From the NCBI GenBank assembly GCA_963774555.1, contig CAVZFL010000001.1:357127-421126 (forward strand): a DNA stretch of 64,000 nt. Reading direction: 5' to 3'. A program made the position numbers and the translations under genes. A model generated the notes under the pieces. It worked only from the letters and a program-made list of their open reading frames with translations. It ran no database searches and had not been told where the DNA came from. Numbering within the stretch: the stretch's first letter is position 1; every line of letters starts with the position of its first letter. This stretch comes from an uncultured Solirubrobacterales bacterium (lineage in GTDB: Bacteria > Actinomycetota > Thermoleophilia > Solirubrobacterales > 70-9). Positions 1-64,000 of this stretch are shown in pieces.

Positions 1-561
1 GCGGGCACCGACGATCAGCACCTCGCGGTGCTCGCGCAGGTAGCTGGCGAGGAAGACGACCAGGCAGATCTTCGAGAACTCGGCCGGCTGGAAGGCGAGC
101 GGCCCGATCTTGACCCCGAGGTAGGCGCCGTTGACCTGCTGGCCGACGCCGGGCAGCCGCGGCGCCAGCAGCAACAGCAGCCCGACCGCGGCGATCGTGT
201 AGCGGTAGCGCTCGAGCACGTCATAGTCGCGCAGGAACTGGATCGTCAGGGCGAAGAGGACAAGCCCCAGCACGAGCCAGTTGGCCTGGTCGCGGGCGAG
301 GCTGGCGTCGATCCGGTAGACCATCACCAGGCCGAAGGCCAGGAGCAGCGCGGCCAGCGGGAAGAGGTAGGGGTCGGCGTTGGGCAGTCGGATGCGCAGG
401 TAGGCGTGGGCGGCGAGGCAGACGGCGAAGAAGTAGGCGCCGTAGATCAGGCTGAGGTTGTCGAGCCGGGCGCTCTCCTGGGCGAAGACGGCGGCGAAGC
501 CGGCCGTGAGCAGCATCGCCACCGGCACCAGAGCCATCAGCTCCCGGTTGCGAGCGCTCAC
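1..561 (-). CDS. rodA: FtsW/RodA/SpoVE (SEDS) family protein, 5' part; gene runs off the left edge
   Basis: Not in the ORF track (no stop in window). The reverse complement from GTG at 561 reads VSARNRELMALVPVAMLLTAGFAAVF...GVGQQVNGAYLGVKIGPLAFQPAEFSKICLVVFLASYL, a SEDS-family signature. The start overlaps the pstP stop. Its position after pstP matches the actinobacterial fhaA-fhaB-pstP-rodA cluster. Confidence 0.75.
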   Translation of the reverse strand, partial: MSARNRELMALVPVAMLLTAGFAAVFAQESARLDNLSLIYGAYFFAVCLAAHAYLRIRLPNADPYLFPLAALLLAFGLVMVYRIDASLARDQANWLVLGLVLFALTIQFLRDYDVLERYRYTIAAVGLLLLLAPRLPGVGQQVNGAYLGVKIGPLAFQPAEFSKICLVVFLASYLREHREVLIVGAR

Positions 562-1739
562 CGAATTCCTTGGGTCTTTTCGATGTCTTCGACCAGGGAG
601 GCGGCGTCGCTGCGCGAACGCAGGTCGTGGCCGCTGACCGCTTCGCGGCGCTTCGGCGGCAGGCCGGAGGTCTGAATCGGACTGGCGTAGCGCTCGTCGT
701 AGAGGACGATGCCGAGCGGCAGTTCGTAGGGCAGGCCGCGATAGAGGGCGACGCGGCCGCTTTCGTCGGTGCCGAGGAACCAGACCTGGCGGTTGCCGTA
801 CCAGGCGCCGAAGGCGAGGGCGCCGACCAGGACCAGGGCGGCAAAGACCTTGGCCGTCGTGCGCAGACGGCGGCGTCGCGGCTTGGTCGCGAGCTGCTCG
901 CGACGCTCCCGCGCCGCCGCGGCGGCGGCGCGGCGACGGACCTCGGTAGCGGTCAGACCCGCCTCCTCGGCCGAGGAGCCGATCAGGGTCGCATCGTCGT
1001 GACCCTGGCGCTGCGGCGCTGCGGCGTCTTCGAGCCGGAAGGCGAGGGCGGTGATGTTGTCGCGGCCACCGGCCCGGTTGGCTTCGTCGACGAGCGCCTT
1101 CACCGCGGCCGTCATATTCGTCGCGCCGCTGAGCAGCTTGGCGATGCGCTCCTCGTCCAGCATCGTGGTCAGCCCGTCCGAGCAGATCAGGAAGGCATCG
1201 CCGGGGGCGGCGGAGACGGTCTGTATGTCGGGCTCGACCTCGGGCTCGGGGCCGAGCGCGCGGGTGATGATCGAACGCTGCGGGTGGTCCTCGGCCTGGG
1301 CGTCGGTGAGCTGTCCCTTGCGCCGCATCTCCTCGACCAGCGAGTGATCGCGGGTCAGCTGCTCGAGCTTGCCGGCGCGCAGCCGGTAGGCGCGGCTGTC
1401 GCCGACGTGGCCGATCGCCACCTCTTCACGCTCGGCGCTGACGATCGCCGCGGTCAGCGTCGTCCCCATCCCGGCTCGCGAGGGATCGGACCGGGCGAGC
1501 TCGTGGATGCGGCGGTTGGCGGCCAGGATCGTCTCGCGCAGGACCCGCTCGGGCGGCCCTTCGGGAAGGTCGACATCGAAGGCGTCGGCGGCCGCTTTCG
1601 AGGCAACCTCGCCCGCCTGCGCTCCGCCCATGCCGTCGGCGACGACGAAGATCGGCGCGCGCACGAAGTAGGAGTCCTCGTTGGCGTTGCGCTGGCGGCC
1701 GGTGTCGGTGCGGAAGGCCTGGTCGTCGATCCTCAGCAT
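558..1739 (-). CDS. pstP: PP2C-family Ser/Thr phosphatase with C-terminal membrane anchor
   Basis: 393-aa ORF with PPM motifs RQRNANEDSY, VADGMGGAQAGEVAS, ICSDGLT and GGRDNITA. A hydrophobic helix (VFAALVLVGALAFGAWY) lies near the C-terminus. Confidence 0.9.
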   Translation of the reverse strand: MLRIDDQAFRTDTGRQRNANEDSYFVRAPIFVVADGMGGAQAGEVASKAAADAFDVDLPEGPPERVLRETILAANRRIHELARSDPSRAGMGTTLTAAIVSAEREEVAIGHVGDSRAYRLRAGKLEQLTRDHSLVEEMRRKGQLTDAQAEDHPQRSIITRALGPEPEVEPDIQTVSAAPGDAFLICSDGLTTMLDEERIAKLLSGATNMTAAVKALVDEANRAGGRDNITALAFRLEDAAAPQRQGHDDATLIGSSAEEAGLTATEVRRRAAAAAARERREQLATKPRRRRLRTTAKVFAALVLVGALAFGAWYGNRQVWFLGTDESGRVALYRGLPYELPLGIVLYDERYASPIQTSGLPPKRREAVSGHDLRSRSDAASLVEDIEKTQGIR

Positions 1740-2212
1740 CAGGTCGCCTCGTACCTGAACTCCGTGTCGCCGATCCGCACCACGTCGCCGTCGATCAGCT
1801 CCGCCTCCCCGTTGAGGGTGGCGTCGTTGAGAAGGGTGCCGTTGGTCGATCCCATGTCCTCCACGTAGGTGCGGCGGTCGCGGCTGAAGATCCTCGCGTG
1901 CACGCCGGAGGCATAGCGGTCGTCGATCCGCACGTCGGCCTCCGTTGAGCGCCCGATCGAGAGGCCGCCGATCAGGTCGAAGCGCTCGCCGGGGTCGAGG
2001 CCGCCGCCGCGCTCGGCCACCAGCCAGGCCTCGCCGGCGCTCGGCGGCGGCGAGAATCCGGGCGTCGCCTGGTGGAAGCCGGTCGCGTCGGGTGCCGGGC
2101 TGACCGTGCGCCGCAGGTCCTTGAGCGCGCTGCGGGCGATCCAGAGCAGAAAGAGGTAGAGGACGGCGAGGAAGCCGAACTTGAGGGCGACGGAGATGGG
2201 GGCGTAGTCCAC
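1739..2212 (-). CDS. fhaB: FHA-domain membrane protein (FhaB/FipA-like)
   Basis: 157 aa with an N-terminal TM helix and a C-terminal FHA domain (LSIGRSTEADVRIDDRYASGVHARI...GSTNGTLLN...RIGDTEFRY). Confidence 0.85.
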   Translation of the reverse strand: MDYAPISVALKFGFLAVLYLFLLWIARSALKDLRRTVSPAPDATGFHQATPGFSPPPSAGEAWLVAERGGGLDPGERFDLIGGLSIGRSTEADVRIDDRYASGVHARIFSRDRRTYVEDMGSTNGTLLNDATLNGEAELIDGDVVRIGDTEFRYEAT

Positions 2213-2222
2213 GCGATCGGCC

Positions 2223-2996
2223 CTACTGCTCGATGTCGAACAGGAAGGTCGTGGTGCCGACGGTGACCTGGTCGCCGGGGCTGAGCCGGGTCGAGGAGAC
2301 GCGGCGGCCGTTCACCTTGACGCCGTTGGTCGAGCCGAGGTCGGCGATCGTCCAGTCGCCGGTCGGCGAGCGGCGCAGCTCGGCGTGGCGGCGCGAGACG
2401 TTGGGGTCGCTGAGCACGCACTCGGCTTCCTTGGAGCGCCCGATCGTCGCCCGCGGTCCCTCCAGCACGTAGCGGCGGTCGTCGAGCGAGACGACCGCCC
2501 GCGTCGCGACCAGGGCCTCGGCGCGCTGCTCGGGGCTCTTCACCGGCGGCGCCTTCTCTTTCACCGCCGAGTAGACCATCGTGTGGCCCTCCTCGCCCTG
2601 GCTCGGCGCCTCGCCCTCGCGCACCGGCGGCTTGACCAGGCGGGTCTGGATGCCGAACTCGCCCAGGCGCAGCCGCTCGTCGGTCTTGAACTCGACCGCG
2701 GGGCGGGTCAGCAGGTCGTAGTCGCGGCGGCGGGCGTGCTCCAGCAGGTAGCCGGAGAGCTCCTGCTCGAGCGAGCGCTCGTAGCCCTCGAGCTTGACCC
2801 GGTCCTTGCTCGAGAGGAAGACGGTGTACTCGTTGGGGACGTAGACGCGGGCGACGCCGGCGGTCTTGTGGGCGTCCATCTCCTTGGCCAACTTGCGGGC
2901 CAGCTCGACCGGCTGCACCTCGGAGCTGAAGGCGCGGCTGAAGACCCCCTCGACGAGGCCTTCGATCCGACTCTCGAGATTGCGTAGGACGCTGAT
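2223..2996 (-). CDS. fhaA: FhaA-like protein (DUF3662 N-terminal domain plus C-terminal FHA domain)
   Basis: The track ORF is 2223..3161. The FhaA-type N-terminus (SVLRNLESRIEGLVEGVFSRAF) begins at an ATC codon (2996..2994), 6 nt after AAGGAG. FHA motifs: ATIGRSKEAECVLSDPNVSRRHAEL, GSTNGVKVNG. The start codon is uncertain. Confidence 0.8.
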   Translation of the reverse strand: MSVLRNLESRIEGLVEGVFSRAFSSEVQPVELARKLAKEMDAHKTAGVARVYVPNEYTVFLSSKDRVKLEGYERSLEQELSGYLLEHARRRDYDLLTRPAVEFKTDERLRLGEFGIQTRLVKPPVREGEAPSQGEEGHTMVYSAVKEKAPPVKSPEQRAEALVATRAVVSLDDRRYVLEGPRATIGRSKEAECVLSDPNVSRRHAELRRSPTGDWTIADLGSTNGVKVNGRRVSSTRLSPGDQVTVGTTTFLFDIEQ

Positions 2997-3093
2997 CTGT
3001 GGCTCCTTTTCGCGAGCGCGGCCGGACGCTCGAAGTGGCGGGAAAACCGGCTCGAATCCTAGATGGTGGAGCCCCGGACTCAGAGCCCGTCTC

Positions 3094-4014
3094 TTAAGGC
3101 AGGAGGACGCCGTGACCGGCGGCGAGCCAGGCGCCGAGCGCGGCGGCGACGGCGACGGCACCGAGGCGCAGGCGCAGCGAGCGCTCGCTGCGCGGAAGTT
3201 GCTCGGCGAGACTCTCGAGCGAGTTTTCGATCGCCGTGCCGAGCTCCTCCAGCGGCGGCCGGCGATCCGGACGGGACTGCAGGCAGGCGTCGACCGTCTC
3301 GGTCAGCTCGCGCGGCAGGTCGGGGCGCAGGCGGCGCAGCGGGCGCTGCCTGCCGCCGATCGCCCGCGCCGTCGCCGCCGGGGTGGCGCGTCGGGTCGGG
3401 TTCTCGCCGCTCCAGCACTCGTACAGCACCAGGGCCAGCGAGTAGACGTCGGCCTCGGGGCCGGCGGCGCGCCCTTCGGCCTGCTCGGGCGACATGTAGG
3501 CAAGCGTGCCGACGACGTCGCCGGGGGCGGTAAGCGCCGCTGCGTCGGTGAGGCGAGCGACGCCGAAGTCCATCAGCTTGGCGCGCGGCTCGCCCTCCTC
3601 GGTGATGAGGACGTTCTGGGGCTTGACGTCGCGGTGGACGACGGCGCGGCGGTGAGCGTGGTCGAGCGCCTCGCAGAGATCGGCGCCGATCTCGCCGATC
3701 TCACGGTCGCTGAGGGCGCCGTCGCGGTTGAGCTCGGCCAGCGTCTCGCCGTCGACCAACTCGGTGACGAGCAGGGCGTTGCCGTCCTCCTCGCCCATCT
3801 CATAGAGGGTGACGATGCCGGGATGGTTGAGCCGGGCGGCAGCCTGCGCCTCGCGCATCACGCGACCGGAGCCGCGCGAGCCGGCGGCGTCGATTGCCTT
3901 GACCGCGACCGGGCGCTCGAGGCGCCCGTCCCACGCCTCGTAGACCGTGCCGAAGCCGCCGCTTCCGATGCGGCGCTCGATCAGGAAGCGGTTGAGTACG
4001 AGCGAACCGACCAC
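3094..4014 (-). CDS. Hanks-type Ser/Thr protein kinase, short form with C-terminal TM and no PASTA repeats
   Basis: 306 aa with GSGGFGTVY, VAVK, HRDVKPQNVL, DFG and SPEQ motifs. It has a hydrophobic C-terminal tail. Confidence 0.9.
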   Translation of the reverse strand: MVGSLVLNRFLIERRIGSGGFGTVYEAWDGRLERPVAVKAIDAAGSRGSGRVMREAQAAARLNHPGIVTLYEMGEEDGNALLVTELVDGETLAELNRDGALSDREIGEIGADLCEALDHAHRRAVVHRDVKPQNVLITEEGEPRAKLMDFGVARLTDAAALTAPGDVVGTLAYMSPEQAEGRAAGPEADVYSLALVLYECWSGENPTRRATPAATARAIGGRQRPLRRLRPDLPRELTETVDACLQSRPDRRPPLEELGTAIENSLESLAEQLPRSERSLRLRLGAVAVAAALGAWLAAGHGVLLP

Positions 4015-4070
4015 GGCACTTCAGCACTTCGCCGCGAATCCGCTTCCTCCTGCGACATACTCCCTGCTTC

Positions 4071-5112
4071 TTGGAGGATTCCCCCGCAACCAGGCCGGGT
4101 CGACGGGCGCGGCGGCAGCGCCGTCCCGAACGTCAGCAGATCCTGCTGCGCCGTGGGCTGGCGCTCGGCGGCGGACTGCTGGTGCTGATCCTGCTCGTGC
4201 TCGGAGTCAAGGGCTGCCTCGACGCGCGCGCGCGTCGGGCGCTCAGCGACTACGCCCGCAACGTCACCCAGATCGTCGATGAGACGCAGCAGACCAGCAA
4301 AGGGTTCTTCGCCAAGCTCTCCGACCCCGGCAGCCTCTCGGTGACCGAATTCGTCAACCAGGTCAGCGCCGACCGCAGCGCGATGGACAACTACGCCAGC
4401 CGCATCGACGGCCTCGACGCGCCCGGCGACATGAGCCACGCGCAGCGCTCGCTCGAACTGGTCTACGAGCTGCGCAGCAGCGCGATGAACGAAATCGCCG
4501 AAAAGATGAGCACCGCGCTCGGCGACGTCGGCTCCGAGCAGGCGCGCGGCATCATCGCCCGTCAGATGCGCAAGCTGCTGGCCAGCGACGAGCTCTACGC
4601 GGCCGTCGTCCCGACCGGAGATCAACGGCGTCCTCGCCGCCAACGGAATCGACGGCTCCGACGTGCCGAAGAGCGTCTTCCTCGCCGACGAAACGAAGTG
4701 GCTCGACGAAGGGGAAGTGAGCGCCGCGCTCGACGGGGTGACGGGGTCGAGCAGCTCGGCGACCCCGGGCCTGCACGGCCTCGGCCTGATCGGCACCAGC
4801 GTCAACGGCACCGAACTGACGGCGGAATCGACTACCGGCGTGGCCAGCGAAGGGACGCCGGAAGTGGAAGTGACGGTTCAGAACCAGGGCGAATCGACCG
4901 AGAACGGGATCAACGTCTCGGTCACCGTCAGCGGCGGCAACACGCTGCAGGGGACGATCGACAGCATCGGCGCGGGCGAAGAAGAAACCGTCTCGATCCC
5001 GCTGACGCCGGCGCCGAGCGGCGAAGCGACGCTCGAAGTCAAGGTCGACACGGTGCCCGGCGAGCAGTTTTCCGAAAACAACGAAGCCAGCTACACGGTC
5101 GCCTTCGAATAG
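4071..5112 (+). CDS. membrane-anchored hypothetical protein with CARDB-like beta-rich C-terminus (apparent frameshift)
   Basis: Track ORFs 4071.. and 4663..5112 join if one base is gained or lost near 4608-4615 (ELYAAVV / RPEINGVLAANG). It has an N-terminal TM (LALGGGLLVLILLVLGV). The C-terminal segment reads EVEVTVQNQGESTENGINVSVTV. Confidence 0.55.
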
Positions 5113-5122
5113 GGCCGCCCGG

Positions 5123-5953
5123 ATGCGGATCGCCTATCTGGGTCCGGCCGGGACCTTCACCGAGGACGCGCTGGGCGAGGCGTTCGACGGCGAGCTCGAG
5201 CCGCTGCGCACGGCGACGATCCGCGACGCGATCCTCGCGGTCGAGCGGGGCGAGGCCGAGCGCGCCCTCGTCCCCTTCGAGAACTCGATCGAGGGCTCGG
5301 TGCGATCCAGCCTCGACACCCTCGCCTTCGACGCCGAGGCGGTGACGATCGTCGGCGAGCACGACTTCGCCGTGCGGGCGATGCTGATCGCCCGCGAGCC
5401 GCTCGAGCTGGGCGAGATCCGCGCCGTCCTCTCCCACCCCCAGCCGCTTGCCCAGTGCGCCCGCTTCCTGCGCGAGTCGCTGCCGGGTGCCGAGCGGCGG
5501 GGCGTTGACAGCACCGCCGAGGCGGTCAGGCGGGTCGGCGAGTCGGACGAGCCCTGGGCGGCGATCGGCGCCCGCTCCGCGGCCGAGATCTACGGCTGCA
5601 CGATCCTGCGCGAGGGGATCGAGGACGAGGCCAACAACGTCACCCGCTTCGTCTGGATCGCCCCCGCCGGCACCGCGCCGAGCGGCGGTGAGGCCTGGAA
5701 GACCTCGCTCGTCTTCTCCGAGCTGGGCGAAGACCATCCCGGGGCGCTGGTCAACGCCCTGCGGGAGTTCTCCTCCCGCGAGGTCAACCTGAGCCGCATC
5801 GAGTCCCGCCCGCTGCGCCAGGAGCTGGGCCGTTACATGTTCTTCTGCGACCTCGAGGGAGCCCTCGACGACGAGGCCGTGGCAGAGGCCGTCGAGGCCC
5901 TCCGCGACAAGGCCGACTCGGTGCGCATCCTGGGGTCGTACCCGACTGCGTAG
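5123..5953 (+). CDS. pheA: prephenate dehydratase
   Basis: 276 aa. It has a PDT domain (IAYLGPAGTFTE, ALVPFENSIEG) and a C-terminal ACT domain (SRPGALVNAL-like, ESRP). Confidence 0.9.
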   Translation: MRIAYLGPAGTFTEDALGEAFDGELEPLRTATIRDAILAVERGEAERALVPFENSIEGSVRSSLDTLAFDAEAVTIVGEHDFAVRAMLIAREPLELGEIRAVLSHPQPLAQCARFLRESLPGAERRGVDSTAEAVRRVGESDEPWAAIGARSAAEIYGCTILREGIEDEANNVTRFVWIAPAGTAPSGGEAWKTSLVFSELGEDHPGALVNALREFSSREVNLSRIESRPLRQELGRYMFFCDLEGALDDEAVAEAVEALRDKADSVRILGSYPTA

Positions 5954-5967
5954 AATTCCCGAGCAAC

Positions 5968-6489
5968 ATGGCACGCGTCCTTGTCTTGAATGCGACGTAT
6001 GAGCCGATCAACGTCACCACGTTGAGACGCGCCGCTGTGCTGCTGCTGAAGGAAAAGGCCGAGTTGCTGGAGCGACGCGAGGGCGCGATCCACTCCGAGC
6101 ACATGACGATGGACCGCCCCGACGTGATCCGCCTGGTCAGCTACGTGCGGATCCCCCGCGAAGCGCACAGGAGGAAGATCACCCGCCGCGCGGTGCTTGC
6201 CCGGGACTCCTGGACCTGCCAGTACTGCGGCTCGCGCAAGTCGGGCCTCACCGTGGACCACGTGATCCCCCGCTCCCGTGGCGGCAAGTCCGTCTGGGAG
6301 AACATCGTCGCCGCCTGCGCCAGCTGCAACCGCCGCAAGGGCAACCGCCTCCCCCGCGAGATCCACATGCACCCCCAGAAGACCCCCAAGCCCCCCGGCC
6401 CGACGGTCTTCATCCAGGTGGCGAGCCCGCGGATCCCGGCGGCGTGGGAGCAGTACCTGCCCTCAGCTGAACTGCCTGCTGCCGCGTAG
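5968..6489 (+). CDS. HNH endonuclease family protein
   Basis: 173 aa with CQYCGS...LTVDHVIPRSRGGKSVWENIVAACASCNRRKGN, an HNH/zinc motif. Confidence 0.8.
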   Translation: MARVLVLNATYEPINVTTLRRAAVLLLKEKAELLERREGAIHSEHMTMDRPDVIRLVSYVRIPREAHRRKITRRAVLARDSWTCQYCGSRKSGLTVDHVIPRSRGGKSVWENIVAACASCNRRKGNRLPREIHMHPQKTPKPPGPTVFIQVASPRIPAAWEQYLPSAELPAAA

Positions 6490-6507
6490 GAACGGACGGG
6501 AAGGCCG

Positions 6508-6933
6508 TCAGGTCGTGCTTGGACCACCGGGCACGACCGTGCGCAGGCCGGCCAGCCTCGCTGCTGCTGCCTGGCGCTCGTCGTATGTCACGAAAGCCTT
6601 GATCGGGCCGAGGTAGATGGCTGAAACTACGTGGATGGCGTCGAGAGCTCGCAGGGCCGGCTCAGCGAGGGCTCCAGCGCTGGCGAGCAAGCCTCTATCC
6701 GCGGGCCGGAGGGCGAGAGCATCGACCAATTGGCCGGCACGCTCCAGCAAACGACTGAGAGATAGCGAAGGATCATGCATAGCTGCACGGCGTACGGCTC
6801 GTGGAATCTCCGTCAACACCAGCTCGCTGCTGACCAGGTCCGCGCCCTCGAGGTAGGTCCGCAGAGCCTCCGACTCGGCCTCATCGCGGACGAGCTTGAC
6901 CAGTGCGGATGTGTCCGCATAGATGACCGGCAT
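6508..6933 (-). CDS. vapC: PIN-domain toxin (VapC family)
   Basis: 141 aa. The N-terminus MPVIYADTSALVKL has a conserved acidic residue pattern, and an antitoxin gene lies 3 nt upstream. Confidence 0.8.
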   Translation of the reverse strand: MPVIYADTSALVKLVRDEAESEALRTYLEGADLVSSELVLTEIPRAVRRAAMHDPSLSLSRLLERAGQLVDALALRPADRGLLASAGALAEPALRALDAIHVVSAIYLGPIKAFVTYDERQAAAARLAGLRTVVPGGPSTT

Positions 6934-6936
6934 CGC

Positions 6937-7215
6937 TCAGCCGTCGCCGCGGACTTCTTTGAGCGCGCGGCTCAGAGCAGTCGGGTCGCCGGTCAACTCC
7001 AACGGCTCCGGGAGACCCGTCCGCCGTGGCCGGGAAACCTGTCCCTCGGCGATCAGCCGGTCGAGATCATGCCCAGTGCTTGGAGCGGGGCCAAGTTCGG
7101 CCACCGGGCGGTTGCGATCGGTGACGACCAACCGCTCACCCTTGCTTACTCGCCGCAGGTAGACGCTCAAGTTCTGCCGTAGCTCCGCGACGCCAACTGA
7201 ATCGCTCATGTACAT
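6937..7215 (-). CDS. Phd/YefM-type antitoxin
   Basis: 92 aa. VGVAELRQNLSVYLRRVSKGERLVVTDRNRPVAEL is typical of Phd/YefM. An AT-rich leader lies upstream (7216-7260). Confidence 0.75.
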   Translation of the reverse strand: MYMSDSVGVAELRQNLSVYLRRVSKGERLVVTDRNRPVAELGPAPSTGHDLDRLIAEGQVSRPRRTGLPEPLELTGDPTALSRALKEVRGDG

Positions 7216-7296
7216 TAAAGTAGCACTTTCCTTTGGTGGTTTACATACACCTAAGGATTCGGGGCCACAATCTCGCCCCCATTGCCCCGCGCAGCC

Positions 7297-9829
<2,533 letters not shown>

Positions 9830-9836
<7 letters not shown>

Positions 9837-9874
9837 CGCGTTGTCCTCCCGGGAGGGGGATAAAACGTTGCACC
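9830..9874 (-). repeat. 45-nt palindromic element, family E, copy 2 (gyrB-gyrA spacer)
   Basis: The minus strand reads GGTGCAACGTTTTATCCCCCTCCCGGGAGGACAACGCGTTGCAG. The flanks are near-identical to the copy at 36944-36988. Confidence 0.7.
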
Positions 9875-9884
9875 CGGGACCTGG

Positions 9885-12316
<2,432 letters not shown>

Positions 12317-12328
12317 TTAGTCCCTTCC

Positions 12329-12371
12329 CGTTCTCATAGAAAACCCCGACCGTCTGGACACTTGCTGCACA
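12329..12371 (-). terminator. GC hairpin plus T-run between the DUF721 gene and gyrB
   Basis: The minus strand has CCCCGACCGT..(17 nt)..ACGGTCGGGG followed by TTTTCTAT, ending 13 nt before the gyrB TTG start. An unusually AT-rich stretch of about 90 bp lies upstream (12380-12470). Confidence 0.5.
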
Positions 12372-12473
12372 CGGTCGGGGCAGAAATGCAAGTTGACATA
12401 AGGATACCAGTTCGGGGCCTTTGCTGACCCGGTTGGAGGAAATAAAAGTCCTGCAAATCAGAGATAAATGAAA

Positions 12474-12781
12474 TCAATTACGCGCGTCTTTCACACGGAA
12501 GCGCAAACTCTGTGGCGCGCGGTCTCCGAGCCGCTCCCGCAGCCGCTCCAGGAGCTGCCCTTGCATCAAATCCAACTCCTGCGCCCAGACGGAATCGGAG
12601 CAGCCGATCAGCACCTCCCCGCCGCGCTCGGAGACCGGGCTGGCGACGGCGGCGATCTGCTCGCCGACGACCTCCGCCCAGGCCGCCTGCACCGCCGCCA
12701 GCGCTGTCTTCGGCGCCGCTGCCGCGAGCGCCGCGCGCAGGGCTGTGCCGCGCGGGGCGGGGGGCGCGGCGGCGAGCTCAT
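12474..12781 (-). CDS. DUF721 (DciA-like) protein (apparent frameshift near the start)
   Basis: The C-terminal 72 aa ([49 protein letters not shown]) matches the DUF721 gene normally found between recF and gyrB. The ATG at 12781 overlaps the recF TGA (ATGA). A frame change is needed in the G-run near 12750. Confidence 0.65.
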
Positions 12782-13877
12782 GCCGCTGCCGCCTCGTCGA
12801 TCGCGCAGCGGCATCCGCACCACCCTGCCTGCCGCGCCCGCTCGGCAGCGAGTCCTCCGCCGCAGCCGTGATCAGCGCCTGTCCGCCCCCGGCGAGGCGC
12901 TCGACCAGGCGCTCGGCGACGGCCCGGGTCGAGCTCGCTCATCACGTCGTCGAGCAGCAGCAGCGGCGCGACCCGCCGCGCCTCGAGCAGGGCGTCGCGC
13001 TCGGCGAAGAGCAGCGCCAGGAGCGCCGTGCGCTGCTCGCCCTGCGAGCCGAAGCGCCGCAGCGATCGACCAGCCGCGACCGATCTTGAGCTCGTCCAGG
13101 TGCGGGCCCCAGGAGCTGCGCCCCAGGCTCAGGTCGGCGTCGCGGCGCTCGGCCAGGCCGGCGCGGATCTCCTCGGCAGTGCCCGCCGCCCGCGGGGCGT
13201 ACTCGATCGTCGCGCCTCCCTCGAGGCCGAGCTCCTCGGCGGCCAGCGGCAAAGGGCTGCGCCAGCTCCGCGACCGCCTCGGCCCGGGCAGCGACCAGCG
13301 CGGCCGACGCCTCGGCCAGTGTCGCGTCCCAGACGTCGAGCTGGGCCGGGGCAGCCGTGGCCGGCGGCGACCCTGGCGACCAGCGCGTTGCGCTGCGCCA
13401 GCGCCTGGCCGAAACGCTGGCGCAGGTCGGTGCGGCTCGGCCAGCGGGCAGCGACGAAGCGGTCGAGGTGGGCGCGGCGTTCCGCCGGCGGGCCCTTGAC
13501 CAGGGACAGACGATCGGGCGAGAAGACGGCGACCGGAGGGCGGCTTCGAGCCAGTGTCGCCGGGTCGGCCGGGCTGCCGTCGAGCAGGTGGCGGCGTCCC
13601 TCGCTGCGACTGACCGAAGCCAGCAGGTGTCGTCTCGATCCCGTCCTCGTCGCGGACCGTCGCCTCTGCCCGCGCGAAGCTGCCGCCGAAGGGAATCAGG
13701 TCGCGGCGGTCGGCGGTTCGGAATGAGCGCCCGGTGAGGGCGAAGTAGAGCGCCTCGAAGCAGATTCGTCTTGCCGACTCCGTTGGGCCCGACCAGGCTG
13801 AGGATCCCGGGCTCCAGCTCGACCCGCGCCCGGGTCAGACTGCGCAGCGGGTTCGCTTCGACGGTGGTGACCAGCAC
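12778..13877 (-). CDS. recF: DNA replication/repair protein RecF (many apparent frameshifts)
   Basis: The N-terminus has the Walker A ([13 protein letters not shown]). Internal pieces lie in other frames ([10 protein letters not shown]..., [41 protein letters not shown]). It lies between dnaN and the DUF721 gene. Confidence 0.85.
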
Positions 13878-13887
13878 CGTCCAAACC

Positions 13888-14997
13888 TCAGACGTTGAGG
13901 CGGATCGGCATCACCAGGTAGCGGAAGTCTTCGTTGTCGACCGGCTGCAGGAGGCCGGGGCGCAGCGGCGAGATCAGGCGCAGCAGCACCTCGTCGCCCT
14001 CGACGCTTTCGATGCCCTCGCGCAGAAAGTCGGGGTTGAAGCCGATCTCCAGCGGCTCGCCCTCGAAGGCCGCGGGCATCGTCTCTTCGGCGTCGCCGAC
14101 GTCCGGTGTCGATGCGGCGACCGTCAGCTCGCCGGAGGCGAAGGAGAGGCGCAGCGGCGCGTTGCGCTGGGCCAGCTGGCTGACCCGGCGGGTCACGTCG
14201 AGGAACTCCTCGCGGGGCAGGCGCACGTCGTGCTCGTAGGACTCCGGCAGCAGTTGTCGAAAGTTTGGGAACTGGCCCTCGATCAGCCTCGTGTTGAGGA
14301 CGATCTCCCCCGCCCTGAAGACGGCCTGGTTGCGCTGCAGCGCAACCGACACCGACTCGACCCCTCCGGCCGAGACGATCCGGCCCAGCTCGCGCAGCGC
14401 CTTGGCCGGGATGTTCGCCTCGAGCTCGCCACCGATCGGCTGCTCCAGCTCGGTCCGCTTCACCGCCAGCCGGTAGGAGTCGGTGGCGACCATCGTCATC
14501 TCCGAGCCGGAGGCGTTGACCAGGACGCCGGTCAGCACAGGGCGCATGTCGTCGCGCGAGGCGGCGCGGGCCACCAGCTCCACGGTTGCCGCCAGGGCGG
14601 TGGCCGGGATCGCCAGCGGCTCGCCCTCCTCGTCGGGGAAGGTCGGGAAGTCCTCGCTGGAAAGGACGCGCAGGTGGAAGCTCGAGCCGCCGCTGCGGAT
14701 CTCGACGTCGCGCTCGCTCTCGCGCTGCTCGATCTCGACCACCGGGTCGCCGAGCGAGCGGGCGAGCTCAGCCAGCAGTCGTCCCGGCAGCAGGACCGTG
14801 CCGCCGCCGTCCTCGACCTCGGCGGCGAGGTTGGTCTTCAGGCCCATCTCGAGATCGGTGGCGCTGAGGGTGACCGTCCCGTCCTCGGCATTGAGCAGGA
14901 TCCCTGAGAGAGCCTGGGTCGCGGCCCGGGTCGATACGGCCCTGGAGACAATCGAGAGCTTTGCGACGAGCTCGTCACGTTTCGTTTTCAGCTTCAA
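13888..14997 (-). CDS. dnaN: DNA polymerase III beta sliding clamp
   Basis: Intact 369-aa ORF, MKLKTKRDELVAKLSIVSRAVSTRAATQALSGILL...LVMPIRLN. Confidence 0.95.
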   Translation of the reverse strand: MKLKTKRDELVAKLSIVSRAVSTRAATQALSGILLNAEDGTVTLSATDLEMGLKTNLAAEVEDGGGTVLLPGRLLAELARSLGDPVVEIEQRESERDVEIRSGGSSFHLRVLSSEDFPTFPDEEGEPLAIPATALAATVELVARAASRDDMRPVLTGVLVNASGSEMTMVATDSYRLAVKRTELEQPIGGELEANIPAKALRELGRIVSAGGVESVSVALQRNQAVFRAGEIVLNTRLIEGQFPNFRQLLPESYEHDVRLPREEFLDVTRRVSQLAQRNAPLRLSFASGELTVAASTPDVGDAEETMPAAFEGEPLEIGFNPDFLREGIESVEGDEVLLRLISPLRPGLLQPVDNEDFRYLVMPIRLNV

Positions 14998-15180
14998 CTG
15001 GTGGTATGCCTTCTTGAGTTGGATTAGGACTTGTGGAAAAGCGCGAGACAGCCCCGAATTCCGCTTGGCTTGAGGCTTGGCGGGTTGTGGAGCGGTCTGT
15101 GGGAAGTCATTGATTCTTACAGTGGCGTCGGCCGTCAGGCGGAGCCTGTGGACGTGGTGTGGATTGCGGCGCGGAGTTTG
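14998..15180. promoter_or_regulatory. candidate oriC: DnaA-box cluster in the dnaA-dnaN spacer
   Basis: Five same-orientation TGTGGA/TGTGGG-type boxes: 15032-15040 TGTGGAAAA, 15086-15094 TGTGGAGCG, 15098-15106 TGTGGGAAG, 15147-15155 TGTGGACGT and 15158-15166 TGTGGATTG. A locally AT-richer patch is present (TCATTGATTCTTACAGT). Gene strand polarity flips around this region. Confidence 0.6.
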
Positions 15181-16458
15181 TCAACCCGCGCGAGCGAGGG
15201 CGTCGTCCTCGTCGAAGCGGGCTTCGACCCGGCGGATCGAGTTGAGCACGGTGGAGTGATCGCGACCGCCGTAGAGGCGGCCGATCTGGGGTAGAGAGAG
15301 GTCGGTGAGCTCGCGGGTGAGGTAGATCGCGACTTGGCGCGCCCGCAGCGGGGTCGCGGCCCGGGTCGAGCCGACAAGCTCGGCGCGGGAGATGCCGAAG
15401 GCGACGGCGACGCGCTGCTGGATCTCCTCCACCGGCGAGGACCCCTGCGAGCGCGAGGACTTGGGCACGACCGCGTCGATCAGCTCGGTGCTGAGCGGCT
15501 TGGCGGTCAGCGAGGCGTGCGCGAGGACGCGGGTGAGGGCGCCGTGGAGCTGGCGCACGTTGACGTCGATACGGCGGGCCAGCTCGGTCAGCACATCGCC
15601 CTCGGTGTCGATCCCGGCCTCGCGGACGAGGCGCCGTAGGACGGTTAGGCGGGTCGCGAGGTTGGGTGGCTCGACCGCCACGGTGAGGCCCCACTCGAAG
15701 CGGTCGCGCAGACGCGACTCCAGGGTCGAGAGCTCGCTCGGAATGCGGTCGGCGGAGAGGACGAGCTGGCTGCCCCCTTCATAGAGGGCGTTGAAGGTGT
15801 GGAAGAACTCATCCTCGGTGTGGCGCTTGCCCTCGAGAAACTGGACGTCGTCGACGAGCAGCACGTCGAGGTCGCGGTAGCGGCGCTTGAACTCCTCGGC
15901 CCCAGCGCTGCGCAGTGCCGCGACGAACTCGTTGGTGAAGCGCTCGGCCGTTGTGTAGCGGACGTTGAGGGCGGGCGCGTTGGCGGCAAGGTAGTTGGCG
16001 ATCGCGACCAGGAGGTGGGTCTTGCCGAGCCCGGGCGGGCCGTGCAGGAAGAGCGGGTTGTAGGCCTCCGACGGCGCCTCGGCCACGGCCAGGGCGGCGG
16101 CGTGAGCGAGGCGGTTCCCCTCGCCGATCACGAAGCGGTCGAAGGTGTAGCTGACGTTTAGCTCGAAGTCGATCTCTCCCGAGCCGCCGTCGGGCGTCTC
16201 TCCCTCGGCGACGAAGTGGACCTCGTCGAGGCCTGAGGCCTGGTCGAGCGCGTCGCGAATCAGCCCCGTGTAACGGCGTTCGGCCCAGGCGCGAACGCCA
16301 TCGGGGGCGGAGAGGTAGAGGATCGCGCCGCGGGTGCCGACGGGTTCCAGCGGCTCGAGCCAGAGCTCGAATGTGGAGGGTGGCACCGAGGCGCGCAGGC
16401 GGCTCTGCGCGTTGCGCCAGAGGGAGTCGAGATCGCGTTTGGCCGTGCCATCGTCCAC
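15181..16458 (-). CDS. dnaA: chromosomal replication initiator DnaA
   Basis: The track ORF runs to 16626 but overlaps rpmH. The probable GTG start at 16458 gives [18 protein letters not shown]. It has an AAA+ Walker A ([11 protein letters not shown]) and a C-terminal DnaA-box binding domain ([12 protein letters not shown]). Confidence 0.93.
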
Positions 16459-16578
16459 CAGCGGCCGACCATAGCGGCGGCTGGCAGAGGCGAGATCAGC
16501 CCGCCCCGCAAATGCCGCAAGAAAAGATTCCGGCTTGGGCGACCGTGGACGAGGCGCGTCCGTATACTGCGACGGCCG

Positions 16579-16713
16579 ATGAAGAGGACCTACCAGCCGA
16601 AGAAGCGGAAGCGGGCAAAGACGCACGGGTTTCGGGCGCGAATGAGCACGCGCGGTGGCCGGGCGATTCTCAAGCGCCGCCGCCGCAAAGGCCGGAAGCG
16701 CCTCACTCCCTAG
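16579..16713 (+). CDS. rpmH: 50S ribosomal protein L34
   Basis: Below the track size cutoff. Hand translation gives [44 protein letters not shown], followed by a stop. Confidence 0.95.
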
Positions 16714-17082
16714 ATGGCCGCGAAGCGCCGCCGGCTCTCGCGCAGCGGTGAGTTCGACCGCGTCTATCGCGACGGATCCTCACATGCGACCCGCTACCTC
16801 GTTCTCTACAGCTTCCCCCGCAAAGCGGAGGAGGCCGAGGACTTGAGGCTAGGTGTCTCGGTGAGTCGCAAGGTCGGCGGCGCCGTCGATCGCAACCGGG
16901 TCAAGCGCGTGTTGCGTGAGGCCTTCTGGGGGCTTTCCGAGCGGCTGCCGGCTTCGCACGACTTCGTCCTGGTGGCGAGGCCCGAGATCGGCGAGCTGGT
17001 TGAGCGCGAGGGAAGCGCCGGTGTTCGAGCGAGTATCGAAGAGGCTCTGGCGGCGACGACGAGCGGGAAGCGTTCCACGTGA
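16714..17082 (+). CDS. rnpA: RNase P protein component
   Basis: 122 aa. RLSRSGEFDRVYRDG...GVSVSRKVGGAVDRNRVKRVLREAF (the RNR motif). It lies directly after rpmH. Confidence 0.9.
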   Translation: MAAKRRRLSRSGEFDRVYRDGSSHATRYLVLYSFPRKAEEAEDLRLGVSVSRKVGGAVDRNRVKRVLREAFWGLSERLPASHDFVLVARPEIGELVEREGSAGVRASIEEALAATTSGKRST

Positions 17083-17086
17083 AACG
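17071..17086. promoter_or_regulatory. parS centromere-like site
   Basis: cGTTCCACGTGAAACg matches the ParB/Spo0J site consensus tGTTNCACGTGAAACa at the 14 core positions. It sits at the rnpA/yidD junction, about 2 kb from the candidate oriC. Confidence 0.65.
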
Positions 17087-17351
17087 GTCGCTTTTGGCTC
17101 TGATAGCCGCCTATCGACGCTGGGTCTCGCCCGCGATGCCGCGCCGCTGCCGCTACGAGCCGACTTGCTCGTCCTACGCTGCGGAGTCGATTCGCCGCTT
17201 CGGTGCGGGCCGCGGCACGCTTCTCGCCGGCTGGCGGTTGCTGCGCTGCAACCCGTTCAGCCACGGCGGTTTCGATCCGGTCCCCGATCGCTTCACGCTC
17301 AGGGTGGGGCCGGTCGATCCCGCAGTCCACCACCACGAGGCGCACCCGTGA
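17079..17351 (+). CDS. yidD: membrane protein insertion efficiency factor YidD
   Basis: 90 aa with LIAAYRRWVSPAMPRRCRYEPTCSSYAAESIRRFG...RCNPFSHGGFDPVP. Confidence 0.9.
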   Translation: MKRSLLALIAAYRRWVSPAMPRRCRYEPTCSSYAAESIRRFGAGRGTLLAGWRLLRCNPFSHGGFDPVPDRFTLRVGPVDPAVHHHEAHP

Positions 17352-18100
17352 TCGTCGACGCCAACATCCTGCAGCCGCTGATCGACATCGTCAACTCGGT
17401 CCTCAAGTTCTTCCACGACAACGCCGGGCTGAGCTGGGGGATGTCGATCATCGCCCTGACCATCCTCACCCGGGCGATCCTGATCCCGCTGACCTACAAA
17501 CAGCTGAAGGGGATGCGGGCCATGCAGGCCCTGCAGCCGCAGATCAAAGAGATCCAGGCCAAGTACAAAAACGACAAACAGCGCATGCAGCAGGAGATGA
17601 TGCGCTTCTACCAGGAGAACAAAGTCAACCCCTTTGCCTCCTGCATCCCGCTCCTGGCGCAGCTCCCGGTCTTCTTCACGCTCTTCTCCGTTCTTCGCAA
17701 CGAGCTGCCGGAAGACATCGGCTGCAAGGCCGGGCACTGTGGCTCCGAAGCCTCGTTCCTCTTCATCAACGACCTGACGGCGAAGGCCCACGGCGCGGAA
17801 CTGATCACGCTGCTGATCCTCTACATCGGCACCCAGCTGGTTTCCGGCATGGTGATGTCGGTCACCGCCGACAAAAGCCAGCGCACGATGATGATGCTCC
17901 TGCCCTTCATCTTCGTCCCCTTCATCATCAACTTCCCAGCCGGCCTGATCCTCTACTGGATCACGACCAACTTCTGGACAATGGGCCAGCAGTACACGAT
18001 CCAGCGCCTGATCCCGGCACCGGTGGTGCTTACGCCGGCGGAGGTCAAGGCTGCCAAGCCGCCGCCTCCTTCGCCGAAAAAGAAGAAGAAGCGGCGCTGA
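17348..18100 (+). CDS. yidC: membrane protein insertase YidC (short actinobacterial/Gram-positive type)
   Basis: The GTG start overlaps the yidD stop (GTGA). Sequence includes SWGMSIIALTILTRAILIPLTYKQLKGMRAMQALQPQIKEIQAKYKND...QEMMRFYQENKVNP and a lysine-rich tail. Confidence 0.9.
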   Translation: MIVDANILQPLIDIVNSVLKFFHDNAGLSWGMSIIALTILTRAILIPLTYKQLKGMRAMQALQPQIKEIQAKYKNDKQRMQQEMMRFYQENKVNPFASCIPLLAQLPVFFTLFSVLRNELPEDIGCKAGHCGSEASFLFINDLTAKAHGAELITLLILYIGTQLVSGMVMSVTADKSQRTMMMLLPFIFVPFIINFPAGLILYWITTNFWTMGQQYTIQRLIPAPVVLTPAEVKAAKPPPPSPKKKKKRR

Positions 18101-18101
18101 T

Positions 18102-18243
18102 AGGGACGGTGGGGGTGGCCTTGGGTGGTCCCAAGCACCGGCCTGCGGCCGGTGCTGATTGAGAGCCGCCTTCGGCGGCTGAGAATCACCTTGCCGGGGG
18201 CCGCTTCGCGAGGACCACCCAAGGCCACCCCCACCGTCCCTAC
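18102..18243. repeat. 142-nt palindromic element, family A, copy 1 (31-bp perfect inverted arms)
   Basis: TAGGGACGGTGGGGGTGGCCTTGGGTGGTCC (18102-18132) is the exact reverse complement of 18213-18243. The 80-nt interior contains nested hairpins. The core is shared, in inverted orientation, with 19744-19790. Confidence 0.8.
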
Positions 18244-18427
18244 TCGGGAGCTTTGACTTTCACGGCTCAGTCGAAACGAGGCTTTGGGGCTCGGAAGCGG
18301 CTCCGCAGAGTTGTTCTATGCCGCGAAGCGGCACCTAATTAGCACCGGGCGAAAGCCCGGTGCTTGGGCATCTCCACACCACCCCTCACGGCCCCCTCCC
18401 CGACCCAATCCCGCATAGACTGCCCCC

Positions 18428-18910
18428 ATGGGTGAGACTGTCGATTGGCCGGAGCAGCCTGCGGAGCGGGTTCGGGAGCTTGTGGAGGGGGTGCTTGACG
18501 AGCTCGATCTGGAGGGGGAGGTTGAGGTTGTCGAGGACGAGGAGCGGATTACGGCTTCTATCGATGGGGACGAGGACTTCGGGCTGCTGATCGGGAAACG
18601 GGGGCAGACGATCGACGCGCTGCAGCTTTTGGCTTACCAGGCCGCTTTTCGGGGGCTTCGCGAGCGGAAGCGGGTGGTTGTGGATGCCGCCGGATACCGC
18701 GAGCGCAGGCGGGAGACGCTGACCGCGCGGGCCGATCGGGCGGCGGAGCAGGCGCTGAGCGGTGGGCATTCGGTCGAGATGGACCCGATGAGTGCCCAGG
18801 AGCGGCGGGTGGTGCACGAGCACCTCAAGGATCGTTCCGGGGTCGAGACCTATAGCGAAGGGGACGAGCCGCATCGCTGCGTGGTCGTTGCGCCTTTGGT
18901 GTCTGAGTGA
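18428..18910 (+). CDS. jag: Jag/KhpB-type RNA-binding protein (KH plus R3H domains)
   Basis: 160 aa with LLIGKRGQTIDALQLL (KH-like) and MSAQERRVVHEHLKD...TYSEGDEPHRCVVV (R3H). It occupies the conserved position after yidC. Confidence 0.85.
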   Translation: MGETVDWPEQPAERVRELVEGVLDELDLEGEVEVVEDEERITASIDGDEDFGLLIGKRGQTIDALQLLAYQAAFRGLRERKRVVVDAAGYRERRRETLTARADRAAEQALSGGHSVEMDPMSAQERRVVHEHLKDRSGVETYSEGDEPHRCVVVAPLVSE

Positions 18911-19024
18911 GGGCGTGCCCCGGTAGGGGTTTCGCTTAACTTTTTCGAGCGGCGCTTGCGGCGACAGACGATGGCTGGTGGCGAAAAAGTACAAGACGCT
19001 TCACCCCTACCGGGGCACGCCCTC
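18909..19024 (+). repeat. 116-nt palindromic element, family B, copy 1 (22-bp perfect arms)
   Basis: Arms are GAGGGCGTGCCCCGGTAGGGGT / ACCCCTACCGGGGCACGCCCTC. The conserved AT-rich core blocks TTCGCTTAACTTTTT and AAAAAGTACAAGACGCTTCA are identical to copy 2 (35555-35663). Confidence 0.8.
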
Positions 19025-19696
19025 GACGAGGCGCAGAGGGCGACGATCGCGCTTGTCTTGGAGCTTCTGGAAACTGAGCGGGCGTCGGTCAGCTCCGTCA
19101 CCGACCCGAAGCGGGCCTGGAAGGTTCACGTCGCGGACAGCCTCACCGGACTCGAGATCCCGGCTTTGCGTGAAGCTAAGCGGATCGCTGATATTGGCTC
19201 TGGAGCTGGGTTTCCGGGGCTTGTCCTCGCGGTTGCACTACCCGATGCGAGAGTTGATTTGATCGAGTCGGTGGGCCGTAAGTGCGAGTTCATCCAGCGC
19301 GCGATCGACGCTGCTGCGATCCCAAACGCGCGGGTCATCAACGCCCGCTCCGAGGAGCTCGCCGCGGGTGAGGGCCGAGAGGGCTACGCAGCAGTGACGG
19401 CCCGCGCAGTCGGCCGCCTCTCGACCCTCGCCGAGCTAGCTTCGCCCCTGCTCGCAGAGGGCGGAGTCCTCGTTGCCTGGAAGGGCAAGCGCGACCCGGA
19501 TGAGGAGGCGCAGCTATCCCACGCCTCGAAGCAGCTGGCCATGCAACCCGAGCAAATCCTCCACGTCGGCCCCTACGCCGGCAGCCAGCACCGCCACCTC
19601 CACGTCCTCCGCAAGACTGGCTCAACGCCTTCCAAGCTGCCGCGGCGTCCGGGCATGGCGAAGAAGCGCCCGTACGGATTGCTGTTAGGAAGCTAG
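18956..19696 (+). CDS. rsmG: 16S rRNA (guanine527-N7)-methyltransferase RsmG
   Basis: Motifs VHVADSL, IADIGSGAGFPGLVLA and VTARAV. The N-terminal 20-25 codons of the track ORF lie inside repeat B1, so the true start is uncertain. Confidence 0.85.
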   Translation: MRRQTMAGGEKVQDASPLPGHALDEAQRATIALVLELLETERASVSSVTDPKRAWKVHVADSLTGLEIPALREAKRIADIGSGAGFPGLVLAVALPDARVDLIESVGRKCEFIQRAIDAAAIPNARVINARSEELAAGEGREGYAAVTARAVGRLSTLAELASPLLAEGGVLVAWKGKRDPDEEAQLSHASKQLAMQPEQILHVGPYAGSQHRHLHVLRKTGSTPSKLPRRPGMAKKRPYGLLLGS

Positions 19697-19716
19697 GCGC
19701 AGCGGCGACGTGGTCA

Positions 19717-19842
19717 GGGATCGGGAGGTGCTCCGGTGGAGCCTCGCGAAGCGGCCCCCGGCAAGGTGATCCTCAGCCGCGAAGCGGCACCAAATTCGTG
19801 AGCGAAGCGAACACAGGCTCCACCGGAGCACCTCCCGATCCC
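19717..19842. repeat. 126-nt palindromic element, family A, copy 2 (27-bp perfect arms)
   Basis: GGGATCGGGAGGTGCTCCGGTGGAGCC (19717-19743) is the exact reverse complement of 19816-19842. The interior starts with TCGCGAAGCGGCCCCCGGCAAGGTGATCCTCAGCCGC, which matches the reverse complement of the copy 1 interior with 1 mismatch. Confidence 0.8.
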
Positions 19843-19865
19843 CCCACCGAACTAGTCTGCGCCCC

Positions 19866-20624
19866 ATGGGCATCGTCTACGCGATCTCGAACCAGAAGGG
19901 CGGTGTCGGCAAGACCACGACCGCGGTCAACGTCGCCTCCTGTGTCGCCGCCTCCGGGGCCCAGACCCTGCTCGTCGACCTCGACCCCCAGTGCAACGCC
20001 ACCGTCGCCCTCGGCGGCGAGCGCGACATGCATCCCTCCTCCTATGACTGCCTCACCGGCGAGGTCTCCGTCGCCGAGGCTGCTCGGCCGGCGGGCCCCG
20101 ACAACCTCTGGCTGGTGCCGGCCAACCGCGATCTCGCCGGTGCCGCGGTCGAGCTGCCGCGGATCGAGGGCTCCGAGACGCGGCTGCGCGAACGGCTCGG
20201 CCCGGTCCGCGAGCGCTTCGCCTGCACGCTGCTCGACTGCCCACCCTCGCTCGGCCCGGTCAGCGTCAACGCCCTGACCGCGGCCGACCGTGTGATCGTC
20301 CCCGTCCAGGCCGAGTACCTGGCGCTGGAGGGCTTGGTTCAGTTTCTCGACACGCTGGCGACGATCCGGCGCGAGCTCAACCCGGCGCTGGAGGTGTCGG
20401 GGCTGCTGGTCACCATGCATGACGAGCGCACCCGCCTGGCCCAGGACGTCGAGCGCGAACTGCGCCAGCACTTCCCCGAAATGGTCTTCGAGACGGTCAT
20501 CCCGCGCAGCGTCCGCGTCGCCGAGGCGCCGAGCTATGGTCTGCCCGTGACCGAGCACTCGCCGCAGTCGCGCGGCTCCCAGGCCTACCGCGCGCTTGCC
20601 AAGGAGCTGGTCGCGCGTGGCTAA
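19866..20624 (+). CDS. parA: chromosome partitioning ATPase ParA/Soj
   Basis: 252 aa with the deviant Walker A NQKGGVGKTTTAVN. Confidence 0.95.
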   Translation: MGIVYAISNQKGGVGKTTTAVNVASCVAASGAQTLLVDLDPQCNATVALGGERDMHPSSYDCLTGEVSVAEAARPAGPDNLWLVPANRDLAGAAVELPRIEGSETRLRERLGPVRERFACTLLDCPPSLGPVSVNALTAADRVIVPVQAEYLALEGLVQFLDTLATIRRELNPALEVSGLLVTMHDERTRLAQDVERELRQHFPEMVFETVIPRSVRVAEAPSYGLPVTEHSPQSRGSQAYRALAKELVARG

Positions 20625-21483
20625 GGCGGCCCGGCCCGGCCTCGGCTCCGGCCTCGCGGCGATCCTCCCCGAAGCCGCGGGTGAGGCGGCGGGCGAGCTG
20701 CGCGAGCTGCCGACCGAGCTGATCAAGCCCAACCCGAACCAGCCGCGAACCAAGATCGACCAGGCCTCGCTGGAGGGGCTCGCCTCCTCGATCGAGGCCA
20801 ACGGCGTCGTCCAACCGCTGCTGGTCCGCCCCCTTGCCGACGGCAGCTACGAGCTGATCGCCGGCGAGCGCCGCTGGCGAGCCGCCCAGGCCGCCGGTCT
20901 GGCCAAGGTGCCCGCGGTCGTGCGCGACCAGGAGCTGGCCGAGCGACTGCAGGTCGCGCTGATCGAGAACATGGTTCGCGAGGACCTCAACCCGGTCGAC
21001 GAGGCCCGCGCCTGCGCCACCCTGGTCGACGAGCTCGGCCTCTCCAAGGAGGAGCTGGGCCGCCGTGTCGGCCGCAGCCGCCCCGCCGTCTCCAACCTGA
21101 TCCGCCTGCTCGACCTGCCCGACGAGGCGCTGCAGCTGCTCGAGTCCGGCGAGCTCAGCGAGGGCCACGGTCGCGCCCTGCTCGGCGCCGAGGGCAACGA
21201 CGTCCGCCGCCGCCTCGCCCGCGATGCCGCACGGGGGGGCTGGTCGGTTCGCGAGACGGAGAACAGGGCCAAGCTGGCTGGCCAGCCAAAGAGCGCGGGT
21301 GGGGGTAGGAGACAGCTCGCGCCGGAGGAGGCGGCAGCGCTGCGCGACGCTGCCGACAAGCTCGAGTCCGCCCTCGGCCACGAGGTCAAGCTGCGGCCGA
21401 GGGGAGGGGAGATCTCGATCGAGATCCGCCTCGAGGATCTCGACCAGGCCCTCGCGCTCGCCAGCAGCCTCAGCCGCCGCTGA
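20617..21483 (+). CDS. parB: chromosome partitioning protein ParB/Spo0J
   Basis: Motifs LGSGLAAIL, IKPNPNQPR, GVVQPLLVR, ELIAGERRWRAA. GTG at 20617 is the preferred start (the track gives TTG at 20596). Confidence 0.9.
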   Translation: MAKAARPGLGSGLAAILPEAAGEAAGELRELPTELIKPNPNQPRTKIDQASLEGLASSIEANGVVQPLLVRPLADGSYELIAGERRWRAAQAAGLAKVPAVVRDQELAERLQVALIENMVREDLNPVDEARACATLVDELGLSKEELGRRVGRSRPAVSNLIRLLDLPDEALQLLESGELSEGHGRALLGAEGNDVRRRLARDAARGGWSVRETENRAKLAGQPKSAGGGRRQLAPEEAAALRDAADKLESALGHEVKLRPRGGEISIEIRLEDLDQALALASSLSRR

Positions 21484-21494
21484 GTCCCGCCACC

Positions 21495-22730
21495 CTACGC
21501 GTCCGACTGCAGTTGCGCGAGCTGGTTCTCAACCGTTGAGACCAGGTCGTCGGGAACGCCCTCGGTCTCTTGGCGTGCCGCGGCTATAGCCACCGACGCC
21601 TCAGCCAAGAGCTCGCTGACGGTCTTCAGGGCACGCTCGCGCGAAAGCCCCCAGCCTGCAGCCTCGTTGACGAGCCGCCGCATCGTCACGCGGTTGGTGC
21701 GGCGGACACCGTCGATGTACATCGCCAGGCGGTCGTCTCCATAGTGCAGTGTGCAGAGGAGGTCGTATAGCGGAGCCAGGGCCAAAGCGCCCGAAGGGCG
21801 GTGCAGCAGGGAGAAATTCTTGCCGTGGGCATCCCCGTTGCCGATCAGCACATTCAAGGTGACCGCTCGCACCAGTTTGTCCAGCGAGTCGGCAGCGGCG
21901 ACCGCTTGCAAAACGGTGGCGATCTGTCGCAGCGAGGGCCCACCGTCTTCCTCGTACTTCATCTCCGGTGCCACACCCGTGGCCTGGCAGAGGTCCTCTT
22001 GGTGGATGCGCTCGACCGAACCGCCGACCGCGACGGCTCGGTCGTACCGCTCGACGACGAGCAGCTTGCGCTTAGCGATTTTCGTCGTCTCAACGCGGGC
22101 AACATCGAGATCGAGATGCCCTGCGATCCGCATGCAGAAGGCCTCGTTTTCGGTTGTCTGCGGATAAGCGGCAATCTCGGGCTTGAGAATGTGGGTCGAC
22201 GGCGCCCCGTCGACCGGGCTTCCCCATGAGCCGTCCGGCATTCGGGTGAGGACGAGCTTCTCCTGAACACCAGCGAGGGAGATCCGAACCCTTCCCCCGG
22301 CACCGAGTGGCGCGCTGCGGAGATTTTCGACCAAGGCGCTGAGCCGCTTTGCGCCAAGCGGTTCGGCAGCGGTCGTCGTCGGGTGTGGCGGAGGGGGATC
22401 CTGCGCCAGCTGAATGACCACGGCGCCGGCGCAGTCGCGCCCGAGCGCCCGGATCAATTCGAACGTGTCGTTCGCGGGCACACCGACGTCGCGGGCGATC
22501 AGCCTCCGTGGCTCGCCCTCCGGCAGCAGGCCATCGAGAAACGGACGCACCACGCCCTGGGGATAACGCCGGCTCGCGACGGGGAGCGAGAGAGACAGGA
22601 GCGGTGTGCCCAGGTCATAGCGATCGAGGGCCTCCTCGGTGTAGGTGAGTCGAGGCCGACCACGCTCACGATCGATCAGCGCCACCCGCTCGCCGTAGAG
22701 CCAGACCGCGAGCTCGTCCGCCATCACCAA
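21495..22730 (-). CDS. hipA: HipA-family Ser/Thr kinase toxin
   Basis: 411 aa. It has the HipA N-terminal coupling region (LAVWLYGERVALIDRE...PFLDGLLPEG...RDCAGAV) and a C-terminal kinase domain (GNGDAHGKNFSLL). It overlaps the upstream HTH gene. Confidence 0.85.
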   Translation of the reverse strand: MVMADELAVWLYGERVALIDRERGRPRLTYTEEALDRYDLGTPLLSLSLPVASRRYPQGVVRPFLDGLLPEGEPRRLIARDVGVPANDTFELIRALGRDCAGAVVIQLAQDPPPPHPTTTAAEPLGAKRLSALVENLRSAPLGAGGRVRISLAGVQEKLVLTRMPDGSWGSPVDGAPSTHILKPEIAAYPQTTENEAFCMRIAGHLDLDVARVETTKIAKRKLLVVERYDRAVAVGGSVERIHQEDLCQATGVAPEMKYEEDGGPSLRQIATVLQAVAAADSLDKLVRAVTLNVLIGNGDAHGKNFSLLHRPSGALALAPLYDLLCTLHYGDDRLAMYIDGVRRTNRVTMRRLVNEAAGWGLSRERALKTVSELLAEASVAIAAARQETEGVPDDLVSTVENQLAQLQSDA

Positions 22731-22981
22731 TCTGCTCGATCGAGGGTGATCCGCACGCCGAGCTGTCGTAGTACTCGGAGGATCCGCTTCACCTGCTCGG
22801 TCTCCTTCCCGGTCTCCAGCTCGGAGAGGTAGCTTCGCTGCAATCCCGCCAGATCTGCCAACTGCGCTTGCGTCAATCCGGCCTCTGTTCGGTAATGGCG
22901 GATCGCGTCTCCCAGCGACGCCGCCGTGTAGATCCGAAATGGACGCCGGGCCTCAGCCTTGCCTCTATCTTCCGTCGGCAT
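22724..22981 (-). CDS. hipB: HipB-like XRE-family HTH antitoxin
   Basis: LGDAIRHYRTEAGLTQAQLADLAGLQRSYLSELETG. The start is placed at ATG 22981 because the longer track ORF (to 23044) would contain the operator palindrome. Confidence 0.75.
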   Translation of the reverse strand: MPTEDRGKAEARRPFRIYTAASLGDAIRHYRTEAGLTQAQLADLAGLQRSYLSELETGKETEQVKRILRVLRQLGVRITLDRADW

Positions 22982-23006
22982 AATCCGACAGCGTAGCACT
23001 GACGAG

Positions 23007-23036
23007 ATATTCCGACAACAGGTAATGTCGGAATAT
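23007..23036. promoter_or_regulatory. probable HipB operator, 11-N8-11 perfect palindrome
   Basis: ATATTCCGACA-acaggtaa-TGTCGGAATAT, 26-56 nt upstream of the hipB ATG. A related half-site, AATCCGACA, is at 22982-22990. The N8 spacing is the same as the E. coli hipB operator TATCC-N8-GGATA. Confidence 0.6.
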
Positions 23037-23093
23037 CCCAACAACTCCCGTTGCCAGCCGCCCCGATTCCCCCGCTATCCTTCGCCTGGCTGC

Positions 23094-23167
<74 letters not shown>

Positions 23168-23179
23168 CTCGTGCAACAG

Positions 23180-23665
23180 ATGCAGATCTACGGCGTCAGC
23201 TTCGACATGGTCGGCAAGCAGCCGATCGTCTTGCTGAAGGCGGTCGACAGCAACAAGTTCCTGCCGATCTGGATCGGGCACCCGGAGGCGGCGGCGATCC
23301 TGATGAAGCTGCAGGGGGCCTCGACGCCGCGGCCGATGACCCACGACCTGCTCTCCGACCTGCTCGAGCAGCTCGACGCCAAATGCGAGCGGGTCTCGGT
23401 CACCGAACTGCGCGACAACACCTTCTACGCCTCGATCACGGTCTCGATCAACGGCACCGAGCTGGAGATCGACTCGCGCCCCTCCGACGCCCTCGCCCTC
23501 GCCGTCCGCGTCTCGGCGCCGATCTTTGCCGACGAGGACGTGATCGAGGAGTCGGCGATCGAGTTCGAGCACGACGTCGAGGACACCGAGGAGGTCGTCG
23601 ACAAATTCAAAGAGTTCCTCGACGAGGTCACCCCCGACGACTTCGCCAAGGGTGAGGATTCCTAA
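23180..23665 (+). CDS. bifunctional nuclease family protein (DUF151/BFN domain)
   Basis: MQIYGVSFDMVGKQPIVLLKAVDSNKFLPIWIGHPEAAAI...RPMTHDLL...RPSDALALAVR. The track start, GTG at 23171, is only 4 nt after the tRNA, so ATG 23180 is preferred. Confidence 0.8.
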   Translation: MQIYGVSFDMVGKQPIVLLKAVDSNKFLPIWIGHPEAAAILMKLQGASTPRPMTHDLLSDLLEQLDAKCERVSVTELRDNTFYASITVSINGTELEIDSRPSDALALAVRVSAPIFADEDVIEESAIEFEHDVEDTEEVVDKFKEFLDEVTPDDFAKGEDS

Positions 23666-24594
23666 GCGCCCGCCGGAGTGAGCGCCAGGTCGAGGATCTT
23701 CTCGACCAGCTGCTCGAAAGACATTCCCGCCGCCTCGGCTGCTTGGGGGAGGAGGCTGGTGTCGGTGAGGCCGGGGATCGCATTGACCTCGAGCACCTGC
23801 GGGCCGTCGGCGGCGAGGATCAGGTCGACGCGGGAGAAGCCGGAGCAGCCGAGCGCCTCGTAGGCCGCCAACGCCGCCTCAGTCACCGCCGCCGCCTCGC
23901 CTTCGTCGAGCTCGGCGGGGCAGACGAAGGAGGTGCGGCCAATCTCATAGCGCGCTTCGAAGTCGTAGCTGTCGCCGCTGCCAGGGATCGCCTCGACCAC
24001 CGGCAGCGGCTCACCGCCGAGCACGCTGACCGCCAGCTCACGCCCGTCGATATAGCGCTCGAGCAGCACTCGGTCGTCATAGCTGAAGGCCGAGACCAGC
24101 GCCTCGGGCACGTCGAACCAGCTCTCGGCGAACTTGACCCCGAGGGCCGAGCCACCGCGGCTCGGCTTGACCACGAGCGGAAAGCCGAGCCGCTCCTCAA
24201 GGCCGCCGAGCGCGTCGGCGGCGCCGAGCTCGCGGAAGGCGGTCTCGTTGAAGGCGAACCAGTCGGGTGTCGGCACGCCGGCCGCACGCAGCTCGTGCTT
24301 GGCCAGGACCTTGTCGATGCAGCGGGCGCAGGCGGCGACGCCGGGGCCGGTGAAGGGGATGCCGAGGATTTCCAGCAGCTCCTGCGCAGTCCCGTCCTCG
24401 CCGCCGGGCCCGTGCATGGCGACGAAGGCGATCTCGGGTTGCTCGGCGATCAGCTTCTTGACCAGCTCGGCGTCGGCCTCCAGCGGCAGAACCTCGTGCC
24501 CGAGCCGCTCCAGCGCGTCTTCGACCCGCGCTCCGGAGCGCAGCGAGACGCCGCGCTCCAGCGAGCGTCCGCCTTTCAGCACGGCGACCTTCAC
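23662..24594 (-). CDS. ddl: D-alanine--D-alanine ligase
   Basis: 310 aa with VAVLKGGRSLERGVSLRSG, HGPGGEDGTAQELLE, an ATP-grasp region, and NAIPGLT. Confidence 0.9.
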   Translation of the reverse strand: MKVAVLKGGRSLERGVSLRSGARVEDALERLGHEVLPLEADAELVKKLIAEQPEIAFVAMHGPGGEDGTAQELLEILGIPFTGPGVAACARCIDKVLAKHELRAAGVPTPDWFAFNETAFRELGAADALGGLEERLGFPLVVKPSRGGSALGVKFAESWFDVPEALVSAFSYDDRVLLERYIDGRELAVSVLGGEPLPVVEAIPGSGDSYDFEARYEIGRTSFVCPAELDEGEAAAVTEAALAAYEALGCSGFSRVDLILAADGPQVLEVNAIPGLTDTSLLPQAAEAAGMSFEQLVEKILDLALTPAGA

Positions 24595-25970
24595 GCTCCT
24601 TCGGCCTTTCTGAAGGGGACGACGTTCTCGCCCTCGCCCTCCGGCTCGGCCCTGGCCGAAGGCGCCGGCTGCTCACCGGTCAACGCCCTGTACAGCTCGA
24701 CCTGCTCGGCGATCGTCTTGCCGATCCGGCGCACCCCCTCGCGGATCTCTTCCTCGCTACTACCGGAGAAGTTGAGCCGCATCGAGTTGCGGCCACGGCC
24801 GTCGACGTAGGCGGCCTGCCCGGGCACGAAGGCGACGTTCTCGCGCAGCGCCTTGGCCAGCAGGTCGGTGGTGTCGATGTAGGGCGGCAGCGTCGCCCAG
24901 ACGAAGAGGCCGCCTTCGGGTTCGGTCCAGCTCGCCTGCGGCGGGAAGTGGGTGCGCAGGGCGTCGAGCATCGTGTCGCGGCGCCCGCGGTAGAGCTCGA
25001 TCAGGCTGGCGATGTACTCGCGCCAGCGGCCTTCCCCGAAGTACTCGCGGACGAAGTACTGGGTCAGGGTGGAGGTGCAGAGGTCGGAGGCCTGCTTGCC
25101 GAGCACGACCTTCTCCATCACCGGTGGCGGCGCCACCGCCCAGCCGAGGCGGATCCCGGGGGAGAGGATCTTCGAGAAGGTGCCGACGTAGATGACGAAG
25201 TCGCCACCGTCGAGCTGGTAGAGAGGCGGCAGCGGATCGCCGCCGAAGCGCAGCAGACCGTAGGGGTTGTCCTCGATCACGAGCAGCTCGCGAGCGCGCG
25301 CCAGCTCGACCAGCCGCTGGCGCCGTTGCAGCGACATCGTCACCCCGGCCGGGTTCTGGAAGCTCGGCACCGAGTAGATCAGCTTCGGCCGCCGCCCTTC
25401 GCCGTCGAGCCGCTCCAGCGTCGCCTCCAGCTCCTCGATCCGCATCCCCTCGGCGTCGCACTCGATCTGGATCGTCTCCGCCTCGTAGCTGCAGAAGACC
25501 GGGATCGCACCCGGGTAGGTGGGGGCCTCGCAGATCACCACGTCGCCGGGGTCGAGCAGGGCCTTGCAGATCAGGTCGATCGCCTGCTGGCCGCCAGTGG
25601 TGACGATCACGTCCTCGGGGTCGGGCAGCATCCCCTCCGCCCCCATCACCTCGACGATGCAGTCGACGGTCTCGCGGAAGCCCTCGGTCGGCCCGTACTG
25701 CAGCGCCTCCGCCGAGGACTCCTGGGCGATCCTGGTCATCTGCGCGGCGAAGGTCTGGGGCGGAAAGCTCGCCGTGTCCGGCAGGCCGCCGGCGAGCGAG
25801 ATCACGTCAGGCCGCGCCGTCACCGCCATCAGGTCGCGCATCGCCGAGGAGCGCATCACCTTGGTCCGCTTGGCGAAGAGCCCGGCGTAGCGCTCCAGGT
25901 CGCTGCTGCTGGCGTGCGCGCGACGCCGGTGGGGGAGGTCCGACATGTGGATAGTGTGGCGAATCGGCAC
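24591..25970 (-). CDS. PLP-dependent aminotransferase, class I/II (2-aminoadipate/aromatic aminotransferase-like)
   Basis: 459 aa with AGGLPD, YGPTEG, PTYPG, PSFQNPAG, and GTFSKILSPGIRLGW (PLP lysine). The start is uncertain (ATG at 25946 is also possible). Confidence 0.8.
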   Translation of the reverse strand: MPIRHTIHMSDLPHRRRAHASSSDLERYAGLFAKRTKVMRSSAMRDLMAVTARPDVISLAGGLPDTASFPPQTFAAQMTRIAQESSAEALQYGPTEGFRETVDCIVEVMGAEGMLPDPEDVIVTTGGQQAIDLICKALLDPGDVVICEAPTYPGAIPVFCSYEAETIQIECDAEGMRIEELEATLERLDGEGRRPKLIYSVPSFQNPAGVTMSLQRRQRLVELARARELLVIEDNPYGLLRFGGDPLPPLYQLDGGDFVIYVGTFSKILSPGIRLGWAVAPPPVMEKVVLGKQASDLCTSTLTQYFVREYFGEGRWREYIASLIELYRGRRDTMLDALRTHFPPQASWTEPEGGLFVWATLPPYIDTTDLLAKALRENVAFVPGQAAYVDGRGRNSMRLNFSGSSEEEIREGVRRIGKTIAEQVELYRALTGEQPAPSARAEPEGEGENVVPFRKAEGA

Positions 25971-25999
25971 CGAGGGACCGGGGGAGTTAGGTTTTCCGC

Positions 26000-26434
26000 G
26001 TGGGATCTTTCTCCGGCATCTGCCTCGAGCTCGGCATCGGCATCGCGATCGGGATGCTGGCCGGGACCACCGGCACGCACGGCTCGGCCCGCGGCCGGAT
26101 GACGATCCTCGCCGGCATCATCGGTCTCGTCGTCGGCTTCCTGCTCGCCGGCGGCGCCGACGTCAACAGCGCAGCGGGAGCCTTCTTCGGCCTCCTCGGC
26201 GCGGTAATCGGCTGCCTGATCGTCAGCGACGTGGTCAGCTCCGCCGGCCGCCGCGAGGGCAGCGGCTCCGGTGCCCTGGCCTTTCTCGTCTCGCTGGCGG
26301 CGCTGCTCGTCCTCGCAATCGCGATCCTGATCTCCCCCGCGGTCTTGCTGGTTCTCGCCGCTTTGATCTGGCTGGGCATCTCTAGACGTCGACGGGCGCA
26401 GCGCAAACACGCCGGCCTCCGGGTCCTGCGTTAG
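26000..26434 (+). CDS. small integral membrane protein, function unknown
   Basis: 144 aa with four Gly/Ala/Ile-rich hydrophobic segments. Codon third-position GC bias supports coding. Confidence 0.5.
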   Translation: MGSFSGICLELGIGIAIGMLAGTTGTHGSARGRMTILAGIIGLVVGFLLAGGADVNSAAGAFFGLLGAVIGCLIVSDVVSSAGRREGSGSGALAFLVSLAALLVLAIAILISPAVLLVLAALIWLGISRRRRAQRKHAGLRVLR

Positions 26435-26456
26435 TCGCAGCGCCCGGTCCGCGATC

Positions 26457-28028
26457 ATGGCGGCAGTGGCTGCCAAGAAGCCCAAGAAGCTCGTCCTCAC
26501 CTACGTCGACTCGCTGCGGACCGACATGCTCCAGCGTGCCGTGGCCGAGGACCGCGCGCCGACCTTCGGCGCCCTGCTCGAGCGTGGCGTCTTCATCCCC
26601 GACTGCGTCTCCAGCTTCCCTTCGGTGACCCCGGTCGCCAGCGCCGAGATGGTCACCGGGCTTGGCGCCGATGGCCACTGGATCAGCGGCATGAACTGGT
26701 ACCACCGGCTCGAGCGCCGCTACGTCGAATACGGCTCTTCGCTCGAGGCCAGTCGCACGGTCGGCATCTTCCGCGCCCTCTACGACCTCGTCTACAACAT
26801 GAACCTGGCCCACCTCAACCCGGGGATCGCGACGCTCTTCGAGCAGCTCGACGACGCCGGCCTGCGCACGGCCTGCACGCCGTTCCTGATCTACCGCGGC
26901 CGCCACCGCCACCAGGTCTCGCTCGACGGGCTGCTGCGCCGCGCCGTCGACGCGACCAGGCTCAAGTTCCGCCACCACACCTGGGGCCCGGCCGAGCTCT
27001 TCTACGGCGACCTCTACGCCAGCCGCGAGGTGCCCTGCAAGTCGACCTCGATCCCCGGCAGCCGCGACGGCTACTCGGCCTGCTGCGCCGCCGAGCTGGC
27101 CAAGGCCGACGGCTTCGACTTCCTGCTCTTCTCGCTGCCCGACAACGACAACTACTCCCACCGCCACGGCCCCGAGGCGAGCGTCGAGTCGATCGCCAAG
27201 GCCGACCACTGCTTCGGCAAGCTGGTCGAGGCCGGCGGCGGCCTCGACGCCTTCCTCGCAGAGCACGCAGTGATCCTGCTCGCCGACCACGCCCAGACCG
27301 ACGTGCACCGCGGCCTGCCGCTGGCCGAGCTGCTGGGCCGGGACTGGGCGGTGCTGCAGCCCTCCGAGGCGCAGCCCGAGCAGGCGCAGCTGGCGGTCAG
27401 CCCGACGGGTCGCGCCACGCACGTCTACCTGCTGCCGGGGGAGGGCGAGCGAGCGGACCCCGAAGCCGTCCGCCGCGCGCTGGGCATGATCGAAGGCATC
27501 GACCTCGTCTGTCGCCTGGAGACGGCCGACGGGAATCCGCTGCGCCGCGAGGATCCCGGAGCCCCGCCGAGCGGAGCGACGGCGGTGATCGAACGCCGCG
27601 GCGAGAAGCTGCGCTTCCACCCCGAGGTGCAACGCGCTGTCCACCTACTGGGGGGGCAAGACGTTGCACCGGTCGTCGATCTGCGTGGTGCGCGCTGGGA
27701 GGTCGAGGGCGATCTCGCCGTGCTGGAGGCGACCGTGGAGGATGGACGACTTTCCAGTGCCACCTACCCCGATCCTCTGGCCCGCGTCTGGTCGGCGCTC
27801 AACGCTCCGCACGCGGGCGACTTCATCCTCTCGTTGGAGCCGGGCTACGAGGCGGTCGACTGGGGCGGCGTCACCCACGCGGGGGGCGGAAGCCACGGTG
27901 CGCTGCACGCCGGCGACTCGCTCGGCCCGCTGCTTTTCGTCGGTTGCGGTCCTCAGAGCGCTGAGGAGCGAGAGCAGTGGACCCTGTCCGACGTGGCCCC
28001 GGCAGTGCGCGATCACTTCGGTCTATGA
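26457..28028 (+). CDS. alkaline-phosphatase-superfamily protein (type I phosphodiesterase/nucleotide pyrophosphatase-like)
   Basis: 523 aa with YVDSLRTD, SSFPSVTPVASAEMVTG, SLPDNDNYSHRHGP, and GGGSHGALH near the C-terminus. It contains repeat element E3 in frame. Confidence 0.65.
   Translation: MAAVAAKKPKKLVLTYVDSLRTDMLQRAVAEDRAPTFGALLERGVFIPDCVSSFPSVTPVASAEMVTGLGADGHWISGMNWYHRLERRYVEYGSSLEASRTVGIFRALYDLVYNMNLAHLNPGIATLFEQLDDAGLRTACTPFLIYRGRHRHQVSLDGLLRRAVDATRLKFRHHTWGPAELFYGDLYASREVPCKSTSIPGSRDGYSACCAAELAKADGFDFLLFSLPDNDNYSHRHGPEASVESIAKADHCFGKLVEAGGGLDAFLAEHAVILLADHAQTDVHRGLPLAELLGRDWAVLQPSEAQPEQAQLAVSPTGRATHVYLLPGEGERADPEAVRRALGMIEGIDLVCRLETADGNPLRREDPGAPPSGATAVIERRGEKLRFHPEVQRAVHLLGGQDVAPVVDLRGARWEVEGDLAVLEATVEDGRLSSATYPDPLARVWSALNAPHAGDFILSLEPGYEAVDWGGVTHAGGGSHGALHAGDSLGPLLFVGCGPQSAEEREQWTLSDVAPAVRDHFGL
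27626..27670 (+). repeat. 45-nt palindromic element, family E, copy 3, located inside a CDS in frame
   Basis: GGTGCAACG-N27-CGTTGCACC has the same 9-nt termini and the same 45-nt length as 36944-36988. It encodes ..VQRAVHLLGGQDVAP.. Confidence 0.6.
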
Positions 28029-29695
28029 GGTGGGCGGCGACGACGCTCGTCGCGGCGCTCCTGATCCTCCCCGCGACCGCGACGGCCTCTCCGGATCAGC
28101 TCGGCGCGACTGAAGCGAGCAAGGCCGCCAGCCGCGACCCGAACGTGGCCAAGGAGCGGGCCGAGAACGGTGCGCTGACCCACAGCGCCAACAAGGTCGA
28201 CGGCAACTGGGAGGTCGCCTACTTCGCCGCCGACAAAGAGGTGGCGCTGGTCATCGTCGATCCGCACAGCGGCGCCGTGCGCGAGTCCTGGACCGGTTAC
28301 CAGGTCGCCTGGAAGATGGCCCGCGGCTACTCGGGCGCCTTCGGCCACAAGCTCAACGCCCCCTACGTCTTCCTGCCGCTCTGCGCGATCTTCCTGCTCG
28401 GCCTCCTCGACTGGCGGCGGCTGCGACGGGTCGCCAACCTCGACCTCCTCTTCCTGCTCGCCTTCGGCGTCTCCCACTTCTTCTTCAACCGCGCCGAAAT
28501 CGGCATCTCCGTGCCGCTCCAATACGTCCCGCTCACCTACCTCTTCGCCCGTGCCCTCTGGATCGGCCTGCGCGGCAAGGGGGAGGGGGAGGGGATCCGG
28601 CCGGTCTGGCCGGCAACCTGGCTGCTGCTCGCCGCTCTCTTCCTGCTCGGCGTGCGGGTTGGGCTCAACATGGCCGACTCGGGCGCGATCGACGTCGGCT
28701 ACGCCGGTGTCGTCGGCGCCGACCGCATCGCCCACGGCGAACCGATCTACGGCAACTTCCCCGCCGACGTCTCCCAGGGAGACACCTACGGCCCGGTCAA
28801 CTACGTCGCCTACGTCCCCTTCGAGCGGATCTGGCCCTGGTCGGGCACCTGGAACGATCTCCCCGCCGCCCACGGGGCGGCCGTCTTCTTCGACCTCGCC
28901 ACCGTCGCCCTGCTCTTCCTGCTCGGCCGCCGCGTTCGTCCCGGCCCCGCCGGCAGCAAGCTCGCCGCAACCCTGGTCTTCGGCTGGGCGGCGTACCCCT
29001 ACACGGCCTTCGCCCTGCTCTCGAACTCCAACGACACCCTGGTGGCGATGCTCCTGGTAGCGGTCATGCTGGCCCTGGCCCGCCCCGCCGCAAGAGGCGC
29101 GTTCGCAGCTCTAGCGACCTTCGCCAAGTTCGCCCCGGCGGTATTGGTACCAATGCTTGCGACGTATCGACCCGCGGGTCCTGTCACCGCAGGGGACCCC
29201 CCACCCCCTCCGGTCGCTAAAGCGTCCTCGGGGGCGGGCCCCCCTACGGCGCCACCCGCGGTAGCCATGTTTGCGGTGGCATTCGCACTAACCACCTTGG
29301 TGGCAGTGCTGTGGCCCGCAATCAATCCCGGCCTCCACACCTTCTACGACCGCACCATCGCCTACCAGGCCGGAAGAGATTCCCCCTTCAGCATCTGGGG
29401 TCAGGCCCCAACGCTTGAACCCCTCCGCATAGCGATCCTCGCCGCAGTCGCCGCCCTCTCCCTGACCTTCGCCTTCCGCCCCAAGGACAAGAAGCTCCCC
29501 CAAGTGGCAGCCCTGGCCGCGGCCCTCCTAATCGGCCTGCAGCTAACGATGCACCACTGGTTCTACCTCTACATCGTCTGGTTCTACCCGCTCCTCCTGA
29601 TCGCGCTGGTGGTCGGGGTACCCATCGTCGGACACTCAAGAGCAGCCGCAGGCTGCTCGTCCGACGATGGGTACCCCGACCACCTCCCAACCTAA
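28025..29695 (+). CDS. polytopic membrane protein, GT-C/DUF2029-like glycosyltransferase
   Basis: The ATG overlaps the upstream stop (ATGA). It has a signal-like N-terminus (MRWAATTLVAALLILPATATA) and more than 10 hydrophobic segments. The family assignment rests on general resemblance only. Confidence 0.5.
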   Translation: MRWAATTLVAALLILPATATASPDQLGATEASKAASRDPNVAKERAENGALTHSANKVDGNWEVAYFAADKEVALVIVDPHSGAVRESWTGYQVAWKMARGYSGAFGHKLNAPYVFLPLCAIFLLGLLDWRRLRRVANLDLLFLLAFGVSHFFFNRAEIGISVPLQYVPLTYLFARALWIGLRGKGEGEGIRPVWPATWLLLAALFLLGVRVGLNMADSGAIDVGYAGVVGADRIAHGEPIYGNFPADVSQGDTYGPVNYVAYVPFERIWPWSGTWNDLPAAHGAAVFFDLATVALLFLLGRRVRPGPAGSKLAATLVFGWAAYPYTAFALLSNSNDTLVAMLLVAVMLALARPAARGAFAALATFAKFAPAVLVPMLATYRPAGPVTAGDPPPPPVAKASSGAGPPTAPPAVAMFAVAFALTTLVAVLWPAINPGLHTFYDRTIAYQAGRDSPFSIWGQAPTLEPLRIAILAAVAALSLTFAFRPKDKKLPQVAALAAALLIGLQLTMHHWFYLYIVWFYPLLLIALVVGVPIVGHSRAAAGCSSDDGYPDHLPT

Positions 29696-30465
29696 GCCGG
29701 AGCCGGAACCATCACCGACTCGATCGAGGCAGCCAGCCCATCGCCGTTCACCTCGACCACCGCCCCCATCACCCACACGTCCTCCTCGGCCGTCTCGAAC
29801 TTGACCGGCATCTGCGTGATCAGCGACTCCAGGATCAGCTCCGGCTTCACTCCGAGCACGCTGGTCCGCGATCCGGTCATCCCGACGTCGGAGATGAACG
29901 CCGTCCCCTGCGGCAGCACCCGCGCATCTGCCGTCGGCACGTGGGTGTGCGTGCCGAAGACGGCGGCGACCCGGCCGTCGAGGTGCCAGCCCATCGCCAC
30001 CTTCTCGCTGGTCACCTCGGCGTGGAAGTCGACGATCGAGAAGTCGCACTCGATCTTCTCGAGGATGCTGTCGACCTCGTGGAAGGGCGAGCGGGCGACC
30101 TTGAGGCCGATCGCGCCGCTGAGGTTGATCACCCCGACCCGGCTACCCCCGGCCTCGACCACGGTGTAGCCACGGCCCGGATTGGCGTAGGGGTAGTTGG
30201 CGGGGCGTACGACCCGATCGCTGCGGTTGAGGTAGCCGTAGACCTCGCGATGGCGGTAGACGTGGTTGCCGGTCGTGATCACGTCGGCGCCGGCGTCGAA
30301 GAGCGCCTTCGCCGTCTTCTCGGTGATCCCCATGCCGCCGGCCGAGTTCTCGCCGTTGACGACGACCAGGTCGGGCGAGTGGCGCTCGCGCAGCTCCGGC
30401 ATGGCGTCGCGCAGGCCCCGCCGCCCGGGGCCGCCGACCACGTCGCCGATGAAGAGAACCTTCAT
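29692..30465 (-). CDS. YmdB-family metallophosphoesterase (TIGR00282)
   Basis: 257 aa with MKVLFIGDVVGGPGR...VVVNGENSAGGMGIT...ITTGNHV...DFHAEVTSEK...GTHTHVPTAD. Confidence 0.85.
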   Translation of the reverse strand: MKVLFIGDVVGGPGRRGLRDAMPELRERHSPDLVVVNGENSAGGMGITEKTAKALFDAGADVITTGNHVYRHREVYGYLNRSDRVVRPANYPYANPGRGYTVVEAGGSRVGVINLSGAIGLKVARSPFHEVDSILEKIECDFSIVDFHAEVTSEKVAMGWHLDGRVAAVFGTHTHVPTADARVLPQGTAFISDVGMTGSRTSVLGVKPELILESLITQMPVKFETAEEDVWVMGAVVEVNGDGLAASIESVMVPAPA

Positions 30466-30500
30466 GGTGAGAATGACCCTAACCGCGAAATTGCGAAAGG

Positions 30501-31191
30501 GTGCAGAGGGTGAGCGAGCGAAGCGACGTGCTGGAGCGGGCGATGGGCTATCCGTACGCGGCCCCGGGGCGACCCTTTGCCCAGCTCGGCCACGAGACCC
30601 TCGACCCGGCCGAGGTTGAAATCGACCGCGACGAGCGGACGCCGGTGCTGGCCTACGGCTCCAACGCCGCCCCGGTGGTGCTGGCCAGGAAGCTGGCGCT
30701 GAGCGACCAGCCCGTCCTCGTCGTTCCCGCCCGCCTCGCCGACTTCGACGTCGTCTACTCGTCGCACATCTCTCCCTACGGCGCCCTGCCGGCGACCCTG
30801 CAGCGCAGTCCCGGGACCGAGGTGCGGGTCCACGTCATCTACATGACCAGCGCCCAGATCGGCTTGATCTCGGCGACCGAGCCCAACTACGAGCCGACCG
30901 AGCTGGAAGCGGTCGAGTGCGAGCTTGAGGGAGGCGAGACGGCTGACCGAGCTCTCGGCCTACATCAGCCGTCACGGCTGCCTGCTCGTCGAGGATCGAG
31001 AGGTGGCCCTGGCGGCCGTCGAGGCGAGTGGCCGGTCGTTTGCCGCACGTGCCCAGGCCGAGATGCTCGAGTACGTCAGGGTCACGCTCTGTCCCGACGA
31101 CAGCCTCGAGTCCTTCGTTCTGGCCAACGTCACCGACCCCGACCTCTCCCAGTCCCGCTCCGCCCGGCTCCCCGGCCGCCCTTTGTCTTAG
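30501..31191 (+). CDS. hypothetical protein (apparent frameshift near 30935-30950)
   Basis: Track ORFs 30501.. and 30925..31191 join as ...ELEGGET / LTELSAYISRHGCLLVEDREVALAAV... No family was recognised with confidence. Confidence 0.4.
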
Positions 31192-32548
31192 ACCGCACTG
31201 AAGCGGCGCAGGGCGAGGCGGGCGAGCAGGCCGTAGGCGGCGATCGAGGATCGCCAGGTGGAGGAGGGCGGCGGCGATGCTCGGGCCGGCCGGATCGAGC
31301 GCGCCGGTCATCGCCTGCAGCGCGGGCTTGAAGGGGAAGAGCGCGGTCAGCACCTCGATCGCGTCGTAGAGCGCCGGGCCGACCGTGCCGGAGGGGATCA
31401 GCGAGAGGAAGGCGACCGGCAGCGTGACCATGAAGGCGAGCAGCGAGACCGCACGGACCTCCGCGCGCCGCGGCCCCCAGCGCCGCGCCGGCGGCAGCAA
31501 GTGCGCCGCCCCCGGCGATGATCGCCGCCAGCCAGAGCCCGATCCGTCCCCAGTGCAGGGGGACGAAGAGGGCCAGTCCGGCCAGCATCAGCAGGGTCAC
31601 GACCAGACCGACGCCGACGCCGAGCAGCGACCTTCTCGCTCAGCAATTCGGCGAGCGGGAAACCAGGCCCCGGGTCAGCCGCGGGAAGGCGTTCTCCTCG
31701 CGCTCGAGCGCCAGCGACCCGGCGACGAGCAGCACGGTGACGAAGGCCAGGGTGAAGGTCGCCGCGACCGCGATCGCGAAGACTTCCAGCGGTGGGGTGG
31801 AGGCGTTGACCACTTGCTTGTCGACCGCGATCGGCTGGCTGAGCCGCTTGAGCAGCGGCCCCGCGGTGTCGAGGTTGCTGCGGGCGAGGGTGGTGAACTG
31901 GATCACTTCGTCGACTCGAGTCGCGCAGCGCTCCCGGCGGCAAGCGTCGGGCGCAAGGCTTCGAGGATGCGGGCGCTGTTGCGCAGGCCGAGGATCTGGA
32001 TCGTCTGGCCGAGCACGGCTGAACTGGCCGCCGTCGAGGACCAGGCCGAGGAATTTGCCCCCTTCGGCAGCGATCCGCCGCGCGATCACGAGGTTTGCCT
32101 GGGTCAGCAGCGAGTCGATCCGGTCGTTGACCAGGCGCGCCTTGACCGGGTCCTCCTCGTTGACGATCACTTCGACTTTTGGCGTGCGCGGGGTCGGGGT
32201 CGAGAGCGAGTTGATCTGGTCGACGAGTTCGGCGGGAAGGATCAGCGCCGCCAGGACGTCTCCGGAGCGCACCTCGTCGACCGCTTCGGCCTGGTCCTTG
32301 ACGTGCACGCACTCGACCCGTTCGCAGACTCGGTCGCTGACCCCGACTTTCGGCAGCTCGTGAGTGCCGACGCTGACTCGCGAGTCGCTCGGCACTTCGT
32401 TGAGGAAGGCGACCCGCGGCTTCTCCGGCGAGCGCGAGATCGCGAAGCCGACCAGCACCGCGATCAGGATCGGGTAGGCGACCAGGAGCACCGCCTGCAG
32501 GGGAGAGCGGCGCAGGATCTGCAGGTCCTTGAGCAGCAGCCAGCGCAT
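31188..32548 (-). CDS. ABC-2-type transporter permease (several apparent frameshifts)
   Basis: The start reads MRWLLLKDLQILRRSPLQAVLLVAYPILIAVLVGF, followed by a large extracytoplasmic loop. C-terminal TM segments are spread over three frames (…TLLMLAGLALFVPLHW…, …VSLLAFMVTLPVAFLSLIP…, …AAYGLLARLALRRFSAV). Confidence 0.65.
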
Positions 32549-33290
32549 CAGTGCCCCCGGTGATGGAGGAAGGCGACGAAGGCGGTCTCGAAGTCCCGGT
32601 CGGCGGCCTCCGGCGCCTCCGCGCCGCACCACCTCCCGCAACTCCCCCGAGCGACCCATCGAACAGCGCCTCGCCGTCGGCCGAGACCAGCAACCGCCCG
32701 CCGTACCGCTCGGCCTCCTGAATGTCGTGCGTGGAGAAGATCACCGTGGTGTCCCGCTCGGCGGCGAGTGCCGAGACGAACTCCCAAAGCCGAGCCCGCT
32801 GCCGCGGGTCGAGCCCAACGCTCGGCTCGTCGAGCAGCAACACCGACGGCCGCGCCAGCAACCCAATCGCAATATTGATCCGCTGCTGGTTCCCCCCGGA
32901 GAGCCGCGCCACGATCTCCCCCCGCCGCTCGGCCAACCCCGTCAACTCCAGCATCTCCTCAACCGACCCCCGCGGATCAGGATGCTTCTCCAGCCGAGCA
33001 AACAGCATCAGGTTCTCCTCAACGGTCAGCCGCCGATAGAGCGCCGCCTGCTGCGGCACCCACCCCACCTCGCCTTCAGGAACATGCACCTCGCCCTCGT
33101 CCGCTCGCGAGATACCAGCGAGGATCGAGAGCAGCGTCGTCTTCCCGGCCCCATTCGGCCCAATCACAGCCACCAGCTCCCCAGCCGAGGCCTCGAAGTC
33201 GACCCCCCGCAATGCCTCCCGCGCCCCGAAGCGCCTGACCAGCTTGCGCGCCTCCAGCACGGCTCCCGTCGTCCCGCTCCCCGCCTCCAT
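32548..33290 (-). CDS. ABC transporter ATP-binding protein (apparent frameshifts near the 3' end)
   Basis: Walker A GPNGAGKTTLL, signature LSGGNQQR, Walker B LLLLDEPSVGLD. The C-terminus (FETAFVAFLHHRGH) lies in another frame. The stop overlaps the permease ATG. Confidence 0.85.
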
Positions 33291-33344
33291 ACCGCCGAAA
33301 GCTACCCACGAGAGCCCGCACGAGTATTAGCCGCGCTTTGAGTA

Positions 33345-33424
33345 GAGGGACGGAGAGGCCCCTCCCCGGACACTCAAGAGCTGGCTCCCGCCGGCTCGTC
33401 CGGGGAGGGGCCTCTCCGTCCCTC
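33345..33424. repeat. 80-nt perfect hairpin element C (27-bp arms)
   Basis: GAGGGACGGAGAGGCCCCTCCCCGGAC (33345-33371) is the exact reverse complement of 33398-33424. It lies in the divergent spacer between the ABC ATPase gene and hemB. Confidence 0.8.
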
Positions 33425-33443
33425 CCCTCTAAACTCGAACGTA

Positions 33444-34412
33444 GTGCCGTTTCCTGCCACACGCATGCGCCGCCTCCGGCGCACGGAGTCATTGCGCGGC
33501 CTGGTTCGAGAGACGAACCTGTCGCCCGCCCATCTGATCCAACCGTTGTTCGTCGTCGCCGGCGAGAACGTCCGCGAGGAAGTCCCCTCGATGCCCGGCA
33601 TCGACCGCTTCTCGATCTCCGAGCTGGTAGCCGAGGCCACCGAGATCGCCACTGCCGGCGTCGACGCCGTCCTCCTCTTCGGCATCCCCGCCGCCAAGGA
33701 CGAGTCCGGATCAGGCGCCTACGACGACGAGGGCGTGGTGCAGATGGCGGTTCGCGCCCTCAAGGAGGCCCACCCCGATCTCACCGTGATCACCGACGTC
33801 TGCCTCTGCGAGTACACCTCGCACGGCCACTGCGGCTTCGTCCGCGAGGGCGAGGTCGACAACGACATCACGGTCGAGCTGCTGGCCAAAACCGCGATCT
33901 CCCACGCCGAGGCCGGCGTCGACGCGGTCGCCCCCAGCGACATGATGGACGGCCGGGTCGGCACGATTCGCCACCAGCTCGACGAAGAGGGACACTCCGG
34001 CGTCCCGATCGTCGCCTACAGCGCCAAGTACGCCTCCGCCTTCTATGGTCCCTTCCGCGACGCGGCCGAGTCGACGCCGGAGTTCGGCGATCGCCGTGGC
34101 TACCAGATGGACCCCGCCAACGCCGCCGAAGCCGTGCGCGAGGCCGAGCTCGACCTCGAGGAGGGCGCCGACATGCTGATCGTCAAGCCCGCCACCCCTT
34201 ACCTGGACGTGGTGCGCCGGGTCAAGGAGGCGACCGGCGCCCCGCTCGCCGCCTACCACGTCTCCGGCGAGTACTCGATGCTGAAGGCCGCCGCCGAGCA
34301 GGGCTGGATCGACGAGCGCGCCGCCGTGCTGGAGACGCTGACCTCGATCCGCCGCGCCGGCGCCGACGCGATCGTCACCTACTACGCCAAGGAGGCGGCC
34401 GCGTGGCTCTAG
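33444..34412 (+). CDS. hemB: porphobilinogen synthase (delta-aminolevulinic acid dehydratase)
   Basis: 322 aa with RMRRLRR, LIQPLFV, SDMMDGRV, and YSAKYASAFYGPFRDA (active-site Lys). Confidence 0.95.
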   Translation: MPFPATRMRRLRRTESLRGLVRETNLSPAHLIQPLFVVAGENVREEVPSMPGIDRFSISELVAEATEIATAGVDAVLLFGIPAAKDESGSGAYDDEGVVQMAVRALKEAHPDLTVITDVCLCEYTSHGHCGFVREGEVDNDITVELLAKTAISHAEAGVDAVAPSDMMDGRVGTIRHQLDEEGHSGVPIVAYSAKYASAFYGPFRDAAESTPEFGDRRGYQMDPANAAEAVREAELDLEEGADMLIVKPATPYLDVVRRVKEATGAPLAAYHVSGEYSMLKAAAEQGWIDERAAVLETLTSIRRAGADAIVTYYAKEAAAWL

Positions 34413-34446
34413 CGACCCGAACGAGGAAGCATCCATATCTGACTCT

Positions 34447-35553
34447 TTGCGACCGACTGAGTGGGAGCGCGTTGTGCTGAAGCTCCCGCAGTCGAAGGCT
34501 CGCTCGCGCAAGGACGGCGCCGCGATCCCGCTCGACGAGACCGACAAGCGGCTGATGAACCTGCTGCAGTCGAGCTTCCCGCTCGACGCCGAGCCCTTCG
34601 CCCTGGTTGCCTCCGAGGCCGAGCTGGAGCTGGAGGACGTCCTCACCCGCACCAGGCGCCTGCTCGACGAGCGGATCATCCGTGAGATCACGCCGATCTT
34701 CGACACCCGGGCGCTCGGCTACGAGTCGATGCTGGTCGCCGCCAAGGTCGATTCCGAGAACCCCCAACGTGCCGCCCGGGTCGTCAACGCCCATCCCGGC
34801 GTCTCGCACAACTACCTGCGCACGCACGAGTTCAACCTCTGGTTCACGATCGCCACCCCGCCCGACTCCGAGCTCGGCCTCGTCGGCACGCTCGAGGCCC
34901 TGATGAGCGAGGCCGGCGCCGAGTCGATGCGCCAGCTGCCCACCCTGACCCTGTTCAAGATCAACATGAACCTGGAGATGGAGAAGGGGACCGAGGCGCT
35001 CTCGACGACGGTCGACGCCACGCCGCCGCGCGAGCTGGAGGCGCAGCCCTACGACGAGCGCGACATCGCCGTGATCCGCGCCCTGCAGGGGCCGATGGAG
35101 CCGGTCGAGCGCCCCTACGACGAGGCCGCCGCCGAGGTCGGGATGACGACCGAGCAGCTGCTCGAGCACCTGCGTCGGATGGTCGACCGCAAGCTGCTGC
35201 GCCGCGTCGCCGCGATCCTCTTCCACCGCCGCGCCGGCTTCTCCGCCAACGGCATGGGCGTCTGGAAGGTGCCCGAGGCGGAGATCATGGAGACGGGCCG
35301 CCGCATGGCCTCCTTCCGCGGCATCTCCCACTGTTACCAGCGGCCCACCTACGAGGACTGGCCCTACAGCGTCTTCACCATGGCCCACGGACGCTCCAAG
35401 GAGGAGTGCGACGCGATCCTCGACTCGATCGCGGCGGAGTGCGGGATGGGCCCCGAGGACCGAGCAACCCTCTACTCCTCGACCGAGTACAAGAAGGTCC
35501 GCCTCCACTACTTCACCGACGACTACGCCAGGTGGGAAGCGGCGCATTCGTAG
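34447..35553 (+). CDS. fused AhbA/AhbB (NirD/L/G/H)-type siroheme decarboxylase, Lrp/AsnC-like
   Basis: 368 aa with two tandem homologous halves (LDETDKRLMNLLQSSFPLDAEPF...VSHNYLR... and DERDIAVIRALQGPMEPVERPY...ISHCYQR...). Confidence 0.7.
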   Translation: MRPTEWERVVLKLPQSKARSRKDGAAIPLDETDKRLMNLLQSSFPLDAEPFALVASEAELELEDVLTRTRRLLDERIIREITPIFDTRALGYESMLVAAKVDSENPQRAARVVNAHPGVSHNYLRTHEFNLWFTIATPPDSELGLVGTLEALMSEAGAESMRQLPTLTLFKINMNLEMEKGTEALSTTVDATPPRELEAQPYDERDIAVIRALQGPMEPVERPYDEAAAEVGMTTEQLLEHLRRMVDRKLLRRVAAILFHRRAGFSANGMGVWKVPEAEIMETGRRMASFRGISHCYQRPTYEDWPYSVFTMAHGRSKEECDAILDSIAAECGMGPEDRATLYSSTEYKKVRLHYFTDDYARWEAAHS

Positions 35554-35554
35554 T

Positions 35555-35663
35555 GCCGATTCCGGTGGGGGTTTCGCTTAACTTTTTGGGTGGAGACGGG
35601 GCTGCTGACACCGCCTGCGCGCGCCCAAAAAGTACAAGACGCTTCACCCCCACCGGAATCGGC
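35555..35663 (+). repeat. 109-nt palindromic element, family B, copy 2 (18-bp perfect arms)
   Basis: Arms are GCCGATTCCGGTGGGGGT / ACCCCCACCGGAATCGGC. The core blocks TTCGCTTAACTTTTT and AAAAAGTACAAGACGCTTCA are the same as in copy 1. Confidence 0.8.
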
Positions 35664-35674
35664 TTCTAGATCCG

Positions 35675-36943
35675 ATGTCCTCCCACGAGCTGTACCAGAG
35701 GGCGGTGAAGGTACTTCCGGGGGGCGTTAATTCCCCTGTGCGGGCTATGCGGCAGATTGGGCGGGAGCCGATCTTTATTGAGCGGGGGGAGGGTTGTGAG
35801 CTGGTCGATGTGGATGGCAATCGCTATGTCGACTGGGTTTGCTCCTGGGGGCCGCTGATTCTTGGTCACGCTCACCCCGCGGTGGTGACGGCGGTTGCCG
35901 AGGCGACCACGCGGGGGACGAGCTTTGGTGCGGCGACCGCGGCGGAGGTGGAGCTGGCGGAGGAGATCGTCGACCGGGTTCCCTCGGTGGAGATGGTGCG
36001 GATGACCAACTCCGGCACCGAGGCGGTGATGAGCGCCGTGCGCCTCGCTCGCGCCGCCACCGGGCGCGAGGTCGTGCTCAAGTTCGCCGGCGCCTACCAC
36101 GGCCATTCCGACGGCCTGCTCGCCGAGGCTGGCTCGGGATTGGCGACGCTGGCGATCCCGGCCAGCCCCGGCGTCACCGCGGCCCAGGCGGCGACCACCG
36201 TGGTCGTGCCCTGGAACGACCGCGAGGCGGTCAGCCAGGCGCTCGCCGAGCACTCCGTGGCCGCCCTGATCGCCGAGCCGATCGCCGCCAACATGGGCCT
36301 GGTTCCCCCGGCGCCGGGCTTCCTCGAGTTCCTGCGCGAGGCCAGCAGTGAGGCCGGCGCCCTGCTCGTCTTCGACGAGGTGATCACCGGCTTCCGCGTC
36401 GGCCGGGGCGGAGCCCAGCAGCTCTACGCGGTCGAACCCGACCTGACCGCGCTCGGCAAGGTGATTGGCGGCGGCCTGCCGGCGGCGGCCTTCGCCGGCC
36501 GTCGTGAGCTGCTCGAACGGATCGCTCCCGCCGGCGACGTCTACCAGGCCGGCACGCTCTCGGGCAACCCGCTCGCCACCGCGGCGGGTCTGGCAACGCT
36601 GGCGCAGTTGGACGACGCCGCCTACGAGCGGCTCGCCTCGCTGACCGAGCGGCTCGCCGCTGGCTTCCGGGAGCTCGCCGCAGATCGGCCGCTCCAGATC
36701 GCCACCGCGACCGGCCTCGTCACCCCCTTCTTCAGCGAGCGCCCGGTCAACGACTTCGCCGCTGCCAGCGCCTGCGACCTCGACGCCCACGCCCGCTTCT
36801 GCCGCGCCCTGCTCGACCGCGGCGTCTACCCGCCCCCATCCCAGTTCGAGGCCTGGTTCGTCTCCCTCGCCCACGACGAGGCAACGATCGACCGCACCCT
36901 CGAAGCCGCCGCCGAGTCCCTGCAAGAGGCCTTCCCAACATGA
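35675..36943 (+). CDS. hemL: glutamate-1-semialdehyde 2,1-aminomutase
   Basis: 422 aa with LPGGVNSPVRA, SWGPLILGHAHP, FDEVITGFR, and LGKVIGGGLP (PLP lysine). Confidence 0.95.
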   Translation: MSSHELYQRAVKVLPGGVNSPVRAMRQIGREPIFIERGEGCELVDVDGNRYVDWVCSWGPLILGHAHPAVVTAVAEATTRGTSFGAATAAEVELAEEIVDRVPSVEMVRMTNSGTEAVMSAVRLARAATGREVVLKFAGAYHGHSDGLLAEAGSGLATLAIPASPGVTAAQAATTVVVPWNDREAVSQALAEHSVAALIAEPIAANMGLVPPAPGFLEFLREASSEAGALLVFDEVITGFRVGRGGAQQLYAVEPDLTALGKVIGGGLPAAAFAGRRELLERIAPAGDVYQAGTLSGNPLATAAGLATLAQLDDAAYERLASLTERLAAGFRELAADRPLQIATATGLVTPFFSERPVNDFAAASACDLDAHARFCRALLDRGVYPPPSQFEAWFVSLAHDEATIDRTLEAAAESLQEAFPT

Positions 36944-36988
36944 GGTGCAACGTTTTCTCCCCCTGCGAAGGGGACAACGCGTTGCACC
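36944..36988 (+). repeat. 45-nt palindromic element, family E, copy 1
   Basis: GGTGCAACGTTTTCTCCCCCTGCGAAGGGGACAACGCGTTGCACC starts 1 nt after the hemL stop. Confidence 0.75.
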
Positions 36989-37454
36989 CCGGGTTGTGGA
37001 CGTGAGTTCTGACCCGAACCAAGCCCTTGCGACCCTTGCGGCGCTCTTGCGCGAGGAGCAGACGCCGATTTCGCCGCAAGTGGTCGAGACCGAGGAGCGG
37101 CCGGTCTTCGGGCTGCTTGCGTCCCTCGGGCCGCGTGCCGCGGCGGCCCCGGGCGAGTACGCGATCGTGGTCGAGGCGGTGCGCGAGGGCTACCTGCTGC
37201 ACTACGCAGAGCCGCGCCTGCTGCGCGGCCACGACGCCGACCTCGCCCTGCTCGCCGGTGACTATCTCTATGCCCTCGGCATCGAGCGGCTGGCCGCCCT
37301 CGGTGACGCCGAGGCTGTGGTCGCGCTGGCCGACCTGATCGCCAGCTGCGCCCAGTTGCACGCCGAGGGGCGGGAGGACGAGGTGCCGGCGTTGTGGCGC
37401 AGCGCCGCTGCGGCGATCGGCGGCGATCGGCAAGCCGACCGCGACGCGGCCTGA
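36945..37454 (+). CDS. hypothetical protein (weak resemblance to heptaprenyl diphosphate synthase component I)
   Basis: 169-aa track ORF. The true start is probably GTG near 36996, after repeat E1. The LLAGDYLYALGIERLAALGD motif is reminiscent of HepS, and the gene is in the same gene cluster as the menG and polyprenyl synthase genes. Low certainty. Confidence 0.4.
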   Translation: MQRFLPLRRGQRVAPRVVDVSSDPNQALATLAALLREEQTPISPQVVETEERPVFGLLASLGPRAAAAPGEYAIVVEAVREGYLLHYAEPRLLRGHDADLALLAGDYLYALGIERLAALGDAEAVVALADLIASCAQLHAEGREDEVPALWRSAAAAIGGDRQADRDAA

Positions 37455-37487
37455 GTCAATAGACTCCGCGCTTCTGAGGTCGAGCTG

Positions 37488-38168
37488 TTGAGTGACGAAA
37501 CGGACAAGCAGAACGGGGCCGAGACGCCCGGCCGGGCAGAGCGCCCGCAGCCGGAACCGCCCGGCTACTTCGAGGGCGAGTCGATGACCCGCCGCCGCGC
37601 CTTCACGGTCGCCGTGCAGGGCCTCGGCGGCATCGCCGGCGCGGCGATCGTGCTGCCCGCCGTCGGCTTCGCCGTGGCGCCAATCTTCCACCGCGGCAAG
37701 GAGCGCTGGGAGGCGGTCGGCCCGGTCAGCGACTTCGTCGAAGACACTTACCGCCAGGTCGTCTTCACCGAAACCGAGTCGATCGGCGACGCCGGCAAGA
37801 CCACCGCCTACGTGCGCCGCAGCTCCAAGCAGCTCGGTGAAGAACCGGGCAAGTTCGTCGCCGTCTCCAACCGCTGCGCCCACCTCGGCTGCCCGGTCCG
37901 CTTCGTCGAGGCCGCCGGCAACTTCATCTGCCCCTGTCACGGCGGCGTCTACGACTTCCAGGGCAAGCGGATCGGCGGCCCGCCGGTGCGCCCGCTCGAC
38001 CAGTTCCAGACCCGTGTCCGCGACGGCCAGGTCGAGGTTGGCCCGCGCTTCAGCGTCACCTCCCAGCTCGAACCGGTGCGCGCCCGCGACCCCGGCGAGT
38101 TCACCGGCGGCATCTGGGAATATCTGTACCCGCCGCGTCCGTCCACCTTCCCGCCCCCGAGCAGCTGA
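37488..38168 (+). CDS. qcrA: Rieske 2Fe-2S subunit of menaquinol-cytochrome c reductase
   Basis: 226 aa with CAHLGCPV and CPCHGGVYD cluster-binding boxes. It has a Tat-like/TM N-terminal region. Confidence 0.85.
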   Translation: MSDETDKQNGAETPGRAERPQPEPPGYFEGESMTRRRAFTVAVQGLGGIAGAAIVLPAVGFAVAPIFHRGKERWEAVGPVSDFVEDTYRQVVFTETESIGDAGKTTAYVRRSSKQLGEEPGKFVAVSNRCAHLGCPVRFVEAAGNFICPCHGGVYDFQGKRIGGPPVRPLDQFQTRVRDGQVEVGPRFSVTSQLEPVRARDPGEFTGGIWEYLYPPRPSTFPPPSS

Positions 38169-38179
38169 TCTAGGCGACG

Positions 38180-39072
38180 ATGAAGCTCGACTCCCTGATC
38201 CCCGCGCCGCTTCGCAAACCGGCCAAGCCGGGCGCCGGCAACGGCGCCGCCAAGGGTTCCGCGCCGGCCGATCTGAAGACGGCGCCGCCGGAGCGTCCGA
38301 CCGACACCAAGCGCCTCACCGACCGCGCGGTCGAAGCGCCCGTCGACGTCCTCGCCTGGGTCGACCAGCGCACCGCCGCCTCCGGCTTCCTCACCGGGAT
38401 GCTCTACCGCAAGGTGCCGAAGGGGACCAACTGGTTCTACACGCTCGGCTCCGCCACCCTGATCGCCTTCATCTCGCAGGCGATCACCGGCGTCTTCCTG
38501 GCGATGTTCTACACGCCCTCGACCACCCAGGCCTACGCCTCGATCGCCCACATCAACAACGACGTCTTCCTCGGCCAGCTCGTCCACGGCATGCACAAGT
38601 GGGGATCGAGCGTGATGGTGATCCTGATCTTCCTCCACATGGGGCGCACCTTCTTCTTCGGCGCCTACAAGTACCCGCGCGAGCTCAACTGGGTGATCGG
38701 CGTGGTGCTGCTGATCCTGACGATGACGATGGCCTTCACCGGTTACCTGCTGCCCTTCGACCAGCGCTCCTTCTGGGCCTCGGTCGTCGGCATCAACATC
38801 AACGGCACCGGCCCGATCGTCGGCCCCTACCTGAGCGATTTCCTGCGCGCCGGCCCGGAGCTGGGGGCGACGACGCTCTCGCGCTTCTACGCGATCCACA
38901 TGCTGCTCTCCCCGGCGCGATCATCGCCCTGATCGGCGCCCACATGTACCTCGTGGTCAAGCTCGGCACGACCGCACCGCCCTGGTTGAAAGCGGAAAAG
39001 CCCAAGATCGCGCAGCCGGCTGCCCAGCTCGACGCCGGCGCCAACGGCAACGGGGCGGCGCCGACCTCATGA
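38180..39072 (+). CDS. qcrB: cytochrome b (b6-like) subunit (apparent frameshift near 38905-38915)
   Basis: Sequence WFYTLGSATLIAFISQAITGVFLAMFY, VHGMHKWGSSVMV..LHM (heme-ligand His pairs) and YLLPFDQRSFWA. The tail (LPGAIIALIGAHMYLVVKLG...) lies in another frame and ends at 39072. Confidence 0.85.
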
Positions 39073-39769
39073 AGCCCGTAGAGAAGCAGGCCTACCTCGA
39101 GGAATACGAGCTGCTGAAGAAGAAGGGCAAGCCCTTCTTCCCCTACGCGGTGCTGAAGGACTCGGCGATGATGCTGGTGGTCGTCGGCGTGATCATCCTG
39201 ATGTCGGTCATCCTCGGCGCCGAGCAGGGTCCCAAGGCCGACCCGACCTCGACCACCTACGTGCCGCGGCCCGAGTGGTACTTCTTCTTCCTCTTCGAGC
39301 TCCTGCGCGTGATCAAGCCGCCGGAGCTGGTCCCGATCGCGACGATCGGCATCCCCACGGTCTGCATGGTCCTCCTTCTCCTGCTGCCGTTCTACGACCG
39401 TGGCCCCGAGCGCAACCCGATCCGCCGCCCGATCGCCACCACCGCCGGCTGTTTGACGATCGTCGCCATGGCCTACCTCAGCTACCTCGGCGCCACCGGC
39501 GGCTCGCCGACCGAGATCGACATGAAGGTCGCGCCGCGCTACGAGGCGGGCAAGGAGATCGTCGCCGCCTCCGGCTGCCTCGCCTGCCACAAGCTCGGTG
39601 AGAACGGCAACAACGGGCCTGGCCCGGAACTGACCCACATCGCGCAGCGGATCCCGCGCGCGGCGATCCTGCGCTCGATCGAGATCGGCCCGGGTATCAT
39701 GCCCTCCTTCCGGACCTGCCGCCGAAGAAGCTCAACGAGCTCGCCGATTTCCTCTCCTCACTCGACTAA
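39069..39769 (+). CDS. qcrC: cytochrome b C-terminal (subunit IV-like) domain fused to mono-heme cytochrome c (apparent frameshift near 39705)
   Basis: RPEWYFFFLFELLR (the PEWY motif), three TM segments, and the CLACH heme c site. After the shift the C-terminus reads DLPPKKLNELADFLSSLD, followed by a stop. Confidence 0.75.
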
Positions 39770-39812
39770 GCCCTCGCGGGACTCCGCCCAGTTCGCGGGG
39801 CAGGTCAACCGC

Positions 39813-40484
39813 ATGTTCGATCGCGTCGCGAGCCGCTACGACGCGCTCAACTCGGTGATGACGGCCGGCCTGCATCACCGCTGGCGGGAGCGCGCCGCCG
39901 AGCGGGCCGAACTCAGCCCCGGCGACTCGGCGCTCGACGTCTGCTGCGGCACCGGCGACTTGGCGCTCGAGCTGGCCGGGCGCGTGGCGCCCGACGGCCA
40001 CGTCGTCGGCTGCGATTTCTCCGAGCCGATGCTCGACCTCGCCCGCGAGAAGGCCAGCTCGCGCGGCGCCGCGGGCGTCCGCTTCGAGTGGGCCGACGCG
40101 CTCAGCCTGCCCTACGACGCCGATCGCTTCGACGCCGTCACGGTTGGCTTCGGCGTGCGCAACCTCGCCGACCTCGACCGCGGCCTGCGCGAGATGACCC
40201 GGGTTCTGCGCCCGGGCGGGCGCCTGGTCGTGCTCGAGATCACCCAGCCGACGAGGCCGCCGCTCTCGACCTTCTACTCGCTCTGGTTCGACCGCATCGT
40301 GCCGCTGCTCGGCTCGCTCTCCGAGCGAGTCGGAGGCCTACAGCTACCTGCCCGAGTCGGTGCGCAACTTCCCCGCGGCCGGAACGGCTGGCCGAGATGA
40401 TGGACGCGGCGCGGGCTGGAGCAGATTCGCTGGACGGTTCTCGCCGGGGGGATCATCGCGATCCACAGCGGCGTCCTCGGGTGA
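39813..40484 (+). CDS. menG: demethylmenaquinone methyltransferase (UbiE/MenG) (about three apparent frameshifts at the 3' end)
   Basis: MFDRVASRYDALNSVMTAGLHHRWR, the SAM motif LDVCCGTGDLALEL, and VGFGVRNL. The C-terminal pieces EAYSYLPESVRNFPAA, ERLAEMMDAA and GLEQIRWTVLAGGIIAIHSG lie in different frames. The start may be upstream and non-canonical. Confidence 0.8.
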
Positions 40485-41450
40485 CCCGTCCCTCGGCGGT
40501 GCCGCCGCCGGTCACCGCTGTGCTCGATGCGTCGAGCCGCTGGCTGCCGTCGCGGCTGGACGAGGTCGAGGAACGTCCTGCGCGAGCAGAACCGCGATTA
40601 CGGGGAGCTGCTTGGGTGCCGACGCCGCGGCGACGCTAGCTGCCGGCGGCAAGCGGCTGCGGCCGCTGCTGGTCCTGCTCTGCGCCGGCAGCGACGGGGG
40701 GGAGGAGGCCGTGCGCGCGGCGGCGGCGATCGAGCTCGTCCACATGGCGACGCTCGTCCACGACGACGTGCTCGACGCAGGCGCCGCTGCGCCGCGGTCA
40801 ACCCACGGTCGCCGCCACCGCGGGCCGCGCCCGCGCCACCGCGGTCGGCGACCTGCTCTTCTCGCGCGCCTTCGCCCTGCTCGCCGGCCACGGCGACCGC
40901 GGTCGCGGTCTCGCTGCTGGCTGGGGCCTCGGTGGCGCTGGCGCAGGGCGAGCTGGCCCAGCGCCAGGACGCCTTCGACGGCGGCATCTCCGAGGATCGC
41001 TACCTCGAGCGCTGCCGGCTGAAGACGGCGAAGCTGTTCGAGTGCGCCTGCCGCCTAGGGCGCGACGTCGAGGCCCTGGGAGCCTTCGGCGCCGAGATCG
41101 GCCTCGCCTTCCAGCTCCTCGACGACGTCCTCGACGTCTCCGGGCCGGCGGAGCGCACGGGCAAGGCGCGTGGAACCGACCTGCTCGACGGCACCGTCAC
41201 CCTGCCGCTGATCCTGGCGGCGGCCGAGGACCCGGCGATCCGCCGACGCGGACCTCCGCGCGCTCGACGCCGCGTCCGCCGAGGCACTCTGCGACCGCAT
41301 CGCCGCAACCGGCGCCCTGGACCGCGTCCGCACCCGAGCCCTGAAGATGGTCACAGACGCCAAGCAGAAGCTAACGAGGCAAAGTTCGACGCCGAGCAAC
41401 GTCACTTACTCGAGCTGGTCGCCGACGGCGTCGTCCAACGCTACGCATAG
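40481..41450 (+). CDS. polyprenyl (hepta/octaprenyl-type) diphosphate synthase (several apparent frameshifts)
   Basis: GGKRLRPLLVLL, the first DDxxD box (ELVHMATLVHDDVLD), the second box (LAFQLLDDVLD), and KARGTDLLDGTVTLPLI. The pieces lie in three frames. The GTG start overlaps the menG stop. Confidence 0.8.
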
Positions 41451-41519
41451 CGCTGTCGGGGGTGGGGTCCCCGGGAACTCCCGGCGAAGCCGGCCCGGGG
41501 ACCCCACCCCCGACAGCGC
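41450..41519. repeat. 70-nt perfect hairpin element D (26-bp arms), between convergent genes
   Basis: GCGCTGTCGGGGGTGGGGTCCCCGGG (41450-41475) is the exact reverse complement of 41494-41519. The loop contains a CCGGCGAAGCCGG mini-hairpin. It probably acts as a bidirectional terminator. Confidence 0.8.
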
Positions 41520-41525
41520 CTTACC

Positions 41526-41869
41526 TCAACTGAAGTCGTCAGCCGTGATCAGATCGGCCTCGAGTGCCGCGGCGAAAGTGTCGGCGACGAACTGCATGTT
41601 CTCGTGCTCGAGCTCCTTCAGCACGTCGCTCAGCGCCCGCGTGCCGAGGTCGAGCTCCTCGTCGAAGGCGTCGATCTCCGCTTCGCCGTGAACCTGGTTG
41701 CTGTGCCACCCGCACTCCGGGCAGCGACGCCACAGACGCCAGTGGCCGCGATCGCCTGCCTGCTCCCAGCAGGTCGGCTGCACCAGCGTGCGAGGCGCAG
41801 CTCGGGCAGATGTGGAGGCCTGCGGCGATCTTGGGTCTGACTGGTGCTCGCGTCTCTCATGTCTGCACT
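41526..41869 (-). CDS. small zinc-ribbon-like hypothetical protein (apparent frameshifts in the 5' part)
   Basis: The track ORF 41526..41783 contains CPECGW. Upstream, ICPSCAS lies in another frame and the ATG at 41869 in a third. Together these give a CxxC...CxxC arrangement. Confidence 0.4.
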
Positions 41870-42010
41870 ATCGAACCCGCGAAAGGGCCACTCAATCCGC
41901 ACTTTTCCGCGACCTCGCCCTAAAAACCCAATATCGAGTAGGCGGTGATTCCAATTAGATGCGAGGCAAGATGTGATCCGGTCGCTTCCGACGGCCGTTA
42001 CCATTGGTCG

Positions 42011-42259
42011 ATGCCAAACGTCGGACCTCTTGAGCTCGCGATCGTCCTGATCATCGCCCTGGTCGTCTTCGGCCCCAAACGCCTGCCCGAGCTGGGCCGC
42101 TCGCTCGGCAAAGGGATCCGCGAGTTCCGCGGCTCGGTCAGCGGCGAGAGCCACGACGAGCCGGCGCAGCCCGAGGCGATCCCGGCGCCGAAACCGGCAG
42201 CCGACGCGGCGGCCGAGAAGAGCGCCGAGGGCGAGCCCGTCGCCCACGATCGCCGCTAG
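42011..42259 (+). CDS. tatA: twin-arginine translocase subunit TatA/E
   Basis: MPNVGPLELAIVLIIALVVFGPKRLPELGRSLGKGIREFR. Confidence 0.85.
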   Translation: MPNVGPLELAIVLIIALVVFGPKRLPELGRSLGKGIREFRGSVSGESHDEPAQPEAIPAPKPAADAAAEKSAEGEPVAHDRR

Positions 42260-42268
42260 GACTACGCG

Positions 42269-43039
42269 ATGGCCCGCCTGCGGCCGGTGGCGCACGAGGA
42301 TCAGCTCTCCCTGGTCGAGCACCTCGATGAGCTGCGCACCCGCATCGTCGTCTGTCTGGTCGTCTTCGGCGTCGCCCTGGCACTCTGCTTCTGGCAGAAC
42401 CACCTGCTGCTGGAAATCGCCTCCGGGCCGCTGCCGAGCGACCACAAGAAGCTGCTCACCTTCGGCATCACCGAGCCCTTCACCACGACCCTGACGATCT
42501 CCACCTACGGGGCGCTGATCCTCTCCCTGCCGATCCTGCTCTACCAGGTCTACGCCTACGTGCTGCCGGCCTTCAGCAATCGCGAGCGCCGCGTCGTGCT
42601 GCCGATCCTGATTGCCGCTCCCCTTCTCTTCCTCGCCGGCGTCGCCTTCAGCTACTTCGTCGTGATGCCGGCCGCGGTCAAGTTCCTGCTCGGCTTCAAC
42701 GACACCCAGTTCAACGTCCAGGTGCGAGCCCGCGACTACTACAGCTTCTTCTCGACCACGATGCTGGCAGGGGGGGTCATCTTCCAGCTGCCACTGGCGA
42801 TCCTCGCGGTCACCCGGCTGGGAATCGTCAGCGTCGAGCAGCTCAGCAAGAACCGCCGCTACGCCTATCTGGTCATCGCCATCGTCGCCGCGGCGCTGCC
42901 CGGCGTCGACCCGGTTTCGATGCTGCTCGAGATGGTGCCGCTGCTTGCGCTCTTCGAGTTGAGTATCTTGATCGCTCGGGCTTTCGGCACGCCGAAGGCT
43001 GCGGGAGGAATGGCAAGGCCCTCGACCCAGGAGCGATGA
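42269..43039 (+). CDS. tatC: twin-arginine translocase subunit TatC
   Basis: 256 aa with LSLVEHLDELRTRIV, six TM segments, and PGVDPVSM. Confidence 0.9.
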   Translation: MARLRPVAHEDQLSLVEHLDELRTRIVVCLVVFGVALALCFWQNHLLLEIASGPLPSDHKKLLTFGITEPFTTTLTISTYGALILSLPILLYQVYAYVLPAFSNRERRVVLPILIAAPLLFLAGVAFSYFVVMPAAVKFLLGFNDTQFNVQVRARDYYSFFSTTMLAGGVIFQLPLAILAVTRLGIVSVEQLSKNRRYAYLVIAIVAAALPGVDPVSMLLEMVPLLALFELSILIARAFGTPKAAGGMARPSTQER

Positions 43040-43043
43040 GGAG

Positions 43044-43844
43044 TTGGCAGAAGGCGAACGTCGGATGGTGTTCGACACCCGGGGACGACGCAAACACGTC
43101 GTCCGGGTCGTCTACGCGATTCTCGCGCTGCTGATGGGCGCCAGCCTCTTCCTCGTCGTCGGCCCCTTCAACGTCGGCAGCCTGATCGGCGGTTCCAGCA
43201 CCACCAACCCGGCAACGGTGCTCGACGAACAGGCCGAACGGGTCGAACAGAAACTGCGCACCGAACCGACCAACGAAGACCTGCTGCTCTCGCTGACTCG
43301 CTCGCGAGTCGCCGCCGGCAACGCCTCGACCGAAGTAAATCCGGAAACCGGGCTGCCGGCCATCACCGGCGAAGGGCGTCAGGAGCTGCTGCTTGCCACG
43401 GAAGCGTGGAACCGCTACCTGAAAGCGGCCAAGGGGGAACCAAACTTCGGCGTTGCACTGCTGGTCTCCCGCGCCTACTTCAGCCTCGCCGAAACGTCGT
43501 CCAAGCTCGAAGAAACCGAAGAACTGGTCGAAAACGCGGCCGCCACGCAGCGCCTCGCCGCCGAAGCGCGACCCAGCGTCGGCACGCTCACCACGCTGGC
43601 GATCGACGAGTACTACTCCAACGACTTCGCCGCTGGCGACAAGGCCGCCAAGCAGGCAATCGCAAAAGCCCCCAAGGCGGAAGCCAAAGAAGTCAAGAAA
43701 CAGATGGCCGAATACCGCCTGCGCGGCAAATCCTTCGAAGAACAGAAGGCCAAATTCGCCAAACTCGAAAAGAGTCAGCGCAAAGAAGCCCTCGAAAACC
43801 CCCTCGGCGGCCTCGGCGCCGCCGGCGCCGGCCTCGGCGGATAG
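43044..43844 (+). CDS. membrane-anchored helical hypothetical protein
   Basis: 266 aa. It has an N-terminal TM (VVYAILALLMGASLFLVV), then an Ala/Glu/Lys-rich helical region. No family was recognised. Confidence 0.5.
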   Translation: MAEGERRMVFDTRGRRKHVVRVVYAILALLMGASLFLVVGPFNVGSLIGGSSTTNPATVLDEQAERVEQKLRTEPTNEDLLLSLTRSRVAAGNASTEVNPETGLPAITGEGRQELLLATEAWNRYLKAAKGEPNFGVALLVSRAYFSLAETSSKLEETEELVENAAATQRLAAEARPSVGTLTTLAIDEYYSNDFAAGDKAAKQAIAKAPKAEAKEVKKQMAEYRLRGKSFEEQKAKFAKLEKSQRKEALENPLGGLGAAGAGLGG

Positions 43845-43856
43845 GTCGCGCGAAAG

Positions 43857-43874
43857 TGGGCCACGAAGGGCTTC
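43857..43874. repeat. degenerate direct repeat of the tRNA-Lys 3' end (possible att remnant)
   Basis: TGGGCCACGAAGGGCTTC compared with TGGGCCGCGAAGGACTCG at 44918-44935 gives 14 of 18 identical positions. The two bracket the lower-GC segment of about 1 kb. Confidence 0.4.
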
Positions 43875-43996
43875 AGCTGGCTTGAGCGGCTTGTAAATGC
43901 CGATTTCCAGCTAAAGGGCAGTCGGATTTCAACGGCCTGGGCTAGAGGCGGTCCGAATGTTTGGCCGTGCCATCCCAGGGTCTGCGTAGGATCGCT

Positions 43997-44016
43997 ACGT
44001 ATACAGTTCGTATACG
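43997..44016. promoter_or_regulatory. possible operator upstream of the DUF4065 gene
   Basis: aCGTATAC-agtt-CGTATACg contains two copies of the GTATAC palindrome, 47-66 nt upstream of the ATG at 44063. Confidence 0.4.
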
Positions 44017-44062
44017 AGTTGAGAGCTTGCAGACTCTATTAGCCTTTACGAGGCGAAAGATC

Positions 44063-44608
44063 ATGACCGAGAACCAGCCATTTGATCGAACGAAGTTCGA
44101 GGAGCTGATCGTCTACATCGCGAAGCGTCTCGGCCCGGAGGCGGCGCTTGGCCGCGTCAAGCTCGCCAAGCTTCTGAAGGCAAGCGATTTTGGTGCCTAT
44201 GAGCGCTTTGGGAGGCCGATAACTGGCGCCATCTACGAGAAGTGGGAGCATGGCCATCTTCCACGGGAGCTGCTGCTTGCTCAGCGCGATCTAGAGGCTC
44301 AGGGGGCAATCAAGGTCGAGATCGAGGACTACTACGGAAAGCAGCTCAAGCACATCACGGCGCACCGCGACCCTAATTTGCGCGACTTCAGCGAGGACGA
44401 GCTGGGGGTCATCGAGACGGCGTTGCATCACTTCGGCTACGAGAGCGCCACCCACTTGAGCGATCTGTCCCACCTCGAGGTGGGCTGGCGCCTGGCTCAG
44501 TGGAAGGAAGCTATCCCTTATCGAACGGTGTTTCTGGGTGCTGGGGGCGTCACCGAGGCCGATGTACGTCGGGGCGAGGAACTAGCTTCCTCGCATGGCT
44601 GGAACTGA
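44063..44608 (+). CDS. DUF4065 / Panacea (SocA-like) domain protein, putative antitoxin
   Basis: 181 aa. FDRTKFEELIVYIAKRLGPEAALGRVKLAKLLKASDFGAYERFGRPITGAIYEKWEHGHLP is typical of the DUF4065 N-terminal region. Codon usage is lower-GC than the surroundings. Confidence 0.65.
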   Translation: MTENQPFDRTKFEELIVYIAKRLGPEAALGRVKLAKLLKASDFGAYERFGRPITGAIYEKWEHGHLPRELLLAQRDLEAQGAIKVEIEDYYGKQLKHITAHRDPNLRDFSEDELGVIETALHHFGYESATHLSDLSHLEVGWRLAQWKEAIPYRTVFLGAGGVTEADVRRGEELASSHGWN

Positions 44609-44668
44609 TCTCCTCGTCTGTACGAGCTTCATAGAGGCAGACCGTTCACCTGGTCAAAGGGCGAACTC

Positions 44669-44902
44669 ATGAGAGAAACCGGGATGACCGAGCATCAGGT
44701 CGACGATCGGCTTGAAGCTTTGGTCTGGGCCCTTCTTCGCGGTAACACCGACGACGCGGATTCGGGTGCCAGCCAGATTCCCAATCGAAATCTTTGGGTT
44801 GCTGTGATTCCCGGTGGCATACCACCTCTCCGTGTCTACCTTCGCCCTCGGGTCGATGTTGGAGGGGAGTGCGAATGGATGTGGATCGAGCGTCGAGATT
44901 GA
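44669..44902 (+). CDS. small hypothetical protein, candidate partner (toxin?) of the DUF4065 protein
   Basis: 77-aa ORF, 60 nt downstream of the DUF4065 gene and ending 16 nt before the tRNA-Lys 3' end. No recognisable family. Confidence 0.3.
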   Translation: MRETGMTEHQVDDRLEALVWALLRGNTDDADSGASQIPNRNLWVAVIPGGIPPLRVYLRPRVDVGGECEWMWIERRD

Positions 44903-44917
44903 TCCACAACGAGTTCA

Positions 44918-44991
44918 TGGGCCGCGAAGGACTCGAACCTTCAACCTTGAGCTTAAGAGGCTCCTGCTCTAACCAGTTGAGCTAGCGGCCC
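44918..44991 (-). tRNA. tRNA-Lys (anticodon CTT)
   Basis: The reverse complement folds as acceptor GGGCCGC/GCGGCCC, D arm GCTC..GAGC, anticodon loop CTCTTAA, and T arm GAAGG-TTCGAGT-CCTTC. Confidence 0.9.
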
Positions 44992-45033
44992 GGGGTCGGC
45001 AATTATAGGAAGGTCCCGGGGGTCGGCGGAATG

Positions 45034-45786
45034 TTAACGGGGCGTGCAGGCCTTTTCGATGCTGCCGTCGATGATGGTGCCGTCGCCGAAGGTGAAGCGA
45101 CCGTGGGTGCGGAAGATGCCGTCGCTGCAGCGGGCCGAGGTGTAGCTGCGCTGCTGACCGTGCGAAGCTGTAATGCCTGCCGACCGTGGCGTCGATGTGG
45201 GTGAGGGAGCCCTGGCCTTCGGGATCGGCGGCACGTCGATCGTGGCGCGGTAGCGGTAGTCGCCCCGGCGGCGTTCGATCGGAATCGTGATGACGAAGGT
45301 CTGAGCCGCGGGCACGGTGGTGCGGGCGTGGGCGATCACCGTCGGCCTGCCTTCCCGGCGGGGACCGTTGAAGAGCGAGAGTGGCGAGCTCGCTTCGATC
45401 GGGGGTTGCCCATCGCGGGCGATCAGCGCGTCGAGGTGGCCCTGGCCGACGATCGCCCCGCGGCAGCGGCTGCGGGCTTCGGCCGGCGTCGTCCCTTCCA
45501 GCAGCAGCGGCTGGCACACGGGCAGGCCGGCGACGCTGAGCCGGCCGTCGTGGTCGAAGTCGATTCTCGCCTGCTGCAGGGCCGGCGGCACGCCGCCGTC
45601 GGTTGAGCGCAGGTTGGCGAAGCCGCGGAAGTCGATCGGTGCATAGCTGCGGCGGGGCAGCTTGCTGGGCCTGAAGCCACCGTCCGCGGTCAGCACCAGG
45701 TTGCCCACCTTGACCAGCGCCGCGTTCGCGCCACTGGCCAGCACGATGCAGGCAGCGAGCGCTCCGATTCCCAGTAGCCGCTTCAA
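45034..45786 (-). CDS. secreted hypothetical protein (apparent frameshifts near 45170-45230)
   Basis: It has a signal peptide (MKRLLGIGALAACIVLASGANA). The alternative frame reads PEGQGSLTHIDATVGR in the disrupted stretch. It is divergent from the MMPL gene. Confidence 0.5.
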   Translation of the reverse strand: MKRLLGIGALAACIVLASGANAALVKVGNLVLTADGGFRPSKLPRRSYAPIDFRGFANLRSTDGGVPPALQQARIDFDHDGRLSVAGLPVCQPLLLEGTTPAEARSRCRGAIVGQGHLDALIARDGQPPIEASSPLSLFNGPRREGRPTVIAHARTTVPAAQTFVITIPIERRRGDYRYRATIDVPPIPKARAPSPTSTPRSAGITASHGQQRSYTSARCSDGIFRTHGRFTFGDGTIIDGSIEKACTPR

Positions 45787-45903
45787 ATATCCCTCCAGAA
45801 TTCAGGCTAGCGCTCCGCGCAAGCGGGCAGCCCGAGTCGGGCCTTAACAGAGTCTTCTGTTTCTTTTCCCCCGCTCCGTCCTCGCGGGCGCCAAACTAAG
45901 GGG

Positions 45904-48900
45904 GTGCCTGTGAGGAGGAGCAGGGGGGAAGACGATGGCGCGCGCGCGAAGGGTGGGAAGCCCCGGCCACCGGCGACGCTGAGACACCCGCGCCGCGCGC
46001 TGGCGGTGGCGGCGCTCTTCGTCGTCGCGCTCGTCGCCTTTGGCACCACCCTCGAGAGCAAGCTCACCCCGAGCACCCTCGACATCCCCGGCACCTCGGT
46101 GCACGGCGCCAACCAGATGCTCACCAGGTACTTCGGGGACTCGGCTCCCTTCGTGGTCCTGCTGCAGGGGCAGCCGGCGGCGCTCGACCGCCAGGGCCCC
46201 GAGCTGATCCGCACCCTGCGGCGCGATCCGAAGGTGACCACGCTCTCGCCCTGGGATCGTGGCTCGGTCAGTCAGCTGCGCCCGACCCCGCGGCGGGCGC
46301 TGATCCTGCTCGACTACCACGTGCCCGGCTCCGAGGCGGTCAAAGACAAGGTGCCGTTGCTCGACCGCACCCTGGAAGAAAAGATCCACACGCCGGTGCG
46401 GGCCACGCAGACCGGCTTCGCCACGCTGACCCGCTCGGTTCAGGACCAGTCGATCTCGAGCAGCGAGCGGGCCGAGCTGATCGCCCTGCCGATCCTGCTG
46501 ATCGTCCTCCTGCTCGTCTTCCGCTCGCCGATCGCCGCGGCGATCCCGCTCGGCTTCGGCGCGATCTCCGTCTTCGCCTCGCGCGGCCTGCTGGCACTCG
46601 TGACCAACTGGTTCGGCGTCGACGCGATCGCCCTCACCGTCTGCACGATGATGGGCCTGGCGCTCGGGGTCGACTACGCCCTCTTGATGGTCTCGCGCTT
46701 CCGCGAAGAGCTTGCTGCCGGCTCGGACCCGACCCACGCCGCCTGGACGACGCGCCGCACCGCCGGTCGCACCGTGGTCTTCGCCGGCAGCACCCTGGTG
46801 CTCTCGATGGTCGTCGCCCTCTTCGTCGTGCCCGGGCTCGCTGCTGGCTTCGCTGGCCGGGACGCTGGCGCTGGTGGTGACGCTGACCGTGCTCGTCGCC
46901 CTCGCCCTCGGGCCGCCGATCCTCGTCCTCGCCGGACCCAACATCGACCGCTGGCGCATCGGGCCGGCGCCGAACGGCGAACGCTCGCGGCTGATGACGA
47001 TCGTCTCGGCGGCACTGCGCCGCCCGGCTGCGGTGGCCGCCCTGATCGGCGCCGTCGTGCTGGTGCTGGCGACGCCGGCGCTGGGGCTGAAGACCGGCCC
47101 CTTCAGCATCGGCCAGCTGCCCCAGGACGATCCCGCCCGCCTCGACGCCGAACGGATCCAGGACGCCTTCGGCGAAGGCTACGAAGCTCCTTACACGATC
47201 GTTGCCGCGGCCAGGGAAGGCACGATCACCGAACCCGAACGCCTCGACGCCCTCGCGCGCTGGCAGCGACGCATCGCCGCGACCCCCGGCGTGCAGAGCG
47301 TGATCGGGCCGGGGCAGATCTCCCACCGGGTCGAATCGCTGCGCAAGACCGGCAACGCCCTGCTCGCCTCCAACGAACAAGTCGGCCCGCTGGCCAACCT
47401 CGGCCGCCTCAGTCACAACCTCGGCCGCGCCGCCAGCGCCGTCGCAACCCTGCGCGGCGGGATCTCGCAGGCAACCTACGGCGCCGGCCTGCTGGCGGAA
47501 GGATCCGGCCAGGCCGAAGCCGGCGCGATCGCCCTCGCCGGTGGGCTCGGCAAAGTGGCCTCGGCCAGCGCCGAAGCGGTGACGGCGCTGGACAAATTCG
47601 CCAAAGGCACCAAGGAACTCGCTGCGGCACAGCGCCGCGCCACGGTCGGCGCCTTGGCGCTGAAGCTCAACCTTCCCGATATCGCCACGAACCTCCGCTT
47701 CAACGGGCTGCGCCACTCCGAAAAGGCGCGGGAATCGATCGAAACGGAGGCCAACGACAAGCTGCCCGAGCTCCACTCGGCCGCTCAGGTCGCCGAAGAA
47801 CAGCTGAAGGTCGCCCTCCAGCAGCTCGACCAGATGACGGTCGGCAAGACCGACCCGAGCTACGTGGCGACGCTCGACGCCGTGCGCAAGGCCTCCGCGG
47901 CCGTCAGCGGCACCGACCCCGCCAGCGGCCAGCCCTATGCGCCGGGATACACGGGGCTGCCAGCCGAACTCACCGCCCTGCAGGCGCGCCTGCTCGAAGA
48001 CGCCAACCAGGCCCAGGAAGCGTCGCGCTGGATCACCTCGGAAACCGCCCACATCGACCGCATGGCGTCCGTCGCCAAGAAGCTCTCCGAAGGGCTCAAC
48101 AAGATCGCCGCCGGCGGCAACAAGGTCGCCAAGAGCGCCGAAACGCTCGACCAGGAAACGAAGAAGCTCGCCGACGGCCTGGGCCGGCTCGACTCCGGCA
48201 CGGGCCGCCTGGTCGGCGGGCTCGCCCAGCTCACCGGCGGCACAACCCAGCTGGAACAGGGGCTGGGCGAAATCTACGGGCGCTCCTACCCGCTGCAGAA
48301 GGGCCTGCGCCAGTTGACCGTCCGCGTCGTTGCGCAGAACAAGAACCTCAACCGCCGCGTGGAGAACGTCCGCCGCACCACACCCGGCATCTTCAACTCC
48401 GGTTACTTCGTCCTCTCCGCTCTCGACGGGACCCGCGGGCGCAACCACGAACGCGCCTCGGAAGCGGTCAACCTGAACGGCGGGGGCCAGGCGGCGAAAC
48501 TGCTGGTCATCTCGCGCTACGGCTTCAACTCGCCGGGCTCGATCGCGCTCAACCACAAGCTCAACGACGACGCCGCGGCGCTCGCCAGGGAAGCGGACGT
48601 CGACACCGGGGTCGCCGGCGGCGCCGCCACCCTCAACACCTACAGCCACGTGACCAAGGAGCGGTTCCCCTACGTGATCGCGGCGATTACCCTGGCCACC
48701 TTCCTCGTCCTGGTCCTCGTCCTGCGGGCGCTGCCGCTGGCGGCGATCGCGGTCGGGCTCAACCTCGCCACCGTCGGCGTCGCCTTCGGCGTGCTCACCG
48801 TGCTCACCCTGATTCCCGACAGCTGGCCCCTGGGCGGCCGCGAATACGTCGACGCGGTCGGGGCGACGATGATCTTCGGCGTCGTCTTCGGGCTCTCGAT

Positions 48901-49225
48901 CGATTACGCGGTCTTCCTGCTCGTGCGCATGCGCGAGCACTACGACCTCGAGGGCGATAACGCCGCCGCGATCACCTTCGGCCTGGAAAAGACGGCGCGG
49001 GTGATCACCGGCGCCGCGGCGATCATGATGGCGGTCTTCATCGCCTTCGCCGGCGCCCCGATCGCCACCGTCAGCCAGCTCGGCATCGGCCTCACGGTCG
49101 CCGTCCTGATCGACGCCACCGTGGTCCGCATCGTCCTGCTGCCGGCCCTGATGCTGCTGATCGGCAAACGCGTCTGGTGGCTGCCGAAGCCGCTGGAGCG
49201 GGTGCTGCCGCGGCTCAACGTCTGA
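45904..49225 (+). CDS. MMPL/RND-superfamily transporter with large coiled-coil (YhgE/Pip-like) periplasmic insertion (one apparent frameshift near 46832)
   Basis: Two track ORFs (45904.. and ..49225) join at FVVPG/SLLASLAG. The MMPL motifs GVDYALLMVSRFREEL and GLSIDYAVFLLVRMREHY are each followed by a TM bundle. About 500 aa of heptad-like helical repeats (GLAQLTGGTTQLEQGLGEI) sit in the second periplasmic loop. The total length is 3n+1, consistent with a single indel. Confidence 0.85.
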
Positions 49226-49228
49226 TTT

Positions 49229-50689
49229 TCAGCGGGGAATCAGCTCGTCGATCTCGACCAGGCGGAGGTGCTCGTTCTCCTCTGCCGCCGCCTTCAGCCC
49301 GTCGGTGAAGCCGCTGCGTGAGAAAAGGACGATAAGGGGCCCGGCCTTATGCGTCTTCGCCCCGCTTTGGCGGAGCGCAGGCAGCTTGTATCTCTCGATC
49401 TCGGCAAGCAGCGAGACCGAAACCGGCTTGGCCGTCCACTTGCACTCGCCCACGACCGAGACCCGGCTGTGATGGAGGCCGACGAGGTCGATCTCCTCCG
49501 TCTCACGCTCGTGTTTGGCGCGCAATTCGTGCAAAGCCGGGCCCCACCAGCTGCCAACTCGACTTGCCTCGCTGCCGAGGTTCGCTCGCACCCAACGCCT
49601 GCAGAGGGTCTCGAACGCCGGCGCGATGTGTTCGGAAAGCGCCGGCGCCACCTCTGCTCTCCACAGGTCGGCCGGCTTGAGCCCCGCTTCCAGCTCGGAA
49701 GCGTAGGGCCGGACGAAGCGGAACCAGAAGCGGAAGAAGCCGTCGGTCAGTCGGTAGCGGTACCCGGCCGAGTCCTTGCCAGCGGTGATCGGGAGTTGGC
49801 GGTCGATGATCCTCATCTCCTGGAGGGTCCGCAGGTACTCCGTCAGCGACGTGCTCGGCGTACCGAGGGCGTTGGAGAGGTCACGCAAGGCTCGCGGTCC
49901 GGAAGCGAGCTCGTCGAGGATCGAAAAATAGATAGCCGGCCTTCGCAGCTCCTGCTGGAGGACGTAGGGCGGCTCCTCGAAGAGGGTGCCGAGGTGGCTC
50001 AGGACGCTTCTCTCGAGCAGGTCCCTCAGCGCCCCGCCGCGGGCGAGCTCGCCGAGGTACATCGGCATGCCGCCGCTTACCGAGAAGCGCTCGACCCAAT
50101 CGCGGGGGCTGTCGGCCTCGATGAACGGCGCACACTCGTCAGGACCGAGCGGGGAGACGAAGAAGCGATAGAGGCGGCCGTGCAACGGGCTCTCCTCTCC
50201 CAGGAGCCGCTCCATCGAGCTGATCTGCGAACCGCAGAGAATGAACTTCGTCTGCGAGGAATCCTGCTCCTCCTCGATCACCGCCTGGATTCCCGTCAGC
50301 ATCTCCCGCCGCTCCTTCTGCGCGCTTGGCATCAGGTGCGGGAACTCGTCGATGACGGCGAGGACCTTCTCCTCGCGGCCGAGCCGGTAGAGGACCCGGA
50401 AGAGGTCCGGCACGTCGGCGAGGTCCGGCCGCACGCCCAGTGGGCCCTCGAGCGCCATCGCCAGCTTTCTCAATTGGGCACCCTCGGCGCCAGCCTCGGC
50501 GACGAGGACGATGGCCGGCTTCGCGTGGGCGACGGCCCGGAACAGCCATGACTTGCCGACGCGGCGCCGCCCGTACATCGCGACGAGCCGCCTGGTTTTC
50601 CCGCTCCACCAGCGGTTCAGCTGAGCGAGCTCGTCCTCGCGGTTCAAGAACTCGCTGGCAAGGGTCCATCGGAAGGTCTGGATTGCCAT
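49229..50689 (-). CDS. AAA-type ATPase (Arch_ATPase/ATPase_2-like) fused to a DUF234 PD-(D/E)xK-like domain
   Basis: 486 aa. Walker A YGRRRVGKSW, Walker B-like VIDEFPHL, a winged-helix-like middle region, and a C-terminal EIDLVGL...VVGECKW nuclease-like motif. It is visibly less GC-rich than its neighbours. Confidence 0.75.
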   Translation of the reverse strand: MAIQTFRWTLASEFLNREDELAQLNRWWSGKTRRLVAMYGRRRVGKSWLFRAVAHAKPAIVLVAEAGAEGAQLRKLAMALEGPLGVRPDLADVPDLFRVLYRLGREEKVLAVIDEFPHLMPSAQKERREMLTGIQAVIEEEQDSSQTKFILCGSQISSMERLLGEESPLHGRLYRFFVSPLGPDECAPFIEADSPRDWVERFSVSGGMPMYLGELARGGALRDLLERSVLSHLGTLFEEPPYVLQQELRRPAIYFSILDELASGPRALRDLSNALGTPSTSLTEYLRTLQEMRIIDRQLPITAGKDSAGYRYRLTDGFFRFWFRFVRPYASELEAGLKPADLWRAEVAPALSEHIAPAFETLCRRWVRANLGSEASRVGSWWGPALHELRAKHERETEEIDLVGLHHSRVSVVGECKWTAKPVSVSLLAEIERYKLPALRQSGAKTHKAGPLIVLFSRSGFTDGLKAAAEENEHLRLVEIDELIPR

Positions 50690-50703
50690 ATAATCTAGAT
50701 TAT
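50690..50703. promoter_or_regulatory. 14-bp perfect AT-rich palindrome abutting the ATPase start codon
   Basis: ATAATCTAGATTAT lies immediately 5' of the ATG (minus strand). TATAAT/TAATCT-type -10 hexamers on both strands sit in the ATPase/mce divergent spacer. This suggests a leaderless or short-leader transcript and an operator. Confidence 0.45.
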
Positions 50704-50866
50704 TATAAGCACGACTATACGGCTGGGGTGCAGCTGCCCCGGTTACTTTCCGGCGTTGAATTCCAGTTAAGTCCCTGCTCGGCGGGCTCTTGGGGGGCGA
50801 TGGCTCGGATACGATTCTGCAGCCGTTCCACCGGATCGGAGGCCGGGGAACCGCAAGCGACGATCC

Positions 50867-52273
50867 GTGGCTGCCAATCCCTCAGGCGAGGAAAAAAGCT
50901 CGGCGCAAAGCCGGGGGGTCACCCCCGCCCGAATTGCGGCGATCGCGGTGCTCGCGGTGGCGGTGATCGGGCTGGCGATCGTGATCTTCAGCGGCGACGG
51001 CGAACACAAGTACAACCTGCTGTTCCAGAACGCGAGCCAGCTCGTTCCCGACAACCAGGTGCTGATCGGGGGCCAGCCGGTCGGCTCGGTCGAAAGCATC
51101 GAGCTGACCGACGACAACCTGGCCAAAGTCGTGGTCAGCGTCGAACAGGAGCTGCACGAGGGGACGACGGCGACGATCCGCGCCACCTCGCTCTCCGGCG
51201 TCGCCAACCACTACGTCTCGATCAGCCCCGGGCCGAACAGCAGCCCGCCGCTCGGCGAAGGCGCCACGCTCGGCCTTGCCGACACGACCACCCCGGTCGA
51301 CATCGACCAGTTCTTCAACACCTTCCCGCCGCCGGTGCGCCGCGGCCTGGCCCAGTTCATCAAGGGCAACGCCCAGTGGTACGCGGGCGCCGGCAAGGCG
51401 GCCAACGAAACCTACAAGTACCTGGGCGTCGGCTTCAACCGCGCCGGCGCCTTCGTCCACGCGCTCAACGCCGACGAAAACCTCTTCGCCCGCTTCCTGG
51501 TCAACTCGGACCGGCTCAGCACGGCGGTCTCCGAACGCGGCGCCGAGCTCTCCAGCGCGATCGCCAACGCCAGCACCGCCTTCGGCGCGATCGCCAGCCA
51601 GAACGCCGCCCTCGGCCGCAGCCTCGAGCTGCTGCCGCCGACCTTCCGCCAGGCCAACACGACCTTCGTCAACCTGCGCGCCGCGCTCGACGACGTCGAA
51701 CCGCTGATCGACGCGACGGGCACCTCGACCAAGGACCTCGCTCCCTTCCTCGCCGAATTCCGCCCGGTGCTCTCCAGGGCCGTGCCGGTCTTCGAAAACC
51801 TCGCCCTGACGGTGCGGCGCAAGGGCTTCGCCAACGACTCGGCCGAACTGCTGGCGACGCTGCCCGCGGTGCAGAGCCGCGCCGCGCGGACGTTCCCGCA
51901 CGCCGAAGACTCGATCGAAGCCTTCCAACCCAACCTCAACTTCTTCCGCGCCTACGCATCCGACTTCTTCAACGGCTTCGCCAAGCTCGGGCAGGTCACG
52001 GCGCCCTATGACGGCAACGGCCACTACGCGCGCGCCAGCCTCTCCAGCCTCAACCTCTTCGACTTCGCCGGCAGCGGCGAAGCCCTCAAACCGATCGAAC
52101 CGAAAGAACAGTACGAAGCCTACGGCGAATCGGCCGGCATCAAGCGCCGCTGCCCGGGCGGCGCCAGCCAGCCGGCTGCCGACGGCTCCAGCCCCTTCAC
52201 CGAACCGCCCTTCAGCGGCTCCGGCGTGACCACCTCCGACTGCAACCCCGACGACTCGCCCCCGGGACCATGA
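50867..52273 (+). CDS. Mce/MlaD-domain protein 1 of 6
   Basis: 468 aa. N-terminal TM (IAAIAVLAVAVIGLAIVIF), then the MlaD fold signature YNLLFQNASQLVPDNQVLIGGQPVGSVESIEL, and a long helical and C-terminal region. Confidence 0.85.
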   Translation: MAANPSGEEKSSAQSRGVTPARIAAIAVLAVAVIGLAIVIFSGDGEHKYNLLFQNASQLVPDNQVLIGGQPVGSVESIELTDDNLAKVVVSVEQELHEGTTATIRATSLSGVANHYVSISPGPNSSPPLGEGATLGLADTTTPVDIDQFFNTFPPPVRRGLAQFIKGNAQWYAGAGKAANETYKYLGVGFNRAGAFVHALNADENLFARFLVNSDRLSTAVSERGAELSSAIANASTAFGAIASQNAALGRSLELLPPTFRQANTTFVNLRAALDDVEPLIDATGTSTKDLAPFLAEFRPVLSRAVPVFENLALTVRRKGFANDSAELLATLPAVQSRAARTFPHAEDSIEAFQPNLNFFRAYASDFFNGFAKLGQVTAPYDGNGHYARASLSSLNLFDFAGSGEALKPIEPKEQYEAYGESAGIKRRCPGGASQPAADGSSPFTEPPFSGSGVTTSDCNPDDSPPGP

Positions 52274-53793
52274 GGAAAACGCTCGTCATAGGCGCGGTGG
52301 TGGCGGTCGTGATCGCCGCCGTCGTCCTGCTCGCCTCGGGGGGTGGCAGCAGCAGCGGCTACGTCGTGCGGGCGGTCTTCGACAACGGCGGTTTCATGGT
52401 CAAGGGCGAGCAGGTGCGCGTCGCCGGCGCCAACGTCGGCGAAATCGAATCGGTCAGCGTCAGCCTGCCGGGCGAAGTGACCAGCTACCAAGGCGGCAGG
52501 CCGCGCAAGGTCTCCGGCAAGGCGGTGATCGTGATGAAGATCACCGATCCCGGCTTCCAGGACTTCCGCAGCGACGCCTCCTGCCTGATCCGCCCGCAGT
52601 CGCTGATCGGCGAGAAGTTCGTCGACTGTCGCCCGACCGTGCCCCGCGCCCCGGGCTCGCCACCGGCGCCGCCGCTGAAGCAGGTCCCCTCCGGCCAGCC
52701 GGGGGCGGGCGAGTACCTGCTGCCGCTGGAGAACAACAGCACCAGCGTCGACCCCGACCTGATCAACGACATCAACAAGCTGCCCTACGCGCAGCGCTTC
52801 CGCTTGATCCTCAACGAACTCGGCGCCGGCCTGGCCGGACGCGGCGCCGACATCGAGGCCGCGGTCAAGCGCGCCAACCCGGCCCTGCGCGACATCGACC
52901 GCCTGCTCGGCATCCTCAACTCCCAGCGCGACCAGCTGACCCAGCTCGCCGCCGACTCCGAGCAGGTCCTCGAGCCGCTCTCGCGCGAACGCGCCCACGT
53001 CGCCGGCTTCTTCGCCAACGCCGGCTCCGCCGCCCAGGCAAGCTCCGAACGCGGCGCCGACCTGGAAGCCTCGCTGCGCAAGTTCCCCGCCTTCCTGCGC
53101 GAGTTCCGCCTCACCATGCGCAGCCTGCAGGGCTTCTCCGACGCGGCGACGCCGACCTTTGCCGCGCTCGGCAAGGCCGCCCCGTCCTTCACCGAATCGA
53201 CCCGCCTGCTGGCCCCCTTCTCGGCTGCCTCGACGGTCTCGTTGAAGTCGCTTGGCGTCACCGGCGAAGAAGCCGGCCCGACCCTGCGCGCCGCCGACCC
53301 GATCGTGAGGAAGACGACCGAACTGGCGCAGACCGGCGTCACCCCGACCACGAAGCTGGCCGAATTCCTCGCCAGCACCAAGGAAACGGGCGGCTTCGAC
53401 AGTCTCGTCGAACTGATTTACAACGCCACGGCTGCATCCAACGGATTCGATAAATACGGCCACTTCACTCGACTGCTTCCTTCGCTGACCAACTGTCTCG
53501 AATACGAACTGGAAGCCAGCGGCTGCTCGGCTAAATACACCGGCACCAACGCGGGCACCTCGTCGATTTCCGAGGCAGACCTCTTCTCCCTCTTCGCCGA
53601 AGAAGAAGCCGCGCGGGTCGGTGGCACCCTGGCTCGTCCGGGCGGGCCTGCGACGAGCCTCGCGCCCGCGGCACCCACAAGCCCGGCTCGCCCCGCGACG
53701 CCACAGCTGGGCGAAGGCCGCGGTCTCGGCGCCTCCAATGAGCTCCCCGGGGCTGCTCAACGTGCCCTCCTCGACTACCTCCTGAAACGATGA
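52270..53793 (+). CDS. Mce/MlaD-domain protein 2 of 6
   Basis: 507 aa with a TM, then YVVRAVFDNGGFMVKGEQVRVAGANVGEIESVSV. ATGA overlap with the upstream gene. Confidence 0.85.
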   Translation: MRKTLVIGAVVAVVIAAVVLLASGGGSSSGYVVRAVFDNGGFMVKGEQVRVAGANVGEIESVSVSLPGEVTSYQGGRPRKVSGKAVIVMKITDPGFQDFRSDASCLIRPQSLIGEKFVDCRPTVPRAPGSPPAPPLKQVPSGQPGAGEYLLPLENNSTSVDPDLINDINKLPYAQRFRLILNELGAGLAGRGADIEAAVKRANPALRDIDRLLGILNSQRDQLTQLAADSEQVLEPLSRERAHVAGFFANAGSAAQASSERGADLEASLRKFPAFLREFRLTMRSLQGFSDAATPTFAALGKAAPSFTESTRLLAPFSAASTVSLKSLGVTGEEAGPTLRAADPIVRKTTELAQTGVTPTTKLAEFLASTKETGGFDSLVELIYNATAASNGFDKYGHFTRLLPSLTNCLEYELEASGCSAKYTGTNAGTSSISEADLFSLFAEEEAARVGGTLARPGGPATSLAPAAPTSPARPATPQLGEGRGLGASNELPGAAQRALLDYLLKR

Positions 53794-55229
53794 GAAACCG
53801 CAGCGGCATACAGGGAGTGGCAAGCAGCCCGGTGATCGTCGGCGCGGTGACCGTGCTGGTCGTGATCGTCGCCGTCTTCCTCGCCTACAACGCCAACAAC
53901 GGCCTGCCCTTCGTCTCCACCTACAACCTCAAGGCGCGCGTGCCCAACGCCAACGCTCTGGTCAAGGGCAACGAGGTGCGGATCGGTGGCGCCCGCGTCG
54001 GCGTCGTCAAGTCGGTCGTGACGGTGCAGCTGGCGGGAGGCAGGGTCGCCTCCGAACTCAGCCTCAGCCTCGACAAGAACGTCGAGCCGTTGCCGAACAA
54101 CTCGACGATGATCATCCGGCCCAAATCGCCGCTCGGCCTCAAGTACCTGCAGATCGTCCCCGGCGACTCGAAGCAGGGCTTCGCCGCCGGCGAAACGATC
54201 CCGATCGAGGCGGCGCATCCCGAACCGGTCGACATCGACCAGTTCTTCGACATGTTCGATGCCAAGACGCGCCGCGCGATCCAGCGCAACCTGGCCGGCT
54301 TCGGCAATGCCTTCGCCTCGCGCGGGCCGCAGATCAACAATGCCTTCTCCGCGCTGCGCCCGCTGCTGGAAAACAGCGAGCCGACGCTCGCCACCCTGGT
54401 CAGACCGAGTACCGGCTTCGGCGAATTCTGGCGCGCGCTGGAGGCGCTCTCGGCCACGGTCGCCCCGGTTGCCGAGCAACAGGCGAGCATGTTCGCCGCA
54501 CTCGACCGCACCTTTGCCGCCTTCGCCCGCGTCTCCCGTCCCTTCATCCAGGAAACGATCTCCAAGGGCCCGGAAACCCTCGACGCCGTCACCGCCGACC
54601 TGCCCGCCCTGCGGCCCTTCCTCCACGACTCCGCCCGCTTCTTCACCGCCTTGAAGCCCGGCGCCGACGCCCTGGCCGCCACCTCGCCGACGATCTCCGC
54701 TGCCCTGCGCGCGGGCATCCCGGCGCTCAACGAATCGCCGAAGCTCAACGCGCAGCTGCCGCCGACGGCCGACGCGCTGCTCGCCTTCCAGAACTCGCCG
54801 GGCGTCTTCAACGGGCTCGACCTGCTGATCGAAACCAACGACCTGCTCAAGCCGGCGATCGGCTTCCTCGCTCCCGCCCAGACCACCTGCAACTACCTGA
54901 CGCTTGCGTTCAGGAACGTGGCGGGGGCTGCCGGTACCGGTAACGGACACGGCAACTGGTTCAACGTGATCGCCTTCCAGCCCCCGATCGGACCAAACTC
55001 TGAGGGAGGTCCCGCCTCCGCTCCGGCCAACGGCGGCGGCCCCGAAGAACGTCTCAATCACCTCCACTCCAACCCCTACCCGAACACGGCTGCGCCGGAT
55101 CAACCTAAAGAGTGCGAGGCCGGCAACGAGCACTACGAACTCGGCAAGACGAGAATCGGCAACACACCCCGCAATGACGGGATCAAAACCAGCGGTCAAT
55201 CGAAGAAACAGCTGGGGGAAGAAAAGTAA
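53790..55229 (+). CDS. Mce/MlaD-domain protein 3 of 6
   Basis: 479 aa with a TM, then YNLKARVPNANALVKGNEVRIGGARVGVVKSVV. ATGA overlap with the upstream gene. Confidence 0.85.
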   Translation: MRNRSGIQGVASSPVIVGAVTVLVVIVAVFLAYNANNGLPFVSTYNLKARVPNANALVKGNEVRIGGARVGVVKSVVTVQLAGGRVASELSLSLDKNVEPLPNNSTMIIRPKSPLGLKYLQIVPGDSKQGFAAGETIPIEAAHPEPVDIDQFFDMFDAKTRRAIQRNLAGFGNAFASRGPQINNAFSALRPLLENSEPTLATLVRPSTGFGEFWRALEALSATVAPVAEQQASMFAALDRTFAAFARVSRPFIQETISKGPETLDAVTADLPALRPFLHDSARFFTALKPGADALAATSPTISAALRAGIPALNESPKLNAQLPPTADALLAFQNSPGVFNGLDLLIETNDLLKPAIGFLAPAQTTCNYLTLAFRNVAGAAGTGNGHGNWFNVIAFQPPIGPNSEGGPASAPANGGGPEERLNHLHSNPYPNTAAPDQPKECEAGNEHYELGKTRIGNTPRNDGIKTSGQSKKQLGEEK

Positions 55230-56737
55230 TGGGCCGGCTTCCGGAGCGCGACACCAGAGCGGGGGCGACGAACAGTCGCTTCAAGTGGCATCCCAGCAAC
55301 GCGATGATCGCCGTGATCTTCATCCTGATCTTCACGATCGGTCCCTATCTGGCCTTCACCGGCCACGTGCCCTTCACCAGCTACGGCTACGAGCTCAAGG
55401 CGACCTTCTCCAACGGGGTCAACATCTCGACCAACTCGCCGGTGCGGATCGCCGGCGTCGACGTCGGCCGCGTGATCGCGACCGAACGCGATGGCGACGC
55501 GACCACCGTCACCTTCACGGTCGAAGGCAAGGGCCAGCCGATCCACGACGACGCCTTCGCCGCGATCCGCCCGCGCATCTTCCTCGAGGGCAACTTCTTC
55601 GTCGACCTCTCGCCCGGCAGCCCGAGCGCGCCGGAGCTCGGCAGCGGCGACACGATCCCAGTCAGCCACACCTCCACCTGGGTCCAGATCGACCAGGTGC
55701 TGACCGCCCTGCAGGCGCCGGTGCGGGCCGACCTCAGCCGCCTGCTGGAGAGCTACGGCACAGCCCTGACCCACAAGCCGACAGCTGCCGAAGACGTCAC
55801 CCAGCTGCCCGAGGTGCGGGGCAAGACGGCCGGCCAGGCGCTCAACCGCGCCTTCCGCACCGGCGGCGACGCCGGCCGCTACAGCGCCCAGGTCACCAAC
55901 GCCCTGCTCGGCACCGAGCCCGGCGACCTCTCCCGCGTCGTCGCCGGCAGCGGCCGCTTCTTCGGCGCTCTGGCCCACAACGAGGAGGACCTCAAGGGCC
56001 TGATCGTCAACTTCGACACCTTCACCGGCGCGCTTGCCAACCAGTCGTCCAGCCTCTCGACCGCCGTCCACCGTCTGGCCCCGACCCTGCAGAACTTCCA
56101 CAGCTCTCTGGTCAGCCTCAACCAGACGCTGCCGCCGCTGCGCGCCTGGGCGATCGAGCTGAAGCCCGCGGTCGAAGAACTGCCCGGCTGGATCGCCGCT
56201 GGCAAGCCCTGGGTCAAGCAGGCCATGCCGCTGCTCTCCGCCAGGGAGGCGGGTGGCACCGCCAGGCTGCTGCGCGAAGGCGTCCCCGGCCTCGCCGGCG
56301 CCGCCCAGGCCGGCAAGGCGGTGGCGCTGCCGCAGCTCAACCGGATCAGCCTCTGCACGACCAAGGTCCTCGTGCCCACCTTCAACCAGGTGATCGACGA
56401 TCAGTTCTCCACCGGCCAGCCGAATTACCGCGAGTTCCTCTACACCCTCACCGACTTCTCCGGCTGGGGACAGAGTTTTGACGGAAACGGCCCCTTCTTG
56501 CGGGTGCAGCCGGGCGGCGGCAATGTGCTGGTCGAACAGGCGAACCCGAACGGCAACCTGAGTACGGACAAGCGTGATTTCGCCCACTCGATCGCGCCTC
56601 CGCTTGGCGACCAGCCTCAGCTCGGCGGGCTTCCGCCGAAGAAGCCGGAAGTGCGTTGCGATCGCAATCCCGTCCCAGACCTCAATGCCGGTCTCGGTCA
56701 GGCCGGCCCCCCCACCCCCGCGGCGGTGAGCCCGTGA
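55229..56737 (+). CDS. Mce/MlaD-domain protein 4 of 6
   Basis: 502 aa with a TM, then YELKATFSNGVNISTNSPVRIAGVDVGRVIATE. TAATG overlap with the upstream gene. Confidence 0.85.
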   Translation: MGRLPERDTRAGATNSRFKWHPSNAMIAVIFILIFTIGPYLAFTGHVPFTSYGYELKATFSNGVNISTNSPVRIAGVDVGRVIATERDGDATTVTFTVEGKGQPIHDDAFAAIRPRIFLEGNFFVDLSPGSPSAPELGSGDTIPVSHTSTWVQIDQVLTALQAPVRADLSRLLESYGTALTHKPTAAEDVTQLPEVRGKTAGQALNRAFRTGGDAGRYSAQVTNALLGTEPGDLSRVVAGSGRFFGALAHNEEDLKGLIVNFDTFTGALANQSSSLSTAVHRLAPTLQNFHSSLVSLNQTLPPLRAWAIELKPAVEELPGWIAAGKPWVKQAMPLLSAREAGGTARLLREGVPGLAGAAQAGKAVALPQLNRISLCTTKVLVPTFNQVIDDQFSTGQPNYREFLYTLTDFSGWGQSFDGNGPFLRVQPGGGNVLVEQANPNGNLSTDKRDFAHSIAPPLGDQPQLGGLPPKKPEVRCDRNPVPDLNAGLGQAGPPTPAAVSP

Positions 56738-58137
56738 GCGAGGAGCCGAAAGTGAGCCGCTGGCGGCACTTCCGCAATTCGCTCTCGCGCCAGGCGCGCG
56801 GCCGCAGCAAAGACTCGATCGCGATCGCCGTCCTCGTCGCGCTCGGGATAGTGATGACGCTCTGGATCTTCACCCAGCAGAAGGCCTCGCTGCCGTCCTG
56901 GGTTCCACTCGTGGGCGAAGAATTCGCCCACGTCACGGGAGAGTTCACCACGGCGCAGGCGGTCACCCCGGGCCAGGGTCAGGCCGTCGACGTCGCCGGC
57001 ATCCAGATCGGCAAGGTCACCTCGGTCGACCTCGAAGACGGCCACGCCGTCGTCGGCATGGACATCGAGCCCAAGTACCTGAAGCTGATCCACCCCGACG
57101 CGACCCTGCTGCTGCGACCCAAGACCAACCTCAACGACATGGTCGTCGAGGTCGACCCGGGCAACGCCAAGGGCCACATCGAAGACGGCTACGAGTTCCC
57201 CCTCTCGCGCACCGAACCGAACGCAAACCTCGACGCCTTTCTCGCCACCCTCGACGCCGACACCCGCCAGTACATCCAGCTGCTCGTCGCGGGAGGTGCC
57301 CAGGGCATCGGCGGCCGCGGCCGCCAGCTCTCCGGCGCGCTGCGTCGTCTGCAGCCCTTCTCCCACTACGTCGCCGACCTCAACCGGGCCGTTGCGCGCC
57401 GGCGCGGCGCCCTCGCCCGGGTGATCCACGACTTCGGCCTGCTGACCACCGAACTGGGCCGCCACGACGCCGAGATCGAACGCTTCGTCAGCTCCTCCAA
57501 GGACGCGCTCGGCAACTTCTCCAACCAACAGCACGCGATCGAAGAAACCCTGGTCGAATTGCCCTCGACGCTGAGCGCCGCCGAAGCCGCCTTTGCCAGC
57601 GCCAACACCTTCTCCAAGACCGCCCGCCCGGCTCTGCTGGCGCTGATCCCCCAGGCCCAGGCGCTGAAGCCGGCGCTGAAGGCCAACGAGCGGCTCTTCG
57701 AACAGACGACGGTGCCGATCCGCGATCAGATCCGTCCCTTCACCCGCCAGATCCGGCCGGTCCTAACCCATGCCAAGCAGGGCTCGGCCGACTTCAGCAA
57801 GTCGGTGCGCAGCTTCGGCAACGCGCTCGGCGCCTTCAACAGCTTCCTCAACGAGCTCGCCTACAAGCCGAAGGGCAAGCAGAGCTACCTCTTCTACCTG
57901 CCCTGGCTCAACCACGACACCAACGCGACCTTCAACCTCGAGGATCCAGCCGGTCCGATTGGGCGCGCACTGATCATGCTCTCCTGCAACGGGTCCGCGC
58001 TTGCCCGCGGCGCGGCAGCTGCCTCTACTTACCTCGAAGCAGCGCTGCGAGGATCGAATACGCCCAGACCGGGTGAATTGCCACCGATCACCTCCGCAGC
58101 CGCTGGCGTGAGCAGCTGCGGGCCAGGAACAGAATGA
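56734..58137 (+). CDS. Mce/MlaD-domain protein 5 of 6
   Basis: The GTG at 56734 overlaps the upstream stop (GTGA); the track ORF starts at 56656. It has a TM (IAIAVLVALGIVMTLWIF), then VTGEFTTAQAVTPGQGQAVDVAGIQIGKVTSVDL. Confidence 0.85.
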   Translation: MSEEPKVSRWRHFRNSLSRQARGRSKDSIAIAVLVALGIVMTLWIFTQQKASLPSWVPLVGEEFAHVTGEFTTAQAVTPGQGQAVDVAGIQIGKVTSVDLEDGHAVVGMDIEPKYLKLIHPDATLLLRPKTNLNDMVVEVDPGNAKGHIEDGYEFPLSRTEPNANLDAFLATLDADTRQYIQLLVAGGAQGIGGRGRQLSGALRRLQPFSHYVADLNRAVARRRGALARVIHDFGLLTTELGRHDAEIERFVSSSKDALGNFSNQQHAIEETLVELPSTLSAAEAAFASANTFSKTARPALLALIPQAQALKPALKANERLFEQTTVPIRDQIRPFTRQIRPVLTHAKQGSADFSKSVRSFGNALGAFNSFLNELAYKPKGKQSYLFYLPWLNHDTNATFNLEDPAGPIGRALIMLSCNGSALARGAAAASTYLEAALRGSNTPRPGELPPITSAAAGVSSCGPGTE

Positions 58138-59702
58138 GCAAGCGCGCCCCCAGCACAACCCAGCTCCTGGTGATCGCCGGCTTCGCCCTCTCCTGCTTCG
58201 GCATCCTGCTCTTCCTCTGGATCACCTTCGGCGGGCCGACGCCGTTCAAGGCCAAGCCGTATGAGATCGAGATCCCCTTCAACGAGGCGACCCAGCTCGC
58301 CCAGCAGTCCGACGTGCGGATCTCCGGCGTGTCGGTCGGCAAGGTGCAGGACATCGTCCTCGCCCCCAACGGCGAACAGGCTCTCGCCAAGGTCGACATC
58401 AACGACAAGTACGGGCCGATCCCGAAGGACACGCGGGCAATCCTGCGCACCAAGACGCTGCTCGGCGAGACCTACATCGAACTCACCCCGGGCGACCACA
58501 GCGGGCCGGTGCTGCCCGACGGCGGCACCCTGCCCGAGGCGCAGATCGCCGAATCGGTCCAGCTCGACGAGATCTTCCGCACCTTCAACCCCCAGACCCG
58601 CGCCGCCTTCCAGACTTGGCAGCAGGAAGCCGCGGTGGCGATCGAGGGACAGGGCGCGAGCCTCTCCTACGCCTTCGGCGAGCTCGAACCGACCTTCGTC
58701 CAGTTCGACCACCTCTTCCGCGTTCTCGACAGCCAGCGGCTTGCGGTCAAGCAGATCTTCCGCAACGGTGCCACCTCGCTGCGGGCGCTGCGCGGCCGCC
58801 AGGGTGAGCTGGCCAGCCTGATCCAGAGCTCCAACGCGGTCTTCAGCACGGCGGCCGCCCGCAGCCGTCAGATCGAAGCCCTCTTCCGCGCCTTCCCCAC
58901 CTTCCAGGACGAGTCCCGCCTCACCGTCGAACGACTGAAGACCTTCGCCGTCGACGCCGACCCGGTGATGCAGCAGCTGGTGCCGGTCGCCGAACAGCTC
59001 TCGCCGACTCTGGTCGCCCTCGCCAAGTTCGCCCCGCCAGCAAAGCGGTTCTTCGAAGGGCTCGAGCCAGTGATCGCCCGCGCGCCCACCGGCTTCCCTG
59101 CCGCCCGCAAGCTCTTCCGCGACCAGTTCCCGCCGCTTCTGCGCGCGGCCGATCCCTTCCTGCGCAACCTCAATCCGTTCGTCACCGGGCTCGGTCTCTA
59201 CAAGCACGAGCTGGCGGCGACAATTGCCAACGTCTCCGACATTGCCAACGGCACGCTGACCGAAGAAGTGGAAGGAGTAAACCCCCATTACCTGCGCTCG
59301 ATGGGACCGTTCAGCCCGGAGTCACTCGCGACCTTCCCTGCCCGCACCACAACCAACCGCACCAATTCCTACTCTCAGCCTTTGGCCATGAAGAGTCTGC
59401 GGTCCGGCCTGCCCAGCTTCGATACCCGAGGCTGCACCAGCGGCGTAACAGCAACTCTCGACCCCGAAAGTTACAAAGACCCCGCCTTCGCGGAACGAAC
59501 TAAGCAGAGCTTGAAAACCTCTGAAGAAAACCTGAAAAAGTCTGAACGGTTCTTCAATACTTTGAAGCAGTACGCATTTGCCGAACAAAGCAATTCAGCC
59601 GCCACCCCGGCCCCCAGCTGCTTCCAGCAAGCCCCCTTCAGCCCAGTCGGCCAAAGCGGCGCGCAGACGACCTACCAGCACTACTTCGAACAGAGCAAAT
59701 AG
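58134..59702 (+). CDS. Mce/MlaD-domain protein 6 of 6
   Basis: 522 aa with a TM (LLVIAGFALSCFGILLFLWITF), then YEIEIPFNEATQLAQQSDVRISGVSVGKVQDIVL. ATGA overlap with the upstream gene. Confidence 0.85.
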   Translation: MSKRAPSTTQLLVIAGFALSCFGILLFLWITFGGPTPFKAKPYEIEIPFNEATQLAQQSDVRISGVSVGKVQDIVLAPNGEQALAKVDINDKYGPIPKDTRAILRTKTLLGETYIELTPGDHSGPVLPDGGTLPEAQIAESVQLDEIFRTFNPQTRAAFQTWQQEAAVAIEGQGASLSYAFGELEPTFVQFDHLFRVLDSQRLAVKQIFRNGATSLRALRGRQGELASLIQSSNAVFSTAAARSRQIEALFRAFPTFQDESRLTVERLKTFAVDADPVMQQLVPVAEQLSPTLVALAKFAPPAKRFFEGLEPVIARAPTGFPAARKLFRDQFPPLLRAADPFLRNLNPFVTGLGLYKHELAATIANVSDIANGTLTEEVEGVNPHYLRSMGPFSPESLATFPARTTTNRTNSYSQPLAMKSLRSGLPSFDTRGCTSGVTATLDPESYKDPAFAERTKQSLKTSEENLKKSERFFNTLKQYAFAEQSNSAATPAPSCFQQAPFSPVGQSGAQTTYQHYFEQSK

Positions 59703-59716
59703 CCAGGCAATCTAGC

Positions 59717-59906
59717 CGGCGTGGTTATCAAAAACCGCCGCACAAGAAGTCGCTGAAGGGCGAGACCGATCTATTCGAGTTGCGTCCGAAGCAGGGAGCG
59801 TGCAGAGGTACGTGGTCCTAGCGGTTGCGCCGAAGAAGAAGGATTTCGGCCGGGCTGTGGCTGCTGCGAAGGACCGACTCGGCCGCCGTCTACACGCAGC
59901 TAGATA
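59717..59906 (+). pseudogene. remnant of a Gp49/HigB-like (RelE/ParE superfamily) toxin gene, 5'-truncated and frameshifted
   Basis: Hand translation gives ..KSLKGETDLFELRPKQGA.. in one frame, then YVVLAVAPKKKDFGRAVAAAKDRLGRRL in the next (shift near 59810). There is no start codon in frame, and the mce stop lies at 59702. An HTH antitoxin gene follows. Confidence 0.45.
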
Positions 59907-59941
59907 AGCTGGTAGTTATCATCATGTAGTGAGGGGATCAG

Positions 59942-60328
59942 ATGCCGGCGTCGCCAACAACGAAGTCTTTCGATGCGCTCCTTGCGGAAGAGATGCTTGC
60001 CGACCCCAACTTCAAGGCGGAGTGGCAGCGACTCGCCCCGGCGCGAGAGCTGGCGGCGACTCTCCTGCGCTATCGCGCGAAACACAAGTTGAGCCAGCGT
60101 GCGCTAGCGAAGGAGCTCGGCGTCTCTCAGCCCCGGGTGGTCAAGCTCGAGTCCGGAGAACACAACCCCGGGGTCGACACGATCATCGGTGTCGTGCGAC
60201 GGCTCGGGGTTGAGTTCGCCCTCGATATAGCCCCGTCCGGTAGGAAGCCGGCGCTTGTGACAGCACGAGCCCGTAAGGGCGGAGCGATCGATCACGACGA
60301 GGTCTCGGTCGTCGCGGCATTTGCCTGA
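59942..60328 (+). CDS. XRE-family HTH antitoxin (HigA-like)
   Basis: 128 aa with HKLSQRALAKELGVSQPRVVKLESGEHNPGVDTIIGVVRRLG. Confidence 0.75.
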   Translation: MPASPTTKSFDALLAEEMLADPNFKAEWQRLAPARELAATLLRYRAKHKLSQRALAKELGVSQPRVVKLESGEHNPGVDTIIGVVRRLGVEFALDIAPSGRKPALVTARARKGGAIDHDEVSVVAAFA

Positions 60329-60368
60329 TCCGGCCGGGATCGTGCTCCAGTGCAGTTATACTGCTGGT

Positions 60369-60656
60369 ATGACTCACAAGGTCGGCATCAAGGGCCAGGT
60401 CGTGATCCCGAAGGCGATTCGGGATGAAATCGGGATAAAGCCCGGTGACGAGGTGACGTTTGAGCCCGATGGCAAGGATGTGAGAGTTCGCCGCGTTGCC
60501 GACGATCCGACCGCGCGCGGTGAGCGGATCGAAGCTCTGCGGGGCGTCTGGGCTGGCATCCCCGGTCTCGGCACCGACGATCTGCTTGCCGCCCGCCGCG
60601 AAGAGCGAGAGCGCGAAGAGCGCAGAGCGCAGAGTCTGCTTGACGATCGTCCTTGA
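60369..60656 (+). CDS. vapB: AbrB/MazE/SpoVT-family antitoxin (VapB)
   Basis: MTHKVGIKGQVVIPKAIRDEIGIKPGDEVTFEPDG (SpoVT-AbrB fold). Confidence 0.8.
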   Translation: MTHKVGIKGQVVIPKAIRDEIGIKPGDEVTFEPDGKDVRVRRVADDPTARGERIEALRGVWAGIPGLGTDDLLAARREEREREERRAQSLLDDRP

Positions 60657-61026
60657 CACCTGGGCGCTGCTGGCGCATCTGCGCGATGAGCCGGCCGCCG
60701 AGCGGGTCCGCCGGGAGTGGATCGACAAAGGCGCGGCCATGTGCTCGGTCAACTTGGGCGAGGCGCTCTACCTGGAGATGCGCGCACGCGGCGTGGCTGG
60801 TGCCGGTGATGCGATCGAGGATGCGCGGCGAGAGCTGAAGCTCACCGAGCCGGACTGGGAGCTGGTCAAGGTCGCAGCCGAAGTCAAGGCAGTGGGCGGC
60901 CTGTCATTTGCCGACGCCTTTTGCATCGCAACGGCAAAGCGGTGCGACGCACCGCTTTGGACAGGCGATCCGGAGATCATCGATCTGGCCGATCGACTCG
61001 ACTGCGAGGTCGTTGACCTGCGATGA
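60640..61026 (+). CDS. vapC: PIN-domain toxin (VapC family)
   Basis: The TTG start at 60640 overlaps the vapB end. Sequence TIVLDTWALLAHLRDEPAA...SFADAFCIATAKRCDAPLWTGDPEI. Confidence 0.8.
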   Translation: MTIVLDTWALLAHLRDEPAAERVRREWIDKGAAMCSVNLGEALYLEMRARGVAGAGDAIEDARRELKLTEPDWELVKVAAEVKAVGGLSFADAFCIATAKRCDAPLWTGDPEIIDLADRLDCEVVDLR

Positions 61027-61176
61027 AGCGGGCAGCCGCCTGGCTTAACTCTTTGAGCGCCCGGTGTTCGCGCTCGACCCGGATCGGCCTGATCCGGCGG
61101 CTTCCTTGCGAATGATGGATCGCTTGCGTGCGTTTCTGCGCACCACGGGTGCGGTTGGGCTTGGCAGGATCGAGGC

Positions 61177-61674
61177 ATGGATAGACGCGCCGCTCAGGGG
61201 AATGAGGACATGGCTGCCCTTTACAAAGTTGCCTACGACGAGGCCGCACGCGCTCTTTCAGAGCAGTTCGCTCTGATCGACAGTTTCCGCTCTCGTGCCG
61301 GTCTATTGCTCTCGGCCGCCGCCCTCACCACGTCGTTCCTGGGCGCACAAGCGCTGCAGGGAAACACGCTGAGCCCGGTTGCATGGATGGCTCTTGCCTG
61401 CTTCGTCGGCGTTGCCGTGGTGTCATTGGCAATCCTTTGGCCACGTCGCTGGGAATTCTCGACCAGCCCCGACGAGCTGGTCCGAGACTACATCGAGGCC
61501 GAAGAGCCGCCTTCGCTCGATCGCCTGCATAGAAACCTCTCCCTCTACATGCATGACAGTCACTCCCGGAATTCGAAAGGCCTCAGTCATCTGGCCGCGC
61601 AATTTCAAATGGCCAGTGGACTCCTGACTGTTGAGGTGGTCCTATGGATTCTGTCGATCCCATCGACGACGTAG
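61177..61674 (+). CDS. small three-TM hypothetical membrane protein
   Basis: 165 aa. It has an N-terminal amphipathic helix, two close TM helices (GLLLSAAALTTSFLGAQAL, VAWMALACFVGVAVVSLAILW), a soluble stretch of about 55 aa, and a C-terminal TM. Confidence 0.5.
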   Translation: MDRRAAQGNEDMAALYKVAYDEAARALSEQFALIDSFRSRAGLLLSAAALTTSFLGAQALQGNTLSPVAWMALACFVGVAVVSLAILWPRRWEFSTSPDELVRDYIEAEEPPSLDRLHRNLSLYMHDSHSRNSKGLSHLAAQFQMASGLLTVEVVLWILSIPSTT

Positions 61675-61686
61675 AATCGAGATCCA

Positions 61687-61899
61687 ATGGACAGAAGCCC
61701 CCCGCACAAGCCGCGTCAGCCCCAGCCAGATGGCCCCAACCCCATGCAGGCCGAACCGGGTATCTGGATTCCCTTTTTCTCCCGCAGACGCGAGGCCCGC
61801 CGAGCGGACGAAGCGAAGGCCCGCCGCGACGAGCGAGGTGGGGTCCGACCAGATCCGCAGCGAGAAGGTCCGAACCCGATGCTGCGGCAGCGGTTCTGA
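61687..61899 (+). CDS. possible small Arg/Pro-rich protein
   Basis: 70-aa ORF with a strong third-position G/C bias and two GPNPM repeats near its ends. It lies between the 3-TM gene and dnaB. No family was recognised. Confidence 0.3.
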   Translation: MDRSPPHKPRQPQPDGPNPMQAEPGIWIPFFSRRREARRADEAKARRDERGGVRPDPQREGPNPMLRQRF

Positions 61900-62001
61900 T
61901 TCTCCGCAACTGGCGGGTTCGCCGTTCGCCGCGCCGCCCTCGTTTGACTACGTTGTCTGGTTCTAGGGTCTTCCGCCGCCCCAGACCGGACACTGAGACA
62001 G

Positions 62002-64000
62002 ATGGCTTCCGCTCCCACAGCCCACGTCCCGCCGCAGAACATCGAGGCGGAGGAATCGGTGCTGGGGGCGATGCTGGTCGCCGAGCCGACGCTGACCCGG
62101 GTGATCGACGAGGTGAAGCTGAACGCGGGCGACTTCTATCTCGAGAAGCACGCGGCGATCTTCACCTGCATCCACGATCTCTACGCGGCCTCCAAGCCGG
62201 TCGACGAGCTCAGCGTCAGCGAGGCGCTGACCCAGCGCAACCAGATCGAGGAGGCTGGCGGCAGGCACTACGTCTCCGAGCTGGCGGCAAAGGTGCCGGC
62301 GGCGGGCAACGCCAAGCATTACGCCGAGATCGTCCAGCAGAACTCGCTGCTGCGCCGCCTGCTCGGCGCCGGCCAGCAGATCCAGGGCTGGGTGCACGAG
62401 CGCGACGGCGAACCGCGCGAGCTCTCAGAGCGGGCCGAGAAGCTGCTCTTCGACGTCGCCCACAAAGAGCAGGCCAGCGACTTCAAACTCCTCTCCGAGA
62501 TCCTCCACGACGAGGTAGACCGCCTCGAGAAGCTCTCGACGGGGGAGCTGGAGCTGACGGGGACGCCCTCGGGGTTTCGGGACATTGATTCGATCACAGG
62601 AGGGTTTCAGCCGGGGAACTTGATCATCGTGGCTGCGAGGCCTGCTATGGGCAAGTGCCAATCAGCACAAAGTCTGGTTTACGATACCAGAACCGGCGCG
62701 CGGCGACGGGTCGACGATCTGTTCAAGGCGTACATGCGTGGCGAAGAGGTGTGGGTTGCTTCGCTGGGTCCGGACCTGAAGATGAAGCCGGCCAAGGTTG
62801 CGGCGATCGAGCCCAATGGGCGCAAGCGCGTATATCGGCTGACCACTCGTCTCGGCAGATGGACGGAGGCCACCGCAAATCACCCAGTGCTCACCAGCTC
62901 TGGATGGCAGGAGCTTGGTGATGTCGAACCGGGCACGAGGGTTGCGGTTCCGCGCCACCTACCTGTGCCAAGCCGGACAGCCGCGCTTCCCGATGCGGAG
63001 ATCGTTTTGCTTGGTGCGCTCATCGCGGATGGCTCGATTGGATGGGGAACCCCTGCCTACTGCTACGGCTCGGATTCGAAAGTTGCGCCGACGGTCGAGT
63101 CGGCTGCAGAGGAATACGGCGTTCGGTTTCAGCCCTCCATCGAGACGGATAAGGGGGCGTCCTATCTAAGCACCGGAGATCGCTCTACCCCTAACCCCGT
63201 GACAGAGATGCTTCGGCGCCATCGCCTCATAGGGTGCCGCTCCGCCGAGAAGTTCGTGCCTGATGCAATCTTCGGACTGAGCGACGAGCAGATTGCTCGG
63301 TTTCTGGGCGTCATGTACGCCTGTGATGGGCACGTCTACTGCAGCGACCGCTTGGCGCAGATCGGCTACACGACGATCAGCGAGCGACTTGCTCGGGATG
63401 TCCAGCACCTTTTGCTCAGGCTCGGCATCGTGGCGACGATTCGGACCTTGAAGCGACCCGTCTACGACGGCACCGGCAAAGTCGCGCGGGAGGTCCGCAT
63501 CACCTCCCAAGAGAGCCTCCGTCGCTTCTGCGAGTTGGTGAGTATCCCCGGCAAGGAGGAGAAACAGGCTGAGGTCTTGGAGCGGCTCGATGCTGCGCCC
63601 CGCTCGACCAACACCGACACCTTGCCGAAGGGGATCTGGGAGGACATCCTGCTCGCCAAGGGGGATCGATCCTGGGCCGATGTCAGCGAGGTAACCGGTC
63701 GGCTGCGCACTCACAACTGGCACGTTGGAAAGCGCGATCCTTCACGCGGACTTGTTGCCGAACTTACGACGGCCGTCGAATCTCCAGCCCTCGAGGAGCT
63801 CTGTGACTCCGACATCTGGTGGGACGAAGTGGCCTCGGTCGAGTACGGCGGCGAAGAAGAGACTTATGACCTCGACGTGCCCGGCCTGCGCAACTTCGTC
63901 GCTGACGACATCATCGTCCACAACAGCGCGATCGTCGCCAACATCGCCGAAAACGTGGCGGTCAAGCGGCAGCTGCCGGTTGCGTTCTTCTCGCTAGAGA
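62002..64000 (+). CDS. dnaB: replicative DNA helicase DnaB, intein-containing; runs off the right edge
   Basis: Not in the track (no stop in window). Hand translation gives MASAPTAHVPPQNIEAEESVLGAMLV...GFRDIDSITGGFQPGNLIIVAARPAMGK, then the intein, then SAIVANIAENVAVKRQLPVAFFSLE. Confidence 0.95.
   Translation, partial: MASAPTAHVPPQNIEAEESVLGAMLVAEPTLTRVIDEVKLNAGDFYLEKHAAIFTCIHDLYAASKPVDELSVSEALTQRNQIEEAGGRHYVSELAAKVPAAGNAKHYAEIVQQNSLLRRLLGAGQQIQGWVHERDGEPRELSERAEKLLFDVAHKEQASDFKLLSEILHDEVDRLEKLSTGELELTGTPSGFRDIDSITGGFQPGNLIIVAARPAMGKCQSAQSLVYDTRTGARRRVDDLFKAYMRGEEVWVASLGPDLKMKPAKVAAIEPNGRKRVYRLTTRLGRWTEATANHPVLTSSGWQELGDVEPGTRVAVPRHLPVPSRTAALPDAEIVLLGALIADGSIGWGTPAYCYGSDSKVAPTVESAAEEYGVRFQPSIETDKGASYLSTGDRSTPNPVTEMLRRHRLIGCRSAEKFVPDAIFGLSDEQIARFLGVMYACDGHVYCSDRLAQIGYTTISERLARDVQHLLLRLGIVATIRTLKRPVYDGTGKVAREVRITSQESLRRFCELVSIPGKEEKQAEVLERLDAAPRSTNTDTLPKGIWEDILLAKGDRSWADVSEVTGRLRTHNWHVGKRDPSRGLVAELTTAVESPALEELCDSDIWWDEVASVEYGGEEETYDLDVPGLRNFVADDIIVHNSAIVANIAENVAVKRQLPVAFFSLE
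62656..63924 (+). mobile_element. DnaB intein with LAGLIDADG homing-endonuclease domain, inserted in the Walker A P-loop
   Basis: It starts with Cys (CQSAQSLVYD) directly after GK of ARPAMGK. Block B is TANHPVL. LAGLIDADG motifs are LLGALIADGSI and FLGVMYACDGHV. It ends IIVHN, followed by the +1 Ser. Length is 1269 nt (423 codons), in frame. Confidence 0.9.

Follow-up and report, generated by a model that had tools for sequence, protein, structure and literature searches.

A six-gene mce cluster linked to an MMPL transporter gene, with no adjoining yrbE or mceG genes, in Solirubrobacterales

Results

Gene content of the locus

The window, that is, the whole 64-kb stretch of DNA analyzed here, carries six consecutive plus-strand mce genes, mceA–F (50867–59702), together with genes for an MMPL/RND transporter (MMPL1) and a predicted secreted protein (up250) (Table 1). 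All six mce products scored above the Pfam MlaD cutoff. Start and stop codons overlap at every junction (ATGA at 52270 and 53790, TAATG at 55229, GTGA at 56734, ATGA at 58134), exactly at the five sites named in the first-pass annotation, and on the evidence of these overlaps mceA–F are translationally coupled. Each protein has one TM helix; the N-terminus of MceE is such an anchor and has no lipobox. None of the six reached the cutoff of TIGR00996 (Mtu_fam_mce; 140.5 bits), with scores of 51–119 bits.

Table 1. Features of the mce locus, in window coordinates
Feature	Position	Strand	Product or content	Remarks
up250	45034-45786	-	~250 aa, predicted secreted	signal peptide; 4 invariant Cys
MMPL1	45904-49225	+	MMPL/RND transporter, ~1106 aa	frameshifted; Pfam MMPL in two frames
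ATPase_2/DUF234/HTH gene	49229-50689	-		Pfam; divergent from mceA
Conserved non-coding block	50752-50866	+	motifs CGTTGAATTCCAGTTAAG, GCTCGGATACGATTC	adjoins mceA 5' end
mceA	50867-52273	+	468 aa	Pfam MlaD
mceB	52270-53793	+	507 aa	Pfam MlaD; single N-terminal TM helix; ATGA overlap
mceC	53790-55229	+	479 aa	Pfam MlaD
mceD	55229-56737	+	502 aa	Pfam MlaD; TAATG overlap
mceE	56734-58137	+	467 aa, counted from GTG at 56734	Pfam MlaD; GTGA overlap
mceF	58134-59702	+	522 aa	Pfam MlaD, E 5.6e-20

MceA, the only subunit modelled, comprises a TM anchor, an MCE domain, a helical region of ~230 aa and a Cys-containing C-terminal domain. Its AlphaFold2 model (pLDDT 75) has the TM helix at residues 20–41, strands at 47–120 and helices at 146–372. 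Foldseek returned all six Mce1 subunits as top matches (8FED chains A–F, probability 1.00) and aligned the MCE core to MlaD with a TM-score of 0.82–0.85. As judged from these MceA matches, the subunits of mceA–F share the architecture of Mce1 subunits, namely TM anchor, MCE domain and long helix. Homologues of MceA fall into 359 representative clusters at E<1e-30, and those of MceF number in the thousands at 78–92% identity. The TM helix of MceC is strongly conserved (SPVIVGAVTVLVVIVAVFLAYNAN) and that of MceF almost invariant (FALSCFGILLFLW). Rhodococcus MceC has a motif similar to the former.

The giant same-strand MMPL gene annotated upstream of the cluster is present, but the open reading frame listed for it, a 1018-aa frame at 45904–48960, proved to be a frame artefact in which the Pfam MMPL match ends at residue 307. 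A 1-nt indel lies at about 46834–46838, inside a CCCGGG run, and the second MMPL domain and the high GC3 are found in the frame of 46688–49225. Pfam MMPL matches cover residues 133–307 in the first frame and 627–833 in the second. Intact orthologues all have one uninterrupted frame (74/74; median length 1092 aa). Frame splits also affect gyrA and gyrB, so the MMPL1 frameshift is probably an assembly error.

MMPL1 has 12 TM helices, two MMPL half-domains and two periplasmic domains. The second of these domains, ~520 aa long, contains a ~340-aa insertion of xxxLxxG heptad repeats, which matched TIGR03057 (23.4 bits; cutoff 18.6) and gave autocorrelation peaks at 7, 14, 21 and 28, bearing out the long helical periplasmic insertion proposed in the first-pass annotation. 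The closest solved structures are those of MmpL3 (E 2e-27). In TM10, GLSIDYAVFL aligns with GLSTDYEVFL of MmpL3, with the Asp-Tyr pair matched; TM4 reads GVDYALLMVSRFREE in MMPL1 and AIDYGLFIVSRFREE in MmpL3. The MmpL3 proton-relay pairs are D256/Y257 (TM4) and D645/Y646 (TM10). Both Asp-Tyr pairs being retained, MMPL1 is predicted to be an active pump. No MmpS gene lies beside it, its neighbours being up250 and mce, and Pfam and NCBIfam scans gave no MmpS match.

The up250 product begins with a hydrophobic N-terminal signal and matched no Pfam or NCBIfam family. A set of 5.8 billion proteins held 877 homologues, all unnamed or 'hypothetical'. The AlphaFold2 model was poor (pLDDT 57.7), and Foldseek found no match for it. 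One to five up250 paralogues sit beside MMPL/mce in every related locus, including those of the sister clade described below.

Between MMPL1 and mceA lies a gene for a DUF234 ATPase. It had been described as divergent and of lower GC; it is divergent, and its GC is only marginally lower (0.665, versus 0.673 for mce and 0.704 for MMPL). A tblastn search gave no match in any of 81 related loci (80 genomes), and relatives have at this position either a spacer of 107–169 bp or an up250 paralogue. By this comparison the ATPase gene, found in this window only, is a later insertion, as had been considered, and lies outside the system.

The spacer upstream of mceA (50690–50866) contains no credible ORF, in agreement with the earlier reading, and the ~115 nt at its 3' end make up a non-coding block kept in relatives. 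Alignment of 41 loci revealed 41 invariant columns in the block. Its first motif, CGTTGAATTCCAGTTAAG, occurs once in each of 112 sequences (the window plus related loci; ≤3 mismatches), bar one weak extra match. In these 112 sequences it never lies upstream of MMPL, and no regulatory motif common to MMPL1 and mce was found. The block showed no covariation, no Rfam match and no plus-strand sigma-70 consensus or terminator. It probably acts as the promoter/operator region of mce.

No ABC permease genes near the cluster

As the first-pass annotation had stated, the window has no yrbE/mlaE or mceG. Pfam scans of all high-GC3 ORFs of the 64 kb detected neither MlaE/YrbE nor MlaF/MceG, and none of the window ORFs, taken down to 60 aa in length, matched YrbEA/B or MceG of actinobacteria and Thermoleophilaceae in phmmer searches. 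The sole ABC ATPase of the window (31401–33326, minus strand) is part of an ABC-2 exporter. Nor did the Pfam scans of the window detect a PqiA/LetA-family gene. The arrangement of two yrbE genes directly upstream of mceA was seen neither in the window nor in ~160 related loci, none of which has yrbE or mceG within 10 kb. In all, ~2.7 Mb of DNA was covered (the window plus the ~160 loci with 10-kb flanks).

Linkage of MMPL1, up250 and mce in relatives

Of 80 species-level (GTDB) relatives, 76 have MMPL1 directly upstream of mceA; the other four loci are cut by contig ends, leaving 76 informative species. In 50 of these 76 the gap is 107–169 bp, so that MMPL and mceA–F are colinear there without the ATPase gene, as had been anticipated. 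About one third of species have opposite-strand genes between MMPL1 and mce. Among metagenome loci, MMPL1 is upstream of mceA in 30 of 33 informative cases. Most of the 80 GTDB loci share a syntenic TatC-u266-up250-MMPL-mce block, and mceA–F are complete and in order in 57 of the 80 species. The arrangement occurs in hundreds of soil Solirubrobacterales species, with ~400 matches in species-representative genomes, and is the conserved condition throughout one clade.

In a sister clade (loci L089 and L091) the order is mceA–F, three up250 genes, regulators and then MMPL1. The context also differs, with glycosyltransferase and beta-lactamase genes upstream, yet mce, up250 and MMPL1 remain within 5–6 kb. 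These genes are never separated in ~110 informative loci, despite insertions between them. The co-occurrence that the first-pass annotation raised was thus found in every informative relative, and the linkage persists in the rearranged sister clade. On this comparative evidence, the MMPL–Mce linkage is real. Co-transcription is not required, because mceA–F have their own upstream block and opposite-strand genes are tolerated in about one third of species.

Comparison with ABC-linked mce operons

We distinguish this arrangement (Type II; Solirubrobacterales MAGs apparently outside the Thermoleophilaceae, with 2.4–3.0-Mb chromosomes) from an ABC-linked one in Thermoleophilaceae (Type I). Type I loci have the order yrbEA-yrbEB-mceG-mceA-F followed by an RND gene, with MlaE-MlaE-ABC_tran directly upstream of mceA–F. 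The two types have orthologous sets of six Mce proteins, the same MceC and MceF TM motifs and an attached RND gene. MceA proteins of Type I and Type II are 40–45% identical, and Type I matches are always closest to MceA. Unlike Type II, Type I retains the ABC genes and has no up250 genes, and its RND gene, HAE3/HpnN-like and not orthologous to MMPL1, lies downstream, ~20 nt after mceF. Related mce clusters preceded by yrbEAB and unlinked to MMPL had been named as a case against an MMPL–Mce pairing; the yrbEA-yrbEB-mceG part of that case exists, at 40–45% MceA identity, whereas the unlinked part does not, since another RND gene follows. Because deeper relatives carry yrbEA-yrbEB-mceG, we regard the Mce family as ancestrally ABC-coupled and Type II as having lost the linked set. 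The two types seem to come from different families, and use of a permease borrowed from a Type I operon in the same genome would therefore be conjectural. Among the 40 members listed for each Type I YrbE cluster, none is on a Type II chromosome.

TM helices were compared between the two types. Within the clade, identity was 0.89 for MceC and 0.97 for MceF; across the two types it was 0.68 and 0.61, respectively. The MCE domains were less similar between types than the respective TM helices (0.53 for MceC, 0.56 for MceF), and the other four Mce TM helices were only 0.23–0.30 identical. In the Mce1 structure, YrbE1AB has the TM helices from Mce1A, B, C and F packed around it (PMC9882608). The high conservation of the MceC and MceF helices in both architectures suggests that a YrbE-type permease is still in use, encoded elsewhere in the genome. 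Of the two partners first proposed, a borrowed permease or MMPL itself, it favours a permease elsewhere over an MMPL base.

Discussion

The explanation we rank highest, to which we give about an even chance, is a lineage-specific Type II Mce transporter with a trans-encoded YrbE permease and with MMPL1 in the same lipid pathway. MceA–F would assemble into a heterohexamer with ring and needle, as in Mce1, and this hexamer would still sit on a YrbE-type ABC permease assumed to be encoded elsewhere. MMPL1 would serve the same envelope-lipid pathway rather than form the hexamer base. It could provide proton-driven export while Mce takes care of retrieval; alternatively, it could pass lipid on laterally. 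An export/retrieval split would resemble the logic of MmpL3 export and Mce1 recycling proposed for mycolic acids, in whose recycling Mce1 has been implicated (PMC8035080). The up250 proteins may act as extracytoplasmic accessory factors. Four observations count against this explanation: the permease is assumed rather than seen, the ~2.7 Mb of Type II DNA holding no YrbE or MceG; Type I and Type II seem to come from different families; the conserved TM helices could instead serve hexamer assembly or RND contact; and MMPL1 and mce share no regulatory motif.

MMPL1 may instead have replaced YrbEAB/MceG as a proton-driven inner-membrane partner, in genomes without MlaE/MlaF. Such a replacement is in keeping with the absence of yrbE and mceG from every Type II locus and the whole window, with an invariant MMPL1 adjacency (often 107–169 bp) that survives rearrangement, and with the ~340-aa MMPL1 coiled-coil stalk, which by residue count would be comparable in length to a Mce needle. 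Non-ABC MCE partners have a precedent in PqiA/LetA (PMC13631591), and the complete, ordered six-gene set in 57 of 80 species points to selection without a linked ABC system. We nevertheless consider replacement unlikely. A change of partner would presumably remodel the MceC and MceF TM helices, which have not diverged from the ABC-linked type, and the coexistence of ABC and RND genes in Type I makes the RND gene look like an addition rather than a substitute. Moreover, mce has its own control block, opposite-strand genes intervene in about one third of species, and the RND periplasmic domains would presumably clash, on general structural grounds, with an MCE ring seated on the pump. Still less probable is that the envelope genes MMPL1, up250 and mce act independently and are held together by descent in a syntenic, origin-proximal TatC...DnaB region of a fairly young clade. 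Synteny of the TatC-u266-up250-MMPL-mce block across the majority of GTDB loci, the lack of a shared regulatory motif, and the promoter-like block and insertions separating the genes are consistent with this, and MMPL genes are common in Actinomycetota. But the sister clade, with another context and order, keeps all three within 5–6 kb, Type I independently has a different RND gene at the operon end, and the genes never part in ~110 informative loci although insertions occur. We give least credence to a motor-less conduit, in which six TM anchors would hold a passive hydrophobic tunnel, or a scaffold spanning the wall, and up250 proteins would be caps or carriers. MMPL1 is the only transporter gene adjoining the cluster and the up250 family is always present, as such a conduit would allow; the near-invariant MceC and MceF TM helices argue for a specific membrane partner, and we know of no precedent for a motor-less Mce conduit.

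Type II is a widespread variant of the known Mce system, not previously described in the literature found; in line with the first-pass annotation, our search found no paper describing an MMPL–Mce pairing. Actinobacterial, including mycobacterial, Mce1 and Mce4 systems (YrbEA-YrbEB, MceA-F and MceG; 8FED/8FEE) likewise have six tandem mce genes in fixed order, each protein with a TM anchor, MCE domain, long helical needle segment and C-terminal domain. Unlike them, Type II has no yrbEA/yrbEB upstream, no mceG nearby and no Mam/Mas genes downstream; its MceE has a TM helix instead of a lipobox, and the cluster is invariably linked to MMPL and up250 genes. Identity to Rhodococcus and Mycobacterium Mce proteins is only ~24–28%, and all six proteins score under the TIGR00996 cutoff. 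In M. tuberculosis, mceG/mkl is unlinked to mce, and M. avium subsp. paratuberculosis has a six-gene cluster without its own yrbEAB, MAP2189-2194, a second copy of mce5 (Casali and Riley 2007, PMC1810536). That cluster arose by recent duplication, and its genome has many further yrbE pairs, whereas Type II is a whole-clade state with a fixed MMPL neighbour. PqiAB(C) and LetAB also pair MCE rings or needles with a non-MlaE membrane partner, PqiA or LetA (PMC13631591), but this partner is not an RND protein, and their MCE proteins are homohexamers with several MCE domains per chain. MMPL1 shares the MMPL fold and both Asp-Tyr relay pairs with MmpL3 and MmpL4/5, which are RND exporters of lipids, siderophores and drugs, and its TM core is closest to MmpL3. 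It differs from them in the ~340-aa xxxLxxG repeat insertion, in having no MmpS gene in view and in its linkage to mce. A coiled-coil extension into the periplasm is a feature that it shares in outline with MmpL4/5 (PMC12501195).

Six mce genes without linked ABC components

Each of the six plus-strand genes downstream of MMPL1, the window's MMPL/RND transporter gene, gave a Pfam MlaD match above cutoff, and their boundaries overlap exactly as the first-pass annotation had described (ATGA, ATGA, TAATG, GTGA and ATGA). All six proteins have one N-terminal hydrophobic helix. They score 51–119 bits against TIGR00996, under its cutoff of 140.5, and share ∼24–28% identity with the Mce proteins of Rhodococcus and Mycobacterium. 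An AlphaFold2 model of MceA (input, 72 sequences; mean pLDDT 75) has one TM helix, a beta-barrel and long helices totalling ∼230 residues. Foldseek ranked the six Mce subunits of M. smegmatis Mce1 (8FED), all of them, as its best matches, and the TM-score of the barrel to MlaD was 0.82–0.85. In the C-terminal domain, R-C-P-G at residues 428–431 and a second Cys at 459 are invariant in 72 orthologues of MceA, with identities as low as 30%, which suggests that the distal ('portal') end has a disulfide.

Pfam scans of all high-GC3 ORFs in the 64-kb window gave no MlaE, MlaF or PqiA. With YrbEA, YrbEB and MceG from a Rhodococcus plasmid mce locus and from Thermoleophilaceae operons as phmmer queries against the window and 81 related loci, no YrbE match was obtained among all ORFs of ≥60 aa, nor was YrbE or MceG matched in 80 further loci from JGI metagenomes. 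Two window genes were set aside as candidates. The ABC ATPase, the only one matched by these queries, is part of an ABC-2 exporter and hence was rejected as MceG. The product of u266, a gene upstream of MMPL1, has a size that fits a divergent YrbE, but it has only one TM helix, and the helical region after it is soluble.

Features of the window and of related loci (L numbers), with strand where recorded
Feature	Location	Remarks
gyrA	7297–8559 / 8388–9884	split across overlapping ORFs, different frames
gyrB	10869–11312 / 11179–12333	split across overlapping ORFs, different frames
Chromosomal origin region	13888–21483	dnaN, dnaA, yidC-like 60KD_IMP, parA, parB
ABC ATPase	31401–33326	
Three-domain ORF	39069–40400	
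u266	43044–43844	
Lower-GC islets	43961–44608 and 59942–61026	on both sides of the cluster
up250	45034–45786 (−)	
up250 paralogues (examples)	L001:1758–2555; L088:12622–14942	
MMPL1	45904–49225 (+)	
Intervening ATPase gene	49229–50689 (−)	ATPase_2/DUF234/HTH
mceA–F	50867–59702 (+)	
MceA Cys motif and second Cys	∼52148–52243	
Type I yrbEA-yrbEB-mceG-mceA-F-RND	L084:7007–21347; L086/L087:7100–20172	also L085, L090, L171

MMPL1 encodes a giant RND transporter

The 1018-aa ORF at 45904–48960 mixes two frames: its own-frame MMPL match stops at residue 307, and the second MMPL domain lies in the frame of 46688–49225, where GC3 is 0.90. Direct reading of the DNA places a 1-nt indel near 46836, at a CCCGGG run. 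Two essential genes of this assembly (probably a long-read MAG), gyrA and gyrB, are likewise split between frames, which points to indel errors. For this reason, we treat the MMPL1 frameshift as an assembly error and judge it unlikely that the gene is truly pseudogenised in this genome. One unbroken MMPL frame is present in 74 relatives (median, 1092 aa).

The TM core of MMPL1 is nearest to MmpL3 (E 2e-27), with the Asp-Tyr pair of TM10 aligned; TM4 reads GVDYALLMVSRFREE. The second periplasmic domain (∼520 aa) carries a ∼340-aa Ala/Leu/Gly-rich insertion, which scores above cutoff against TIGR03057, the xxxLxxG heptad repeat family, and has a periodicity of 7/14/21/28. Thus, MMPL1 is indeed a giant MMPL carrying a coiled-coil insertion, as proposed earlier from the sequence.

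MMPL1 and mce remain together in close relatives

MceF homologues number in the thousands at 78–92% identity, some of them named Solirubrobacterales. A MceA scan in which each GTDB species was represented by a single genome confirmed 401 relatives, and gene orders at the best 80 of these 401 loci (66–83% identity) were mapped by tblastn. These 80 are mostly Solirubrobacterales MAGs and include closed chromosomes of 2.4–3.0 Mb. Most have the order TatC, u266, up250 (minus strand), MMPL, mceA–F, where up250 is a family of secreted proteins; 57 have six full-length mce genes in order. The MMPL gene is upstream in 76 of the 80, and the remaining four loci end at a contig edge. The gap between MMPL and mceA is 107–169 bp in 50 loci, ∼0.9–1.0 kb in 21, where it contains a minus-strand up250 paralogue, and of other lengths in 5. 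A scan of JGI metagenomes, with an alignment as query, added 80 more loci; among the 33 with enough flank, MMPL1 is upstream of mceA in 30. The ATPase gene that separates MMPL1 from mceA in the window had no tblastn match in any related locus, and is therefore an insertion peculiar to the window. The synteny predictions of the first-pass annotation (MMPL beside mce in relatives, the ATPase gene missing there) were borne out, and its overall observation holds once the frame of MMPL1 is corrected.

The up250 proteins (∼250 aa; ∼877 members) have four invariant Cys and no match in Pfam or NCBIfam. Between one and five copies flank MMPL/mce in every related locus, and none is present in the ABC-linked operons described below. 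An AlphaFold2 model of up250 (56 sequences) had a pLDDT of 57.7, and Foldseek gave it no match with E<0.1 in the PDB.

A conserved block precedes mceA

Conservation is strong over the ∼115 nt 5′ of mceA, where 41 columns are invariant over 41 loci; in the window, this block has the inserted ATPase gene on one side and mceA on the other. At ≤3 mismatches, its first motif is present in the window and related loci, 112 sequences in all, with one copy in each apart from a single weak additional match; no copy precedes MMPL. A search for a motif common to MMPL1 and mce regulation found none, and no terminator-like site was found on the plus strand between MMPL and mceA. An RNA element was considered, but RNAalifold gave 0 compensatory pairs and Rfam no match, so a DNA control region is preferred. 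We infer that the block is the mce operon's own promoter/operator, an assignment that stays putative because a sigma-70 consensus scan of the block gave no match. If it is, co-transcription with MMPL would not be required, and where a minus-strand gene intervenes such co-transcription is unlikely.

Deeper relatives include ABC-linked operons

When 1.84 billion representative proteins were searched exhaustively, 359 clusters reached E<1e-30. Among them are full-length orthologues of MceA with identities as low as 30%, every one nearer to MceA than to MceB–F. At 40–45% identity are operons of a second architecture (Type I), with the order MlaE-MlaE-ABC_tran-mceA–F and an MMPL-family gene ∼20 nt on (L084, L086/87, L085); L090 likewise has ABC_tran directly upstream of mce. 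Members of the Type I permease clusters bear the NCBI name Thermoleophilaceae. Among the members listed (40 per cluster) of the 90% clusters of Type I YrbE and MceG, the only named ones are Thermoleophilaceae, and none is on a known chromosome of Type II, as we call the mce clusters of the window and its close relatives. Because MlaE-MlaE-ABC_tran lies upstream in Type I, the Mce family is ancestrally ABC-coupled. The downstream gene of Type I is HAE3/HpnN-like (TIGR00921, 314 bits) and not orthologous to the window's MMPL. Thus, both architectures have an attached RND gene, yet of different RND families, and the sister lineage (Type I) holds ABC, Mce and its own RND gene in a single operon. 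No description of an ABC, Mce and RND operon like that of Thermoleophilaceae was found in the literature.

The nearest outgroup, a sister clade (L088/L089), shows 53% identity, and yrbE is absent from its 18.7-kb contig. There, mceA–F are followed by three up250 paralogues, WYL and TetR genes, and an MMPL1 orthologue (52–56% identity over 440 aa to the window's MMPL); L091 shows the same pattern. Since these loci keep mce, up250 and MMPL1 in another order, the association of the three outlasts rearrangement and changed genomic context.

Candidate membrane partners of the Type II hexamer

MCE systems are the chief known route of lipid movement across bacterial envelopes, and to our knowledge their membrane partners are of two kinds only, MlaE-type ABC permeases and PqiA/LetA. 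We compared the TM helices of Mce proteins from three groups: Type II (14 sequences), the sister clade around L088/L089, and orthologues of Type I. Within Type II, helix identity is 0.89 for MceC and 0.97 for MceF. Between Type II and Type I, these two helices retain 0.68 and 0.61 identity, with lower values for the MCE domains (0.53 and 0.56), and the remaining four Mce helices fall to 0.23–0.30. The MceC motif is common to Rhodococcus MceC. Mce1A, B, C and F have their TM helices packed around YrbE1AB in the Mce1 structure (PMC9882608). Retention of the MceC and MceF helices in clusters without linked ABC genes argues, short of proof, that a YrbE-type permease would still form the base of the Type II hexamer. 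There is about an even chance, we estimate, that this permease is encoded in trans and that MMPL1 is a functionally linked second transporter. There is precedent for dispersed parts: mkl/mceG is unlinked in mycobacteria, and one M. paratuberculosis mce cluster lacks yrbE in a published table (PMC1810536). With the permease encoded elsewhere, Mce and the RND pump would be a natural example of a single module for lipid traffic, one arm exporting and the other retrieving; Mce1 is implicated in mycolic-acid recycling (PMC8035080).

That the MMPL instead replaces the ABC permease would fit the lack of YrbE and MceG in the loci searched, and non-ABC partners of MCE proteins are known in PqiA/LetA (PMC13631591); with the MceC and MceF helices retained, we consider replacement improbable. 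Equally doubtful is a third class of MCE machine, in genomes wholly devoid of MlaE/MlaF, with the Mce heterohexamer coupled to a coiled-coil-stalked, proton-driven MmpL3-like RND pump and helped by up250. Absence of the ABC parts would mean that MCE tunnels can be energised in a new way. No description of an MMPL–MCE pairing was found in the literature. Under either reading, the data define a large uncultured-soil lineage (Type II) in which genes for ABC parts never accompany those of a Mce1-like six-subunit system, and genes for an RND pump and a family of uncharacterised secreted proteins always do. The lineage is species-rich, with ∼400 matches in species-representative genomes.

Genomic setting

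The window has a high GC content (∼68%), and exact look-ups of its proteins returned no record. Its origin-region genes also include gyrB and gyrA, and dnaA is ∼35 kb from the mce locus. One of the two lower-GC islets holds a gene with a SocA/Panacea antitoxin domain; the other holds an XRE-HTH and PIN pair (a toxin–antitoxin-like module), between mceF and the position of dnaB in relatives. A separate ORF joins cytochrome b C-terminal, cytochrome c and UbiE/COQ5 methyltransferase domains, and could be a true fusion or a further frameshift artefact. In one MAG, SMAG_U4281, two contigs (L021 and L032) each carry a cluster, with MceA 80% and 79% identical to that of the window; this could reflect a true duplication or a strain mix in the bin.
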